A stretch of 63,507 bases of DNA, filler included, from Candidatus Woesearchaeota archaeon (GTDB taxonomy: Archaea; Nanobdellota; Nanobdellia; Woesearchaeales; WJIZ01), in NCBI GenBank assembly GCA_018221205.1. It is 7 parts of 7 records of this genome, joined end to end, with 100 filler letters (N's around TTAATTAATTAA, not from the genome) between each part and the next. Parts side by side here need not be neighbours in the genome. Positions count along the whole stretch, not along the records: positions 40,835 to 57,831 come from JAAOYF010000037.1; 6 more parts are not named here. One strand, 5' to 3'. Below, one piece after another: positions 1-63,507 of this stretch. The notes beneath the pieces are model-generated. The model was not told the origin of the DNA and made no database searches. It was given only the letters and a program-made list of their open reading frames with translations. A program made the position numbers and the translations under genes. Positions within the stretch are counted from its first letter, which is position 1. Every line of letters begins with the position of its first letter.

Positions 1-49
1 ACGAGAGCTAACGCTAGTTTGATCTAGACAAATTATGGCGCAGTTTCGT

Positions 50-144
50 CCGCCGTACTATACGGCGGCGTAGCCGCGTAAAAATATTTCTAAGAAGTCG
101 ACCTAAAGGTCGGGGAATTAAACCCCTGTGCTCGCTACGCTCGC
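50..144. repeat. Cluster of short hairpins upstream of first ORF
   Basis: CCGCCGTA-cta-TACGGCGG (50-68), CGACC-taaa-GGTCG (99-112), GGGGaattaaaCCCC (112-126), GCTCGCTACGCTCGC (130-144). Confidence 0.55.
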
Positions 145-947
145 ATGAAAAAATTGGTGGTTTTTAGCCTAGTTTTCTTGGTAATAGTTAGTTTTGTAAC
201 TGCAAATACAATGACGGACTTTCTGGCAACTATACTGCCTGGAGGATGGAAAGAAGCACCTGATACCTTATTTTGGGATATTTGTTATTGGAAGGATACT
301 GACTATTATGGGGCTTGCAGAGAAATAAGGGATTATAGCGGACCTGCGTGGGATGCGACAAGAAATCAGTTCCTTGCCCGCGGAGGCGGACATGGGACAG
401 AATGGCCAGATGCCTCAATGTATTCTTTTGATGTTGATGAACTGCAGTGGGCTATCGTCGATCCAGCTACTGATCCGTTTATTGTTGGAGATGCAGTCTA
501 TCAAGCAAATGGTCAGCCTTCTTCTTACCATACGTATGGAACTACTGTTCATGTTTCTATTCCAGAACACAATATAGATCATTACTACGCATTTGGTATG
601 CCGTATATCTACAATCCTGGTTCTGGTCTTAGTGCACCCCATACGAACGTGTTTGATATGAACGCCAAAACATGGGAGCAAAAAACAGATAATATGGGAG
701 GCGCATCTGGGATGGCTGAGGGCTTCCTGATGGGGAGTATAGGGCTTGGATTGATGGGATGCCTGCATGGGAGAAACTAGATATGAGATGGAGAGATATA
801 TCTTTCTTGAAAATTGAACAGTTATGGTTTAATATCTATCATGGAGGAGTCAGTCCTGCATCTGAGGATTATGGCCTCTTCGTAGATAATATTGTCCTTT
901 CGAAAAGTTACGTCGGCTGCAATGATTTCCCCAATTACAATCCTTAA
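145..947 (+). pseudogene. Secreted modular protein, apparently internally deleted/frameshifted (Kelch-like N-part, polysaccharide-lyase-like C-part)
   Basis: Signal peptide; YSGPAWDATRNQFLARGGGHG and PSSYHTY resemble motifs of the 61510-63374 protein; a second frame from ~720 reads PDGEYRAWIDG...LKIEQLWFNIYHGG...VDNIVLSKSYVG. Confidence 0.55.
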
Positions 948-983
948 ATCAGAGAAATATTCAGTAATTTGTCGAGATCTAGA

Positions 984-1280
984 TTACTTATTTCCAAAAT
1001 AGAACATCTTCTCAATAGAGACTTCTTCAGGAGTCAGGTTACCGGTCCGTTGGTTCATCTCCTTGGGCTTTTCTTGAGGTACTGCCGGAGATTCTACTGC
1101 TAACTTAGTCTGCGGACCCGCTCCTAGATTAAGTCGTTGAACTTTATTCTTGAGGATATCGATCTCCTGATTCAGACCTTGCATCTGCAATAATGCTTCC
1201 TGTATATCTTTCTTCAAGCTTCCAACTTTCATATCTACTAAAGCTTCAATCTTTTTGTCCAGCAGATAATCTGTTTCCAT
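984..1280 (-). CDS. Coiled-coil hypothetical protein downstream of ftsZ
   Basis: Likely start METDY at 1280, directly after the stop of the upstream gene; C-terminal RTGNLTPEEVSIEKMFYFG. Confidence 0.7.
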   Translation of the reverse strand: METDYLLDKKIEALVDMKVGSLKKDIQEALLQMQGLNQEIDILKNKVQRLNLGAGPQTKLAVESPAVPQEKPKEMNQRTGNLTPEEVSIEKMFYFGNK

Positions 1281-1281
1281 G

Positions 1282-1995
1282 TTAGTTCTTGTCGATGAAC
1301 GAAACCATCGCCTCATTGCCTAATTCCTGGAAGATGTCTTTTGCAAGGCTCGTCTGGCCGTTCTTCAAACAAACCTCAGCTAAGAGATTAAGTCTTGCAT
1401 TATCATTAAGCCTTTGAAAAATATGGGCAGCAGCCCTATATTCCTGCAGATTGATGCATTCCTCAGCTAGTGCCAGCAGTTCCACCTTATCATCAAGGGA
1501 GGAAAAAATCGTGAATGCTTGTTCGATTTTCCCTCTCTCAATGCAGGTGCGTCCCAACAACACTAATCCCTCTTTATGGTTTGAAGCCTGAAATGCCGCT
1601 GTGGCATCATTGAAGCGTGCATCTTGCACGCATTTGTTGCCGATACGAAGTAATTTCTCTGTATCTCCAGCCAATTTGTATGCTTCGATAGCATTGCCAA
1701 ATTGAGACAGACGAAGATATTCATCTCCTATCTGAGAAAGACTATCGCGATCCATCACCAGGACAGCTGCTTTCTGAGCTTCTTCCAAGCGGCCTCTGCG
1801 TAGATATTCTTCTCCTAATGCCCTCAAGAGAGTATCCCTCATCTCTGGAGGAAAAGGAGAGAAATCAATATTGTCGAATCCTTTACTGATCAAAGAAGGA
1901 AGAAATTTCTTGAAGCTATCTTCATTCTTATTTGAAACGGTTTGCTCAACTCCCTGGACAAGAGAGCTGACCACTCCTGTCAGGACAGGATCCAT
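1282..1995 (-). CDS. TPR-like alpha-solenoid repeat protein
   Basis: Repeated LxxxGxxC/Y...AxxxF helical units; abuts ftsZ stop. Confidence 0.75.
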   Translation of the reverse strand: MDPVLTGVVSSLVQGVEQTVSNKNEDSFKKFLPSLISKGFDNIDFSPFPPEMRDTLLRALGEEYLRRGRLEEAQKAAVLVMDRDSLSQIGDEYLRLSQFGNAIEAYKLAGDTEKLLRIGNKCVQDARFNDATAAFQASNHKEGLVLLGRTCIERGKIEQAFTIFSSLDDKVELLALAEECINLQEYRAAAHIFQRLNDNARLNLLAEVCLKNGQTSLAKDIFQELGNEAMVSFIDKN

Positions 1996-3060
1996 CTAGA
2001 CCATCCGAATGCCTAGTTCACTTCCTAATGCGTCCTGAACCTGTACGGCCTCTTGGTTCGTTGGCTTTCCCAATATCCAAGGACTTTTAACTCCTGTCAT
2101 GATGGTCATGACTGTTAATCGTCCAGCCATGTCATCTCTTACACGGGCTCCCCAGATGACGTTTGCATCTGCATCGAGGTTTTCCGTAACTAATTCACCG
2201 ATCCTGTTGACCTCATCTAAAGTCATATCAGGGCCGCCTTCAATCTGTATCAAGCTTCCTGTTGCTCCTTTGTAAGATATCTCCAATAAGGGGTTAGCCA
2301 ATGCGCCACGGACTGCTTCATCCACCCTATTCTTTGTGTCTGAGCTGCCGACGCCGATAGCTGCAACTCCGCCATTGGTCATGATCGCTTTTACGTCTGC
2401 AAAGTCTAGATTAACCAGGCTTGGAACTGCGATCGTCTCAACAATGCCTTTGATCATGGTAGAGATCAATTCGTTTGCGACTGCAAATGCTTGCTGCACT
2501 GGCAAGTTTCCTGCGATGCTCACTAATCTGTTATTATCGATGACAATAACAGTATCTGCTACTTCTCGTAGCTGTTGCAGACCGAATTCAGCCTTGTCGA
2601 TTCGTGCTCGTTCAATGTTAAAAGGCATGGTGACCGTACCGATGACAATAGCACCATTTTCTCTTGCCACTTTCGCGACCACAGGTGCTGAACCAGTTCC
2701 AGTTCCGCCTCCCATTCCTGCACAGACAAAGACCATCTCTGCTTTGCTCAATGATTCTTTGATAGCAGGTAAGCTTTCTTTGGCAGCTTCTGCTCCTTTC
2801 TTAGGGAATCCTCCGCACCCTAATCCTCGAGTGATCTCTGCTCCAATCAAGAATTTCTTATCAGCTTCAGTCATATTCAGATGTTGTTGGTCTGTATTGG
2901 TAGCGACAATCTCAGCTCCACGAATGCCTTTCTTATAGAGCCAATCGACCATATTCGATCCTGCTCCGCCGCAGCCGATAACTTTGATGTTCGCCTGTCC
3001 AATGGGGGCATCCTGTGTGTTGGTAGTTTGTTTCAAAGCGGTTTCTACGATAAAATCCAT
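1996..3060 (-). CDS. ftsZ: Cell division protein FtsZ
   Basis: IKVIGCGGAG, GMGGGTGTG tubulin signature, NLDFADV. Confidence 0.98.
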   Translation of the reverse strand: MDFIVETALKQTTNTQDAPIGQANIKVIGCGGAGSNMVDWLYKKGIRGAEIVATNTDQQHLNMTEADKKFLIGAEITRGLGCGGFPKKGAEAAKESLPAIKESLSKAEMVFVCAGMGGGTGTGSAPVVAKVARENGAIVIGTVTMPFNIERARIDKAEFGLQQLREVADTVIVIDNNRLVSIAGNLPVQQAFAVANELISTMIKGIVETIAVPSLVNLDFADVKAIMTNGGVAAIGVGSSDTKNRVDEAVRGALANPLLEISYKGATGSLIQIEGGPDMTLDEVNRIGELVTENLDADANVIWGARVRDDMAGRLTVMTIMTGVKSPWILGKPTNQEAVQVQDALGSELGIRMV

Positions 3061-3250
3061 TGTATATGCACCTCTAGTGTTTGTACTTTTATCTCTCTGC
3101 GCTTACTCTCTTCTGTATAAAATCTTAATTAGCATATATATAAATGTTACGTTTTTGTATACTAGTTTAGAAATCTAGGTTTTTGTATAATAAAGAAAAA
3201 GCGTAGAAAGTGCTAAGATTAGAGAATTCTACAGAATAAAGCCCTATACC

Positions 3251-3388
3251 TTATTTCAGGAAATAAGAGACTCCCAAAACCAAAAAGGCAATCCCGCTGA
3301 GCAATGGTGGCTGTTGGCCATAGAAGCTGAAGATCATATACAGCCCGATGACAGCAACGATTGCATAGAGAATTTTTTTTATGTCCAT
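3251..3388 (-). CDS. Small membrane protein (45 aa, not in ORF track)
   Basis: Hand translation MDIKKILYAIVAVIGLYMIFSFYGQQPPLLSGIAFLVLGVSYFLK*; two hydrophobic helices. Confidence 0.6.
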   Translation of the reverse strand: MDIKKILYAIVAVIGLYMIFSFYGQQPPLLSGIAFLVLGVSYFLK

Positions 3389-3496
3389 ATGCATAAAATA
3401 AAGGAGATACTATTTAATTTTTTTGAAATTATAAAAACAATACTATCATTTTTCGTAGTCCAAAAATTTATAAACTATTGTTGCAAAAAAAGATGT

Positions 3497-3718
3497 ATGA
3501 TACCTCATGGCCCTATTGGCTTCTGGACAGCATTCATAGCAGGCATCTTCATTCTCTTGCATATCCCTTCTTGCAACAAACATTGGGCGCATCGATTAAA
3601 GCCCCTTTCTACACTTCTCGAAAGAGTCCATAATCAAACCCTGATCTTAGCGACGATATTCGCGCTCGTACACGTCGTTCTGAGTCTGCTTGGCCTTTTC
3701 CTGGATATCTGGATTTGA
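3497..3718 (+). CDS. Small membrane protein
   Basis: Start MIPHG ~25 nt after a TTTATAAA box; two hydrophobic segments with His residues. Confidence 0.6.
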   Translation: MIPHGPIGFWTAFIAGIFILLHIPSCNKHWAHRLKPLSTLLERVHNQTLILATIFALVHVVLSLLGLFLDIWI

Positions 3719-3760
3719 GCAAATTTTATATACTATCTTGCCCAAAAGTGCTTTAATGAG

Positions 3761-3961
3761 GTGTATATGATGGCAAAAAAAGATAACCCATTTGTAGCGA
3801 TTCCAGCAGCATTAGGAGGAATTATTTTCGTGACAGTTGTTGTCTTCATCGTCTTTGCAGTTGACTCATTAATGATAGCCGTACCTATTGTATGGGCATT
3901 AGTGGCTCTTGGTGCAGTCGCGTTATTCTTTGCGTATTTCGCAGATAGGAAGAAGGAATGA
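3761..3961 (+). CDS. Small membrane protein
   Basis: Two TM helices; GAGGTG SD-like motif. Confidence 0.65.
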   Translation: MYMMAKKDNPFVAIPAALGGIIFVTVVVFIVFAVDSLMIAVPIVWALVALGAVALFFAYFADRKKE

Positions 3962-4125
3962 AAAAGGATAAGTTTCCGACTTTTGCGGTGATCATCCTGG
4001 TGATAGCAGTCATCTGGCTGCTCACAGACCTGGGAGTGATAGCGATCAACGTACCCTGGATACCGCTGATACTGATCATCATCGCAGTAGGATGGATCGC
4101 CGATAGTTTCAAGAAAGCAAAGTGA
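3958..4125 (+). CDS. Small membrane protein (55 aa, not in ORF track)
   Basis: ATGA overlap with previous gene; MKKDKFPTFAVIILVIAVIWLLTDLG...PWIPLILIIIAVGWI. Confidence 0.65.
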   Translation: MKKDKFPTFAVIILVIAVIWLLTDLGVIAINVPWIPLILIIIAVGWIADSFKKAK

Positions 4126-5020
4126 GGATCAACGCCTTCTGGGTATGCAGCCTGTTCTCGGCCTCATTGAAGACTACGCTTTGAGGGCCGTCAATGACCT
4201 CTTTAGTCTGCTCCATTCCCCTCATCGCAGGCAGACAGTTCATGAAAATCGCATCTTTCTTGGCATGCTTCATCAGGTCTTTATTCACCTGATAAGGCGT
4301 AAACACTTTAATACGTTCTTCCTTCTTATCGGCTGCAATATGATAGCTCATCCAAGAATCAGTATAGACAATATCAGCATCTTTGATAGCTTCTATTGGA
4401 TCATTGGTAACAACAATATCCGAAGAAGCAAGTTCCTCTGCTTTGTTGACAACGCTTTCCATAGGTGCATGTCCTTCCGGAGAGCCGATTGAAATATCCA
4501 TCCCTACTAATGCACAACCATAAAGCAAAGAATGGGTGACGTTATTATGGCCATCTCCCAAATAAGCAAGTTTCAATCCTTTCAAAGTTCCTTTCTTTTC
4601 TCTTATAGTCTGTAGATCAGCCAAAACCTGGCAAGGATGGCTGAAATCAGTCAGTGCATTGATGACCGGAATAGTAGCATGCTCTGCCATCTCAGTCAAA
4701 TGCTCATGTTTGAACAGTCGGGCCATTATGATATTTACATACCGGGAAGCTGTCTTGACCGTGTCTGAGATCGATTCCTTTTTTCCCATCGGACTAGTAG
4801 CGATATCATAGTAGATCGCATGTCCTCCTAACTGTGTCATCCCCACCTCAAAACTCACCCTGGTCCGCAATGAAGGCTTCTCAAAGATCATCAACAAGGT
4901 CTTGCCCAATAATGCATTCGTATACTTATCAGGATTTTTCTTCATCTCATCTGCCAAATCCAGAATCTTAAGAATGTCCTCTTTGCTCAAATCTGTTAAG
5001 TCTCGTAGATATTCTTTCAT
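4109..5020 (-). CDS. argF: Ornithine carbamoyltransferase
   Basis: FEKPSLRTR, HPCQ, YTDSWMS, CLP, EAENRLH motifs. Confidence 0.93.
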   Translation of the reverse strand: MKEYLRDLTDLSKEDILKILDLADEMKKNPDKYTNALLGKTLLMIFEKPSLRTRVSFEVGMTQLGGHAIYYDIATSPMGKKESISDTVKTASRYVNIIMARLFKHEHLTEMAEHATIPVINALTDFSHPCQVLADLQTIREKKGTLKGLKLAYLGDGHNNVTHSLLYGCALVGMDISIGSPEGHAPMESVVNKAEELASSDIVVTNDPIEAIKDADIVYTDSWMSYHIAADKKEERIKVFTPYQVNKDLMKHAKKDAIFMNCLPAMRGMEQTKEVIDGPQSVVFNEAENRLHTQKALILTLLS

Positions 5021-5337
5021 GAACACTCACCTGGGACATAAGAATCAATCTGGCCAGATGCGCAGGCCTGGCAGCCATTGCCATAAGTCCTTCCATTATC
5101 ACCACAGACAGGAGTATAATCTAACGTGCATATCTCAGCAGCCTTCTCTTCAGCAGTGCAGATATGGGAATCGGATTCAGCAATGATCTCAGTAAAGGTC
5201 TGATCTCCATGCCTGCATTGCCGTGGATAACTTTCCATGGCAGGATTGCCGGCAGCAAGACATTCCTCAAAATTAGTCACTGATGTTGTTTGACATCCGA
5301 TAAGAAACAACGCAAAAATAAGAATCTGTTTTTTCAT
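5017..5337 (-). CDS. Lipoprotein with Kazal-type domain
   Basis: Lipobox LIGC; CTLDYTPVCGDNGRTYGNGCQAC Kazal pattern. Confidence 0.8.
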   Translation of the reverse strand: MKKQILIFALFLIGCQTTSVTNFEECLAAGNPAMESYPRQCRHGDQTFTEIIAESDSHICTAEEKAAEICTLDYTPVCGDNGRTYGNGCQACASGQIDSYVPGECS

Positions 5338-5345
5338 TTTTCCTC

Positions 5346-6476
5346 CTATGTGCAGATCAGATCCAGTTTATGTTGATCAATCGCTTTCTTGATCTCATAT
5401 GCGATGCGCTCACCATAACTCATAGAATCCCCCCAGAGATAGCCAGAATAAGGGGTGAACATTGTCCCCGGACTTCCTGGGATCCTGAAAGAGACATCAA
5501 AGATGACTGCTTCCTCTTTTCCTTTCTCAGCTGAGATGGCCCCTTGCAGAGCAAAAGGACCGATTATTCCTGGAGCATGCTCTTTTTTGCACGTCTCGAC
5601 AAATTTCTCACCCATAGCGAAGATTTTCTCGAGAATGCTCTCTTTCGTGGTAACGGCAATATGTCCTGTCTCGATGATCTTCGGCTCGACATGCTTCAAT
5701 ACCTCTAATTGCTGGTCAGCAGGTAATCGTAACAATCCATCAAGGTTTGTCTGCCTTCTGGTATCAGTCCCCATCAGCTCCAACTCTCCTGTCAATGGAG
5801 AATAGAAGTAGTTGAAATTGACCTGGGCCCCTAAAATAAATTCCTCGATGACTGCTTTCTTCAAAGCACTCTTCGTGATCGTGCCCTTCTCTATCATCCC
5901 TTTGGATTTTTTCTCATAGCTCTCATAGCTGGAGGCAAAGAAGAATGCCCGTTCATAGCCCCTTTCAGCTTCAGCGACCTTGACGAGAACTAATCGATCG
6001 ATCTTTTTGGGATCAGGATACATTTTAGGCAGTCGTATGCCTGCTTTCTCCAGAAGATAATACTGGTTCTTCGGAACATCTCTCTCTTCCAGTTTCAGCA
6101 TGGTCCTTGTGCCATAGATAGGGATTTTGAATTTCTTCTCGATATCATGGAAATTACAGTACACCCAAAAATACCGATTATGGATGAAGATGGTGTTCAT
6201 CTCTCTGAGCTGCTTCTGCACCTCAGGCTTGACAATATCCTTGAAGCTGTCGACAAGGATAACCTTATCAATCACTCCTTTATCGACATCTCTGGTCTTA
6301 TAATATTTTGAGTAGGTCTTATCTCTTCCTTTCTGGCAGACAGCGACAGTCCGGAAGCCGTATTTCTTCGCTCCACGGCAGACATCAAGGGCAGAATGCC
6401 CACCAAGAACTCCGATAGTGATGTCTTGGAGATTATACTCTTCCAATATCTTTGCTATTTCTTTTTGGTTGATCAT
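5346..6476 (-). CDS. purP: PurP-family ATP-grasp ligase (paralog)
   Basis: GGHSALD, ATP-grasp fold, GPFALQ, DVSFRIPGSPG; start at MINQ overlapping the upstream stop. Confidence 0.85.
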   Translation of the reverse strand: MINQKEIAKILEEYNLQDITIGVLGGHSALDVCRGAKKYGFRTVAVCQKGRDKTYSKYYKTRDVDKGVIDKVILVDSFKDIVKPEVQKQLREMNTIFIHNRYFWVYCNFHDIEKKFKIPIYGTRTMLKLEERDVPKNQYYLLEKAGIRLPKMYPDPKKIDRLVLVKVAEAERGYERAFFFASSYESYEKKSKGMIEKGTITKSALKKAVIEEFILGAQVNFNYFYSPLTGELELMGTDTRRQTNLDGLLRLPADQQLEVLKHVEPKIIETGHIAVTTKESILEKIFAMGEKFVETCKKEHAPGIIGPFALQGAISAEKGKEEAVIFDVSFRIPGSPGTMFTPYSGYLWGDSMSYGERIAYEIKKAIDQHKLDLICT

Positions 6477-7159
6477 TTGAACAATCCTGTAAACCAATCC
6501 CAGACCTTTATGAACAATCCTTTTTCTTCGACAACAATCATAGGTTCATCAAATTCCTCAGCCTTCACTTCTTTTCTGGGCTCTTTCTTCGGGACATCGA
6601 CAGGTGGCAGTGGTGGTGTTTTCTCATAGAGAGTAGGTTCAGGCTTTTCTTCCTCTTTCTCTCGTTCAACGACTGTATCTCCTTCGATATCAATCTCAAC
6701 ATCACTCCCGGAAAGGCTGAACGTAGCCAGCTTCTCAACAGCTTTCCTCGTGCCTTGGTCAGTGTGTCCGGCTGCGATGATATAGGTTATGCCATCTTCC
6801 GCGATATACTTGACATATGCCTTACCTGCAGGAAAATCTGCATCACAAGGAGAAGGATCCCCCAGAAGTTCTGCAGTCAGATCATTGACACAGGGATTTC
6901 CGATAAGGATAAGATTTGTGCTCAGATCAACATCACTGTCAAGCTGATAGACATTCAGTAAAGGTGCTCCTAACTCTGCTGCAATCTTCAATCCAAGCAT
7001 ATTCTGGCTGATCACATCTGTAGAACTGCCTTGAGCGCCGACAACTATATATCCATTAAATCTGCTTCCCAGAAAAAGATTATCCGGAAAGTCTCCTAAA
7101 TCAGCAGCAACCATACTCATGGCAATCAGAAAACAACCTAACCAAAACATTCTTTTCAT
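6473..7159 (-). CDS. S-layer-family surface protein (short)
   Basis: Signal peptide; DLGDFP, IVVGA...DVIS, NLILIGNPCVN, IAAGHTDQGTR. Confidence 0.7.
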   Translation of the reverse strand: MKRMFWLGCFLIAMSMVAADLGDFPDNLFLGSRFNGYIVVGAQGSSTDVISQNMLGLKIAAELGAPLLNVYQLDSDVDLSTNLILIGNPCVNDLTAELLGDPSPCDADFPAGKAYVKYIAEDGITYIIAAGHTDQGTRKAVEKLATFSLSGSDVEIDIEGDTVVEREKEEEKPEPTLYEKTPPLPPVDVPKKEPRKEVKAEEFDEPMIVVEEKGLFIKVWDWFTGLFK

Positions 7160-7163
7160 CTCT

Positions 7164-8174
7164 TCACCCCAAAACTTTATTCAGTTTATCTTGTTTGATC
7201 GCTAATTTTATCTCCCGTGCGATCCTTCTGCCCGTCGACATCGGCTCCTTGTATCTCAATGCCGTATAAGGCGAGCCGTCAATATAAGGATTTGTGCCTG
7301 CGACAATACGTGCAGAGATCTCAAAAGTGATGATCTCTTGATTCGGAGTGATGATTGTTTCCAGGCAGAAAGGTCCGAATAATCCAGGCGGACAGATCTT
7401 CTGGCTCTCTTTGACGACATTCTCTCCCATCTTGAAGATCTCAGGCAATAATGATTCCCGGACAACAATCGGAATGTTGCCCACGATAACATAGCTTGGA
7501 TCAATCTTTGGCAGCGCAATCTGGTCTCTCGCTGAAATCCTGCCTAAGCTGTCTACATTGCTCTCATATCTTTTGTCAAATCCGAGCAATTCAATCTCTC
7601 CGGTGAGAGAAGAATAGAAATAATGGATATAGCAGGGGACACCCATGATATATTCCTGGATGACATAATCCTGCTCGCCTTTGTAGGCTTTCATCTTCTG
7701 CTTCCAGTCCTTGAGATCCTTCGCGACAAAATAACCTGCGCCGCCATGTGCACCATGGAATTTTGTGATGACTGGCCTGTCGATATCTTCTGGATTCTTA
7801 AAGATCATCGGCATCTTCAGACCAGCTGCTCCAAGCCACTTCCTCTCCATATTCCTGTCTGACTCCCAATCCAGGATTTTTTTATTGCCAAAATAAGGCA
7901 CCTTAAATCCTTCGACCTTTTCTGGTCCTAGATAAGCGATAAAACTAGCGTGAGGGATGATGATGGCCTTCTCTTTGATCAGCTGATCCTGTACATCAAA
8001 GAAGCCCTGATAATCATCCACTATGATGATCTTATCCGCGACCTTGAAGCTTTCGTACGGCTTTTCTCGTCCTTTCAGGCAGACGCAGATGGTCTCGAAA
8101 CCTTCATCTTTCGCTCCTTTCAATATTTGCAAAGCAGAATGAGAGCCTATTGTAGCGATTTTATATTGCGCCAT
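7164..8174 (-). CDS. purP: Formate-dependent AICAR formyl ligase PurP
   Basis: IATIGSHSALQILKGAKDEGF, RYESNVD, GPFCLE, FEISARIVAGTN. Confidence 0.93.
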   Translation of the reverse strand: MAQYKIATIGSHSALQILKGAKDEGFETICVCLKGREKPYESFKVADKIIIVDDYQGFFDVQDQLIKEKAIIIPHASFIAYLGPEKVEGFKVPYFGNKKILDWESDRNMERKWLGAAGLKMPMIFKNPEDIDRPVITKFHGAHGGAGYFVAKDLKDWKQKMKAYKGEQDYVIQEYIMGVPCYIHYFYSSLTGEIELLGFDKRYESNVDSLGRISARDQIALPKIDPSYVIVGNIPIVVRESLLPEIFKMGENVVKESQKICPPGLFGPFCLETIITPNQEIITFEISARIVAGTNPYIDGSPYTALRYKEPMSTGRRIAREIKLAIKQDKLNKVLG

Positions 8175-8205
8175 GCAAAAGGTAAAGAAAAGATATATTT
8201 AAAGG

Positions 8206-8784
8206 TTATCGTTTATTTGCCTTTCTACGATAGGCAGCTGACTTGCTCGGCCTCAATTTCTCAGCACCCTTTCCTTTATGCCGAAGGCCTCTGCTCTTTC
8301 TTCCAGCTGAAGTTTTCCCTCTGAAAACCCGGTTCTTCTCTAGGCTGATCCAGTTGATCTTATCATCAGCTAAGATATGGGGATTTGTTCTATCGACGAG
8401 AATGACCTCGAACCAGAAATGGTTGCCGTCTTCAGCGACAGGATAGCTGTTCAGCACTTCACAATTGACATATTTTCGGGCTGCCCGTTCTTCAGAGATC
8501 TGCTGATAGCTTTTGTCGAGTATCTTGACCAGGGAGCTTGTCTTCGGCCTTCTTCCGCCTTTGAGGCTTTTAGGATGCTGCCTTTTCCCTCTTTTAACTC
8601 TTTGTCTGACAACAATATAGCCTTGCTTTGCTTTGTAGCCGAGACTTCGGGCTCTATCGATTCGGGTAGGTCTATTGATCCTGATAGTAACAGGCTCTTG
8701 TCTCCAAGCAATTAAACGTTCTCGGTATAAAGAATTCTCTTTGGGCCTTTTCCATGCTGCCCTTACATATTTGTACATTCCCAT
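8206..8784 (-). CDS. rpl15e: 50S ribosomal protein L15e
   Basis: MGMYKY...[33 protein letters not shown]. Confidence 0.97.
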
Positions 8785-8901
8785 CTTGATTCCTCCATTG
8801 TTTTCGTTCTCAATCAATTCAGGCGAGTTAAGCCCACATCTTGATCATAGAAAGATGAAATTACTTATGGTTTATAAAGCTTGAGGTTAGAAAGAAAAAA
8901 A

Positions 8902-9468
8902 TTAAGAAGCGCTTTCTATAGCCTTGATCTTCTCTTTCAGGTGCTCGATGGTTCGAGCATTTTCCTGCTGCTGAAGCAGGCTGCCGCACTCAGGGCACTT
9001 GAAACAGAATTCAGTTGCCTTATCAAAATCAAGCCTTGCGCATGCTTTTGAGCAGATGAAGAACAGCCCTCTATTGGCCTCTTCCTTGTCAAGTCTCTCC
9101 CGAAGCTTCTCGACCTGGAACTTTCTTATGCTGACGAGCAGGTCCTTGATACGCTTCCGATTGAAGGTCCAGTAGCTGATATACCAGCCTTTCTGCCTAT
9201 CCTTCTTCCGGATATAGGTTGCGACATGATGATTATGCAGCTTATAGAGAGTATTCCTGATGGTCTGCATGTCAAGCTTAAGCTTATCTGCAATCACGAA
9301 CTCAGAAACATTCTTCTTCTCACCAAGATATTTGACTATCTTGATACCTATCTCGCCGGCGACCATGCCGACAGTATCATCAACTTTTTGCTGAGTGATT
9401 AAGCCTCCTACAGGCTTGCTTCTCGCTATTTTCTTCTTTAACGTCCTTTTTTGTTTTTTTTGTACCAT
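8902..9468 (-). CDS. tfe: Transcription factor E (TFIIE-alpha homolog)
   Basis: Winged helix with IRNTLYKL and GWYISYW; Zn ribbon C...FKCPECG. Confidence 0.9.
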   Translation of the reverse strand: MVQKKQKRTLKKKIARSKPVGGLITQQKVDDTVGMVAGEIGIKIVKYLGEKKNVSEFVIADKLKLDMQTIRNTLYKLHNHHVATYIRKKDRQKGWYISYWTFNRKRIKDLLVSIRKFQVEKLRERLDKEEANRGLFFICSKACARLDFDKATEFCFKCPECGSLLQQQENARTIEHLKEKIKAIESAS

Positions 9469-9696
9469 AGTATCGCTCCGAATACGCTATAAACACTGAA
9501 TAGCGACCCCCAAAGACAGCACAGCCTGTAGCTCATTGAAAATGAGTAAAGTGTGTACCGTCCCAACAACAATATCATTCTGAGAGTTCTACTATATAAA
9601 TCTTTGCCTTTCAGACAGTGGTTACTTATCATCAATAAGTTACTGGCTTAAGATTGAGTAAAATCTCAATTAATGTCAAGAATCGATTCCTTTTCA

Positions 9697-9796
9697 NNNN
9701 NNNNNNNNNNNNNNNNNNNNNNNNNNNNNNNNNNNNNNNNTTAATTAATTAANNNNNNNNNNNNNNNNNNNNNNNNNNNNNNNNNNNNNNNNNNNN
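9697..9796. other. Artificial contig linker
   Basis: N-run/TTAATTAATTAA/N-run, identical at six sites. Confidence 0.99.
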
Positions 9797-9875
9797 AAGT
9801 ACATAGTAAATCAAGAACAACACCACGCAGAAGCTTAAGCGGATACCCCGACTTTCAAGTCGGGGAGGAGGTCAT
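9797..9875 (+). mobile_element. tnpA: IS200/IS605-family element end, copy 1 (tnpA 3' end plus subterminal hairpin)
   Basis: 9797-9838 encodes KYIVNQEQHHAEA* (Y1 catalytic YxxxQ helix); hairpin CCCCGACTT-tc-AAGTCGGGG 9846-9865; identity with the other copies ends at GGAGGTCAT. Confidence 0.85.
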
Positions 9876-10131
9876 TCATGAGCCTGTTACCTCTGTCAAT
9901 CAGACTGGTCAGAGCACTTCTTTAGAACTCACTCTTCGTGATGATGCTTCCCCTTTCATGAGAATACTCTCTCGTGAAGTGTGGATCGGAAGAGGGAGAG
10001 ATCCTCATGCACCCACTTATGAAGCTGCGACTTCTGTTCAAAACAGATACACTTTTCATGATCCTGGAGAATATTTTGTCAGAATGGGTCCTGATATGAA
10101 CGATCCCCATTTTTGGTTATACTGTACTTAA
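9874..10131 (+). pseudogene. 3' remnant of a gene abutting the IS end
   Basis: 86-codon frame open from the IS boundary (IHEPVTSV...YTFHDPGEYFVR...LYCT*), no start at its 5' end. Confidence 0.45.
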
Positions 10132-11753
10132 TGCTTAAACAATCTTATACCAGAAAAAACCATTGCGATATCATGTTCATTTGCGGCTTCTATGACTTCT
10201 TTATCTCTGATTGAGCCGCCTGGCTGGATTATTGCTGATATGCCTGCTTTTGCGATCTCATCGATGCCGTCCCTGAAAGGGAAGAATGCGTCTGAGCAGC
10301 ATGTTGCGCCTTTTGCTTTCTCTCCTGATTTTCTTGTGGCGATCATTGAGGAATCAACTCGTGACATCTGGCCTGCGCCTATTCCTACAGTACAATTATC
10401 TTTCACATAGATGACTGAATTTGATTTCACATGCTTGCAGACTTTTATGGCAAAGAGCATGTCCTGGAGCTGTTCTTTTGATGGTTGATTCTTGGTCGGG
10501 CAGATAAATTCTATTTTCTCTGTCTTTCTCCAGTTCTCAAGGATATTCTTGATATCGTCTTTTGTCGGGTTGTCATTTTTCGCGACCTTTACATCTTCTA
10601 GATGCAGATCAGGGAAATCTCTTGTCTGGAACAATGCTCCGCCAATAACTTTCTTACAGTCATATAGGTCATGCCTGCACTCGATGCCGTAGCAATCTGG
10701 TAGGCTTGGCAATCTCAATAATCTGAGATTCTTCTTCCCTTCTAATATCTTTAATGTGGCATCGTCGAAATTAGGTGCGATGATGACCTCAATAAACTTA
10801 TCTTTCAGGAATTCAGCGCAATCCTTATCCATATCCCTATTGAGAGCGATGACACAGCCAAAAGCAGACAATGAATCTGCATTATAGGCCCTCTTCAGCG
10901 CCTCACAGACGTTCTCTGATACTGCCACGCCAGATGGATTGGCATGTTTGATGACAGCAACACAGGGCTGCTTGAACTCTTTTATGATATTCAATGCAGA
11001 ATCTGCATCCATGATGTTGTTATAGGAGAGCTCTTTTCCTTGGAGCTGCTCTGCGATACCGACAGAAGGCTCGATGATCTGCTCATCAGTGTAAAAAGCG
11101 GCCTGTTGGTGAGGATTTTCGCCATAGCGCATCTCTTGTTTCTTGGAGAAATTCCTTATGATAGTACCAGGGAAAAGCTCCCCTTTATCTGAGAGATAGT
11201 CCATTATCTCCCTATCATACAGGGAAGTTCGTGTGAAGACCTTTTTTGCCAGCTCTTTTCGCTTTTCTATCGGGATCTCTTTTTTATCTTTTATGGCTTC
11301 ACTGATCTCTTGGTAATCATTTGGATCAGTAATGACGATGACATCCTTGAAGTTCTTAGCTGCACTTCTCAGCATCGAAGGGCCGCCGATGTCGATCATC
11401 TCGATTGTTTCCTCAAAACTGAGCTTTTTCTTTACTGTTTCTTCGAATGGGTAGAGGTTGACGACGACCATATCGATCATTTCAATGTTGTTATCTTTCG
11501 CCTGCTGCATGTGGCCTTTGTTAGCTCTTAAGGCTAGCAAACCCCCATACACTTTTGGATGCAACGTCTTCACTCTGCCGTCCATCATCTCAGGAAAACC
11601 TGTATACTCAGAGACGTCTTTCACTTTTATTCCTGCCTCAGCAAGCTTTTTTGCTGTGCCTCCTGTTGACAGGATCTCCCATCCTGATGAGGTAAGAACT
11701 TTTGCAAAGTCTATGATCCCTTCCTTGTTGAATACTGAGATGAGCGCTTTCAT
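10128..11753 (-). CDS. purH: Bifunctional AICAR transformylase/IMP cyclohydrolase
   Basis: ALISV, STGGTA, GRVKTLHP, RYGENPHQ, GAGQMSRVDS, SDAFFPFRD. Confidence 0.97.
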   Translation of the reverse strand: MKALISVFNKEGIIDFAKVLTSSGWEILSTGGTAKKLAEAGIKVKDVSEYTGFPEMMDGRVKTLHPKVYGGLLALRANKGHMQQAKDNNIEMIDMVVVNLYPFEETVKKKLSFEETIEMIDIGGPSMLRSAAKNFKDVIVITDPNDYQEISEAIKDKKEIPIEKRKELAKKVFTRTSLYDREIMDYLSDKGELFPGTIIRNFSKKQEMRYGENPHQQAAFYTDEQIIEPSVGIAEQLQGKELSYNNIMDADSALNIIKEFKQPCVAVIKHANPSGVAVSENVCEALKRAYNADSLSAFGCVIALNRDMDKDCAEFLKDKFIEVIIAPNFDDATLKILEGKKNLRLLRLPSLPDCYGIECRHDLYDCKKVIGGALFQTRDFPDLHLEDVKVAKNDNPTKDDIKNILENWRKTEKIEFICPTKNQPSKEQLQDMLFAIKVCKHVKSNSVIYVKDNCTVGIGAGQMSRVDSSMIATRKSGEKAKGATCCSDAFFPFRDGIDEIAKAGISAIIQPGGSIRDKEVIEAANEHDIAMVFSGIRLFKH

Positions 11754-12367
11754 GTTATGGTTACCTTGTTGCCTTCTACTTTTAATCTTTTATCCTTGAA
11801 TAGATTGATGGCCTCTATAAACCCTTCTCCTTCGAGCTTCTGGACCTTTGCTTTTAATGTATCAACAGTTTCTTCTGGAGTTATTTCACATCTTTTCTGG
11901 ATGACTATCGGGCCTGTATCTGCTCCTTCATCCACAAAATGGATGGTCATGCCCGTCTCCTTCTCTTTGTTATCTAAGACGACCTGATGGACGCTCTTAT
12001 CCATGCCACCAGCGTATTTCGGCAGCAAAGAAGGATGGACATTCATCACTCTGTTACGCCATCTATCGACAAATTCCTTTGAGATGAAGCGCATGTATCC
12101 TATCAATAATACCAATTCAACGCCTTTTTCATCAAGGAGCTTCATGACTTCCTGGTCGAATTCTTCCCTTGATTTTCCTTTTGCGTCGATGAAGACAGCT
12201 TCAAGATTATGCTTTTTTGCCCGTTCTAAGATATATGCATCCTGCCTGTTAGAAATCACGCATTCGATAGAAGCATCGAGCTCTTTTATTTCGATCTTGT
12301 CTATGATATACTGTAGATCTGTGCCACTGGTAGAGCCTAAAACTGCTAGCTTTATGATATCAATCAC
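11750..12367 (-). CDS. purN: Phosphoribosylglycinamide formyltransferase
   Basis: GYMRF, NVHPSLLP, TGMTIHFVDEGADTGPI. Confidence 0.95.
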   Translation of the reverse strand: MIDIIKLAVLGSTSGTDLQYIIDKIEIKELDASIECVISNRQDAYILERAKKHNLEAVFIDAKGKSREEFDQEVMKLLDEKGVELVLLIGYMRFISKEFVDRWRNRVMNVHPSLLPKYAGGMDKSVHQVVLDNKEKETGMTIHFVDEGADTGPIVIQKRCEITPEETVDTLKAKVQKLEGEGFIEAINLFKDKRLKVEGNKVTIT

Positions 12368-12444
12368 CAGTACAAATTAAAACTAAATGCGCTTTATATA
12401 CTTAACGGTTAAATTTATTAATAAATCCAGGTCACTTTTCCGTT

Positions 12445-13059
12445 ATGGATGATATCGCTTTCATCAGGAAATTCTATGAAGAGCATCTGAAGAAATATGG
12501 TAAGGATGACATAAGGGCTATGGGCTGGCATGAGGAAGATGAGTACTCCATACGCTTTGAGGTGGTCACTACAGTGGGTGATCTACATAATGCATCTATC
12601 CTTGATGTTGGCTGCGGTTTTGGAGGATTGTACAAGCATCTGATCTCTGAAAAGGTGAAGAATTTCTCTTATTTAGGTGTTGATATCCTACCAAAGATGA
12701 TCGATATCGCGAAAGAGAAAAATCCCACTGGGAAATTCGAGGTAAAGGATATCCTTAAAGATAGAATGTCCCGGGTTGATTATGTCTTCTGCATCGGTTC
12801 GTTGAACATCACCACTAAGAATTTTGATGAGTATTTCAGGAAAATTCTTAAGAAGCTGATCAGCTTGGCTAAAAAAGCAGTTGTCGTGAGTTTCTTGTCA
12901 AAACCTCATTATCTCGTGAGCGGGTCTTATCATTTTGAGGATCCGCATAAGCTGAAGCCTGTTTTAGAGAAAGAATATGGCGTCTCTATTGAGATTATCG
13001 AGGATAAGCGGTTAAGTGGAGAAAGCTGTCTGTTTGTTCGGAAAAAATCATCTCTGTAG
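12445..13059 (+). CDS. Class I SAM-dependent methyltransferase
   Basis: ILDVGCGFG motif I, YLGVDI. Confidence 0.88.
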   Translation: MDDIAFIRKFYEEHLKKYGKDDIRAMGWHEEDEYSIRFEVVTTVGDLHNASILDVGCGFGGLYKHLISEKVKNFSYLGVDILPKMIDIAKEKNPTGKFEVKDILKDRMSRVDYVFCIGSLNITTKNFDEYFRKILKKLISLAKKAVVVSFLSKPHYLVSGSYHFEDPHKLKPVLEKEYGVSIEIIEDKRLSGESCLFVRKKSSL

Positions 13060-13887
13060 ATTATAGCATTCTAAACAATTCTCGAGAAGCATAGTGATGG
13101 TCATGGGCCCTACTCCACCCGGAACGGGAGTGATATGAGAGGCTACTTTTTTCACGTTTTCGAAATCGACATCTCCTGTCAATGTCCCATCTTCCAATCT
13201 GCTCGTGCCTACGTCAATGACGACGGCTCCCTTTTTGACCATGTCTTTTGTTATCAGATTGGGCTTGCCTACTGCTGCCACCAAGATATCTGCATCTTTT
13301 GTTATATTCTTCAGATCCTTTGTTTTGGAGTGGCACATGGTGACTGTGCAATGCTTCTGTTGGAGCAGCAGAGCAATCGGCTTTCCGACGATATTGCTCC
13401 TACCGACGATGACGGCATGCCTGCCCTCTAATTCGATGTTATACTCTTCCAATAGCTTTATGATGCCCTTTGGAGTGGCTGAGACAATAGAATTATTATT
13501 TAACATAAGATTCCCTAAGTTGATCGGAGAGAAGCCGTCTGCATCTTTCATAGGCAGGATGCTTTCGATAACTAATTTTTCATCGATATGTTTAGGCAAG
13601 GGAAGCTGGACAATGAATCCATGGATCGCTTCATTGCTGTTCAGTTCATCGATCTTCTTCAGAAGTTCGGTCTCTTGGATTGTATCAGGCAGCTCTATCT
13701 TCTCAAAATGCATGCCTATGTCCTTTGCTGCATTCTCTTTTCCAGTGACATATGTTTTTGACGCAGGATGATCTCCGACGATGATGACTGCCAGGCCAGG
13801 CTTGGGATCCAGTTGACTCACTGTTTCTTTTATCTGCTCCCTTAATCTGGCAGCTGTTTCCTTTCCGTCGATGATCTGGAAGGTCAT
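13048..13887 (-). CDS. folD: Methylene-THF dehydrogenase/cyclohydrolase
   Basis: VQLPLP, KDADG, GRSNIVGKP, TPVPGGVGPMT. Confidence 0.97.
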   Translation of the reverse strand: MTFQIIDGKETAARLREQIKETVSQLDPKPGLAVIIVGDHPASKTYVTGKENAAKDIGMHFEKIELPDTIQETELLKKIDELNSNEAIHGFIVQLPLPKHIDEKLVIESILPMKDADGFSPINLGNLMLNNNSIVSATPKGIIKLLEEYNIELEGRHAVIVGRSNIVGKPIALLLQQKHCTVTMCHSKTKDLKNITKDADILVAAVGKPNLITKDMVKKGAVVIDVGTSRLEDGTLTGDVDFENVKKVASHITPVPGGVGPMTITMLLENCLECYNLQR

Positions 13888-15188
13888 AGTAATGTCTCCT
13901 TATCTTTGATTATGGTCTGTGAGCGTTTTGGACCTACTGAAACGATTGAAATCGGTACTTTGCAGATCTCTTCTATCTTCTCTAGATAATCCTGAGCGTT
14001 TTTTGGCAGGTCCTTGAATGATGTTATCTGAGTGATGTCATCATCCCATCCTGGCATGCTTGTGTAGATGGGCTTTGCCTTTTCCTGCTGTTCTGTGTCT
14101 AAAGGAAAATGGTCGAGCTTTTTCCCGTCTACTTCATAACCGATACATATCTTGATCTCTTTCAGATGGTTGAGGACATCTACTTTAGTGATGACCAGGG
14201 ATGAGAGGCCGTTGATCGCGATAGCATACTTTGCTGCTACTGCATCGAACCAACCTGTCCGTCTCGGCCTGCCGGTTGTGGTGCCGTATTCAAAGCCTTG
14301 CATCCTCAATAGTCTGCCTTGGCTGTATTCATCATCATTATTTGCTGCTGAAGTGACTTTCCTGTTCAATCTGGTAAAAGCCTCATCGCTCAATTCTTTC
14401 TTAAGATCATAGATAGAATCTTCATTTTTCGTCTGGTTATATGTTCCTAATTCTGTCGGGAACGGACCTTCCCCTACTCTGGTGATATATGCTTTGAATA
14501 TGCCTATCACTGAATCGATCTTTGTCGGGCCAAAGCCAGAGCCTGTCAATGCCCCTCCAGCTGTAGGATTTGAGGAAGTGACATAAGGATATGTACCATG
14601 ATCAATGTCCAATAATGTGCCTTGTGCACCCTCGAAAAGGATCTTCTTCCCTTTTTTGTAGGCTGTATCAATGATGATGTACGTATCTTGAATGAGCGGC
14701 CTTAATTTTTGAGCTGATGCTGTGTTTTTTGTGACATAGTCTCCCATACGTATGCCTGTTCTTGCAATTTTGTCTTTGTAGCACGGACCTATGCCCCTTC
14801 CTGTTGTACCTATCTTCTTTGATTCTGGATTCTTTTCTGGATTGTCCTCTACACGGTGTTTCTCTAAGATAGTGTGCGCAGAAGAGGAGATGATAAGGCT
14901 TTTTCCTATGTCAAAATCCATATTCTCTAATGTCTTTATCTCGCTTACGAGAACATCGGGATCAAGGACAGTGCCGTTTGAGATTATGTTCAGCTTTCCT
15001 TTATGGATTATCCCTGATGGTATGAGATGGAACTTGTAGGTCTTCTCTCCGACAACGACTGTATGGCCTGCGTTATTGCCGCCTGCGAAACGTACAATGA
15101 CGTCTGCCTTTTCAGTCAAGAAATCGACAATCTTTCCTTTTCCTTCGTCGCCCCACTGTCCGCCGACGATTATAAGCGTCTGAACCAT
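13884..15188 (-). CDS. purA: Adenylosuccinate synthetase
   Basis: GGQWGDEGKGK, GGNNAGHT, EGAQG, EYGTTTGRPRR. Confidence 0.97.
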   Translation of the reverse strand: MVQTLIIVGGQWGDEGKGKIVDFLTEKADVIVRFAGGNNAGHTVVVGEKTYKFHLIPSGIIHKGKLNIISNGTVLDPDVLVSEIKTLENMDFDIGKSLIISSSAHTILEKHRVEDNPEKNPESKKIGTTGRGIGPCYKDKIARTGIRMGDYVTKNTASAQKLRPLIQDTYIIIDTAYKKGKKILFEGAQGTLLDIDHGTYPYVTSSNPTAGGALTGSGFGPTKIDSVIGIFKAYITRVGEGPFPTELGTYNQTKNEDSIYDLKKELSDEAFTRLNRKVTSAANNDDEYSQGRLLRMQGFEYGTTTGRPRRTGWFDAVAAKYAIAINGLSSLVITKVDVLNHLKEIKICIGYEVDGKKLDHFPLDTEQQEKAKPIYTSMPGWDDDITQITSFKDLPKNAQDYLEKIEEICKVPISIVSVGPKRSQTIIKDKETLL

Positions 15189-15265
15189 GACTAAAACTAA
15201 TAACTATGAGTTTTTAAAGGTTATGTAAGGGCAAGCTTTATAAATAGTCCATTTTTCCTAGACCT

Positions 15266-15649
15266 ATGGCAATATCACAGAAAAGGTCTAAGAGAAAGCC
15301 CACAGGCGGACGATATAAATCTGCCTTTTCTAAAAAGCAGTATGAATTAGGATCGAATCCTACGCTTACCAAACTGGAGAAAGTCAAACGAGTGAGCCGA
15401 AGAGTCATCGGCAGCAATCAGAAGACCAAGTTCCTGGCTGCTGATATGGTGAACGTGGTTGATCCAAAGACCAAGAAAAATAAGATAGTCAAGATAAAGC
15501 AAGTGACTGATAATCCTGCAAACCGGAACTATATCAGGCGAAACATCCTGACCATGGGATGCGTCGTTGAGACTGAGCTCGGCAAAGCCAAGATCACTTC
15601 AAGGCCAGGCCAAGTAGGAACGTTGAATGCTGTGCTTATTTCTAAATAA
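15266..15649 (+). CDS. rps8e: 30S ribosomal protein S8e
   Basis: RSKRKPTGG, NPANRNYIRRN, TSRPGQ. Confidence 0.97.
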   Translation: MAISQKRSKRKPTGGRYKSAFSKKQYELGSNPTLTKLEKVKRVSRRVIGSNQKTKFLAADMVNVVDPKTKKNKIVKIKQVTDNPANRNYIRRNILTMGCVVETELGKAKITSRPGQVGTLNAVLISK

Positions 15650-15712
15650 TTGTTACTTTTTGGTAGTTAAATATTAGAAAGATTTATAAATCGTCTATTG
15701 ATTGGAGTCACT

Positions 15713-16447
15713 ATGGCACAACGTCGAGTACATCTTACAGCTAAAACTCAAATCTTGGAGAAGATCATGGATAGTTATCAGACTCGTTTCTTTAAAGGCA
15801 AAGATGTCTTTGACGGCTCGGCTCTTGAAGTGACAGTAGAGCATGAAACTAGGATGAATCCTAAAGCTAGTGGGAAGTCGACTGTTTTCATTGCCCGTGG
15901 AAATTGGCTTGCTGATGGAAAACGAAAACCTGCTTTTCGAAGAACAGAAGACATCATGGACTGGAGAGGGGTCAAGGTTGATGCAGATGATTATACCGCG
16001 CGAATAAAGCATAGTCTAGATCCTGCTTTTTATCGTGCTGATACTCAGGAAAGGGGGAGAGTTGTGATCACCCCGAAAGTATCCTATAATGATGTCGTCC
16101 ATGCTATTGAAAAGTATGTTCGGTCTATGGGTGGAAAGCTGTCACAGAAGGAATTTGTGGAAGTTGTCGGTGGAGCACCATTCAAGGTCATCCAATGGGA
16201 AGAGAAGCGGCATAGAAAGATTAGATCCGATAGGCTATACACTATTAGAGATATCTTTGACTTTTCTCGGGAGATGTATACTGATAATTTTAAGATTGAC
16301 AAAAATGTGGGTCATGATATACAAAGAGGAGTCTGGCAGACACGGATGAATCGTAGATATCACGTCTCTTCGATTTATCAGAGAGTTTTAGACCTCCTGG
16401 ATCCACCTGAGAAAAAAGAAGAGCATGTACAAGGGAATCTTTTTTGA
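15713..16447 (+). CDS. Hypothetical protein
   Basis: Long ORF downstream of a TATA box; no recognised motif. Confidence 0.6.
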   Translation: MAQRRVHLTAKTQILEKIMDSYQTRFFKGKDVFDGSALEVTVEHETRMNPKASGKSTVFIARGNWLADGKRKPAFRRTEDIMDWRGVKVDADDYTARIKHSLDPAFYRADTQERGRVVITPKVSYNDVVHAIEKYVRSMGGKLSQKEFVEVVGGAPFKVIQWEEKRHRKIRSDRLYTIRDIFDFSREMYTDNFKIDKNVGHDIQRGVWQTRMNRRYHVSSIYQRVLDLLDPPEKKEEHVQGNLF

Positions 16448-16490
16448 CGCATAATCTTTTGAAAAGTCTTAAATAGCTTGCAATCTCCTT

Positions 16491-17240
16491 ATGCGCATGG
16501 CGAGTTCACTCACCCTCATTGTCATCATCCTGATAATTCTTGTAATCTTTCTTGCGCTGTCACTGGTCAAGAAATTGATCCAATGGGCTGTTGTGGCTGC
16601 TGCACTGATCATCATCATCTCAGTCTTCACCAATATCAACATCGAGAAGGATTTTTTGCGCCTTAAGCAAGGAGAGGGGGAGACAAGTATCATTCTTGTC
16701 CATGATGGAGATCCTTTCATGGGATTCACAAGGACTGATGGGATTGAATTTCTGGATGATTTAGATATCGACTGCGGTCCTGAACATAAGATATATACTT
16801 ACGATACTAAACTCTTTGAGTCTCTTGAAACAGTCACGATCAACAATAAAGAAGTGAGCGGAGAGCAGATCTATGCTCTTTTCGAAGATGATCAGCTCAT
16901 CTCTTCTCTTACTTATGAGGATTTTCTTGTCGGCGTTGATTTTGAGGATCCAAAGAAAACTGATAAGGATCTTGTCTATGGGGTTGATTTTGGAGTCACC
17001 CCAGAAGTGTATAAGCGAGGTCTTTTTATCTATCTGCATGAGAAAGAATTGAAGATGACGAAAAGCCCCTTGCAATTCTTCAGATTGTATAAGGAAGACC
17101 TGATTGAGGTCTGTCCTGAGACCATCTTCTTCACGTTCTCGAAGATAGTGCCTCTTTCCTGGATTGATGAAAAACTTAATAAACTCAAGGATACTGTGGG
17201 TGAGATAGAAAAAAGAGGTCCTGATGGGTTTTTTAGGTAA
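16491..17240 (+). CDS. Membrane-anchored hypothetical protein
   Basis: Two N-terminal TM helices, acidic soluble domain. Confidence 0.7.
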   Translation: MRMASSLTLIVIILIILVIFLALSLVKKLIQWAVVAAALIIIISVFTNINIEKDFLRLKQGEGETSIILVHDGDPFMGFTRTDGIEFLDDLDIDCGPEHKIYTYDTKLFESLETVTINNKEVSGEQIYALFEDDQLISSLTYEDFLVGVDFEDPKKTDKDLVYGVDFGVTPEVYKRGLFIYLHEKELKMTKSPLQFFRLYKEDLIEVCPETIFFTFSKIVPLSWIDEKLNKLKDTVGEIEKRGPDGFFR

Positions 17241-17619
17241 ATTAGCTTTTTGGAAGAAGAATGAACCAGATTTTGGATCTGATATGGGTATGCCTAATAC
17301 AGATTTCTCTGCTCAGAATGATTTAGGTCTGCCCAAACCAGATCCTACTGCTTTCCAAGGTGTAGGAGATCCTGAAGGACAGCGTTCTATGAATCAAAGC
17401 CTCTCTCAGCAGATGGCTCCTGATCCTCGCAGCACTGGTTATAGTACCTTCTCTCAGCCGCCTGTGCAACAGCAGCAGCAACATAATGGTGCTGATATGG
17501 AAGTTGTTCTAGCTAAATTAGATGCTTTGAAAGCAAGTTTAGATAGTATTAATCAACGCTTGCAGAATATTGAAAGAATAGCCTATGCTGAGCAGCAGGA
17601 TAGTAAGTATCGGTGGTAA
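17224..17619 (+). CDS. Hypothetical protein with C-terminal coiled coil
   Basis: Low-complexity P/Q middle; DMEVVLAKLDALKASLDSINQRLQNIER. Confidence 0.7.
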   Translation: MGFLGKLAFWKKNEPDFGSDMGMPNTDFSAQNDLGLPKPDPTAFQGVGDPEGQRSMNQSLSQQMAPDPRSTGYSTFSQPPVQQQQQHNGADMEVVLAKLDALKASLDSINQRLQNIERIAYAEQQDSKYRW

Positions 17620-17635
17620 GATTTTAGTCCTTATT

Positions 17636-17713
17636 ATGACCTCCTCCCCGACTTGAAAGTCGGGGTATCCGCTTAAGCTTCTGCGTGGTGTTGTTCTTGA
17701 TTTACTATGTACT
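17636..17713 (-). mobile_element. tnpA: IS200/IS605-family element end, copy 2
   Basis: Exact reverse complement of 9798-9875. Confidence 0.85.
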
Positions 17714-17813
17714 NNNNNNNNNNNNNNNNNNNNNNNNNNNNNNNNNNNNNNNNNNNNTTAATTAATTAANNNNNNNNNNNNNNNNNNNNNNNNNNNNNNN
17801 NNNNNNNNNNNNN
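17714..17813. other. Artificial contig linker
   Basis: N/TTAATTAATTAA/N. Confidence 0.99.
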
Positions 17814-17814
17814 A

Positions 17815-17909
17815 AGCCCCCGGCGAGACTTGAACTCGCGATCTTCTGCTGTCTGAAATCAAACCTTGATTTTACGAGGCAGACGCATTAGCCGCTATGC
17901 TACGGGAGC
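17815..17909 (-). tRNA. tRNA-Thr(CGU) with 22-nt intron at 37/38 (17851-17872)
   Basis: Acceptor GCTCCCG/CGGGGGC, D stem GCAT/ATGC, anticodon stem TCTGC/GCAGA with CT-CGT-A, T arm GCGAG-TTCAAGT-CTCGC. Confidence 0.9.
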
Positions 17910-17945
17910 ATATTCTTAGAATAAGGCAGGGTCTTAAAAACATTA

Positions 17946-18104
17946 TTATTTCATGTTAGCCAGCATGTCCTCTTTCTTGGGAAATTTCTTCTGGCATTCG
18001 AAGCAGATCGTATGTTTCTTGCCCTTGGCATCTTTTATATGAGTGCCTATGATCTTCTTCAGAAAGGTCTCTTGCACTTTTGTTTTGCAGATGGCGCATT
18101 TCAT
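17946..18104 (-). CDS. Small zinc-finger protein
   Basis: MKCAICK...HTICFECQ; start taken at MKC. Confidence 0.75.
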   Translation of the reverse strand: MKCAICKTKVQETFLKKIIGTHIKDAKGKKHTICFECQKKFPKKEDMLANMK

Positions 18105-18329
18105 GATTTGAAAAAATGAGATTTGATTTAAAAAACTATGCTTCTTCATGTTATTATAAATTATAAAGAAATTGAGCATTTGTGAATTAAGACAGAATGA
18201 GTTTTATCGACCATAAATAAGACAAAATGTTTATTTTCACTACCTCTAATATAGCCATTTTAGTATAGAAAACTATATAAAGGAGTTACTCTCTTAGAAG
18301 TAGCATATTTAGTCTTTTTTTTCATATAT

Positions 18330-18433
18330 GCCCTATATATTGTGTTTAAAGCTGAAAAAAACAGAAAGCTTTAAATATGGAGTCTGGGACTAGATGTTGT
18401 GTCCCTTTCTCATGAGAACACTAGATATCGAGG
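18330..18433 (+). promoter_or_regulatory. NrdR boxes around an archaeal TATA box
   Basis: gccCTATATATTGTGT (18330), ggaCTAGATGTTGTGT (18387), acaCTAGATATCGagg (18418); last two are 31 bp apart; TTTAAATA at 18370. Confidence 0.75.
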
Positions 18434-18439
18434 ATAACG

Positions 18440-18886
18440 ATGCAATGCCCCTACTGCCCCCACAACGAGACCAAAGTGAATGATAGTAGGGACAATGAAG
18501 ATTCTGTCAGGCGGAGAAGAGAATGTCTCAAATGCCACAAGCGCTTCACTACCTATGAGAGGGCCGAGATCATGGACCTTGTTGTGGTGAAGAAGGACGG
18601 GAGGAGAGAGGATTTCTCTCGGAATAAACTGATCAGGAGCCTCATGATCCCCTGCCAGAAGAGGCCCATCAAGAGGGCGGAGATCGAGCGGGTGACTGAT
18701 CATATTGAACTTGAATTGAGGAAGAGAGATAATCTGGAAGTCCTGAGCACAGACATAGGAGAATTGGTCATGTCGAAACTCAAGCAGCTGGACAAGGTTG
18801 CTTACATACGCTTTGCTTCTGTCTATAGGGAGTTTGCAGATGTGAACCAATTCAAGAAAGAGCTCAGAATGTTATTGAAAACATAG
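18440..18886 (+). CDS. nrdR: Transcriptional repressor NrdR
   Basis: MQCPYC, VNDSR, RRRRECLKCHKRFTTYE, ATP cone, VAYIRFASVY. Confidence 0.97.
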   Translation: MQCPYCPHNETKVNDSRDNEDSVRRRRECLKCHKRFTTYERAEIMDLVVVKKDGRREDFSRNKLIRSLMIPCQKRPIKRAEIERVTDHIELELRKRDNLEVLSTDIGELVMSKLKQLDKVAYIRFASVYREFADVNQFKKELRMLLKT

Positions 18887-18893
18887 GTGAAAC

Positions 18894-21626
18894 ATGGATC
18901 TACAGGTTGTAAAAAGAAGCGGTGATGTAGTGCCGTTTGATGATGAGAGAATCAGGAATGCCATAGTGAAAGCAATCAGGGCAGTGAATGAGCCTGTAGC
19001 TGAGCAGAGAGTTGAGAAGATAGTCGAAGGTGTTGTTGATGAGATCAGAGAAAGATTTGTCGATCTGTATCCCAATGTCGAGAATGTCCAGGATATTGTC
19101 GAGAAGCACCTCGTGAAAGGCGGCTTGTATGAGATCGCCAAAGCCTATATCCTCTACCGGTCACAGAGGCAAAACAGACGGGAAGAAGAGAAGAAGAAAA
19201 CTATCGAGAAAGCGAAATTAGGGAAACTTACTGTCAAGAAACGGGACGGCAGGACTGTCTTGTTCAATCTCACGAAAATCAAGGAGACCATCAAAAGAGT
19301 GAGCAATGGGTATGAGAAATTCATCGATCCTGAGCTCATCTCCAAGGAGCTCACTAAAAATATCTATGACGGCATCACAGCTGAAGATCTGGAGAAAGCA
19401 CTGGTATTATCGACTGCTCCTTTTATCGAGAGGGATCCTGCATATAATCATGTCGCTGCACGGCTTTTTTTGCAAAGATTATGCAAGGAAGTCATGGGAA
19501 GGAGCATCAAAGATGATATCATCGACATCGCCTATAAGGATGCTTTCATCTCAGGCATCAAGAAAGGAGTCCGAAGCGGGATCCTAGATAAGAATATGCT
19601 TGATTACAATCTGCCAAAACTTGCTGATGCGTTGAGATTAGAGAGAGACGAATTATTCAGTTTTTTAGGTGTGCAGACACTCTATGAGCGGTATTTTGTT
19701 CAGGTCGAGGGCAAGAGGATCGAGCTTCCTCAGTCGTTCTGGATGAGGGTCGCCATGGGATTGGCCTTGCAGGAGAAAGACAAGGATAAGAAAGCCATGG
19801 AGTTCTATAGTGTCTTGAGCAGCCTTCGGTTCGTAAGCTCTACCCCTACATTATTCCACGCTGGATTGGCCCACCCTCAATTGAGCAGCTGCTATCTGAC
19901 CACTGTAGGAGACAATCTGAAGCACATCTTCAAAAGTTTAGGCGATCATGCTCAGCTGTCTAAATGGTCTGGCGGCCTGGGAAATGACTGGAGCAGCATA
20001 CGAGCTACAGGGTCATTGATCAAAAGCACGAATGTCGAAAGCCAAGGAGTCATCCCTTTCTTGAAGATAGCGAATGATGTCACTGTCGCCATCAATCGTT
20101 CGGGTAAACGAAGAGGAGCGACCTGCGCCTATCTCGAGACCTGGCACCTTGATATCGAGGATTTCCTTAATCTTCGCAAGAATACGGGTGATGAACGAAG
20201 AAGGACACACGACATGAATACTGCTAACTGGATCCCGGATCTCTTCATGAAGCGGGTGATGGAAGACAAGGACTGGACACTATTCAGCCCTGAAGAAGTG
20301 CCGGAACTGCATGAGACCTTCGGCAAGAAATTTGAGGATTATTACATCAAATATGAAGAACGTGCAAAGAAAGGTATGATCAACAAGCATAAAGTTGTCT
20401 CGGCAAAGAAATTGTGGAAGAAGATGCTGACGATGCTTTTTGAGACCGGACATCCGTGGATAACGTTCAAAGATGCCTGCAATGTACGGAGCCCGCAGGA
20501 TCATATGGGTGTGGTGCATAGTTCTAACCTGTGCACTGAAATCACCTTAAACACGTCTGAAGAAGAGACTGCTGTATGCAATCTAGGCAGCGTCAACTTA
20601 GAGAAGCATGTGTATGAGGGCAAGGTAGATGGGGATCTTCTCGCAGACACCATCCGCACAGCGATGAGGATGCTTGATAACGTCGTTGATCTTAATTTCT
20701 ATCCTACTCCAGAAGCCAAGAATTCCAATATGAAGCATAGGCCTGTTGGCCTTGGCTTGATGGGATTCCAGGATGCATTGTACAAACTGAACATAAACTT
20801 CGACTCCAAGAAAGCACTGAAGTTCGCAGATAGCGTGATGGAGCTCATCGCTTATCACGCTATCCTTGCGTCTTCAACCCTCGCGAAGGAAAGGGGGATG
20901 TATGAGAGCTATAAAGGAAGCAAATGGGACAGGGGCATCTTTCCTGTCGATACTCTTGATCTGCTTGAGAAAGAACGGGGCATTCCTGTCGAGGTGAACA
21001 GGGAGAGCCAGCTGGACTGGACCCCTGTCAGAGAGCATGTCAAGAAGCATGGTATGAGAAACTCGAATACCATGGCTATTGCGCCTACTGCTACGATCGC
21101 CAACATCTCTGGATGTTTCCCCTGCATCGAGCCCATCTACAAGAATATCTATGTGAAAAGCAATATCTCTGGTGAGTTTACGATTGTCAATCAATACTTA
21201 ATCGAAGATTTCAAGAAATTGGACATGTGGAACGATGAGATGCTCGAGCAGCTGAAATATTATGACGGCAACCTGCAGATGATCGCCGGCCTGCCTGATG
21301 AATTGAAAGAGAAATATAAAGAGGCATTTGAGATCGATCCTGAATGGCTTACCCAGATTGCGGCTGCTCGGGCAAAATGGATAGACCAGAGCCAAAGCTA
21401 TAATATCTTCTTAAAGGGAACGTCTGGGAAGAAATTAAGCGAAGTCTACTTCACAGCCTGGAAGCATGGGTTGAAGACAACCTATTATTTAAGAAGCCTT
21501 GCAGCTTCTCAAATCGAAAAGAGCACTTTGGATGCATCGAAATTCGGCTTCACCCAGAAAAGGCAGTATGAACAAGCAAAGCCGACTGTTGTTGTATCTG
21601 AAGCTGTATGTGAGGCATGTGAATAA
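18894..21626 (+). CDS. nrdA: Class I ribonucleotide reductase alpha subunit, two ATP cones
   Basis: QLSSC, SNLCTEI, APTATI, KTTYYLRS, C-terminal CEACE. Confidence 0.96.
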   Translation: MDLQVVKRSGDVVPFDDERIRNAIVKAIRAVNEPVAEQRVEKIVEGVVDEIRERFVDLYPNVENVQDIVEKHLVKGGLYEIAKAYILYRSQRQNRREEEKKKTIEKAKLGKLTVKKRDGRTVLFNLTKIKETIKRVSNGYEKFIDPELISKELTKNIYDGITAEDLEKALVLSTAPFIERDPAYNHVAARLFLQRLCKEVMGRSIKDDIIDIAYKDAFISGIKKGVRSGILDKNMLDYNLPKLADALRLERDELFSFLGVQTLYERYFVQVEGKRIELPQSFWMRVAMGLALQEKDKDKKAMEFYSVLSSLRFVSSTPTLFHAGLAHPQLSSCYLTTVGDNLKHIFKSLGDHAQLSKWSGGLGNDWSSIRATGSLIKSTNVESQGVIPFLKIANDVTVAINRSGKRRGATCAYLETWHLDIEDFLNLRKNTGDERRRTHDMNTANWIPDLFMKRVMEDKDWTLFSPEEVPELHETFGKKFEDYYIKYEERAKKGMINKHKVVSAKKLWKKMLTMLFETGHPWITFKDACNVRSPQDHMGVVHSSNLCTEITLNTSEEETAVCNLGSVNLEKHVYEGKVDGDLLADTIRTAMRMLDNVVDLNFYPTPEAKNSNMKHRPVGLGLMGFQDALYKLNINFDSKKALKFADSVMELIAYHAILASSTLAKERGMYESYKGSKWDRGIFPVDTLDLLEKERGIPVEVNRESQLDWTPVREHVKKHGMRNSNTMAIAPTATIANISGCFPCIEPIYKNIYVKSNISGEFTIVNQYLIEDFKKLDMWNDEMLEQLKYYDGNLQMIAGLPDELKEKYKEAFEIDPEWLTQIAAARAKWIDQSQSYNIFLKGTSGKKLSEVYFTAWKHGLKTTYYLRSLAASQIEKSTLDASKFGFTQKRQYEQAKPTVVVSEAVCEACE

Positions 21627-21629
21627 AAG

Positions 21630-22625
21630 ATGGGCATCATAAACAATCCGAAAACAGATCCGAATAAGATCCTGCCTATGACCTATCTATGGGCCCGTCA
21701 GCATTATAAAGACGGTGTGGCAAACAACTGGGTGCCAGAAGAGATATCCATGCAGAAGGATGTCGAGCAATGGAAAAGCGATAAAGTGCTCTCTGAAAGT
21801 GAGAAGAGACTGATCATCTGGAATCTGGGCTTTTTTTCAACTGCTGAGTCTTTGACTGCCAATAATATTGTTTTAGCTGTCTATTCTCATGTGACGAATC
21901 CAGAATGTCGGCAATATCTTCTTAGGCAGGCATTTGAGGAAGCGATCCATACTGATACGTTCATCTATTGCTGTGATACTTTGGGCTTGGACCCTGATGA
22001 GATCTATACTATGTATACCCGCATCCCTTCTATCAAGAAGAAAGATGATTTTGTCGTTGAGTTGACTAAAACTGTCTTCGATCCGGCATTTGTGACTGAA
22101 GGGACTGAGAATATCAGGAAATTCGTGCATGATCTTGTCGGTTATTATGTCATCATGGAAGGCATCTATTTCTATGCTGGTTTTGCTATGATGTTGGCCC
22201 TTAAAAGACAGAATAAAATGGTCGGTATAGGGGAGCAGTTTGAATTCATCATGAGAGATGAAAGCCTGCATCTTGCTTTTGGCTGCGATCTGATCAATAC
22301 CATCGTGAAAGAGAATCCAGAGGTATGGACTGAGGCGTTCAAGAAAGAGATTATTGAACTGATCATGAAGTCTGTTGAGCTGGAGAAGGATTATGCTCGG
22401 GATGCCTGCCCTGAAGGGTTGTTGGGCATCAACTCAGAGCAGTTCTGCGATTATGTTGAATATATCACCGATAGAAGACTAGAGAGGATAGGATTGCCGA
22501 AACAATTCGGCACTGAGAATCCTTTTCCTTGGATGAGCCAGAGCACCGACCTTACTAAAGAGAAGAATTTCTTTGAGACTCGCGTGACCGAGTATCAGCA
22601 AGGCGGTAATCTGGATTGGGATTAA
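21630..22625 (+). CDS. nrdB: Ribonucleotide reductase beta subunit, class Ic-type
   Basis: FFSTAESL, EEAIHTDTF, MEGIYFY, RDESLH, NFFETRVTEY. Confidence 0.95.
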   Translation: MGIINNPKTDPNKILPMTYLWARQHYKDGVANNWVPEEISMQKDVEQWKSDKVLSESEKRLIIWNLGFFSTAESLTANNIVLAVYSHVTNPECRQYLLRQAFEEAIHTDTFIYCCDTLGLDPDEIYTMYTRIPSIKKKDDFVVELTKTVFDPAFVTEGTENIRKFVHDLVGYYVIMEGIYFYAGFAMMLALKRQNKMVGIGEQFEFIMRDESLHLAFGCDLINTIVKENPEVWTEAFKKEIIELIMKSVELEKDYARDACPEGLLGINSEQFCDYVEYITDRRLERIGLPKQFGTENPFPWMSQSTDLTKEKNFFETRVTEYQQGGNLDWD

Positions 22626-22744
22626 CCCAATCCAATACTTTCTTTCAGTAATTCGCATTCAATCTGTTCGAGCTCATTTGACGAGCTACAATCAAATTTC
22701 TCCATATCGACGCACAATTCTCCCAAGCAGATGATCTGTTCCAT
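22622..22744 (-). CDS. Small acidic Cys-containing protein (40 aa)
   Basis: MEQIICLGELCVDMEKFDCSSSNELEQIECELLKESIGLG*; GAGGTGA SD upstream. Confidence 0.45.
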   Translation of the reverse strand: MEQIICLGELCVDMEKFDCSSSNELEQIECELLKESIGLG

Positions 22745-22900
22745 CTCATTCACCTCTATCTCTTTCTTTAGAGAGATGGTATTAAATAGGGTTGTTAGAG
22801 GGTTAAAACTGATGTTGTTGGGTTCAAAAAATGAGGATTTTCTTCTTATGATGCTTATAAATGCTAAACCTTTAAAAAAACAGATTATTTCTTAGGCAGT

Positions 22901-24646
22901 ATGACCAAAAGAATAGCTGTAGTGGACAATGAAAAGCTGCGGGATATGGAGAAGAAGAAGCATATCCAGAGCTTGTGTCCGGTGAACAGGGCTGGCACGG
23001 AATGCATGTATTTCCAGGGCACTGACTTTTTTATAGATGAAGGTACGTGCATCGGCTGCGGAATCTGTGTGAAGCGGGCGCCTAATGCTATCTGGGTGAT
23101 CAATCTTCCTGAAGCACTCGATAAACCTCCTGTGCATCGCTATGGCCAGAACAAATTTGCATTGTATAATCTCCCTATCCCTCTCTTTGGCCGCGTAACA
23201 GGTATTGTCGGCCGGAACGGTATCGGAAAAACCACTGCCCTTAAGATTTTAGCTGGCATGCTGCAGCCCAATTTAGGTAAAGAGGAAGCAAGCTATGATG
23301 ATATGATCTCATTTTTCAAGGGTACAGAAGCACAGAAGTTCTTTGAGCGACTGAAGAACAAGGAGATAACAGTAAGTTACAAGCCGCAGCAAGTCGATTT
23401 GATCCCGAAACAAGCTTCTGGGAGTGTCAAAGAGCTACTTCAGAAGGTCGATGAGCAGGGAAAATTTGATGAGATTGTCAAGGAGCTTGAATTGGAACGT
23501 ATTTTGGATAATGATGTCTCAAAAATCTCTGGTGGGGAGCTGCAGAGAGTTGCGATCGCTGCTACTGTGCTCAAAAAAGCGAATATCTACTTCTTCGACG
23601 AGCCGACAAGCTTTTTAGACATCAAGCAGCGAATAAAAGTGAGCAAGTTCATCAGAAAGCTCGCAGATGATAAGACTGCTGTCATGGTTGTTGAGCACGA
23701 TCTGATCATTCTCGATTATATGACTGATGATGTGCATATCATGTACGGGAAAGAAGGTGTGTATGGCATCTGTTCCGGCATAAAAAGTACGCGCAACGGA
23801 ATCAATGTCTATCTGGCAGGCTATCTAAAGGAAGAGAATATGCGTTTCCGCGATAAGCCGATAAAATTCACTGAACGGGCTGAAGAAAGAAAAGCAACAG
23901 GTGATCTACAAGTAGGCTGGCAAGGCATCACCAAGAAACTTGGGAAATTTGACCTAGAAGCAACTCAGGGAGAGATCCATAAAGATGATGTCATCGGCGT
24001 CTTAGGAGAGAATGGCATCGGAAAGACCAGTTTTGTGAGAATATTAGCTGGAGTGGATAAGTCTGATTCTGGGGAAGTAGATACTCATGTCACGGTCAGC
24101 TACAAGCCTCAGTATCTGGAAAGCGGTTCTGATGAACTTGTCTCTACTCTGCTTTCTGATGCGATTTCAAAATACTCTAATCAGATCATCAAACCTCTGA
24201 ATATTGAACCTCTTTTTGAGAGGAAGATCAATGAGTTAAGCGGTGGGGAGCTGCAAAGAGTTGCGATTGCGCTCTGTCTTTCTAAAGATGCGCAGCTTTA
24301 TGTCATGGATGAGCCCTCTGCCTACTTAGATGTTGAACAACGGCTCACTATCTCCAAAGTCATCAGGGATCTGATGGAAGATAAAGGAGCTTCATCGTTG
24401 GTTGTTGACCATGATCTCATATTCTTAGATAATCTGAGCGAGAAGCTGATGGTGTTTGATGGCGAGCCTGCACTAAGGGGAAAGGCTAAAGGGCCTTTCA
24501 CGATGGAAGAAGGCATGACGATGTTTCTTACAGATCTTGATATCACCTTTAGAAGAGATGAAGAAAGTCTGCGTCCGAGAGTGAATAAAAGCGGCTCTGT
24601 CAAAGACAGAGAACAGAAAGATAAAGGGAAGTATTATTATCGGTAG
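22901..24646 (+). CDS. rli: Ribosome recycling ATPase ABCE1/RLI
   Basis: CIGCGIC, two NBDs with GxNGIGKT and SGGELQR, FRRD hinge. Confidence 0.96.
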   Translation: MTKRIAVVDNEKLRDMEKKKHIQSLCPVNRAGTECMYFQGTDFFIDEGTCIGCGICVKRAPNAIWVINLPEALDKPPVHRYGQNKFALYNLPIPLFGRVTGIVGRNGIGKTTALKILAGMLQPNLGKEEASYDDMISFFKGTEAQKFFERLKNKEITVSYKPQQVDLIPKQASGSVKELLQKVDEQGKFDEIVKELELERILDNDVSKISGGELQRVAIAATVLKKANIYFFDEPTSFLDIKQRIKVSKFIRKLADDKTAVMVVEHDLIILDYMTDDVHIMYGKEGVYGICSGIKSTRNGINVYLAGYLKEENMRFRDKPIKFTERAEERKATGDLQVGWQGITKKLGKFDLEATQGEIHKDDVIGVLGENGIGKTSFVRILAGVDKSDSGEVDTHVTVSYKPQYLESGSDELVSTLLSDAISKYSNQIIKPLNIEPLFERKINELSGGELQRVAIALCLSKDAQLYVMDEPSAYLDVEQRLTISKVIRDLMEDKGASSLVVDHDLIFLDNLSEKLMVFDGEPALRGKAKGPFTMEEGMTMFLTDLDITFRRDEESLRPRVNKSGSVKDREQKDKGKYYYR

Positions 24647-24987
24647 CGGTCAATGTCGTGTTGTCGTGTTAACATTGCGTGGATGCTTTCATAGTCTTCT
24701 GCTGCTCTCGATCCCTCGGGAGTAGATGGATCAAGGAAATGTTCTAGCTCAAGATATCTATTATGGGCTTTGTCCACATCATCTGGCGTAGCGTTTCTGC
24801 CTTTTGTTACAAGATTGAGTGTTAGCGCAAGAACTTCTTCTACTATCTCGAAATGAGATCTTTCATCTCCTGGTGTTCTGGGAAAATCTGCCATCCCACT
24901 TGAGAACCAATTTCGATTTAAAAAGCTATGCTCTGACTTTCTCCTTTCCATAATCCTTAAATAGGCTGTTTTATCCCTTTGCGGCAT
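24637..24987 (-). CDS. Hypothetical protein
   Basis: ORF fills the rli-glmS interval; start uncertain. Confidence 0.45.
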   Translation of the reverse strand: MPQRDKTAYLRIMERRKSEHSFLNRNWFSSGMADFPRTPGDERSHFEIVEEVLALTLNLVTKGRNATPDDVDKAHNRYLELEHFLDPSTPEGSRAAEDYESIHAMLTRQHDIDRYR

Positions 24988-26815
24988 GTGTGGGATAGTA
25001 GGTTATGTGGGTGAGAAAGAAGCAGCACCTCTGCTAGTCGAAGGGCTGAAGAAACTCGAATATCGAGGCTATGATTCTGCTGGCATGGCCACTATCAGCG
25101 AGAAGAAGGTTCTTATCGAAAAAGATGTGGGGAAGATCGAAGAGGTCGATAAGAAAGTCAATTTTAAAAGTATGAAAGGGAAGATTGGCTTGGCGCATTC
25201 ACGCTGGGCCACGCATGGTGATGTTACGAAAGAGAATGCACACCCGCATACCAGCATGAAAGAGGATATCTCTATCGTGCATAACGGCATCATCGAGAAT
25301 TTTGCTGACATCAAGAAGAAAGTAGGGAAAGAGGGCCATACTTTCAGCTCTGATACTGATACAGAAGCCATTGTCCATCTTATTGCAGCCCATCATGAAG
25401 GAAATCTGAAAGAAGCTGTGCTGAAAGCGCTCAATGAATTAGAGGGAGCGTATGCTTTAGGTATCATCTCTTCAAAGGAGCCTCATACGCTTATTGCGGC
25501 TCGCAATGAAAGTCCATTGATCATAGGGGTCGGTGAGGGAGAGAATTTCATCGCTTCAGATGTTCCTGCCATCCTCGAGCACACCAAAAAAATCATCTAT
25601 CTCGATAATGGGGAAATCGGTGTGTTGACTAAGGATAATGTCGATATCTTTGATCTTGAAGGGAATAAAGTCGAGAAAAAGATCCATACGATCGAGTGGA
25701 CCGTAGAGAAAGCAGAGAAAGGTGGTTTTGATCATTTCATGCTGAAAGAGATCTTTGAGCAGCCCAGTGTCATCTCGGAAACAGTCGAAGGGAGAATAAG
25801 CGAGGATAGCATCGACCTTAATGGAAAGACAGGCTTTACGTCTGAAGAGATGAAGAGAATCAAACGAATCATCATCGTTGCGTGCGGCACAAGTTGGCAC
25901 GCTGGATTAGTCGGTGAGTTCATGATCGAGGAATTGGCTAAAATTCCTGTTGAGGTCGAATATGCCTCTGAATTTCGCTATAGGGATCCTATTGTCGAGA
26001 AAGGAACCCTTATCATCGCCATATCACAAAGCGGTGAGACTGCTGATACGTTAGCTGCGATCAGACATGCGAAGAAAAAAGGAGCAAAAATACTCTCTAT
26101 CGTGAATGTCAAGGGAAGCTCTATTGCTCGTGAGTCAGATATTGTCTTGTATACGAAAGCAGGGCCGGAAATCGGTGTTGCTTCAACCAAGGCATTCACG
26201 ACTCAACTGATTATGCTCTATTTAATGACTGTCGAGATCGGTCATGTGCTTGGTCATACCAATGATCAACAGGTCAAGAACAGAATCAGAGACTTGAGAT
26301 TATTACCGTTACAGATCCAGAGCATGCTTGATGAGAGAAAGAATGTACATACACTTGCCAAAAAATTCATTGAGAAAGCACATGCGTTGTACTTAGGAAG
26401 GGGAATCAATTTTCCTATTGCCCTTGAGGGGGCTTTGAAGCTCAAGGAAGTGAGCTATGTGCATGCTGAAGGGTATCCTGCTGCAGAGATGAAGCACGGG
26501 CCTATCGCCCTTATTGACAAGAACATGCCTGTTGTAGTTATAGCCACAAAAGATGACCGTACTTATAAGAAAGTGTTGAGCAATATACAGGAAGTGAAAG
26601 CTCGTGGAGGAATAGTGATTGCTATTGCATCCAAAGGTGACAGGGACATCAAGAAATGTGTCGATTACATCCTGCCTGTGCCGCAAAATTCATATATCCT
26701 TACACCTTTACTGGCTGTTGTGCCTCTGCAATTGTTTGCTTATTATGTCGCTGTATTGCGGAAACATGATCCTGACAAGCCGAAGAATCTGGCTAAAAGT
26801 GTAACAGTAGAATGA
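24986..26815 (+). CDS. glmS: Glutamine-fructose-6-phosphate aminotransferase
   Basis: MCGIVG, EYRGYDSAG, HSRWATHG, SQSGETADT, NLAKSVTVE. Confidence 0.98.
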   Translation: MCGIVGYVGEKEAAPLLVEGLKKLEYRGYDSAGMATISEKKVLIEKDVGKIEEVDKKVNFKSMKGKIGLAHSRWATHGDVTKENAHPHTSMKEDISIVHNGIIENFADIKKKVGKEGHTFSSDTDTEAIVHLIAAHHEGNLKEAVLKALNELEGAYALGIISSKEPHTLIAARNESPLIIGVGEGENFIASDVPAILEHTKKIIYLDNGEIGVLTKDNVDIFDLEGNKVEKKIHTIEWTVEKAEKGGFDHFMLKEIFEQPSVISETVEGRISEDSIDLNGKTGFTSEEMKRIKRIIIVACGTSWHAGLVGEFMIEELAKIPVEVEYASEFRYRDPIVEKGTLIIAISQSGETADTLAAIRHAKKKGAKILSIVNVKGSSIARESDIVLYTKAGPEIGVASTKAFTTQLIMLYLMTVEIGHVLGHTNDQQVKNRIRDLRLLPLQIQSMLDERKNVHTLAKKFIEKAHALYLGRGINFPIALEGALKLKEVSYVHAEGYPAAEMKHGPIALIDKNMPVVVIATKDDRTYKKVLSNIQEVKARGGIVIAIASKGDRDIKKCVDYILPVPQNSYILTPLLAVVPLQLFAYYVAVLRKHDPDKPKNLAKSVTVE

Positions 26816-27279
26816 TACGAAAAGCTACTATCGCGGATAAAGAAGAGATCGCCCTTGTCCTTAAAGAAAGCTATAACATTGATTCTGTTGAAGAAGGAAT
26901 AGGAGTTTTTGAGAATGAACTGAGCAAAGGCTACCATTATATTGTTTCGATTGAGGATGGAAAGATCGCTGGATTAGTTACGTGGTATGTACATGGATTA
27001 GCTAAACATGGTTTATGTGAACTTGATAGGATAGCTGTCTCTCCTGATTTTCAAGGAAAGGGTGTTGCAAAACAGCTTTTTGATGGTTTAGTTGCAGAAG
27101 CGAAGAAATGGTATGAAAGCAAAAAAGGAAAACTGAGAAAATTATATCTTTTAACCCATGATGATAATGAACGTGCGCATGCATTTTATGAGAAGATGGG
27201 CTTTAAGAATGAAACTAGCCTAAAAGATCATTATTACAAGGACAAACCTGAGAAAGTGTATAGTATCTTCTTCAGCTGA
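26812..27279 (+). CDS. GNAT acetyltransferase
   Basis: IAVSPDFQGKGVA, NERAHAFYEKMGF. Confidence 0.9.
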   Translation: MIRKATIADKEEIALVLKESYNIDSVEEGIGVFENELSKGYHYIVSIEDGKIAGLVTWYVHGLAKHGLCELDRIAVSPDFQGKGVAKQLFDGLVAEAKKWYESKKGKLRKLYLLTHDDNERAHAFYEKMGFKNETSLKDHYYKDKPEKVYSIFFS

Positions 27280-27994
27280 TCCTTCTCACAAACGTCAAGA
27301 AACCAGAATGGCCTATCTGCTGGGACTTTGGCCGGACTTTTCTCTCTGAGAACTCCCATTGTCTCTCTAATATCTCTGTTGTCTCTAAATAGATGAATTC
27401 CTTATGGTGGTTGATCTCATTGACAAAATCAGTCACTTGAGGTGTTGTGGGAGAGTAGGAGACTAAAAATCCACCAATCTTAAGCGCTTTTTTCACTGGT
27501 TCGATGGCTGTCCAGGGATCCGGGATATCTAATGTTATGAGGTCAACGTTCTTCTCTGATATCTCTTTCACATCTTTGTTCTTTATCTTGAGGTTCTTTA
27601 TTCCGAGATTCTCGATGTTCTTCTTTACGAGTTCATAGAAATCTTCTCTTATCTCATATGTTGTCACTTCTTTCACGAAGTTTGCAAGCATCAAAGCCAA
27701 AGCGCCAGAGCCCGCTCCTGCGTCGACGACTTTAGATTCTTTGCCTATGCCTGTCTTGACGAGAATTGAGCCGATGTCTTTCATCGGGATTATTTGAGCA
27801 GAACGTCTTATCTTCTGATAGAGATCGATGAACGAAGCATCTAGAATAGCTGCTTCCTTTCCTGTGTTTGAGGTTATGGTCCCTTTTTTCTTCAGGTCAG
27901 CTGCTTTGTAGAAGCCATATTGAGAATGAAAGTCTTTTGTTATGTCCTTGATACTGAATTTCTTTCCTTCTTTTGTATAGAGGACTTTTTTCAT
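27272..27994 (-). CDS. trmI: tRNA m1A57/58 methyltransferase
   Basis: RSAQII, DAGAGSGAL, LDIPDPW, HSGFL. Confidence 0.9.
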   Translation of the reverse strand: MKKVLYTKEGKKFSIKDITKDFHSQYGFYKAADLKKKGTITSNTGKEAAILDASFIDLYQKIRRSAQIIPMKDIGSILVKTGIGKESKVVDAGAGSGALALMLANFVKEVTTYEIREDFYELVKKNIENLGIKNLKIKNKDVKEISEKNVDLITLDIPDPWTAIEPVKKALKIGGFLVSYSPTTPQVTDFVNEINHHKEFIYLETTEILERQWEFSERKVRPKSQQIGHSGFLTFVRRIS

Positions 27995-28034
27995 TGCTCC
28001 AGTGAGTATAGAACGTGTTTTAAATGTTTAGGTT

Positions 28035-29345
28035 TTAAACAAATATCTTTGAGATGCTCTGTAGAATACGGGAGAAAAGAGTATATTGCTCCTCATCAGC
28101 CTCTCCATGATCATGGCTATCATGGTCGTGTGAAAGATCTACTTTTCCATTGTAGACAACAAAATCATACTCTTTCTGCTCAGCCAGCCTGATTGTCTCC
28201 TGACCTGACATCATGGTGTCTTTTGTCAATCCAGAAAATGATTCTGAGCTGCCCATAAGCATCGATATCTGATAGGCTTTATCTCTCTGCCAGTGTGAAT
28301 CGGCTGGGTCTTCATTATCGAGAGGGAAAGCCATCTCATAGATGTATCTTCCATTCTTTTTCTGAGCGGTCTGAAGCAGGTTGTTGCTTGTGTCAGAGAC
28401 AAGCTTCCCATAGCCGTAGCAGCCATGAAGACCTTCTTTTGCGACAAATTCGTCAGAGTTCTTGTCTGATGATAGGTAATAGTCTGAAATGCCCTGTGTG
28501 GTCATGATCTTTACGTCACCAAAATCGCCCATCATGCCGTGGTGTGGAAAATCCTTGAGCATAAGGCCGATCCAGTCAGGAGACTCTGAGCTGACGGCAA
28601 CATAGAGCATGCCACCGACAATCTTTGTATACAGCTTTACTTCTTTTTCTGCAGCGAAGTTATTCACCGGCTTTCCAGGACCTCCACAGCCATAAGAGAT
28701 GATTTCTTCTTCTGTTGTTCCGAAATGGACATTCTTCTGTTTTGCATCATCCCACTCTCCGGAAGAGATCTTTCCATCTACTTTTGGCTTCTTGCCTTCA
28801 GGGATGATAAATTCAGTGTAGAAATAGGTCTGATCGTCGGGCATTATCTTATCCCAGTCAAAATCTCCCTCGGTTCGACCGCTGTAATCAGAAAGCACTC
28901 TTGACGGTCCGCCACCGCAGCCGATATCCAGCAGCTCTCCGGTCAATGCATCCACATGAAGATGGACATGATCGGTGACAAAATTTCCGACGCCGACGTG
29001 ATAGGTCAAAGCGACATCCGGCACATGGGCTTCATACATGTAGACTGGCCTGCCATGTTCCAGGTCAAAGCTTTCGAAAGAGAACTTTTCCCACTCCGGA
29101 TGGTTCTCATCCAGAAAATCCTCAATGATATCATCAGCTACTTCTTTCGAAATCTTTACCATCTCTTTATCGAGAAGGAGATTGCCTTCGTCATCATAAT
29201 ACAGATAGGTGTTATATGTCTCTTTATACTGGGCATCTGAAAATGTGCCTTGAGGGTTGTCAACGAAGAAAGCGTCCCTGCCTCCGCAAGCATATGCTAG
29301 TGGAAAGATAAGGATAATCACCATAAGCAACATCATCAGTTTCAT
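28035..29345 (-). CDS. Secreted protein with CGG motifs and a DOMON/CBM9-like region
   Basis: Signal peptide; ACGGR, GCGGGP, GCGGPG; PKVDGKISSGEW; His-rich tail. Confidence 0.6.
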   Translation of the reverse strand: MKLMMLLMVIILIFPLAYACGGRDAFFVDNPQGTFSDAQYKETYNTYLYYDDEGNLLLDKEMVKISKEVADDIIEDFLDENHPEWEKFSFESFDLEHGRPVYMYEAHVPDVALTYHVGVGNFVTDHVHLHVDALTGELLDIGCGGGPSRVLSDYSGRTEGDFDWDKIMPDDQTYFYTEFIIPEGKKPKVDGKISSGEWDDAKQKNVHFGTTEEEIISYGCGGPGKPVNNFAAEKEVKLYTKIVGGMLYVAVSSESPDWIGLMLKDFPHHGMMGDFGDVKIMTTQGISDYYLSSDKNSDEFVAKEGLHGCYGYGKLVSDTSNNLLQTAQKKNGRYIYEMAFPLDNEDPADSHWQRDKAYQISMLMGSSESFSGLTKDTMMSGQETIRLAEQKEYDFVVYNGKVDLSHDHDSHDHGEADEEQYTLFSRILQSISKIFV

Positions 29346-29776
29346 GCCTGATCCTCAATAGAAATGTCATATTTCTCTGAGATGATCTTCTTCAATGTAG
29401 GGAGATGCTGCATGCCCACTTTTTCTGCTATCGCCGCGGCAAAGTACTCTGCCAGATAGGGGTTTCCGTGGCCCTCCAGGATCTCTCCTATGCATTCCCC
29501 GCATGGATGCACTCCATCCATAATATCGCTCAAACAATCGCATACTGCGCCTTCTCCATGGCCAGGGGTTTTCTCAATGCAATAAGTGCATGCATCGGTT
29601 AGGCAGCAGCGGTATTTGTGCATCGGTCTCTGCTCTTCCTGGATGACATTCTTCAATTCTATGAAATGATCCCTCTTATGATCCATATCCATGCCGATAT
29701 GGGTATTGCTGAAGACCATCGTTGCTAAGATAATCACTACTATCACATTTGCTCCGATCCATATTGATTTCATCAT
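29342..29776 (-). CDS. Membrane-anchored Cys-rich protein
   Basis: YRCCLTDACTYC, CDC, PCGEC. Confidence 0.7.
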   Translation of the reverse strand: MMKSIWIGANVIVVIILATMVFSNTHIGMDMDHKRDHFIELKNVIQEEQRPMHKYRCCLTDACTYCIEKTPGHGEGAVCDCLSDIMDGVHPCGECIGEILEGHGNPYLAEYFAAAIAEKVGMQHLPTLKKIISEKYDISIEDQA

Positions 29777-30225
29777 ATCACCTTGAATTCTGATCCGTCT
29801 GATAATGAATAGATCACATAGGGCCCTCTTTTTGTTCCGGGCATACCTGGAGTTCCGGCAGGCATATTTGGCAGGGCAATTCCACTGATATCGGGCTTGT
29901 CCTGGAGAAGCTCTTGAACAGCCTCTATAGGCACATGGCCTTCCACGACATAATCACCGATGATAGAGGTATGGCAACTTTCCATGTTTGAGGGAATGCC
30001 ATATTTCTGCTTTATCGAGGACATGTCTGGGGTGTTGATTGTCTTTACCTTGAAGCCGTTCTTTTCGAGTTCGGTCGCATAACCGACACAACAGCCGCAT
30101 GTGGGAGACTTGAAGACAGTCACTTCCTGCCCTTTTCCGATATCGTTCACTACATTGGTCTGATTTGGTGTGCAGGCAGCAATCACAAAGATGGCTGCTA
30201 ATAGTAAGATGATTATTCTTTTCAT
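29773..30225 (-). CDS. DUF411 (CopG-like) metal-binding lipoprotein
   Basis: KSPTCGCC, SCHT, EGHVP, MPAGTPGM. Confidence 0.9.
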   Translation of the reverse strand: MKRIIILLLAAIFVIAACTPNQTNVVNDIGKGQEVTVFKSPTCGCCVGYATELEKNGFKVKTINTPDMSSIKQKYGIPSNMESCHTSIIGDYVVEGHVPIEAVQELLQDKPDISGIALPNMPAGTPGMPGTKRGPYVIYSLSDGSEFKVI

Positions 30226-30620
30226 TGTTTCACCTGTTCAAATGGCAATCCTGCGGATCTCCATGCGTTTGCTCCTCCAAGAAGATTGTAGACTTTCTTA
30301 TAGCCCATCTCTTTGAGGGTCTGTGATGCTTCAGCACTCATGCTGCCGCTTCTGCAGTAGATGGCAATCGGAGTGTCTTTGCTCGGCAGCTTATCCTTGA
30401 ACTGCTCTAAAGCGTCAAAAGGAATAAGTGCGTCAGTCCCTTTGATATGCTGCTGCTCTGGAATATGAGTGTCAAGGACAAACACTTCCTCTTGTGCTAT
30501 CACTTGCGCAAAGTCTCCTGGATTGAGATTGATAGTGGCTGCCTCAACACTACAACCGATAAATAAAAGGGGGATGAGCCAAAAGATGCGAGGTAGGCCC
30601 ATCCAAGAAAAGAATGTCAT
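30222..30620 (-). CDS. Rhodanese-like protein
   Basis: HIKG, YCRSG, NLLGGANAW. Confidence 0.88.
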   Translation of the reverse strand: MTFFSWMGLPRIFWLIPLLFIGCSVEAATINLNPGDFAQVIAQEEVFVLDTHIPEQQHIKGTDALIPFDALEQFKDKLPSKDTPIAIYCRSGSMSAEASQTLKEMGYKKVYNLLGGANAWRSAGLPFEQVKQ

Positions 30621-30621
30621 G

Positions 30622-30780
30622 TCAGCAGCCTCCGACCATGGTGGGTGCTTTTAGCGGCGCTTGAGCCTGAAAAGTCTTCTGAGGAGAGGCATAGGCAACA
30701 CTGCCTTCACTTATCTTGTCTTTTAATGAGTTAATCTGTACTGCTTGGACAAGGGAAAAAGACAACAGAACAATGATGAT
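30622..30780 (-). CDS. Partial small protein ending MVGGC
   Basis: Frame open from the gap: IIIVLLSFSLVQAVQI...APTMVGGC*. Confidence 0.6.
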   Translation of the reverse strand: MIIVLLSFSLVQAVQINSLKDKISEGSVAYASPQKTFQAQAPLKAPTMVGGC

Positions 30781-30880
30781 NNNNNNNNNNNNNNNNNNNN
30801 NNNNNNNNNNNNNNNNNNNNNNNNTTAATTAATTAANNNNNNNNNNNNNNNNNNNNNNNNNNNNNNNNNNNNNNNNNNNN
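30781..30880. other. Artificial contig linker
   Basis: N/TTAATTAATTAA/N. Confidence 0.99.
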
Positions 30881-31272
30881 ACCGCAATAATACTGCACAT
30901 CTTTCTCACTTCAATCCCATTTTCTGTTAATTTCTTCTCAAATTTTGCATTCTCAGCACCTGGATTGATATAAAGAAACTGCGGTTTTTTCTCGATGATC
31001 TCATCGACGATGCCCATGCTTTTCGCAGGAGGCAGATAGATGGACATGAAATCGACCTTTTCAGTGATATCTTTCACACTTTTGAAACAAGCCAATCCTT
31101 CTATTGTTTTTACCTTAGGATTCACCGGAAAGACAGTGAAGCCCTGCTCTTTGTACGCCCTAACAGCTTTGTTCCCGAATTTATCTCTGTCTTTGGAAGC
31201 TCCGATGATGGCGACAGTGTTCAATTTGCCTTGAGGGATCTGTTCTTCCTTATGCTCTTTTCCCGTTTTCAT
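30881..31272 (-). CDS. CoA-binding protein (3' truncated by gap)
   Basis: VAIIGASKDRDKFGN, PVNP, NPGAE. Confidence 0.88.
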
Positions 31273-32189
31273 ACTTCTTCCATAAGAGATTTCACATGCT
31301 TCACATTCTCATCAAAAGCTTTTTTCTCAGAATCAGTCAGTTTCAATTCAATGACTTGTTCAACACCATCCTTGCCCAATTTAGCAGGGACACCGATAAA
31401 CACTCCTTTCGCTCCATACTCCCCGTCTAGATAGGCAGCACAAGGCAATATTTTCTTCTTGTCTTTGACAATGGCTTCCATCATCTCGCAGATTGAAGCA
31501 GCAGGCGCATAGTATGCAGACCCTGTCTTAAGATGATTGACGATCTCTATGCCGCCTTTTCTTGTCCTATCAACAATGTTGTCTAACTTTGCTTTTGATA
31601 TGAATTGTTCAAGAGGAACACCGGCGATGTTTGAATAGCGAGTTAAAGGGATCATCTGGTCGCCATGCCCGCCTAAGACGAAAGTATGCACATTCTCCAC
31701 ACTTACCTTAGCTTCTTCAGCAATAAAGCTCGCAAATCGTGTAGAATCCAACACTCCAGCCATCCCCATTATTCTATTCTTGGCCCAGCCAACTTTAGAT
31801 GCCACATACACCATCGCATCTAAAGGATTAGAGACAACGATCACGATAGCCTGAGGTGCAGCTTTCTTCACTTGCTCACTGACTGAAGAAACAATCTTCG
31901 TATTTGTTTTCAAAAGATCATCTCTGCTCATGCCTGGTTTTCTGGCAACACCAGCAGTAATAACAACGATATCAGAATCCTTGACATCATCATAAGAGTT
32001 AGTCCCTTTTACTGAGACACTCGCACCCAAAACAGGAGTGCTTTCAGAAATATCTAATCCTTTGCCTTGCGGAATGCCTTCGACAATATCAACAAGAACA
32101 ACATCTCCCAGTCCTTTCGAAGCAGCTAAATAAGCAGTCGTGCTGCCGACCATTCCTGCTCCTATGATGCTAATCTTGTGTTTTCTCAT
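31269..32189 (-). CDS. mdh: Malate dehydrogenase (LDH-like)
   Basis: IIGAGMVG, ITAGVARKPGMSRDDLL, VLDSTRF, GGHGD, SAYYAPA. Confidence 0.95.
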   Translation of the reverse strand: MRKHKISIIGAGMVGSTTAYLAASKGLGDVVLVDIVEGIPQGKGLDISESTPVLGASVSVKGTNSYDDVKDSDIVVITAGVARKPGMSRDDLLKTNTKIVSSVSEQVKKAAPQAIVIVVSNPLDAMVYVASKVGWAKNRIMGMAGVLDSTRFASFIAEEAKVSVENVHTFVLGGHGDQMIPLTRYSNIAGVPLEQFISKAKLDNIVDRTRKGGIEIVNHLKTGSAYYAPAASICEMMEAIVKDKKKILPCAAYLDGEYGAKGVFIGVPAKLGKDGVEQVIELKLTDSEKKAFDENVKHVKSLMEEV

Positions 32190-32220
32190 AATGACCCCTC
32201 AAAGAAATAAAAGAATAACT

Positions 32221-32928
32221 TTACTTATAAGATTTATCTTTAAGCATCCACCATTTCCCTAAATACATCAAGGGAGTATCTGCCGCAGCCATCACGACCT
32301 TCAGTATCCACCACGGAATAAGCAACGTGACGACATAGACAGCACTGAATTGCGGAGAAGTATTGTAGGAAGCCAGGAAAGGCATGATACTGATGATAGA
32401 AGAAGGGATGTGCCATAAGGCGATGAACATGAACAGCACAGAATCGATGAGCTGGCTCACGATGGTAGAAAGATTGTTGCGAAGCCATAGGAATTTTCCT
32501 TGCGTGACTTTTTTCCAATAATGGAATGCCCACACATCATGCATCTGCGCAAAGAAGAAAGCAGTGACCGAAGCGATCAGGAACCGTAATGAGATGCCGA
32601 AGATCTTGGCGAATTCTCCATGAGTTATGTAACTTCGTGCAGCAGTAGGCAGATGTATCGAGATAAAGGTCATGAATATCACAAAGAGCATAGAGAGAAG
32701 GCCGATATACACCACTTGTTTTGCTTTTTTCTTGCCCATCACCTCTCCGATGATATCAGTCACCAAAAAAGTGATCGGAAAAGCCAGTATGCCGACAGAG
32801 AAGTCGATGATTCCAAGACGAGCTATCTTACCTCCGAGAAGATTAGCAGCGATCAATCCTGCTACGAATAATCCTGTCAGGATATTTGCCTTGAACAGCA
32901 TCTGTTGCGTGATTTTTGCTTTTGCCAA
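32221..32928 (-). CDS. Queuosine/archaeosine precursor transporter (YhhQ/VUT family)
   Basis: FPITFLVTDIIGEV, LWLRNNLSTIVSQLIDS, ADTP. Confidence 0.9.
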   Translation of the reverse strand: MAKAKITQQMLFKANILTGLFVAGLIAANLLGGKIARLGIIDFSVGILAFPITFLVTDIIGEVMGKKKAKQVVYIGLLSMLFVIFMTFISIHLPTAARSYITHGEFAKIFGISLRFLIASVTAFFFAQMHDVWAFHYWKKVTQGKFLWLRNNLSTIVSQLIDSVLFMFIALWHIPSSIISIMPFLASYNTSPQFSAVYVVTLLIPWWILKVVMAAADTPLMYLGKWWMLKDKSYK

Positions 32929-32964
32929 CCCCCTCTTGGACTAAGTGCTGTTTTATAAGGTTTT

Positions 32965-33543
32965 CTACAGCTTTGTCAAGAGGATTCTATTGTAGCCGTT
33001 GTACACAAGCAGCAATAATCCGGCCAAAGCAGAGAAAGCAGCAGGATACACCAGATTGATGAGAAAGTACAGCACAATAAGGCCCACAAGCTCTACTCCT
33101 AGGATGCCCAAGAGCTTGCCGGTATGTTTTCTGAGCTTGAGTTTCTTGTTTTTCACGATATTCAATTGCCAGACGTGAAGGGTGACATAGCCCATAAGGG
33201 TAAGCACCAATAAGAAGGCAGCTGCATAATATTTCTGATAGCCTAGACTGACGACGTTCACGATGAAGGCGCTCCCTAAGTAAAGCACGATGCTGAATGC
33301 TGCGATGAAGATCAGGGTGAAGGCGATATATTTCCGTAGATGCTTCACCTTTCCGAGGAGCACACCCCAGACCTGATATTTCATATACGTATAGAACCCG
33401 ACGAGGATCAGGAAAAGCATCGCCAATGCAAAACCCTGCGGCAGGGCCAACTGCGCAAAATAAGTTCCTGCGAGATAGATGACAACAAAGAAGATCAGGT
33501 CATAACCAAGGCTTTTGAGCAGTTTCTTATACATGGCTAACAC
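32965..33543 (-). CDS. Integral membrane protein
   Basis: About six hydrophobic helices. Confidence 0.7.
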   Translation of the reverse strand: MLAMYKKLLKSLGYDLIFFVVIYLAGTYFAQLALPQGFALAMLFLILVGFYTYMKYQVWGVLLGKVKHLRKYIAFTLIFIAAFSIVLYLGSAFIVNVVSLGYQKYYAAAFLLVLTLMGYVTLHVWQLNIVKNKKLKLRKHTGKLLGILGVELVGLIVLYFLINLVYPAAFSALAGLLLLVYNGYNRILLTKL

Positions 33544-34258
33544 CTCTTGCTACCAATCGGATATAGATCATCGCTGATGGAATGATTATGATGCCGGTGA
33601 TGATGAATAAAGGATAAGAGAGGCTGATCAATGATCCTATCAGGATATAGGCGATGATGAATCCGATCATCGCCACCAATAATGGCCATCCTTTCAGCAC
33701 CAGAGAAAAGCTCTTCCTGATGGCTTTTTTCTCGATAGCATAGGACAGGAAAGCGAAGTAGAGGATGATGAACAAGAGGATATGTGCAATCCACCCTAGA
33801 GGAAAGGCATTTGGCTCGAATCTCTGATTCAGTTGATCGACATACGTGAAAAGAAAGCTTATCGCAACATAGACCAAGAACAATATCATCCAGAAGATAT
33901 TCAGTTTGAAGAATCTCTTGATGGCCGAATAATCTTTCTTCTTCCCTAGCTGAAGGCAGTATGCCCAAAGATAGCCATGGATAGAAGAATACAGGATATA
34001 GGTGAAGATGACCGCGATGCTGATCAACAGCACCATACTCTTGAACTCCGGCATCGTCGTCAAGGTGAATTCGCTCAGTTCAGTGGCTGCAGTGATGAAC
34101 CGGTCTCCGATCTGCAATAGATTATTGTAGATGCCGTCTCTCAACGGCAGGACAAAGAACCCGAACACGATGAAGAATCCAAGATCGACGATTGCAGGAA
34201 GAAACAACCCTTTTGCATTCTTCCTCATCTCTTGAAATGCGTCATAAAAGATCCCCAT
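33527..34258 (-). CDS. Integral membrane protein
   Basis: About six hydrophobic helices. Confidence 0.7.
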   Translation of the reverse strand: MGIFYDAFQEMRKNAKGLFLPAIVDLGFFIVFGFFVLPLRDGIYNNLLQIGDRFITAATELSEFTLTTMPEFKSMVLLISIAVIFTYILYSSIHGYLWAYCLQLGKKKDYSAIKRFFKLNIFWMILFLVYVAISFLFTYVDQLNQRFEPNAFPLGWIAHILLFIILYFAFLSYAIEKKAIRKSFSLVLKGWPLLVAMIGFIIAYILIGSLISLSYPLFIITGIIIIPSAMIYIRLVARGVSHV

Positions 34259-34283
34259 ATGATTTTAGCTAAGCAAGAATTAT

Positions 34284-34631
34284 TTAAATCTTCCCTACAA
34301 GATGTCTCAAGATGACCAGTTCTGTCTGGACCCTGTCCTTGGCATGTTCCAATGCCTCTGCTAATTTCTCATCTCTGAAGACATGTCGTACCCAGTTGGC
34401 AAAATCATTCCGTGCATCATTCACATGGTGCCAGAACACATCATCCCCGATCTCCTTCATCGCATATGCTAATCCCCTTATGTCTTTGAGGATCTTGCCG
34501 TCAGCAAGCACAAACACCTTATGCTGAGGGGCTTGTTTGAGAAAGTTATTGGGCTTTGGAGGGTTTACTGTCTTCTTTACTGCTTTTTTCTTAGGGGCGA
34601 TCGCTTTTTTAGCAGCCTTTTTCTTTGCCAT
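34284..34631 (-). CDS. DUF5752-like protein with Lys/Ala-rich N-terminus
   Basis: FVLADG...HHVNDARNDFANWV. Confidence 0.7.
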   Translation of the reverse strand: MAKKKAAKKAIAPKKKAVKKTVNPPKPNNFLKQAPQHKVFVLADGKILKDIRGLAYAMKEIGDDVFWHHVNDARNDFANWVRHVFRDEKLAEALEHAKDRVQTELVILRHLVGKI

Positions 34632-34725
34632 AATAGATTTAGCAGTCACCACCCTATTTAAAGTATTAGTCCCACTTTAAAGTGGTGTGGCAATTCTTTT
34701 ATACATTCCTGCTTCTTTGTTCTCT

Positions 34726-35664
34726 ATGGAGCTGAGGAAAGATTACTTTCTGGATAGATGGGTGATTATCGCCACAGAAAGAGGAAAGCGTCCTAAGCAG
34801 TTCCATTCCTCGACTGAACATGGCATGGGTGCCTGTTTCTTCTGTCCTGGAAACGAACACACCACCCCCCCAGAGATAGGTCGTGTTCCAGAAGGGAATT
34901 CCTGGAAATTACGATGGTTCCCTAACAAATTTCCAGCTGTCACCGGAGAAGGCAATCCTAAGATAGAGACCCATGATAAGTATTTTTCTTTCGGCCCTTC
35001 TTTCGGCTATCATGAAGTCATCGCTGAAACACCTGATCATACAAAGCAGTTGTGGGACCTTCCGAAAGGAGATATCCTCACCTTATTGAAGATCTATAAG
35101 CATAGGATAGAAGAGCTGCAGAAACAGCCGAATATCAATTACGTGGTTGTCTTCAAGAACCACGGCGGAGAGGCCGGCACGTCTCTGGTGCATTCTCACA
35201 CGCAGATAGCTGCTCAATCGAAACTGCCGAATATTGTCAAGGAGAAATCAGCTCATTGCCGATCCCATTGTCCGTACTGCGATATCCTGAATATCGAGAA
35301 GAACTCAGAGAGAAGGTGCTTTGAGAATGAATCTTTTGTCGCCTTCACTCCTTATGCTTCCCGATTCGGTATGGAGATCTGGATCATGCCAAAGAGACAT
35401 GCGACCAGCATAACTGATTTTACCGATGAAGAGCTCCAAGATTGGGCAGAGATCATGAAGCAGACTCTAGAGAAGCTCAAGGCTTTGAATGCTCCCTTCA
35501 ATTATTATCTCCATTACACTCCAGAAGGAGAGAACCTTCATTTCCATATGGAGATAACTCCTCGGATGGCAAAGTGGGCAGGCTATGAGTTTGCAACCGA
35601 GATAATCATAAATTCGATCACACCAGAGAATGCTGCAGCGTTTTATAGAGGTGAATCAAAATAG
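34726..35664 (+). CDS. galT: Galactose-1-phosphate uridylyltransferase
   Basis: MELRKD, CFFCPGNE, NKFPA, AGTSLVHSHTQ. Confidence 0.9.
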   Translation: MELRKDYFLDRWVIIATERGKRPKQFHSSTEHGMGACFFCPGNEHTTPPEIGRVPEGNSWKLRWFPNKFPAVTGEGNPKIETHDKYFSFGPSFGYHEVIAETPDHTKQLWDLPKGDILTLLKIYKHRIEELQKQPNINYVVVFKNHGGEAGTSLVHSHTQIAAQSKLPNIVKEKSAHCRSHCPYCDILNIEKNSERRCFENESFVAFTPYASRFGMEIWIMPKRHATSITDFTDEELQDWAEIMKQTLEKLKALNAPFNYYLHYTPEGENLHFHMEITPRMAKWAGYEFATEIIINSITPENAAAFYRGESK

Positions 35665-35760
35665 AAGACTGCAAATTGTGCCAGGGTAATTTCCAGGATA
35701 GTCCAGATGATCTCTGCCATTGCGATCATCATGGCGGCTTTGTCCATCTAGGCTGCTGTA

Positions 35761-36786
35761 TCAACGTCTGTTCGGCTGATAAGAAGCCTTGCGGCCATTG
35801 TAAGGCTGTGTATGAGAAGTTGTAAGCACTTTCGGCAGCGGACGGAAGACATGTTCTTTGTAGGCGACAAAAGTAGCATATCTCCGTATGGTCGAAGAGA
35901 ACTCTTTCTTGATATCTTTGATCGTGGTGTGGAATTCTTTTGGTGTAGAGGCAATGACATAGACGAGAAGGTCCCAATTTCCCAAGGTCTTTACAGCCTT
36001 GATGATCTGAGGATGCTGCCTGACGAACATCCTGAATCTGCTCTGGTCTTTCTTATCGAACACTTTCATCCGCAACGCAAACGTATACCAGGTATAGCCT
36101 AACTTTAAAAAATCCAGTACAACAGTATATCGATAGATGATCCCCGAGTTGAACATCTTTTTCATTCTCAGCCCTATGGCATCTGCTGACAATTTGATTT
36201 TTTTGGCTATGGAGTAAGTGGATACTCTGCAATCGTCAGAAAGGACGTTCAAGATGGCATAATCCAGCTTATCCATCCGATAGTTGCCTGTTCGCTTCTT
36301 TTCAGTTATCTCCTGATGCTGGAAAGGCAATACTACACTTGGATATTTTGCCACGACCAATAGTTTATTCCTGTCCATGATTATTTTCGGGAATTGTGCC
36401 ATGATGCTCAATCTGATATCATCGAACTCCTGCACACTTCTGGCAGCGATAGTCCATTCCAGGTCCCATTGATCAGAATATTCTCTCAGGTTTACGGTAG
36501 CTGGATGTTTTTTGAGGGCAGAGACCAATTCATCATGCCGCGGGCTGCTTTCATCCAATAATAAGAAGACATGGTATTTGCTCATGCCAAAAGGATGAAA
36601 GTCTATCTGCGGTGTGAATTTTACGATCACTCCCTTATCATATAATCGTTTTACCCTATAGCTGACACTATCTCTTGACAACCTGATCTTTTTTGCGATC
36701 TTGCTGAGCGGCATCCGCGAATTCTCTGCCAAGAGGCTGAGAATCTTCTTATCTTTCACGTCAACCTTTATCTGTTTCTTGTTCAT
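35761..36786 (-). CDS. Tandem (double) Lrp/AsnC regulator
   Basis: Two HTH plus RAM units. Confidence 0.88.
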   Translation of the reverse strand: MNKKQIKVDVKDKKILSLLAENSRMPLSKIAKKIRLSRDSVSYRVKRLYDKGVIVKFTPQIDFHPFGMSKYHVFLLLDESSPRHDELVSALKKHPATVNLREYSDQWDLEWTIAARSVQEFDDIRLSIMAQFPKIIMDRNKLLVVAKYPSVVLPFQHQEITEKKRTGNYRMDKLDYAILNVLSDDCRVSTYSIAKKIKLSADAIGLRMKKMFNSGIIYRYTVVLDFLKLGYTWYTFALRMKVFDKKDQSRFRMFVRQHPQIIKAVKTLGNWDLLVYVIASTPKEFHTTIKDIKKEFSSTIRRYATFVAYKEHVFRPLPKVLTTSHTQPYNGRKASYQPNRR

Positions 36787-36895
36787 TATAGCTTATCTGC
36801 TGACAATAATATATAAATTTTTCGGCAAATAAGTAATTTTAGCTAAGATATTTCTTATATGCAGAAATCAATCTCTTTTTAGGGAGGTAAAGAAA

Positions 36896-37246
36896 ATGAT
36901 AGCTGCACAACCACCAAAACCGTATTGGTTAGACAGGCACGATGTAGACTTTGTCTTTCGAGAGTATGACTCATTCAGGGTAGCCTTTAATGCAGAGGAC
37001 AAGCTCGTAGAGAAGAAATACTATGAGAATGGAAGTGAAGTGTCCATGTACAAATCAAGGCCCCCACCACATATTGTCGAGAGGCATAAGTTCAAGAAAT
37101 TAGGAGAAGGAAAGAATGTCAAAGTCTTCTTTGATCTGAAGCCAGGCTCACAAGGCTTTGCAGAGATACTGCATTACGAAGGAGGCAGATTCCACTATGT
37201 AGAGATACATCTGCCTTCAGACCACATCGTGATGCAATTGCTTTGA
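36896..37246 (+). CDS. Hypothetical protein
   Basis: GGAGGT SD; divergent from the Lrp gene. Confidence 0.65.
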   Translation: MIAAQPPKPYWLDRHDVDFVFREYDSFRVAFNAEDKLVEKKYYENGSEVSMYKSRPPPHIVERHKFKKLGEGKNVKVFFDLKPGSQGFAEILHYEGGRFHYVEIHLPSDHIVMQLL

Positions 37247-37361
37247 TTTTTTTATCTTAGCAATAAATTCGAAACATTTCCGGATTGTAAGTAATCACCC
37301 ATACTAATAATGCTGTTTTACCAAAAAATTAATATAGTACTATGCAATACTATGTATTACA

Positions 37362-37637
37362 ATGGAAACAGTATCGCTTAGACTCGAAAAAGGCTTCATA
37401 GCAGCTATGGAGAAAGTCATGAAAGGGCATAGATATGCGACCAGAACCGAGTTCATAAGAGAAGCAGTAAGAGAGAAGATCAAAGATTTGGAGAAGCAGG
37501 AAGCGCTTTTCCGGCTGGAAAAAGCCTATGGTGCAGGAGCAAAGAAAGGACGAAAAATAACTGATGAGCAGATTCATAAAGCTGGCGAAGAAGCATTTGA
37601 AGAAATTGCAAAGAAATTAGGAGTAAAATTAGATTAA
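37362..37637 (+). CDS. Ribbon-helix-helix (CopG-like) protein, probable antitoxin
   Basis: METVSLRL...TRTEFIREAVREKI. Confidence 0.85.
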   Translation: METVSLRLEKGFIAAMEKVMKGHRYATRTEFIREAVREKIKDLEKQEALFRLEKAYGAGAKKGRKITDEQIHKAGEEAFEEIAKKLGVKLD

Positions 37638-38036
37638 ATCCTCCGGTTTCCTGTAGTGTGTGATATCCTTAAGCTGCTCAAAGTGCCAATCCCTTGACAC
37701 TAGCTGAGCTTCATGATCTCGTGCCAATACAGCATGAAGCGCATCACGTAAAGGAACATTTCTTTGCCTCGCTGATTTTTTTGCTTCTCTGATTTGATTT
37801 CTAGTTGGATGAACTCTCTTAATGTGACCTGGTCTTGCTATGCTAAGGATAGCAGGTATCTCATTTTCTGAGAATGCAAGTTTCTTGAATTCAACAACTA
37901 TTGTATCTGAATAAATGATAGTGCTATCATCCATTATTATTTTTTCCATAAGTTTTTTGGCAACCTCTCCATGATAGCCTCGTTTGTCATAGATATCTAT
38001 CCAGATAGAAGTATCGAAATAATAGATTTCTGCCAT
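37629..38036 (-). CDS. PIN-domain (VapC-like) nuclease
   Basis: YFDTSIWI, VVEF, DALH, VSRDWHF. Confidence 0.88.
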   Translation of the reverse strand: MAEIYYFDTSIWIDIYDKRGYHGEVAKKLMEKIIMDDSTIIYSDTIVVEFKKLAFSENEIPAILSIARPGHIKRVHPTRNQIREAKKSARQRNVPLRDALHAVLARDHEAQLVSRDWHFEQLKDITHYRKPEDLI

Positions 38037-38097
38037 ACCTCAGAAAAAGAATACAGATTAAAATAACCTTAGCAAGAAATCCAGGAAGATTTCCGGA

Positions 38098-39540
38098 TTA
38101 ATTGATAGCTTTAACCTTCTTCTTCAGTCTCTTGAAGTCAAAGCTTCGTCCTTTGGCCAGCCAGATGCATAAAAGTGCTGGAATGATCAAGGCAGCTAAG
38201 AAACTGTATAAGAGATTGCCTGGTATGCTCGGATTGATCAGGCTTCCCAATAGGCTTGTCGCATAGTTTGGATCCGGGAAGAAGACAAATCCTCCTAGTA
38301 ATCCTATGATGCTCGCTATCAATGCAGTATGCCCATCTAATTTAGCCTGGAAGAGTCCATAAAAGACCGGGAAGACTATAGCAACAGTGACTAAATCTGC
38401 TAAAAGGAAAAGGTATAAGACACTGAATCCTTGAGTCGCTATGGTGATGCCGATGATGGCTAAGATCAAGACAACAATCTTTCCAGCATTCAGCAGTTTC
38501 TCGCTTTTCCATCTCGGCTTCATCCGCGCAAAATCAACAGTGAATACACTGATCATCGCATTCAAAGCAGTGTCGATAGAGCTCATCACTAACGCGACAG
38601 CCAATATCATGCCTAATATCAACAGCCACTGAGGCATTGCCAATAGGATCCAGAACAGAGCAGCGCTCGGCTGCTGTGCTGCAGGGCTGCCTAAAGCCCA
38701 TAAGCCAAAAAGTCCTGCGATGAAAACAACCGGCAGAACCAATAATCCTGCCCACCCATATGCTTTCTTCATCACACTCTTGTTTTTCGCTGCAAAAACT
38801 CTCTGCCACCAGCTTTGGTTGAACAGTTCAGCAGAGACAATGGCGATGATCAAGGTTATTCCTAATGCCCAGCCATTGCCGATATTGAATAATTCTGGCG
38901 CTCGTAAAGGCGCGCCCGTTAAGACATTTCCACCGACATACATCAATCCCACAGCTAAGATTGCGAATAACGGCAAGATGAACCAGGTCTGCACTTTATC
39001 AGTGAAGACAGAAGCTTTGAAGCCTCCTAACATCACGTAGAACAATACCCCTACTCCTATGATGACAGCTGAGACTCCTAATGGAATGTCGAAGACAACC
39101 TGCCCGGCTAAACTTATTCCTGTCAGTTCAGCAGTCATGCCCAATCCCATGAAGAGTATCGTGACGATTAACACGAAAAGATACATCCACTTGCCGAATC
39201 TATGCAGGACATATTCAGTCAACGTATGTCCTTTCGGCATTAACGCTCTTATCTTTACTCCTAACCACATGAATATCCATAAGCTTAATGCAGATGCCAA
39301 TGCATAACCGCTCAAAGCGACTATTCCGCTCGTGAGTAATGTCTCTGCAGGTCCGAATAAGAGCCAGGCACCCATGCCTGAAGCAAAGATCGTCGCTATT
39401 GAAGCTCCCACTTTCAAAGAATTCTTTGAAGAGATGAATTGTTCCACACTCCATCTTTTTTGCCTCGCAAACCAGATGCCTAATCCAGCAAAGAAAACAA
39501 CCGTGATGATATAGATTAATAGTCCATATTCCATTTTCAA
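38098..39540 (-). CDS. Sodium:solute symporter
   Basis: ASGMGAW, GGFKASVFTD, WQRVFAA, MSSIDT; multi-TM. Confidence 0.9.
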   Translation of the reverse strand: MKMEYGLLIYIITVVFFAGLGIWFARQKRWSVEQFISSKNSLKVGASIATIFASGMGAWLLFGPAETLLTSGIVALSGYALASALSLWIFMWLGVKIRALMPKGHTLTEYVLHRFGKWMYLFVLIVTILFMGLGMTAELTGISLAGQVVFDIPLGVSAVIIGVGVLFYVMLGGFKASVFTDKVQTWFILPLFAILAVGLMYVGGNVLTGAPLRAPELFNIGNGWALGITLIIAIVSAELFNQSWWQRVFAAKNKSVMKKAYGWAGLLVLPVVFIAGLFGLWALGSPAAQQPSAALFWILLAMPQWLLILGMILAVALVMSSIDTALNAMISVFTVDFARMKPRWKSEKLLNAGKIVVLILAIIGITIATQGFSVLYLFLLADLVTVAIVFPVFYGLFQAKLDGHTALIASIIGLLGGFVFFPDPNYATSLLGSLINPSIPGNLLYSFLAALIIPALLCIWLAKGRSFDFKRLKKKVKAIN

Positions 39541-40139
39541 TCCCTCGCTTGTATGACTAATATCTTTCCTTTCTTTAAGCTTATTGAAGCATTTTTAGCA
39601 TTCATCTCATTGCACGTGCCTGTCCAGCCCGCCTCTGCTTCTCTATTGGTGACGATCCACTTCAATCCTTTATACGCCAATCCTTCAATATCGCTTATCG
39701 CGATGATGCTGACAATATCACCTTTCTTTCCTTTTAGTTCTATAGAATCCTTGACCATATAAATGTTATTATGCTCATCTAAGATAGTAGCAGGATGCTC
39801 CAGTTCGTCTAATACCATGATATTGCCTAAAGTATGGTCTATTCTCCTGCCTATCGCTCCGATGATGATATATTCACTCACTTTATACTGCTTGCTGTAA
39901 TGGATGCATTTCTGTAAATCAGTAGAATTCTGGTCAGAATCATGGAATAATCTGTCTTTGAATAATTCCTTTGCTTTTTTGCTGATGCTGTCCATATCCC
40001 CTATGACTTTATCCGGAGTTATGCCTAATCTGATGCAGTTGTCTGCTCCTCCATCTGCAGCTAAGATCTTGTCTGCTTTTATTTTCTTATAGAATTCTTT
40101 ATCTTTGATCCTTCCGTTTGCGACAATCAGTATTCTCAT
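39537..40139 (-). CDS. thiN: Thiamine pyrophosphokinase
   Basis: AADGGA, GDMDSI, DQNSTDLQK, GRRIDHTLGN. Confidence 0.93.
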   Translation of the reverse strand: MRILIVANGRIKDKEFYKKIKADKILAADGGADNCIRLGITPDKVIGDMDSISKKAKELFKDRLFHDSDQNSTDLQKCIHYSKQYKVSEYIIIGAIGRRIDHTLGNIMVLDELEHPATILDEHNNIYMVKDSIELKGKKGDIVSIIAISDIEGLAYKGLKWIVTNREAEAGWTGTCNEMNAKNASISLKKGKILVIQARD

Positions 40140-40158
40140 AAGGCATCCAGTTATTCTT

Positions 40159-40533
40159 TTAAAGGAGCAATAAGGAAAAGGTGAATACAATATAGAGCAG
40201 CAATACCATCACGACCCACATGGTCCTGAACCACGGGCTCAGTATCTTGTCAGGGAATTTCTCAAGCATGAAGCCGATGAATCCTCCTATAAGATAGCCT
40301 AAGAAGAAGGTGATGATCGCACCTAGGATGATGGCCAAAAAAGGGCAGTAGCTTCCTGTGCATTTCCACAGTCCTGTAGAGACCACATAGATTATCCTGA
40401 AAGGGGCCTGGAAGAACATGGGTATGAATCTGATATCAGCTAAGATATCGATGATGACGTAGAACACGTATAACGTAGGGTATAAGAGCCTGCCTCTCAA
40501 AGCCCCATATTTGAAGTATTCCTTCTTCTCCAT
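40159..40533 (-). CDS. Membrane protein
   Basis: Hydrophobic helices. Confidence 0.6.
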   Translation of the reverse strand: MEKKEYFKYGALRGRLLYPTLYVFYVIIDILADIRFIPMFFQAPFRIIYVVSTGLWKCTGSYCPFLAIILGAIITFFLGYLIGGFIGFMLEKFPDKILSPWFRTMWVVMVLLLYIVFTFSLLLL

Positions 40534-40565
40534 TCAGTTCCTTAAGATGTCCTGCTATATAAATA

Positions 40566-40733
40566 TTAGCCAAAGACATAATAGAGGACAAAGAGCACTC
40601 CGATGGACGTATATATGAGGGTAGCCTTCATCTCTTGCTTGAATTGCTTGCTCCAGAACACATTTGCTATGATGAGCTTGATGATGGAATAGATGCCCAG
40701 TACACCATAGATCATGATACCATGTTCCCATCG
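40566..40733 (-). CDS. Partial membrane protein (5' lost in gap)
   Basis: Frame open from the gap: RWEHGIMIYGVLG...LYYVFG*. Confidence 0.5.
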   Translation of the reverse strand, partial: RWEHGIMIYGVLGIYSIIKLIIANVFWSKQFKQEMKATLIYTSIGVLFVLYYVFG

Positions 40734-40734
40734 C

Positions 40735-40834
40735 NNNNNNNNNNNNNNNNNNNNNNNNNNNNNNNNNNNNNNNNNNNNTTAATTAATTAANNNNNNNNNN
40801 NNNNNNNNNNNNNNNNNNNNNNNNNNNNNNNNNN
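40735..40834. other. Artificial contig linker
   Basis: N/TTAATTAATTAA/N. Confidence 0.99.
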
Positions 40835-41121
40835 TAGACCACCTGTTTGTTTTTTGTAAATAGATAGAATTAATTGGAGAAATATCTTTGAATGATTTAC
40901 GCATCTTTTTCCATCCCCCTTTGCTTCCCCAAAAGGAATAACACTTTTAAGGATTAGCTACAATTAACGCATTATAATTTATAAGCATTTATATTCTGCA
41001 GTGTTTAAGCTTTTAAATGTTCTTTAACTAGGTCCTTTTAAATAAAAAGTTTAATTTGAAGCGTAAAAGACTATTTTTATGGGCAGAAAGGCTTAAATAT
41101 CTTCTTTGCTTCGGCCTTCTT

Positions 41122-41898
41122 ATGCCAACAATCGAATTATCTTTGGAGATATCTATTGAGCAGAACGCTTCTCTGTACTTTGATAAGTCCAAGAAACTTA
41201 AGAAAAAGATTGAAGGGGCTAAAGTAGCTTCAGAAGAGCATAGGAAAAAATTGACGATCCTGGAAAAAAAGAAAGAGATTGAAAAAGAACAGTTTGAACA
41301 AACAAAAGTCTTAACTAAAAAGGACTGGTATGAAAAATTCAGGTGGTTCTTCTCTTCAGAAGGGTTCCTGGTCATCGGCGGCAGAGATGCGACAACAAAT
41401 GAGATCGTCATCAAGAAGCATACTGACAAGACCGATGTTGTCTTCCATACTGATTTAGCGGGAAGTCCGTTCTTTATCATAAAGTCAGAAGGTAAAAAAA
41501 TAGGGAAAAAGACTCTGCAAGAGGTTGCAGATGCTACAGTCACTTTTTCCCGGGTGTTCAAACTGGGCCAATCGAGCTCTCCTGTCTTCCATGTCAGCCC
41601 GGATCAAGTATCTAAAGAAGCACAAAGCGGAGAATATCTCACTAAAGGAGCTTTCATGATCAGGGGCAAGACCAATTATATCGATAATAAGATCAATCTG
41701 GCAGTGGGCAAGAAAGATGGCAAGCTGATGGCAGCACCTTTAGAGGCTATCAAGAAGCATTGTACAGACTATATTATATTAGTGCAAGGAGAGAAGAAGA
41801 GTTCTGAGATCGCAAAAAAGATCAAAGCTAAATTAGGCGGAAATTTAGATGATATCATCAGGATACTGCCTGCAGGCGGGATCGATATAAAGAAATAG
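41122..41898 (+). CDS. NFACT RNA-binding domain protein (short Rqc2/NEMF-like)
   Basis: WYEKFRWF, GGRDATTNE, GEYLTKGAFMIRG. Confidence 0.9.
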   Translation: MPTIELSLEISIEQNASLYFDKSKKLKKKIEGAKVASEEHRKKLTILEKKKEIEKEQFEQTKVLTKKDWYEKFRWFFSSEGFLVIGGRDATTNEIVIKKHTDKTDVVFHTDLAGSPFFIIKSEGKKIGKKTLQEVADATVTFSRVFKLGQSSSPVFHVSPDQVSKEAQSGEYLTKGAFMIRGKTNYIDNKINLAVGKKDGKLMAAPLEAIKKHCTDYIILVQGEKKSSEIAKKIKAKLGGNLDDIIRILPAGGIDIKK

Positions 41899-41927
41899 CT
41901 TGCAGATCTGATGGGAAATCCGTATTG

Positions 41928-42302
41928 CTAATGCTTATATCCAAAGACCTTATCATATCTCTTATGGTCAACGATATCCATTACAAATGTGATAATCTCA
42001 ACCCGGTTGCCAGTGATTGTATAGATCAGTCTCCATCTGTTTGCCAATTCTATTCTCCATGCATTATCGGTATCGTAGTTCAGGCTGTATTTTCCCGGAA
42101 TTCTCCTCTTTGGGATTTGATCTCCTGCAAAGGGATTTTTCTTGAGTAAATCTCTGACACGATTGATGGATCTTAACAGGGTTTGATGGACAGAACTCTG
42201 AATGCCTTTCTTTTTTTCATCACCGACTATTTTGTTCAGTTCTTCATAGGCATCATTTGCTTCTTCTGATAATACGACCCTCACATCCTTTCCTTTAAAC
42301 AT
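41928..42302 (-). CDS. RelE/ParE-like toxin
   Basis: NPFAGDQI, WRIELANRWRLIYTI, HKRYDKVFGY. Confidence 0.75.
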   Translation of the reverse strand: MFKGKDVRVVLSEEANDAYEELNKIVGDEKKKGIQSSVHQTLLRSINRVRDLLKKNPFAGDQIPKRRIPGKYSLNYDTDNAWRIELANRWRLIYTITGNRVEIITFVMDIVDHKRYDKVFGYKH

Positions 42303-42560
42303 TCAGATTTCCTTTCCTTTCTCAATTGCTTTCTTTAGTCTTGGACTTGGGTTGTAAATCCATAGAATTCCTTTATGGCTATCCAGAATCATCCCTCGTT
42401 CTTCTAAATATCCTAGAATTAGGTTAAGTGTCTGATGCATAATCTTCATGGGCATTCTTCTTTTGAGCTCTTCTCTCGTTATCAGGGTATCTGCTTTTTT
42501 TAGTGTCGTCTCTATCATGAGTACAGTCTTTAAATTTGGATAGTGAATTATTTGTGGCAT
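42303..42560 (-). CDS. Small winged-helix protein, probable antitoxin
   Basis: HYPNLKTVLMIE...MHQTLNLILGYLE; immediately upstream of the toxin. Confidence 0.65.
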   Translation of the reverse strand: MPQIIHYPNLKTVLMIETTLKKADTLITREELKRRMPMKIMHQTLNLILGYLEERGMILDSHKGILWIYNPSPRLKKAIEKGKEI

Positions 42561-42828
42561 TCTATATGAACTTATATATAGATATATATAATTACATATA
42601 AAACTTTTGTTTTTTGCGTGATTCATTGGATTAGCTTCAAAACAGTGTCTTCTTTATACCTAATGACCTTTTAAGGAAGCAAGCTCCTTCATCTTTCTTT
42701 CTCTCATTTTTCCGGAAACCTTTCGCTGTTGATAGTTGGATATGTTTCTTGTTGAGTGTGAGATTGGATCTAAGAATGATGCTTCCTTTGACGTAAAGCA
42801 TATATAAACTCCTGAATTCTTTTTTCTT

Positions 42829-43083
42829 ATGAAGTATACAGATGGAAAGAAAAGTTATCCTTCCTATAGGGTATATGCACGGGTACATACCAATAAGTGG
42901 TACCACCCTGAGCATTTGGGGCTTTGCCAAAGACTCATCTCTCCATTTATGAGGATGATCCCAAGAGAACGCCTAAATATGCATTATCTCGATAAGGCAC
43001 ATGAAGTCTTAGAACTGAGCGATGATAGCGACCTTGTCAGCATTACGCTAGAATATACTCATCCAAAATACCGGCCTAAATGA
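42829..43083 (+). CDS. Hypothetical protein
   Basis: ATG ~22 nt after TATATAAA. Confidence 0.5.
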   Translation: MKYTDGKKSYPSYRVYARVHTNKWYHPEHLGLCQRLISPFMRMIPRERLNMHYLDKAHEVLELSDDSDLVSITLEYTHPKYRPK

Positions 43084-43139
43084 TTCTTTTTAGTTATGCC
43101 AGGTAGAATTAGGGATTACAGGCATTTAAATATTTTCTT

Positions 43140-43211
43140 TTAGGGATTACATCCACTGCTCATCACTCTCTTGATCTCTTCAACCATATCAGAAGCTAGA
43201 TAAGTAAACCC
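43140..43211 (-). pseudogene. Orphan duplicate of the nnrD 3' end
   Basis: GFTYLASDMVEEIKRVMSSGCNP* vs gene GYSYLASDMVTEIK; 34/42 nt. Confidence 0.8.
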
Positions 43212-43212
43212 T

Positions 43213-43271
43213 GAGCCTTTTCAAAAGCCTCGGGAAAGAGTACGACATCCTTACTTCGTTCGGAGTCGCAC
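43213..43271. repeat. Two-hairpin mini-element, homologous to 57390-57447
   Basis: 33/39 identity in the first part plus 12/12 TCGGAGTCGCAC tail. Confidence 0.8.
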
Positions 43272-44042
43272 AGACTTAATCTCTGTAACCATATCAGAAG
43301 CCAAATAACTGTACCCCTTATGCTTTTTCAAAAGAATATCTCCTATCAACCCATTATAATAGGCTGCTAACTTTGCTGCCTGTATATTATCCTTGGTCTG
43401 TGCATAGAAACCTGCAGCTAATCCTGCCAACACATCACCTGTTCCTGCTTTGGTCATTCCTGCATTGCCTGTCTTATTATAATAGGTCTTATTTCGGGTT
43501 ATGATCTCATCGATCTTTCCTTTTTTCACAATCACATTTTTTCTTATTGCTTTTTTCAGATCCATTCGGGTGTTTTTCAGCAGGATTTCCATCTCTTTCT
43601 TGTGGGGAGTGAGAATTGAGTTGTTGACATCTGTTAATGAAATGACCTTTAATGCATCTGCATCGATGACTAAAGGCTTTTTTGAATTCTTAACGAATTT
43701 TTTCACAAAAGAAGCTGCTTTTAATGAAATCCCATTGCCGATGAGGACAGTATTATATCGTTTTTCCATCTTCAATAATTCTTTTGCATGGGAAACTGAG
43801 AAATAATTTCCTTTCAGCTTTTTTACAACTAAATCAGGGGATAATGCATTGACTGCCCAGCCTACTTTTTCTGGAGCAGCGATAGTGACCCAATCTACAC
43901 CAGAACGTAATGCTGCCAATCCAGCTAATGCAACTGCACCGATATATTCTTTTGAGCCGCCGATAATAAGAACTCTTCCACTATCACCTTTTTTAGAAGA
44001 AGATTTTCTCTTCGGCAGAACTAATTTTGAGAGGAATTTCAT
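43251..44042 (-). CDS. nnrD: ADP-dependent NAD(P)H-hydrate dehydratase
   Basis: KGDSGRVLIIGGS, VIDADAL, LTPHKKE, GTGDVLAG. Confidence 0.93.
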   Translation of the reverse strand: MKFLSKLVLPKRKSSSKKGDSGRVLIIGGSKEYIGAVALAGLAALRSGVDWVTIAAPEKVGWAVNALSPDLVVKKLKGNYFSVSHAKELLKMEKRYNTVLIGNGISLKAASFVKKFVKNSKKPLVIDADALKVISLTDVNNSILTPHKKEMEILLKNTRMDLKKAIRKNVIVKKGKIDEIITRNKTYYNKTGNAGMTKAGTGDVLAGLAAGFYAQTKDNIQAAKLAAYYNGLIGDILLKKHKGYSYLASDMVTEIKSVRLRTK

Positions 44043-44635
44043 TTCGGTATTCCTATATCAACAACAATTGTCTTGTCCTTATACTTTTTCAGGCCTTTCT
44101 TCAATTCATGGAAGGTGATGATCATGTCCGCGTCAATGATTTTATCGACGACCTCTCCGGTATCTGCATTCAAACCAGTGGGAACATCGATGCTCGCGAC
44201 AAACTTTTTCTTTGCGTTGATCTGATCGACCACTGCTCCCAGCGGATATTTCAATTCACCGCCATAGCTCATGCCCAAAATAGCGTCGATGATGATATCA
44301 TAATCGTCAAAATTTACAAAATCAAGCGAAGTGAACTGTATGAGCTCATTGTTCTGGATCTTTTCAAAATTATGCTTTGCCTCTTCTTTGAATCTTGATT
44401 CATCACCCAAAAAAAGAACCTCTACTTCTGCTTTGTCAGCGAGATGACGCGCCACAACAAAACCATCTCCGCCGTTGTTGCCATGGTAGCAGACAATAAG
44501 AATACGTTTCCCTTTTGCTTTCTTTTCAAGAGCTTTCGCAATCTCCCTTCCGGCATTCTCCATCAATGTTATTTTTGATATTCCTTTCCCTACAGCCTTG
44601 TCTTCTAATGCTCGCATGTCTTCAACTGATATCAT
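44039..44635 (-). CDS. nnrE: NAD(P)H-hydrate epimerase
   Basis: LMENAG, GNNGGDG, SIDVPTG, VVDIGI. Confidence 0.93.
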   Translation of the reverse strand: MISVEDMRALEDKAVGKGISKITLMENAGREIAKALEKKAKGKRILIVCYHGNNGGDGFVVARHLADKAEVEVLFLGDESRFKEEAKHNFEKIQNNELIQFTSLDFVNFDDYDIIIDAILGMSYGGELKYPLGAVVDQINAKKKFVASIDVPTGLNADTGEVVDKIIDADMIITFHELKKGLKKYKDKTIVVDIGIPK

Positions 44636-44670
44636 TATGCCTCAAATGCGTTGTTTGTTTATAAACATTC

Positions 44671-45447
44671 TTATGCAAGAGAGATTTTCTCCATCTTTTC
44701 TCGTGCATCTTCATAATTCCTGAAACGTTTTGTCAACGCATCCACTTCTTTTTCTGCCATGAATCCAGAATCAGAAAGAAATTCAAAAAAATCTTTTTTT
44801 TCAGCATGTTCAATCCTTTTCTGCAACTTGTCATACGGATAATTCAATGCCGGCCTTATCACTTTCTTCTTCATCATCTCCAAAATGATCTTATTTGACC
44901 ACTCTGTTATGTGATCGTGCTGCACAGAGGCTAAAAAGGTATCGCCGAAGATTTCATAGAGCTGCTTGATCAACACTTCTTTATTCTTAAAGTCTAAGGT
45001 AGGAAGAATATCTTTGATCCTTCTGCATTTTCCGAACAACGAACCATGCTCTGAGCCGATGTTCAGGAAAGGAGAGCGGTTGAAAGGGAATAGATTACAG
45101 ACGAACGCACGTTCTTTTCCATAGATGGAGCATTTTCCCTCTTTTTTGAGGAATGGGCATGATCTTGCATTCATCTGATAGGTGACGATGATCAATGAAT
45201 TCGATCCAAGATCGAAAATTGCCCTTGAGGGGATGATCTTAGGATCGATACCGAGCTCTTTCGCATATGCCAAAAAACGTTTCGCTTCAAAATCCCATAA
45301 TGGAAAGGTCATGTCCTCGACCTTTGTCAATTGGATCAATGGCAGTTTACCATAACCGAACTCTTCGATGAATCTTTTCTCTTCTTCAGAAACAAAGCCC
45401 TGTATCAAAGAGCAGCATGTTCCGCAGGCAGCACATTCAAACTTCAT
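44671..45447 (-). CDS. YkgJ-family cysteine cluster protein
   Basis: FECAACGTCC, CPFL...CSIY...CNLFPF. Confidence 0.85.
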   Translation of the reverse strand: MKFECAACGTCCSLIQGFVSEEEKRFIEEFGYGKLPLIQLTKVEDMTFPLWDFEAKRFLAYAKELGIDPKIIPSRAIFDLGSNSLIIVTYQMNARSCPFLKKEGKCSIYGKERAFVCNLFPFNRSPFLNIGSEHGSLFGKCRRIKDILPTLDFKNKEVLIKQLYEIFGDTFLASVQHDHITEWSNKIILEMMKKKVIRPALNYPYDKLQKRIEHAEKKDFFEFLSDSGFMAEKEVDALTKRFRNYEDAREKMEKISLA

Positions 45448-45478
45448 AGAAAAAGAAAAATAAAAAGAATATATTAAT

Positions 45479-45679
45479 CTATTTCTTTTGCATCTCGACC
45501 TGGCATGTTTTACAGGTTCCCATGGCCAGCCCTGTTATTCCCATGAACAGGAATACGATTGTCCACCACTGAAGGCCCCAGAAATTCCAATGGCCTAAGT
45601 CTACTATCACATAGATGATACCCACAACCAATAGGAGGATTGAGCCCATCTTACTACATTTTGCGCATCCGAAACACAT
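45479..45679 (-). CDS. Small membrane protein with CxxC pairs
   Basis: CAKC...two TM helices...CKTC; GAGGT SD. Confidence 0.65.
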   Translation of the reverse strand: MCFGCAKCSKMGSILLLVVGIIYVIVDLGHWNFWGLQWWTIVFLFMGITGLAMGTCKTCQVEMQKK

Positions 45680-45784
45680 TATAAACTACCTCATCTCTTG
45701 TTTTATGTTTTCGATATTTAAAGTTTTGGGAAACCTTTTTGGAAACTTATTGTTTTCCCGCAAGCTTTATAAAGGCCTTCTTTA

Positions 45785-46300
45785 GTGATGGAAGTGATGG
45801 GGTCGCAGCATAAACAACAGCGCATAGGCATCTTTGTCGACGTACAGAACATGTATTATTCTGCAAAGCATCTCTATAATACGAAAGTCAACTTTGTTGA
45901 GATTCTGAAGATGGGTGTTGCTGGCAGACAATTAGTGAGGGCTATTGCCTACGTCATCAAGGCTGATTCGAATGAAGAGAGCAGCTTCTTCGGCGCATTA
46001 GATAAGATCGGCTTTGAGGTCAAGAGCAAAGATCTGCAAGTGTTCTATGGCGGCCATAAGAAAGGAGATTGGGATGTCGGCATTGCGATGGACATCATGA
46101 AATTAGCCTCTAAACTTGATGTCGTTGTTTTAGTCAGTGGAGACGGTGATTTTAAGGAATTATTGGAGCATGCTTCTGCATTAGGATGCAGAACTGAAGT
46201 CATTGCCTTCGGCAAGAGCGCATCCAGTAAATTGAAAGAGCAGGCAGATCTGTTCACTGATCTTGATAAGAACAAAAAGGTACTCAGGCGGAAAACATGA
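45785..46300 (+). CDS. NYN (LabA/DUF88) domain protein
   Basis: FVDVQN, KGDWDVGIAMD, SGDGDF. Confidence 0.92.
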   Translation: MMEVMGSQHKQQRIGIFVDVQNMYYSAKHLYNTKVNFVEILKMGVAGRQLVRAIAYVIKADSNEESSFFGALDKIGFEVKSKDLQVFYGGHKKGDWDVGIAMDIMKLASKLDVVVLVSGDGDFKELLEHASALGCRTEVIAFGKSASSKLKEQADLFTDLDKNKKVLRRKT

Positions 46301-46548
46301 GCGAGATGAATTTTTGCCCCCATTGCGAAGCTGCTACACATAAATTACTTCATTGCAAGGAAGATATCTTCTTCTGCAAAGCATGCAGCCGTTTTTTCAG
46401 ATTCGAATCCTTAGATCAAAAGTGTCCACGATGTACGGGCAGTCTGCGGAAAAGCGACTTTGACAGCCCTTCTAAGGGAGCAGTCTTCCTCTGCACCAAA
46501 TGCAAAAAGACTTGTACTACTCAAGATCTGTTTGAAGAGGAAAATTAA
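46297..46548 (+). CDS. Double zinc-ribbon protein
   Basis: Four CxxC pairs. Confidence 0.75.
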   Translation: MSEMNFCPHCEAATHKLLHCKEDIFFCKACSRFFRFESLDQKCPRCTGSLRKSDFDSPSKGAVFLCTKCKKTCTTQDLFEEEN

Positions 46549-46607
46549 TTACTTTTTGGTAGTAACAGATGGAAAGATTTATAAAGGGGTAATTTTTCTG
46601 TTTTTCT

Positions 46608-47243
46608 ATGATAGAATATATGGAATATACGTATATGTTAGATAATGCCCGCTTAGCTTTTGCAGGATTGCATGTGAATTCTGACAGGACTGCGAGGCTT
46701 GGCTATGCAGAAAATGAACGGAGATCATTGCAGGCGAGGCTAGAACCTAGAGGAGAGCTTGCTAATACGACTGATCATGATACTCTTGAGGATCTTGCAT
46801 ATCTGCAAGTCATGTCAGAGATGGTCGCTAAACTTAATTCTGGCATACCTGAAGAAGAGCTTTATGATAACTATGAGAGAATTTATGAGGAATTGACTGA
46901 ATCGTGCGAGATTCCTTTTGCCGCACGATTACTTGATTTTAATTATAGAATTAGAGTAGGGTATATTGATATGTGGAAAGACAATTTTGATGGGCATGTC
47001 AGCGATCATATGATTAACGAGCAATTTGTGCTTTCTCCTGATGATAGGGAATTTCTTGAGGTTTATGCACGGTTGGTGAAGGAATCCCTAGGGGTGCTGC
47101 ATAATCTGGATGTTGTGCATGAAAATGCAAAAGAAAGGAGTATTGAGATCCCTTCCTTTGGCAAAGATTTTAATACAGAAGAGAAGCGATTAATGGATAT
47201 GGATCATTTAGTAGGTGTGATGTTAAAAGATGGCATATCATAG
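46608..47243 (+). CDS. Hypothetical acidic protein
   Basis: ORF after a TATA box. Confidence 0.6.
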   Translation: MIEYMEYTYMLDNARLAFAGLHVNSDRTARLGYAENERRSLQARLEPRGELANTTDHDTLEDLAYLQVMSEMVAKLNSGIPEEELYDNYERIYEELTESCEIPFAARLLDFNYRIRVGYIDMWKDNFDGHVSDHMINEQFVLSPDDREFLEVYARLVKESLGVLHNLDVVHENAKERSIEIPSFGKDFNTEEKRLMDMDHLVGVMLKDGIS

Positions 47244-47604
47244 GCATGATATAGAGGAGGAACATTCTGGCTACCATAGCCATGGCGATGAAGGCCCGGG
47301 GCAGCCACAATATGGGAGCAATGAGCAGCAGAATGATGCTTCTTCCCCTGAGTACAATAAGCAGGTCGCGGAAGAAGAGGAAAAGGAATCGACTGAATTC
47401 GAGAAGCAGCTTGAAGATGAGCAGAAACCGAAATATAAAAAAGGGGAAGAGGAAGATGTTGTCAAGAAAGCTGCAGATGATGTGCATCAGCAAGTGCATG
47501 AGCAAGAGAAGCAAGAGCAGAGAAAGAAATCAAAAGGCAATATCGATGATGCAATCGAAAAAGCTATAAAAGAGGAGAAGGAAGTCATCCATATAGGTGA
47601 ATAA
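47230..47604 (+). CDS. Hypothetical low-complexity charged protein
   Basis: E/K/Q-rich; overlaps neighbours operon-style. Confidence 0.65.
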   Translation: MAYHRHDIEEEHSGYHSHGDEGPGQPQYGSNEQQNDASSPEYNKQVAEEEEKESTEFEKQLEDEQKPKYKKGEEEDVVKKAADDVHQQVHEQEKQEQRKKSKGNIDDAIEKAIKEEKEVIHIGE

Positions 47605-48071
47605 TGGGATACAAAAACACATCAAGCCTGGCATTTGAAGCAGAGATGCAAGTCTCAGGAGAGTATTCTATCTTTTCTCATGGAGATCTGGGAGCGTTCC
47701 ATAAATCAATCATGAATGCTGATCTGCCTGACTATACAAGGATGTTCTATCATCTTTCTCCAGAGGAACAGTTCGCTGAATTCAAATATGATAAGGTTTC
47801 GGTCGATTATGACAAAGGCCTGAAAGATATACAGGAAGGGATGAGAGGGCCTCCTTTAGAGGTCTATGTGCCTGCACCTATCCTCATGCCAGACGGAGCA
47901 GGAAAGCCCATCCCTGTCGAGATTTTGCCGAAAAAGACGATTGTCGATGAGATATTGAAGGCGCAAGCCGAACTTTTTGGGAAAAGCCGAGAGATTGTCT
48001 TTTCTGAAGAGCAGATCACTATCCTGAAGCACATCAGAAAAAGAGTGTTGAAACTATCTTCTAAAGAATAG
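47604..48071 (+). CDS. Hypothetical protein
   Basis: TAATG coupling with the upstream gene. Confidence 0.6.
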   Translation: MGYKNTSSLAFEAEMQVSGEYSIFSHGDLGAFHKSIMNADLPDYTRMFYHLSPEEQFAEFKYDKVSVDYDKGLKDIQEGMRGPPLEVYVPAPILMPDGAGKPIPVEILPKKTIVDEILKAQAELFGKSREIVFSEEQITILKHIRKRVLKLSSKE

Positions 48072-48107
48072 AAAGTAATATAAATCTTACTCTCTCGCAT
48101 TTTTCAG

Positions 48108-49379
48108 ATGTCCAGGCGGAATTACTTTTTCATTCTTTTACTCTTAGTGTCAGCTATCACTGTTTCTGCAGTCTCAGATGTAGAGATTGTCAAACTGGAT
48201 GATCAGGATAGTGAGATTTGGTCTAGAACCTATGGAGGAAGCAGTGATGATTACCCTTTCTCTGTCCAAGAGGTAAAAGACGGCTATGTTGTTGTGGGCT
48301 ATTCTGAGTCTTTTTCAGCCATGGGAGATATCTGGCTGCTTAAATTGGATCCTGCTGGACTATTGGAGTGGGACATGGTGTATGGGGGTGAGGATGTTGA
48401 TTTCGCTTACTCGATTGAGCAGACCTCAGACCAGGGATTCATCATCGGCGCAACAACGACTTCTTCAGGAGCAGGCAAGAATGATTATTATCTCATCAAG
48501 ACCGACAGTAATGGAGTCATTGAATGGGAAAAGACATTCGGTGGAGCAGAAGACGACACTGCTTTTTCAGCGCAGGAGACTGCGGAAGGAGATTTCATCA
48601 TCGTGGGCTATACTGAATCCTTCGGAGAGGATTTCTGGATTGTCCAGACAGATCCACAAGGAAATTTCAGATCAGAGACTTTTGGCGGCGATGCTGAGAC
48701 TGTTTCTGTTACCGAAACTGTCGATGGCGGCTTTGTCATTGCCGGCTATTCAGGAGACTATGGACAGGGTGTGAGAGATTTCTGGATCATCAATATCCAA
48801 GGAGTGTTCACGACGAGTATAGGGCCTGCCATCGAGAATGCACATAGCCTTCAAGCTACTGCTGATGGGGGTCAGATAGAAGCAAAGAGCACGTTAGCAG
48901 TAGGCGATCAGTTCACTATCATCAAATTGAAGAGCGGCTGCCAGCCCAATTGGCAGCTTACAGGAAGCTGGTCTGCATGCACTAATAATGTCCAATATCA
49001 GAATTATTATGATAAGAACAACTGTGCGGGCAGCACCGCACCTCTGCCTTTGTCGCAATCCTGCGGCACCAGTTCTGGTGGCAGCAGCAGCGGGGGAGGT
49101 GGAGGAGGAGGCAGCATTCCTTCATTCTTTATCGAGGAAGAAGAAATTGAGGGGCAAACACCTGTTGAACCTTTTGAGGAATTCGCTGCAGAAGAGACTG
49201 AAGAGATCCTGCCAGAGCCTGGAATTCGGGAAGACAGCGGCAGAGCACCACCCATTACCGGTCTGGCCATCTCTGGTGAGCCTGGAACTGGAGGAGGGGG
49301 TACGATAGTGAGCTTTCTTTTGAGTGTTGTTCTTCTTGGGCAGTTCTTCGGATACATAATCTTTAATAAATTCGCATGA
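48108..49379 (+). CDS. Secreted beta-propeller-repeat surface protein with C-terminal TM anchor
   Basis: Repeats WxxTyGGxxDD...DGGyvi.G; Gly/Ser linker; PITGLA then TM. Confidence 0.8.
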   Translation: MSRRNYFFILLLLVSAITVSAVSDVEIVKLDDQDSEIWSRTYGGSSDDYPFSVQEVKDGYVVVGYSESFSAMGDIWLLKLDPAGLLEWDMVYGGEDVDFAYSIEQTSDQGFIIGATTTSSGAGKNDYYLIKTDSNGVIEWEKTFGGAEDDTAFSAQETAEGDFIIVGYTESFGEDFWIVQTDPQGNFRSETFGGDAETVSVTETVDGGFVIAGYSGDYGQGVRDFWIINIQGVFTTSIGPAIENAHSLQATADGGQIEAKSTLAVGDQFTIIKLKSGCQPNWQLTGSWSACTNNVQYQNYYDKNNCAGSTAPLPLSQSCGTSSGGSSSGGGGGGGSIPSFFIEEEEIEGQTPVEPFEEFAAEETEEILPEPGIREDSGRAPPITGLAISGEPGTGGGGTIVSFLLSVVLLGQFFGYIIFNKFA

Positions 49380-49391
49380 TATCATGTTCTT

Positions 49392-49997
49392 ATGAAGCAG
49401 ATCATCATCATATTATTGCTCTTGCCGCTGCCGTTCTTTCTCGGTTCTTTATATATCTTCAATGATTCTTTCTGGGAGCATTCATTTGACAGATATGCTG
49501 TGCAGGACGAGTTTGATGCTGATATCAAAGATGCGCATGATACTATCATCCTCTATCTTCTCGATAAGAAGGACTCTTTGCCTGATTCCCTCTCTTATAA
49601 CCAAAAAGAGATTGTCCATATGGATGATGTGAAGGTTGTGTTTCAAGGCTTTCTTCTTGTTCTGAAAATCATCATCATTCTATTGGGGTTGTTCTTCATT
49701 TTTAATCAATCTTATAAGAATTATTCGGGTGCATTTTATCATGCTGGACTTATCTCTATAATCATCTTCGTCATCCTTGCTTTGCTCTTTGTGTTCTCAT
49801 TCGCATTCTCTTTCAGTTCTTTCCATACTCTCTTCTTTGCAGCAGGAAGCTGGGTCTTCTCTCCTGGAGATACTCTTGTTACCCTCTACCCCTCTGGATT
49901 ATTCGCTGATCTGTTCAGAGATGTCATGTTATTGACAGCATTTTATTCTTTGCTTTTCATGATTCCAAAAATTTATAAACAACATAGAGGTCAATAA
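49392..49997 (+). CDS. DUF1461/TIGR01906-like membrane protein
   Basis: EIVHMDDVK, FHTLFF..GSWVF, LVTLYP. Confidence 0.8.
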   Translation: MKQIIIILLLLPLPFFLGSLYIFNDSFWEHSFDRYAVQDEFDADIKDAHDTIILYLLDKKDSLPDSLSYNQKEIVHMDDVKVVFQGFLLVLKIIIILLGLFFIFNQSYKNYSGAFYHAGLISIIIFVILALLFVFSFAFSFSSFHTLFFAAGSWVFSPGDTLVTLYPSGLFADLFRDVMLLTAFYSLLFMIPKIYKQHRGQ

Positions 49998-50002
49998 AAC
50001 GC

Positions 50003-50158
50003 ATGGCAAGAAAACTCTTAATAGCAGCCAATTGGAAGATACATAACTGGTTACGCTCGGTTAACATGTCAGAAACGTGCTACGTTTCTGATCATGATCA
50101 GGAATCTTCGATTCCTGACACGCAATGGGGGTTTCGCTTCGCTCAAGCCCCCTGAAAA
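50003..50158 (+). mobile_element. Duplicated tpiA 5' end plus hairpin-rich insert
   Basis: 50003-50046 matches 50159-50202 at 38/44; three hairpins lie between the copies. Confidence 0.65.
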
Positions 50159-50899
50159 ATGGCAAGAAAACTACTCATAGCAGCAAACTGGAAGATGCAT
50201 AAGACCATTCCGGAAGCTGTTGATTTTGCGAAGAAGATCAAAGAGCTTAAGGCAGAGAGAGATATTCTTGTCTGTGCTCCTTTCACGTTGTTGCCGGCAG
50301 TTGCTCAGGAGCTGCAAGGCAGTTCTGTCGGATTCGGCGGCCAAAACATGCATTTCGAGGAAAAAGGAGCCTTTACTGGAGAGATATCTCCATTGATGCT
50401 GAATGAATTGAAATGCACTCACGTCATTATCGGCCATTCTGAAAGACGGCATGTCTTCGGAGAGGACAATGCACTGATCAATAAGAAGATCAAGTCTGCT
50501 TTAGCGCATAACCTTATCCCTGTCTTCTGTGTCGGTGAGAAACTTGAGGAGAGGGAAGCCGGAAAGACCCAAGATGTTGTCAAAGAACAGATTGATAAGG
50601 GATTGGAAGGGGTCGAGAATGTCGATAGTGTTGTTATTGCCTATGAGCCTGTATGGGCTATCGGCACTGGAAAAACAGCCACTCCAGACCAGGCCCAGGA
50701 AGTCCATGCTTTTATCAGGGAATTCATGACAGAGCTTTATTCTGACGATGCCGCTAATGAGCTAAGGATCCTTTATGGAGGAAGTGTCAAGCCAGCCAAT
50801 GTCAAAGAATTGATGAGTGAAAAGGATATTGACGGTGCTTTGGTCGGAGGAGCATCATTAGAATTCGATAGTTTTTCTCAGTTGGTCAATCCACAGTGA
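50159..50899 (+). CDS. tpiA: Triosephosphate isomerase (bacterial type)
   Basis: AANWKM, GHSERR, AYEPVWAIGTG, YGGSV, LVGGASL. Confidence 0.98.
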   Translation: MARKLLIAANWKMHKTIPEAVDFAKKIKELKAERDILVCAPFTLLPAVAQELQGSSVGFGGQNMHFEEKGAFTGEISPLMLNELKCTHVIIGHSERRHVFGEDNALINKKIKSALAHNLIPVFCVGEKLEEREAGKTQDVVKEQIDKGLEGVENVDSVVIAYEPVWAIGTGKTATPDQAQEVHAFIREFMTELYSDDAANELRILYGGSVKPANVKELMSEKDIDGALVGGASLEFDSFSQLVNPQ

Positions 50900-51434
50900 T
50901 GTATATCTTATGTGTTCTATCGTATTGATTTGGATCGGGCTGTCTATAGACCTTTAAGTCGTAGACATACGTACCGGACCTTGTTCCAGGCACCAATTCA
51001 AAACCAAAGCCGAATGTCTTCTCATCATTCTGTCTTATCATCTCTTCTCTTTTCCAGGGCATGACTTCAATGTTGTTCTCATAGAGGAGCTCTGTCGGTC
51101 CGATCTTCTGCAGGTTATCAGGGGTGATGTAGATCCCTTTGTCTAATTTCACAAGAAAATTTCCATCGCCTTCCATATTCAGCACCTTCACCCCAACAAT
51201 CTCGAATTTCTTCGGTTCCAGAATTACTCTGTCGTTGATGATGCATACCTTCTCATCGCTGCTGCAGCTCAATTCGGCGATCCTTTGGTCGATATCATCT
51301 AATGTAAGATCTCTCAGCTCTTGAGCGCTGCCCAATATATTGTAGATGAAGATGATGCCGAAAGAAAGGATGACTAAAGAGATGATGATAGTCACAATAA
51401 AATTAAGAGAAAGTTCTATGGCTGCCTTTTTCAT
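50886..51434 (-). CDS. Pilin-like protein with class III signal peptide
   Basis: MKKAA/IELSLNFIV followed by a hydrophobic helix. Confidence 0.7.
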   Translation of the reverse strand: MKKAAIELSLNFIVTIIISLVILSFGIIFIYNILGSAQELRDLTLDDIDQRIAELSCSSDEKVCIINDRVILEPKKFEIVGVKVLNMEGDGNFLVKLDKGIYITPDNLQKIGPTELLYENNIEVMPWKREEMIRQNDEKTFGFGFELVPGTRSGTYVYDLKVYRQPDPNQYDRTHKIYITVD

Positions 51435-51652
51435 CCTAGAATTTCGTATTCCTTGATGATGATCATGAGGAACAGTATCAGGACAATAGAACCTACGACA
51501 ATCCATGTCAGGCCGCCAGGGAAATCCCCTGAAAAGACCGTGTAGAGGCCATACACCATGATACCAAAACCGAGCCAGAGAAACTTGTCTAGCACAAGCT
51601 TCAAGATCTCGAATTCCTCTGCATGCGTCAGTCTTCTTTTCATTTTTACCAT
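51431..51652 (-). CDS. Small conserved membrane protein
   Basis: EEFEILKLVLDKFLWLG, two TM helices. Confidence 0.7.
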   Translation of the reverse strand: MVKMKRRLTHAEEFEILKLVLDKFLWLGFGIMVYGLYTVFSGDFPGGLTWIVVGSIVLILFLMIIIKEYEILG

Positions 51653-51653
51653 T

Positions 51654-52223
51654 TTAGATGAACTTCACAAAAAATGTCTTTGATGTATACTCTTCGTCAT
51701 CCAATGCTGAGTTGATGTCATCACCTTTATCCATGATCTTTATCTTGAACAGCTTTGTTCCAGTAGCAGTCCTATCTGCCTTCAATGTTATGCCGAAGAC
51801 ATTAGACTCGCCAGGTGCTAAGATCTGTGTTGTGGTATCCCAGAAAAATGCATAACCGGTTTCGGATGTACTCAATGAAGAGTCAGAAGGCCTATTGTCT
51901 TCTACATCATTCACAATCTCCTTCATCTCAATCTTAAAATTCAGTACATCTGCATCCGTGTTCTTCACACCTATAGCGATGATCTCTTCATCTCCACCTT
52001 CAATATCTATACGTTGGGAAGGAAAGGAAAGCTTCTTGTCTCCTCTTCTTAAGTCATCAAGGATCTGCTCTCGCATCTGGTCCTGGACAGAGCCTGTTGT
52101 GTCTGTTATGTCGCTGAACATGTTCCTGACAAAGCCCAGACCAAGACCCAATAAGGTCATAGCAAGAATAACAATGACAATAGCGTTAATAGAAAGCTCT
52201 AAAGCTGCCTTTTTATTCATCAT
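51654..52223 (-). CDS. Pilin-like protein with class III signal peptide
   Basis: KKAA/LELSINAIVIVILA. Confidence 0.72.
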   Translation of the reverse strand: MMNKKAALELSINAIVIVILAMTLLGLGLGFVRNMFSDITDTTGSVQDQMREQILDDLRRGDKKLSFPSQRIDIEGGDEEIIAIGVKNTDADVLNFKIEMKEIVNDVEDNRPSDSSLSTSETGYAFFWDTTTQILAPGESNVFGITLKADRTATGTKLFKIKIMDKGDDINSALDDEEYTSKTFFVKFI

Positions 52224-52309
52224 CTACACCTCTTTTTATCCTTATCTGAGCAAATTGGTTTATAAACTTTTCTACAATCTATTTAAAGAGAGGGCTACTT
52301 TCAATCAGG

Positions 52310-53173
52310 ATGACAAGTGAAGTCAATACCCGGAACGGTCTTCATTTTCTCGTTCAAGACCATCTTTCTACAAGTGCGTCTGGTGCCCATCATTTTCGAT
52401 TGATGGATCCAGATGGACATCATTATTTCGGAAAATTCCAGCCCGGTACTACTTTAGGTAAACTACGGTACCAGAATGAAACGATGGCTTTCACGCATGT
52501 ACAAGATGATGAACTAGAGGGAATTGTGGACTATGTTGATAGAGATGATGCTACTCATGGAGTAATCTTAGAATTAGTTGAAGGGACAGATCTTTATGCA
52601 GCCATTGAGAAGCTGCTTGCTCTTCCTGTTGAGGAGAAAATAGCACTCTTATCAACAGTTGCTCACCATCTTGAAGGGTTGCATTCTGGAAATATAGCAC
52701 ACGGGGATATCTCGCTGCGAAATGTTATGCTAAAGAAAAGCTATGAGAATGAACTTCATCAAGGAACACACAGAAGAATAACTTCTAAAGATGTCTTGCT
52801 TGTTGACCTTGCCCTAGCGAGCGTAAATAGTATTTCACCTTATTGGTTTTTTATCGAGCAGAACCATGGATTATCTGGATCATGGATTTATATGCCTCCA
52901 GAAATGCTCCATTCTAAAATGTCTTCTCCTGCTGGAGATATGTATTCCTTTGGCGTTCTTGCCTATATCTTGCTTTATGGCAAAGAACCATTCCCTATGG
53001 AATATGGTATCGATCATGTTGCTTATTTGGTGAAGAAATCTTATCATCTGCCTTCTCCGCCTCCTCTTGATTTTAATGGAGTAGAAGAACTTGTTTTTCA
53101 CCTGCTCAACCCAGAATCGCGACACCGGCCATCAGCTAGGGAAACGAAAGAGAAATTGTACGAGGCCTTATAG
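52310..53173 (+). CDS. Hanks-type Ser/Thr protein kinase
   Basis: HGDISLRNVM, YMPPE, DMYSFG, RPSA. Confidence 0.82.
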   Translation: MTSEVNTRNGLHFLVQDHLSTSASGAHHFRLMDPDGHHYFGKFQPGTTLGKLRYQNETMAFTHVQDDELEGIVDYVDRDDATHGVILELVEGTDLYAAIEKLLALPVEEKIALLSTVAHHLEGLHSGNIAHGDISLRNVMLKKSYENELHQGTHRRITSKDVLLVDLALASVNSISPYWFFIEQNHGLSGSWIYMPPEMLHSKMSSPAGDMYSFGVLAYILLYGKEPFPMEYGIDHVAYLVKKSYHLPSPPPLDFNGVEELVFHLLNPESRHRPSARETKEKLYEAL

Positions 53174-53689
53174 TTTAGATTTCTTTGCTTTGTCAGAGAT
53201 AATTGCTGAGTTTCCAGAAGGATCTTCTAATATAATCTTTGTAGGGTCTTTTCCCCAAAGAATCCGCATTATCTTCTTCAACTGGTTCTTGGCTTTCTTC
53301 TTGATGGCATCATCTTCTTCATTGTCTCTTGCAAACTCGATGGCCTTTCTTGCCCTTTCTAATACGCCTTCAATGTTTGTTATGAAGCCATTACCTACTT
53401 CACCGCCTTGCATGGTTATCAGATGAGGGATCTTCAGGGTGGCTTCTGCACTCTTCACTACCCGTATCTTCATATCTTCATCGCCTTTGATGTCGATGGT
53501 GAATTTTACAGGGTCGTGCCTTTCTTTCGCCTCAATATCTGCTTTATGATAGTGGCAGTTCGAGCAGTTCATCGAGAGCAGAAAGCAGGCTCCGAAGAAA
53601 GGGATATCATGTTCGTCTTCCATCAGCGTAAGAGTCTTCTTTCCACAGACCGAGCATGGCTGACCGTGAACAACGTTAGGAGCTTTCAT
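53168..53689 (-). CDS. ZPR1 zinc-finger protein
   Basis: CSVC, IPFFG, CSNC, ITNIEGVL, EDPSGNS. Confidence 0.92.
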   Translation of the reverse strand: MKAPNVVHGQPCSVCGKKTLTLMEDEHDIPFFGACFLLSMNCSNCHYHKADIEAKERHDPVKFTIDIKGDEDMKIRVVKSAEATLKIPHLITMQGGEVGNGFITNIEGVLERARKAIEFARDNEEDDAIKKKAKNQLKKIMRILWGKDPTKIILEDPSGNSAIISDKAKKSKL

Positions 53690-53728
53690 AAAATCAAAAA
53701 TGGAAGAAGGAGTTTAAATAGTTTATTG

Positions 53729-54154
53729 TCAATCCTGGAATTCAGTCACTTCAGAAACGTCTTCTTTTTTCTGCTCAGCTGCCTTGCCGCGATGGATATG
53801 GGCAAAGGCAGGAGTGGCTGCGATCCAATCATCTCCAAAGCCGGCTATGTCGCCGTCGATTGCGTCACAGGTCTTCTTGAGCTTGTTGATAGCCCGTTTC
53901 AATTCAACTAAATCCTTGTCTTTCAAGGTCTTGATATTGATCAATGCAATAGTATGGCCTTCTCTCAATGCATCGAGGATCGGTTTGATGTTCTCGAAAT
54001 CATCCAAAATGAAAGGTCTCACCAGAAACTTTGCTGATTTTTCGCTAGAGTCGGCATCTAACTGTACGTAGCCGTCATCGTGCGCTCCTTTCATAATCTC
54101 AGAACTCATATCATCACCAAACATCTTTTCCTTCATCTTTGAAAAAAAACCCAT
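53729..54154 (-). CDS. sepF: Archaeal SepF
   Basis: LREGHTIALINI, LKRAINKLK, GDIAG, IAATP. Confidence 0.85.
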   Translation of the reverse strand: MGFFSKMKEKMFGDDMSSEIMKGAHDDGYVQLDADSSEKSAKFLVRPFILDDFENIKPILDALREGHTIALINIKTLKDKDLVELKRAINKLKKTCDAIDGDIAGFGDDWIAATPAFAHIHRGKAAEQKKEDVSEVTEFQD

Positions 54155-54275
54155 TTTAATCCTCCTAGTACTACTATACACTCGGTATAAGAAAATACAA
54201 TAGTACCACTATTTAAAGTTTGTGTTCTAGGCGGAGATTCCATAACTTTTATAAAGGGCCTATTAATCCAAGAAA

Positions 54276-54566
54276 GTGATGAAAAGGATAGGCAGATCAC
54301 GAAGAAAGACACGTTCAACATACAGCAAGCACTTCAGAACGAAAGGGAAAATCTCTCTCACGAAGTACTTCCAGACTCTCAAGGAAGGGGATAAAGTACT
54401 GCTGCAAGTGGAACCTTCTATCCATAGCGGATTGTATGATCCCAAGTATATCGGTAAATCCGGTACGATCAAGCGAAGGAACGGCAGATGCTATGAAGTG
54501 ACGATCATGGACAGAAAGAAGGAAAAGCTTCTGATTGTCCATCCAGTCCATCTTAGGAGGCAATAA
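54276..54566 (+). CDS. rpl21e: 50S ribosomal protein L21e
   Basis: RRKTR, GDKV, GKSG, IVHPVHL. Confidence 0.93.
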   Translation: MMKRIGRSRRKTRSTYSKHFRTKGKISLTKYFQTLKEGDKVLLQVEPSIHSGLYDPKYIGKSGTIKRRNGRCYEVTIMDRKKEKLLIVHPVHLRRQ

Positions 54567-54567
54567 A

Positions 54568-54906
54568 ATGTCAGCTCCCAAAATCATAAAGGAACACCCT
54601 ATCAGCATGTCTGAACTCAAGACCGAGATTGATAAGATAAAGAAACGAGATAAGGAACTTGGCTTCAGAACAAACAGGACTGAAGAATACATCCACCAAT
54701 TCATCAAAGAAGACACTTCAAAACTTGTGGAATCCCTCAAGAAGCTGAACATCAGCAGGCTGAAGGATGAGCAGGTCATCAAAATAGTTGATTTATTGCC
54801 CAGGTCTGTCGAGGACCTGAAAGTTGTCCTTCATGGATATACTGTCACGGTCACTAAAGACAATATGAAGAAGATTGTTGATGAAGTGAATAAATTTCTA
54901 AAATGA
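54568..54906 (+). CDS. rpoF: RNA polymerase subunit F (Rpo4)
   Basis: Follows rpl21e; KIVDLLPRSVEDLK. Confidence 0.85.
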   Translation: MSAPKIIKEHPISMSELKTEIDKIKKRDKELGFRTNRTEEYIHQFIKEDTSKLVESLKKLNISRLKDEQVIKIVDLLPRSVEDLKVVLHGYTVTVTKDNMKKIVDEVNKFLK

Positions 54907-56042
54907 TTATTGGCACGATAAAAGAGGTCAAGGATAACGAGAATAGGGTAGGATTACTGCCTTCTTCTGTCAAGCTGCTTGTTGCGAATAAGCATGAAGT
55001 CTATGTCGAGAAGAATGCGGGCACAGGCACAGGCTTTTCTGATGGTGATTATGAGAAGGCCGGCGCCATCATCCTTGACAATGCTGTTGAGGTCGCAAAA
55101 AAGGCCGATATCCTGGTGAAGATCAAAGAGCCGATGCAAGAAGAGTTCACTATTCTCGAAGCATTGGCAGGGAAGACACTCTATACTTATCTACATCTTG
55201 CAGCTGCTCCAAAGGAATTGACTTTGGAACTCATAAAGCATAAGATTACTTCTATTGCCTATGAGACCATCGAAAAGAATGGACGGTTGCCTTGTCTGGC
55301 ACCGATGAGCAAGATAGCAGGCATCCTGGCTGTGCAATACTCTTCACAATACCTTCAGAAGAAGTATGGAGGAAGGGGGGTCTCGATGGGACATGTCAAA
55401 GGGGCAGACACTGCAAACGTCGTTGTCATCGGCGGCGGCGTTGTCGGAAAGAAGGCTGCTCTGACAGCCTGCGGTATGGGAGCTTCCGTAACAGTCTTTG
55501 AGATCAATGAAGAACGTGCACAATATGTGCAGGAAGAATGCGGCAAAGTGCTGGCTGGAAAGTTCTTCTCAAACCTTTCTGTCGAAACAGCCGAAGAGGA
55601 GAACCTTGTCAAAGCCATCAAGGAGGCAGATGTCTTGATCGGTGCAGTCCTTGTCAAAGGATCAAAGGCTCCCCGGATCATCACCAAGGAGATGATCGAT
55701 GTCATGCAGAAAGGTGCGGTTATTATCGATGTCGCGATCGATCAAGGAGGATGCATCTGGGGAAGCAAACCTACTTCTCATTCACAACCCACCTATGATT
55801 ATGAAGGAAAGATCTATTGCTGCATCACGAACATGCCTGGACAAGTGCCTTTACAGGCTACACAAGCACTGACCGCAACAACCATACCTTATCTGCTGCA
55901 GATGGCAAACAAGGGAATCGAAGAAACAGTAAAAGGAGATAGTGGATTTGCACAAGGATTGAATGTCTATCAAGGGAAGATAGTGTATAAAGGAGTTGCG
56001 GATGCTCTTGGATTGGATTATACTGAATTGAGATTTTCTTAG
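54903..56042 (+). CDS. ald: Alanine dehydrogenase (bacterial AlaDH/PNT family)
   Basis: KEVKDNENRV, YLHLAA, LAPMS, DVAIDQGG, NMPG. Confidence 0.92.
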   Translation: MIIGTIKEVKDNENRVGLLPSSVKLLVANKHEVYVEKNAGTGTGFSDGDYEKAGAIILDNAVEVAKKADILVKIKEPMQEEFTILEALAGKTLYTYLHLAAAPKELTLELIKHKITSIAYETIEKNGRLPCLAPMSKIAGILAVQYSSQYLQKKYGGRGVSMGHVKGADTANVVVIGGGVVGKKAALTACGMGASVTVFEINEERAQYVQEECGKVLAGKFFSNLSVETAEEENLVKAIKEADVLIGAVLVKGSKAPRIITKEMIDVMQKGAVIIDVAIDQGGCIWGSKPTSHSQPTYDYEGKIYCCITNMPGQVPLQATQALTATTIPYLLQMANKGIEETVKGDSGFAQGLNVYQGKIVYKGVADALGLDYTELRFS

Positions 56043-56098
56043 AAAGATTTAAAAATCAAGCTATTCACCTCAATCTTAAAGGGAGTGGTTATATTAGA

Positions 56099-56656
56099 AT
56101 GGAATCTACAAAAGAAGAGTATGCAATCGTCTTGGACTTTTTACCGAATGGATACCCATTCGATTCAAGACCAAGCCATCTGAAGAGTCCGATAGCTCAA
56201 GCTATAGGAAAGGATCGCTTTGTCATTCTCGAGCTTGTCCCGAAGAAAGAGATTCACCTGCAGCCGCACGAAGAGGTCTATATCGGCGAGGGCAAACGGG
56301 ATAAGGTGCACCATATCATCGGGAAGATCCCTGTTGACAAGCTGACACAGACTGCTAAATCTGAACTGAAGATCATCGTCGGCGAGGCCATCAAGCGCAA
56401 CCAGGATAGATTTATCGAGTTCTTCAACGAAGCCCAGCCCTTAAGCACCAGGATGCATCAGCTGGAGCTATTGCCTGGACTAGGCAAGAAGCATATGTGG
56501 GAAATCATCGAAGAGAGGAAAGGAGATCCGTTCAAGGATTTCGCTGACATGAAAAAAAGAGTCAAACTGATGCCTGACCCAGAGAAAGCTATCATGAAAA
56601 GAATTCTCAAGGAACTTGAGGGAAAAGAGAAACATAATCTATTCGTTGATTCGTGA
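56099..56656 (+). CDS. DUF655 nucleic-acid-binding protein
   Basis: VLDFLPNG, RMHQLELLPGLGKK. Confidence 0.92.
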   Translation: MESTKEEYAIVLDFLPNGYPFDSRPSHLKSPIAQAIGKDRFVILELVPKKEIHLQPHEEVYIGEGKRDKVHHIIGKIPVDKLTQTAKSELKIIVGEAIKRNQDRFIEFFNEAQPLSTRMHQLELLPGLGKKHMWEIIEERKGDPFKDFADMKKRVKLMPDPEKAIMKRILKELEGKEKHNLFVDS

Positions 56657-56694
56657 TCCTTTTCCAACAGATTTTTATATGAGCTATTTTTTAT

Positions 56695-57267
56695 GTGACC
56701 ATGATCCAAAAAATAAAAAACCTGGTAAATGTCAATGAGAAGATAACAGAGTTATCCAAAAATTTTGAAGAACATTCAACAATAGTCAATACATTCTCAT
56801 CTACTGTTCGAGCATTGCAGAATGAGATAGAAGGCCTGAAAATGTCTCAAGAGACGATGATCAGCGCCATGAACCAGGATGCGACTGCCTTGAAGGATCT
56901 GAGAGAGGATCTGAGAACCGAGATCAATGATTTCAAGATCATCAAATCCCGTGTCGAAAAGAAGATGATCGAGCTGTTCGAGGATGAGATCGGGAAGCAG
57001 CTCCAGCAACGGTTTGACAGGCTCGAGTACCAGATGAAGAGCTTTGACGGGCTCAATACCAAAGTACAAGCCATCTCCCAGCGGACTGTCGATCTGAGCA
57101 GGGAGATCGAGAAATTCACTTCTATCAGCAAGCACCTCAAAGAGGGAGATTTTGAACTGGTCAAATATGCTCAACATCTGCAGTCACGCGATCAGGAGAA
57201 GCTTGAATTGATGAGAAAGCTGGATACGATGGAAAGGCTTGTTTCTAAGATGAGACGACAGCGTTAG
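56695..57267 (+). CDS. Coiled-coil hypothetical protein
   Basis: Heptad-rich; C-terminal DQEKLELMRKLDTMERLVSK. Confidence 0.72.
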   Translation: MTMIQKIKNLVNVNEKITELSKNFEEHSTIVNTFSSTVRALQNEIEGLKMSQETMISAMNQDATALKDLREDLRTEINDFKIIKSRVEKKMIELFEDEIGKQLQQRFDRLEYQMKSFDGLNTKVQAISQRTVDLSREIEKFTSISKHLKEGDFELVKYAQHLQSRDQEKLELMRKLDTMERLVSKMRRQR

Positions 57268-57271
57268 TTTT

Positions 57272-57334
57272 GAGATTTTTGCAAAAATCTCGTAAAAAGC
57301 GGGCGACGTTCGGAGCAAAGCTCCTCAGTCCCCC
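57272..57334. repeat. Two-hairpin mini-element (divergent family member)
   Basis: Perfect palindrome GAGATTTTTGCAAAAATCTC, A-rich spacer, then CGAC...GGAGC-aaa-GCTCC...GTC. Confidence 0.6.
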
Positions 57335-57372
57335 GAGTTAACTTTTTAAAGCATCACTGATTTGAGACTTCT

Positions 57373-57460
57373 ATGGGCCTGTAGTTCAGGAGGTTTTTCA
57401 AAAACCTCGGAAAAGGGTGCGACATCCTCGTAAACTCGGAGTCGCACGTACTGCAGGGTC
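57373..57460. mobile_element. Duplicated tRNA 5' end plus two-hairpin mini-element
   Basis: ATGGGCCTGTAGTTCAG at 57373-57389 and 57461-57477; the insert is homologous to 43213-43271. Confidence 0.7.
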
Positions 57461-57462
57461 AT

Positions 57463-57559
57463 GGGCCTGTAGTTCAGTGGCTAGAACGTCGCCTCGACAT
57501 ATGGAGTCTTAGTTCGTTCGGAGTGGCGAAGGTCGCCGGTTCGAGTCCGGTCGGGCCCA
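57463..57559 (+). tRNA. tRNA-Val(GAC) with 24-nt BHB intron (57500-57523)
   Basis: Acceptor GGGCCTG/CGGGCCC, D stem GTTC/GAAC, anticodon stem TCGCC/GGCGA, T arm GCCGG-TTCGAGT-CCGGT; BHB central helix TCGA/TCGG. Confidence 0.88.
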
Positions 57560-57560
57560 T

Positions 57561-57750
57561 TTATTTCTTTATCAATCCCAAAAGGAACGTTATCACAAAT
57601 AAGATCAGAAATAGCCAATACTCCGGTTCTACAAGTCCTACTGCCAATAATGAATCAAGGGCAAGAAATCCAGAATATCCCATACCTATCACCGATATGA
57701 TTATCTGCACAACAGAGATTGTTCTTTTTTGACATAATATAGAATATAAT
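57561..57750 (-). pseudogene. 3' remnant of a membrane-protein gene abutting the IS end
   Basis: Frame open from the IS boundary: LYSILCQKRTISVVQIIISVIGMG...FLLGLIKK*. Confidence 0.45.
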
Positions 57751-57831
57751 ATGACCTCCTCCCCGACTTGAAAGTCGGGGTATCCGCTTAAGCTTCTGCG
57801 TGGTGTTGTTCTTGATTTACTATGTACTTGA
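57751..57831 (-). mobile_element. tnpA: IS200/IS605-family element end, copy 3
   Basis: Identical to copy 2 over the shared length. Confidence 0.85.
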
Positions 57832-57931
57832 NNNNNNNNNNNNNNNNNNNNNNNNNNNNNNNNNNNNNNNNNNNNTTAATTAATTAANNNNNNNNNNNNN
57901 NNNNNNNNNNNNNNNNNNNNNNNNNNNNNNN
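57832..57931. other. Artificial contig linker
   Basis: N/TTAATTAATTAA/N. Confidence 0.99.
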
Positions 57932-60900
57932 GCCATCATGATATATGCCCAGTTATTTCCCTGCGGGAAAAGTGTTACACCCACCCCTAGAGTATTATTG
58001 GTGAAGGTGAGCTTCTCAATACCTTCTTCAGTTGGATAGACAAGACTGTTGGGATAGCTGATGCCTTGCGGAGTGATGATCTCTACTTTCTTGTTCTCCA
58101 TGTCGACATTCATGTTGACTGTTCCGCCTTGGACAGGGATGGGACATATCAAGATATCACCATCAGGACTGCAGCCGTTCACACCAGATGCATAGCTTGG
58201 CCAAGGAGAGATCCATGAATTAGCTGCGGCATTATCTGAGATACTCCTCACCTCTGAGTAGAACTGTTCAGACTCTGCGTCTGAGAAACCGAATCTTTCT
58301 TTCAGGAAAGTGATGCTCTTTGTCTTATCATTCCGGTATTCATTCTGTTTGAGTGTGTTATAGATCAAAGCGCGGTCAAAATCCCAGATGCCGAAGTGAC
58401 TCCATACACCTGACTTGCCGATCATATCATCTGAGGTGATATAATAATTCTGGGGAGGATCGCAATGGGTGAACTCAAGAACGGCCTCAGCACGTTCTTC
58501 ATCAACATATGTCAGCAACAGATCCTTTGCATCATCTTCATCCAGCAGAACGACCTCATGCAGGATCTGAACGGATATGGCAGTATCTTTGATGTCTTTG
58601 TCTAGCTCATCAAAGGCAGAGTTTGAGCCGCAATCAAGCATCCGTAGGATGCCTATGGCTTTATCTTCATCATTAGTCAATAAAGTATGGCCGATCCAAT
58701 GGGCCATAGGAGTATTCTGGGAGGTGCCGTCGAAGGTGACAGCCCTATTGCCGATTGCTTTGAACCAATGGCCGAAGTCCCACCAGGAGTTGATGATAGC
58801 ATCGGGTTCTGACAGCAAGTCTATCCTATCGAGACTGTCATACCAGGCATCGTTCATACTGGGAATCTCATTCATTGCTGTAGCTCTTCCTGCGTTGAAC
58901 GGTCCGATCAACAGCCAGAAGAGCAGAACGATGATGACTGATTTTGAGAGTGTCCTGTTCAGATAGAGTGTCTTTGAGATGACTCTAGGAATATACTTTA
59001 CCAAGATGCCGAATGCAATGCCTACACCGATAGAGAATGCAGGTACTAGGAGCAATGTGAAACGGATACCTTTAGTGCTGGCATATATCGTGGAGGTAAA
59101 CCAGATGATCAGCATGATGGCGAGCTTGAAATCAATCTCCCTATCCTTGAAATACATCGCAAGCAGGATCTTCACGATGATGGGCAGGGAAATCAGCACG
59201 AGGAACAAGATAAGATTTTGAGGACGGGCAACAATGATGATGAAGAGCCAAATTACCGAGGCAATCGCATAGTAAAGGTCCTTCTTGTCCATGCTGTTTT
59301 TCTTTATCAATGTCAGCGCTATTCCTAAAAGTGCAGCAAGGAAAAGAATCAGGCTGCCTGTACCGATCTGACTCACGACATGATTTAAAGATGCAGGATT
59401 CTGCTCTGCCACTGTTGTGAATACATTAGGCCATACAGTAATACCGACTTCCTTAAGCTTGATGAAGAAAGTAGCGCCTGAGAAAATCATCCCAAATGTC
59501 CCTAATCCGCCAGCCATCGAGCTCACTATCCAAGTAGAGATGAAAAAAGTGATCAACACCAATGCAGCACTTCTTAAGATAGGGTCTTTGGTTATCTCTT
59601 TCAGTCTGTTCCTATTAATAATAAGGTAGATGGCGATAAATCCGATAGCAGCGACAGCAAGGAAATCAAAGATATACCACCAACCAGTCCCCCAGATTGT
59701 AGTGTAGATGCCTACAATAATACCTGCAAGAGCACTCAACAACACGTTCTTTTTCCAACTTTTTGCTTCAAATGCTTCTAGGAAAAGCCATGCAGCCATC
59801 AAAGGGAAGAGGACGTTATAGGCGTCTGTATCAGAAAAACCGCCAGCAGTCCTTGTGAGGAATGCAGGATGAACCGCAACCAACAGTCCTGCGACAAGTC
59901 CGCCGAAGTTTCCGGAAATCCTCCTGGCGATGAAGAATGCAGGAATGACGCATAATGAAGCGATGAGGATAGGCATGATGAAAGCTGTAGCCATCAAATC
60001 CCTGTTTGGGTTGAATATGGTAAAAAATCGATGGACAAAGACAGTAGCATAGGCATGGAACATGTCTGGAGGGACTTCCCTGCCTACAGGTGCGAACATC
60101 TTAGTGTCCCAAGGCACGCATGTGGCACTTTCCATTGTGCAAGTCTCGCCTGTTGTCTTGTCACGAAGCTCATCACCAGGATGGCCGTTCTCAAGGACAT
60201 TGCGCGCATGACGCATCCAGAAATAAGGATCTATAGCGAGCAGATAGGTAGTGCCGTCTTTCTGTAGCCGGGATTTGAACTGATCAGAGGCCTGGATAAG
60301 CTGCTGGTCGTACGCTACCTGATTCTGCTTGATGAATTCCACGTACTGCTGATTGATGATGGCGTTGATATTCTCGCCTGGAAGATTAGGATATTGGGTA
60401 GAGACATCATTAGATATCTGCTGCCTTATACTATTTGATAGGCTTTGTTCAGCCCAGTTATCAGTTATAGGTAAGTCGCCAGGAATGGCCCGTAAATATA
60501 TAGAGAGTATCAATGGAATGAGGATGAGAAGGATTATTTTGTATTTGCTCATGAACCCCATGACCTTCTTGAAATCTACAGCAGCCTCATCTTCTTTATT
60601 GCCTTTGAAGAAATCTTTCACTTTCTTGAAGCTGAACGAGACTTCATCATCATCTTTCTGGCCCTTGCCAAGGCCTTTGAAGAACCCTTTGATTTTCGAG
60701 AAGTCAAAAGAAACTTCATCACTCTCTTCTTCTGTCTCTTTTACTTCTGTTTTAGGTCGGTCCTTCTTCTTGAACATGTTCTTTATCTTGGAAAAGTCAA
60801 TAGATATCTCATCAGAGTCTTCAGGAGCCTTTTCTTCCGGTTTTTCACTTGAAGTTTCAGGCACAGTAGGCTTTTCTTCAACAGCCTTCTCTTCCACTTG

Positions 60901-61047
60901 AGATTTCTCTTCAGGCTTTGGATCAGCTTTTATAGGTTCAGGCTCTGCTTTCAGATGCTCCTGTTCCTCTTCATGCTTCTTGGGCTTTTTCTTGAAGATA
61001 TTCTTGATTTTAGAAAAATCAATTGATATCTCATCATCATCTTCCAT
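57932..61047 (-). CDS. aglB: Oligosaccharyltransferase AglB (3' truncated by gap)
   Basis: DPY, GFSDTD, TVAE, SWWDFGH, DMIGK. Confidence 0.95.
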
Positions 61048-61296
61048 AGGAACCCCTCAAAACTGTTGAGCTCTGAAAAGCCGAGTGGTTTATAAGGTTT
61101 TTGTTCATCATTATTCGGGCATTTATTGCTAGTTTGTCGCTTCAAACTCCACTTATCGCCGAAAGATATAAGTATTCACTCTTGAATAGTCTATTTGGTT
61201 TACTACTCCGGTATACTAAAATACCGAAAAGTTTAAATATGAGGGCATTATTACAACCGGAGAGTTAATGCTCAATAACCTTGGGGGTACATAAAA

Positions 61297-61409
61297 ATGA
61301 GAATAAAACATTTTATTATGAGTTTACTTCTAGTCGCTTTGCTAGCCATTAGTGTGAGTGCATCACCTGCACCATTTAGTAAGGCGCTAACCTCAACTGA
61401 GACCATCAC
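61297..61409 (+). CDS. Start of a secreted protein (truncated by gap)
   Basis: MRIKHFIMSLLLVALLAISVSA signal peptide; TATA at ~61232. Confidence 0.6.
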
Positions 61410-61509
61410 NNNNNNNNNNNNNNNNNNNNNNNNNNNNNNNNNNNNNNNNNNNNTTAATTAATTAANNNNNNNNNNNNNNNNNNNNNNNNNNNNNNNNNNN
61501 NNNNNNNNN
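61410..61509. other. Artificial contig linker
   Basis: N/TTAATTAATTAA/N. Confidence 0.99.
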
Positions 61510-63374
61510 GGCCCAGAAGAGCACCAAAAACTCCTGGACAAACATTCATAGACACAATGCCTGAAGGAACATGGGCAGAAGTACCTAATAGCCATATGGC
61601 TAGTGTAGGAATTCAATGTTATGGACTTAATTGTCCTGAATGTCCAGACTTCTGGCCTCAAGAAAGCTCATGCAGTTTTAATAGTGTAGGATTAGCAGGG
61701 GTTATGAGTGTTTGGAGTGGAGGAGCATTTGACACAGAACGTAATAGATTAATAATCTGGGGTGGTGGACATGCAGCATATGCTGGTAATGAAGTATACA
61801 CTTTTGATACAGACACATTATTATGGGAGCGTATTACTAATCCAAGTTTTAACACAGGATATGACATGGATTCATGCACTTTCACTTCACCAGCAACTAT
61901 TGAAAAACCTGAAGGAGAAGTAATAACCCATAGAAGCAGAGTTTTAGAAAGATGTGCATATTATCCAAACCAACAAATAGACATTAGTAGTATTCCATTA
62001 GAACATAGAGATTATGCTGATTATGATACTTTTGGTGGAGGAACAATTAGATGTTATGGAAGATTAAAAGGAGAATATTGCAGTCAACAACCATATTCTG
62101 GATGGATAGATTATAGTCAGCCTGCATCAAGACACACTAATAATTATGTAGCATATGTTCCTGGGACTATAGATTCTTTTTATTCTTTTGGAGGCGCAGC
62201 ATTTTATGCTGGTGGACAATCAGGAACAAATAATATAGATGCTTTTGATTTTGATACAAGAACTTGGAATAAGAAATTAGCAATATTACCAACAGCAGGT
62301 TATGCAGCAACAGCAGTAGATACAACAACGAATCATGTTTGGACTTTAGGATTAGCAAGTGGAAGAGAATTATGGGAGTATGATCCAGTAGCAGATAGCA
62401 TGACCTTAAGATATCCACAAATGGATTATGGATGGCATTATTATAAAGTGATAGTTATAGATCCTGTTCGAAAATTGTTAGTTGCAGTTGGTAGAGGAAC
62501 ATATATGGTTTTTGATATATCATCAGTTGATACTAATGGTTATGTTACACAAATAGAAAGTGTATCAAGTGGACCTCAAGATTTAGTTGATTCAAATTAT
62601 CCAACATTAGATTATGATTATACTACAGGAAAAATGGTTGGTTGGTTAGGAGGGACAGATGTTTATGAGCTTGATCTTGATACTCACACATGGAGTAAAA
62701 TACCAGCATCAATAACTAATACTATAACACCAACAAACCCTACAGGAAATGGAGTTTATGGAAGGTGGAGGTACGATCCAAGCAAGAATGTTTTCATTGT
62801 GGTGAATGAAATTGATGAGAATGTGTTTGTGTATAAGTTGAGTGATGCAGCTCCTGTACAAAGTTGTATGCCAGAAGATGTGAATAATGATGGTACTGTG
62901 GGTATTGGTGATTTAGTAGAAATAGCGAGGGATTTTGGAGGAAGTTCTGTATCTGCTGATGTTAATAATGATAATATTGTCGATCTGAAAGATATTGTCC
63001 AGGTTGCGCGGAAATTCGGACAGATTGCTGCCTGTGAATGTATAGAAGGTTTGTCGAGACCGTGCGGTACTAATGAAGGCATCTGTGAAATGGGAGTGGA
63101 GAGTTGTTTGAATGGAGCATGGTCTGGAGAATGCCTTGGTGGGGTGAATCCACAACCAGAGATCTGCGACGGATTAGATAATAATTGCGATACGTTTACT
63201 GATGAAGGATGTCCTGTCTGCGAATGTTCTGATAATCTTTGTGAAAATGGGAATACTGGAATGATTTGTGATGGTTGTAATTATGTTGCTGCTCCTATCG
63301 AGATTTGTGAGGATGGGGTTGATAATGATTGTGATGGAGCGGATGCAGTTTGCTCTGTGGGAACAGTCGCTTGA
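61510..63374 (+). CDS. Large modular surface protein (5' partial): Kelch-like propeller, dockerin-like pair, Cys-rich EICDGxDNxCD repeats
   Basis: Frame open from the gap; DVNNDGTVGIGDL/DVNNDNIVDLKDI; EICDGLDNNCD, EICEDGVDNDCDG. Confidence 0.8.
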
Positions 63375-63507
63375 CCTTTGAGCGTTTCAGCTGATGATAG
63401 GCATCTTGAAGATCAAAATGGAGAACCTTTCTTGATGATAGGTGATACACCTTGGTCATTAATAGTGGGGGTGACTCCAGCAGAAGCACAACTCTATCTT
63501 GACAATA
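63375..63507 (+). pseudogene. In-frame continuation after TGA: DUF4038-like domain start
   Basis: PLSVSADDRHLEDQNGEPFLMIGDTPWSLIVGVTPAEAQLYLDN in the same frame directly after the stop. Confidence 0.6.

Follow-up and report, generated by a model that had tools for sequence, protein, structure and literature searches.

Short non-coding hairpin elements lie, at many loci of this woesearchaeal genome and its relatives, between two copies of the same gene end, one of them cut off and the other working. We observed this layout, its enrichment, a fixed polarity, a bias towards synonymous differences between the two copies, an intron form of the same modules, and LAGLIDADG endonuclease cassettes built in the same way, one of which occupies a gene end, that of ABCE1, where hairpin cassettes are also found. 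Judged from the sequences, the divergence between copies is that of two alleles and not of a decaying copy, and the comparisons support the view that a working gene end can come from another lineage. As for the mechanism, we give roughly even chances to the explanation that the hairpin cassettes spread by homing, as enzyme-less passengers of LAGLIDADG endonucleases.

The window, i.e. the whole stretch of 63,507 nucleotides that was analysed, contains the three loci with duplicated termini that the earlier note had described on one contig (G000:C12), and all three were found where it had placed them. The gene nnrD (NAD(P)H-hydrate dehydratase, PF01256) occupies 43251–44042 on the minus strand. 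Its displaced 3′ end, which has its own stop codon and resembles the end found in relatives, lies at 43140–43211 (minus strand, duplicated part 43170–43211), and the incoming 3′ segment, which is in use, at 43275–43316 (minus strand); the two copies are 81% identical and differ by two synonymous and three conservative or other replacements. Between them is an A2-type hairpin element (43213–43275, plus strand) with hairpin 1 at 43213–43231 and hairpin 2 at about 43240–43271. The genes had been said to stay intact, and the carried ends do keep them whole, but nnrD now ends within the insert, from which its last seven codons and stop (43251–43253, minus strand) are derived. At tpiA, the cut-off 5′ end (50003–50046, plus strand) is followed by a W-type element (50046–50154, plus strand), which includes a nested 54-base hairpin pair (50064–50117) absent from other copies, and by the working gene (50159–50899, plus strand, PF00121). 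The carried copy at the start of the latter (50159–50202) is 86% identical to the cut-off one, with four synonymous codons and one replacement. The third locus comprises a cut-off 5′ end of tRNA-Val (57373–57389, plus strand), identical to the working copy over all 17 bases (17/17 with 57461–57477), an A2-type element (57390–57447, plus strand), a 13-base linker (57448–57460) and the working tRNA-Val(GAC) (57463–57559, plus strand). The latter has a predicted 24-base intron at position 37/38 (57500–57523), with limits and bulge-helix-bulge drawn by eye, the tip of which resembles nnrD hairpin 2 (18/20 bases, E 0.21). A fourth family member, of A1 type, lies directly 3′ of the stop codon of an open reading frame (56695–57267) at 57272–57334 on the plus strand, and a scan of its flanks found no duplication. 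In an Rfam search of the DNA, tRNA alone scored above threshold.

Homology between the nnrD and tRNA inserts, claimed earlier, was confirmed (E 8e-7), and the proposed compensatory change in hairpin 1 proved to be real and family-wide: pair 5–15 is U-A in five, A-U in four and C-G in three of 12 family sequences, and their covariation score was reached by 0 of 500 shuffles, a count that is not to be read as a probability because kin share changes. Folded as DNA, the tpiA and tRNA inserts gave z values of −5.2 to −6.4 and the element at 57272–57334 gave −2.8 and −3.5, while those of the nnrD insert were only −2.75 (minus strand) and 0.1 (plus strand). A common minus-strand GA motif had also been suggested; the three motifs are present as written, but the tpiA stem is mismatched and many members have other tips. 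Throughout the family the mini-elements are non-coding and consist of 55–125 bases of hairpin, and near-identical copies occur at unrelated sites. The earlier idea of non-autonomous cassettes is supported. The A1 pattern had no match in the viral contigs searched.

The same modules also form predicted bulge-helix-bulge tRNA introns, at about 16 of 48 loci in one set and 3 of 11 in another, as judged by eye. The predicted fold of three T-loop forms (L069, L085, L067) has a four-pair helix between two 3-base bulges, other predicted folds being less clean, and in the duplicated-end form the modules lack the pairing 3′ half. The tallies include an unpublished genome, G117, on which no claim is based. 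The earlier note had overlooked that the modules occur as tRNA introns, and also the LAGLIDADG cassettes of the same layout.

When hairpin elements were examined genome-wide for an association with duplicated termini, 15 of 37 were flanked by a duplication of 13–44 bases, compared with 17 of 2000 controls from non-coding DNA (p 1.4e-19); the count in other genomes was 23 of 54, five bacterial chance matches having been removed beforehand. About 60% of the elements are without a duplication. In all cases read, the cut-off copy abuts the 5′ end of the element. The duplications at 38 junctions are 13–67 bases long and belong to many unrelated target genes; no conserved target word was found across these junctions, and 35 of the 38 have 0–6 unmatched bases, a pattern that fits break repair.

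In a larger sample (13 loci), 28 of the codon differences between the two copies are synonymous and 6 are replacements, a ratio that omits two mis-framed rows (L254 and L078) and becomes 29:10 with both, whereas copying followed by drift is expected to yield a synonymous fraction of about 0.33; when drift was simulated at four rates, with 3000 runs for each, no run attained even the lower split of 29:10. The earlier argument that synonymous bias speaks against a plain target-site duplication therefore holds in the larger sample. At thrS alone, eight differences are synonymous and none is a replacement, and at cdc48, starts of which are highly varied among relatives, the first codons as well as the ribosome-binding sites differ between the copies. 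The displaced nnrD end is closer to the ends in G006 and G003 than is the end in use, suggesting that the allele that came in is the one in use, and the proposal that a gene-end allele can come from another lineage is supported by this comparison; it is at nnrD that the displaced end was identified as the native one. A protein-level repeat test missed known positives (the nnrD of this genome, the short ABCE1 stub of G003, and the G040 stub, which lies beyond the locus edge), and its zeros are weak for that reason. A search for a relative close enough for empty-site comparison, covering GTDB relatives and 80 metagenome loci kept from 23 of 64 parts scanned, yielded TIM identities of at most 59%. 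What looked like duplications at TIM loci, 7 of 78, turned out to be ribosome-binding-site look-alikes 1.2–1.4 kb away.

The same layout was found at endonuclease genes. Ten LAGLIDADG matches in this genome correspond to nine genes, one of which is split over contigs C38 and C74; both catalytic motifs are present in all eight aligned proteins, which have I-DmoI among their solved relatives. A diverged duplicated gene end brackets six of the nine free-standing genes, five by score (tRNA-Ala 5′, metK 5′, ppsA 3′, tRNA-Met 3′ and tRNA-Ile 3′ ends) and the sixth, with the tRNA-Arg 3′ end, by eye. Across the order, the endonuclease family occurs in 22 of 61 genomes, mostly adjoining tRNA ends, and a cut-off copy scored in 4 of 26 cases versus 0 of 26 controls. 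The 5′ end of ABCE1 bears hairpin cassettes in G003 and G004, and in G040 a 1.5-kb endonuclease cassette, i.e. a cut-off start, a LAGLIDADG gene and a working start; almost every codon shared by the two starts is spelled differently, with a similar synonymous bias. Within 1.5 kb, a LAGLIDADG gene was found at 1 of 30 sampled ABCE1 loci, ABCE1 having been picked after two hits had been seen there, and at 0 of 30 loci each of nnrD, tpiA and cdc48; within the same distance of 99 regions examined, LAGLIDADG (three genes) was the sole recurring enzyme family. Compared with the DNA upstream of 41 endonuclease genes, the modules had a mean z of 0.48, with 6 of 41 above 2, and against the endonuclease cassettes there was one weak blast match among 26 and one likeness by eye at C38. 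The modules are not clearly homologous to that DNA and so may not be simple deletion derivatives. Unlike the hairpin elements, endonuclease cassettes occur in both polarities (ppsA, L067). Searches of the element-bearing genomes G303, G304 and G306 gave no match to the endonuclease profile, and that of G138 gave none to PF14528.

Spread by homing would proceed as follows. DNA of a related cell, with an element beside the end of the same gene, would enter a recipient, and a free-standing LAGLIDADG endonuclease, acting in trans, would cut the recipient gene about 10–60 bases from its end. The gene-side break would be repaired on the donor, copying the donor gene end, the linker and the element; repair on the donor is suggested because the allele is foreign and the linkers are unlike the flank of the recipient. 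The other side of the break would then be joined without homology to the 5′ end of the element, leaving the recipient's own end cut off, a presumed chemistry that would produce the 0–6 unmatched bases observed at junctions. Either a recoded end or an element spliced as a tRNA-loop intron would spoil the nuclease site, which would favour the occupied allele. Against this explanation weigh the lack of a LAGLIDADG gene near the sampled nnrD, tpiA and cdc48 loci, the weak likeness of the modules to endonuclease-flanking DNA, the element-bearing genomes with no endonuclease match, and three further points: plain homing does not predict the single polarity of the elements, for which nicking at the end of the element would also account; with dozens of different targets, either many nucleases or lax ones would be required; and the majority of elements without duplication, together with the near-identical copies at unrelated sites, call for a separate route to new sites. 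More tentatively, DPANN archaea might host a family of enzyme-less homing cassettes, a single set of hairpin modules that would adopt almost any core gene end as a homology arm and travel from species to species with free-standing endonucleases. Such cassettes would persist either in the form of a spliced tRNA intron or because they install a gene end that is foreign and recoded, and the termini of core genes would then be swapped across species repeatedly.

The scheme has precedents. In fungal mitochondria, endonuclease insertions carrying an alternative C-terminus are known from Allomyces atp6 and Ophiostoma rps3 (PMC4019555), where, as in our cassettes, the insert lies between a displaced native end and a carried diverged end and the gene is whole; the sister LAGLIDADG cassettes described here likewise encode an endonuclease, a two-motif LAGLIDADG protein. 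In contrast, the mini-elements, which are archaeal and made up of hairpin, encode none, and they use both 5′ and 3′ ends, of tRNAs and of dozens of protein genes. In Pyrobaculum (Pog.S1205/S1213), a hairpin intron is co-converted through the action of an adjacent endonuclease (PMC4496867), and collaborative and trans homing are described for phage T4 and T4-like phages (PMC2988022). Like the hairpin introns of Thermoproteales rRNA, the elements are endonuclease-less hairpin inserts with, in their intron form, a predicted bulge-helix-bulge junction, and, as in those introns and in T4 homing, their spread is predicted to depend on a nuclease encoded elsewhere. The difference is that the modules also occur outside introns, at either gene end, with a duplicated end replacing splicing. 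Mobile double-hairpin elements also coexist with end-carrying endonuclease cassettes in the mitochondria of Allomyces (Paquin et al. 2000, as cited in PMC3787672), but that citation mentions no carried gene end.

The earlier note had proposed movement through a folded, single-stranded form, with the resident Y1 TnpA as a mere candidate for the enzyme. We regard it as unlikely that a Y1 (HUH) enzyme acts on single-stranded DNA, making one nick at the 5′ end of the element and another at a loosely specified site downstream, the element and the gene-end piece then being pasted into the matching end in another cell. Strand-specific nicking would explain the fixed polarity; TnpA(REP) is described as cutting many loose sites around its hairpin and as able to build tandem copies (PMC3333891), and tandem element-plus-end units are present at L021 and L248, as are hairpins nested in other elements without duplication. 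This genome has 11 left-end and 12 right-end matches of an IS200-type element, ends of which coincide with breaks between contigs; a relative of it in G003 encodes a 138-aa TnpA, and its left end has an 11-base word in common with two A2 elements. A right end of this unassembled multi-copy element is at 57747–57831, near the cassettes but not demonstrably part of them. However, the 38 junctions have no word in common whereas insertions of the resident IS200 all follow the same kind of fixed T/A word, 0 of 15 Y1 genes in related genomes are flanked by A1, A2 or W modules, and the same layout at endonuclease genes is left unexplained. Y1 genes were found in 7 of 10 element-bearing genomes, but such genes are common. 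No Y1 transposase was found in the assembled genome (94.8% complete, IS interiors unassembled), and the intermediate is so far unsupported.

The hairpins nevertheless resemble REP/BIME, CGTC-tagged palindromes and IS200/IS605 ends in being dispersed, modular and nested beside genes and in forming tandem arrays (PMC3733652, PMC3333891, PMC6006769). Like REP and IS200 elements, they are imperfect hairpins under pairing constraint, here judged by folding and covariation; the nested units begin with the tag TGTC, a listed variant of CGTC, and CGTC repeats are likewise without a known transposase in these three accounts. IS200/IS605 elements make no target repeats and use a fixed target word, whereas foreign-end duplications, without a word, are found here.

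Lower still is the chance we allow an RNA route, by which tRNA-intron RNA, excised or read-through, would be reverse-transcribed together with the gene end, starting at a break in the gene that matches, before the far end of the copy is joined with added bases. The predicted intron form is in its favour, an RNA 5′ end would give the fixed polarity, and the unmatched junction bases and absent target word fit as well. Intron transposition is known in Thermoproteales. Nevertheless, no reverse transcriptase match was found in the 94.8% complete assembly, gene-3′-end cases would require antisense RNA, and a foreign allele would require RNA from another cell.

Insertion of the ordinary kind, making a long target-site duplication of variable length whose spare copy then drifts, is improbable as a general account, although many duplications are perfect or near-perfect (35/35 at C1:59562), some extend into non-coding flank, and that at C28:37880 repeats an operator and not a gene. 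The overall synonymous bias and thrS reject it as the whole story, and the differing cdc48 starts and the nnrD comparison also oppose it; it may describe the first arrival at a new site. Very improbable is protein-level selection on both copies, by ribosome hopping or mRNA splicing of the insert, with synonymous changes accumulating in place. The bias does peak at 5′ ends (24 synonymous, 1 replacement), and the tpiA stub frame, read by eye, crosses the insert to a stop at 50153–50155, 3 bases upstream of the working start, an arrangement read at this one locus; but such selection is inapplicable to 3′-end, antisense and tRNA cases and to the ABCE1 endonuclease cassette with its comparable bias. 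That strain collapse created the layout in this metagenome assembly of 74 contigs, broken at repeats, is a negligible concern, as many unrelated assemblies have this layout with this polarity and, at tpiA, the locus covered by the assembly check, two independent, overlapping unitigs (49431–50147 and 50118–50270) of run X1, which may be the source sample, span both junctions with 0 differences. An attL/attR integrative remnant was rejected separately: the assembled genome had no tyrosine integrase (no PF00589 match), and there are many unrelated targets, not one target per family. No GIY-YIG match was found in it either.

A literature search, with most subscription journals and supplements outside its scope, returned no description of the hairpin family or of such cassettes in DPANN. 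Free-standing LAGLIDADG genes with the cassette layout, and a gene start, that of ABCE1, hit by both kinds of cassette, are new here. The duplicated ends provide evidence, at the level of sequence, that in uncultured DPANN archaea DNA passes between lineages with already diverged codons, and that ends are replaced even in glycolytic and translation genes. Spread by homing, if true, would also unite repeats of REP type, non-canonical introns of tRNAs and free-standing genes for homing endonucleases, usually treated apart, in a single system open to testing, for which an enzyme and its target can be named (the G040 LAGLIDADG protein with the ABCE1 start). It would offer a DNA-level route for tRNA introns from one tRNA gene to another.

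A practical consequence is that the annotation of start codons and tRNAs is misled by stubs and by introns in the T loop. ARAGORN called only 21 tRNA genes in this genome and miscalled the tRNA-Val, the working copy of which, as read from the sequence, has C at position 33.

Within the G000 assembly of this Candidatus Woesearchaeota archaeon (GCA_018221205.1; 1.28 Mb, 74 contigs, several of which make up the window, 94.8% complete), the three loci singled out in the earlier note all lie on contig C12, and their genes were identified as nnrD, tpiA and a tRNA gene. Direct reading of the sequence confirmed at each the claimed layout of a stub (a cut-off copy of a gene end), a non-coding hairpin insert and the working gene end. 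The genes are intact as had been stated, except that the nnrD in use now terminates within the insert; the compensatory change reported in hairpin 1 was seen as covariation over 12 variants, and the GA-rich hairpin tip said to be shared is present, as just one among several tip kinds. The tRNA gene, wrongly called by ARAGORN, is read as Val(GAC) with a putative 24-base intron at 37/38, by likeness to the Val(TAC) gene of contig C63 and by a bulge-helix-bulge recognised by eye; a C occupies its position 33 (window 57495), where U is usual. At tpiA the stub frame, by eye, is open across the insert (window 50003-50155) and reaches a stop 3 bases ahead of the working start, an arrangement that would permit translational coupling. 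The closest relatives of the G000 TIM protein, none of those compared being from the same genus, are at most 59% identical to it. In X1, a read run possibly from the source sample, both tpiA junctions were spanned by two overlapping unitigs with 0 differences and no unitig contained a joint skipping the cassette, which upholds the layout against misassembly at tpiA, the locus covered by this check; the sole joint seen at this element drops the nested 54 bases and originates from a copy on contig C34.

The inserts are made of common modules found at approximately 45 distinct places in G000, and duplications proved to be tied to them: of the 37 elements that could be scored, which belong to three types, 15 are flanked by one, versus 17 of 2000 random non-coding anchors. 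Outside G000, 23 of 54 elements are flanked likewise, by duplications of 13-67 bases. Among 301 genomes of the order, 13 carry the A1 module (found at 44 loci across the genome collection, 5 of them bacterial chance matches) and 7 the A2 module, including all four of the same family as G000. Named records with the repeat motif of G000 are nearly all Woesearchaeota or Nanoarchaeota, the others being bins placed in the same order by the order search. The hairpin family is real and widespread in one archaeal order, and a literature search (supplements excluded) found no account of it. As judged by eye, the element always has the stub against its 5' end and the working gene to its 3' side, one locus (L014) being ambiguous; gene starts are hit in the sense direction and gene ends in the antisense direction. 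Targets include gh57 (two in tandem), DRG GTPase, cdc48, thrS, ABCE1, apt, panD, guaA and many tRNAs. One element variant precedes three related small helix-turn-helix genes of G000 (C28:37880-38003, C28:48308 and C1:56349), and its copy at C28:37880 is exceptional in duplicating a 19-base word, not a gene end. A tRNA-Leu gene (C44:17644-17757) has a perfect 35-base internal duplication without a hairpin element. Hairpins of a second family begin with a TGTC tag (window 50064-50117; contigs C5, C15, C44, C50, C52 and C63); they sit within other elements, between A and C, without duplication, and dimers are frequent.

The two copies at a locus behave as two alleles. Over 13 protein-gene loci they differ by 28 synonymous and 6 replacement codons, so that the synonymous bias suspected initially holds in a larger sample; thrS alone shows 8:0 within 12 codons. 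Under a null model in which the stub mutates freely and the gene retains only silent changes, about one third synonymous differences are expected; in simulations at four different rates, 3000 for each, none attained even 29:10, the split including two mis-framed rows. At cdc48 the second and third residues differ, as do the ribosome-binding sites; these two codons stand outside the 28:6 count. Because the copies differ mostly at synonymous codons and the nnrD stub, rather than the end in use, agrees with two other genomes (G006 and G003), the element appears to bring a foreign gene end and to shove the resident one aside, as the earlier note had proposed. At several loci the copies are perfect, consistent with close donors or with first insertions.

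When the proteins encoded around 99 regions were clustered, LAGLIDADG genes emerged as a candidate mover. G000 has nine free-standing ones; the proteins aligned contain both motifs, and their relatives of solved structure include I-DmoI. Six of the nine are flanked on both sides by a duplicated gene end that has diverged, recognised by score in five and by eye in one. Of 61 genomes in the order, 22 have this family, whose members mostly adjoin tRNA ends; a stub was scored at 4 of 26 loci versus 0 of 26 controls. Since two distinct hairpin types hit ABCE1 in genomes G003 and G004, its start was surveyed across the order, and in one of 30 loci (genome G040) a LAGLIDADG gene separates a stub start from the working start, with almost every shared codon respelled. 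No endonuclease was found at cdc48, nnrD or tpiA (0 of 30 loci each), four element-bearing genomes gave no free-standing LAGLIDADG match with the query used, and relatedness between the hairpin modules and DNA upstream of 41 endonuclease genes is not clear. The layout, its polarity, the pattern of alleles and the sister cassettes were observed directly; transfer, cutting and repair are inferred. The best-fitting mechanism is homing by an element that lacks its own enzyme, to which we give about an even chance. A nuclease acting in trans would break the recipient gene close to its end; one side of the break would be repaired on donor DNA, importing the donor gene end with the element, and the other would be joined without homology to the element 5' end. 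The main misfit is the fixed polarity, because endonuclease cassettes, unlike hairpin elements, occur in both orientations.

It is this misfit that keeps two other routes alive. The HUH route of the earlier note, via a single-stranded intermediate, seems unlikely, and its candidate mover, a resident Y1 TnpA, is not borne out: the G000 assembly has no match to Y1 transposase, nor to reverse transcriptase, tyrosine integrase or GIY-YIG, hairpin modules flank none of the 15 Y1 genes checked, and 38 cassette junctions, 35 of them with 0-6 unmatched bases, show no consensus word. An IS200-type element, which inserts after a fixed word, does exist in G000 with its body unassembled; two contig-end repeat families with 11 and 12 matches (window 68-165 and 57747-57831; contig C110 of G003) are its left and right ends, and the right end has a weak HgcC match. 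An RNA route, also favoured by the polarity and slightly less probable still, would start from the intron form: about 16 of 48 loci in one set and 3 of 11 in a second (by eye) have sense-strand tRNA introns instead of stubs, mostly in the T loop, where an additional 3' half closes a predicted bulge-helix-bulge. A transposition model has reportedly been put forward for tRNA introns of Thermoproteales. Long target duplication may mark the first arrival at a site, but it fails to account for the diverged loci.

In their proposed mode of action these cassettes resemble the end-carrying endonuclease insertions known from mitochondria of fungi (PMC4019555), as well as hairpin introns riding a neighbouring endonuclease (PMC4496867; PMC2988022), and they fail two of the tests by which IS200/REP elements are defined (PMC3333891, PMC6006769, PMC3733652). 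Unlike the fungal insertions, they encode no nuclease and therefore fall outside that group; they are best filed with end-carrying homing elements, as a variant with a candidate mover. A free-standing phage endonuclease is described as acting in trans, leading to tandem amplification by recombination (PMC13096335), and double-hairpin elements of Allomyces are cited (PMC3787672). The present analysis adds a test of the two alleles, a rule for the polarity, counts set against controls, and ABCE1 as a shared target.

Upstream of 24 of the 41 endonuclease genes, from many families, a common 8-base word (exact or a near variant) stands approximately 13-16 bases before a TATA-like box, L088, L091, L092, L093, L117 and L210 being examples of the loci surveyed. 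Several of these upstream regions have a further hairpin in common, and the word and hairpin together suggest that the cassettes have a regulator or an RNA element in common. At three loci (L208, L210 and L212), a working tRNA-Met beside the endonuclease gene contains a related T-loop intron exactly at the junction position, as would be expected if introns shield the site.
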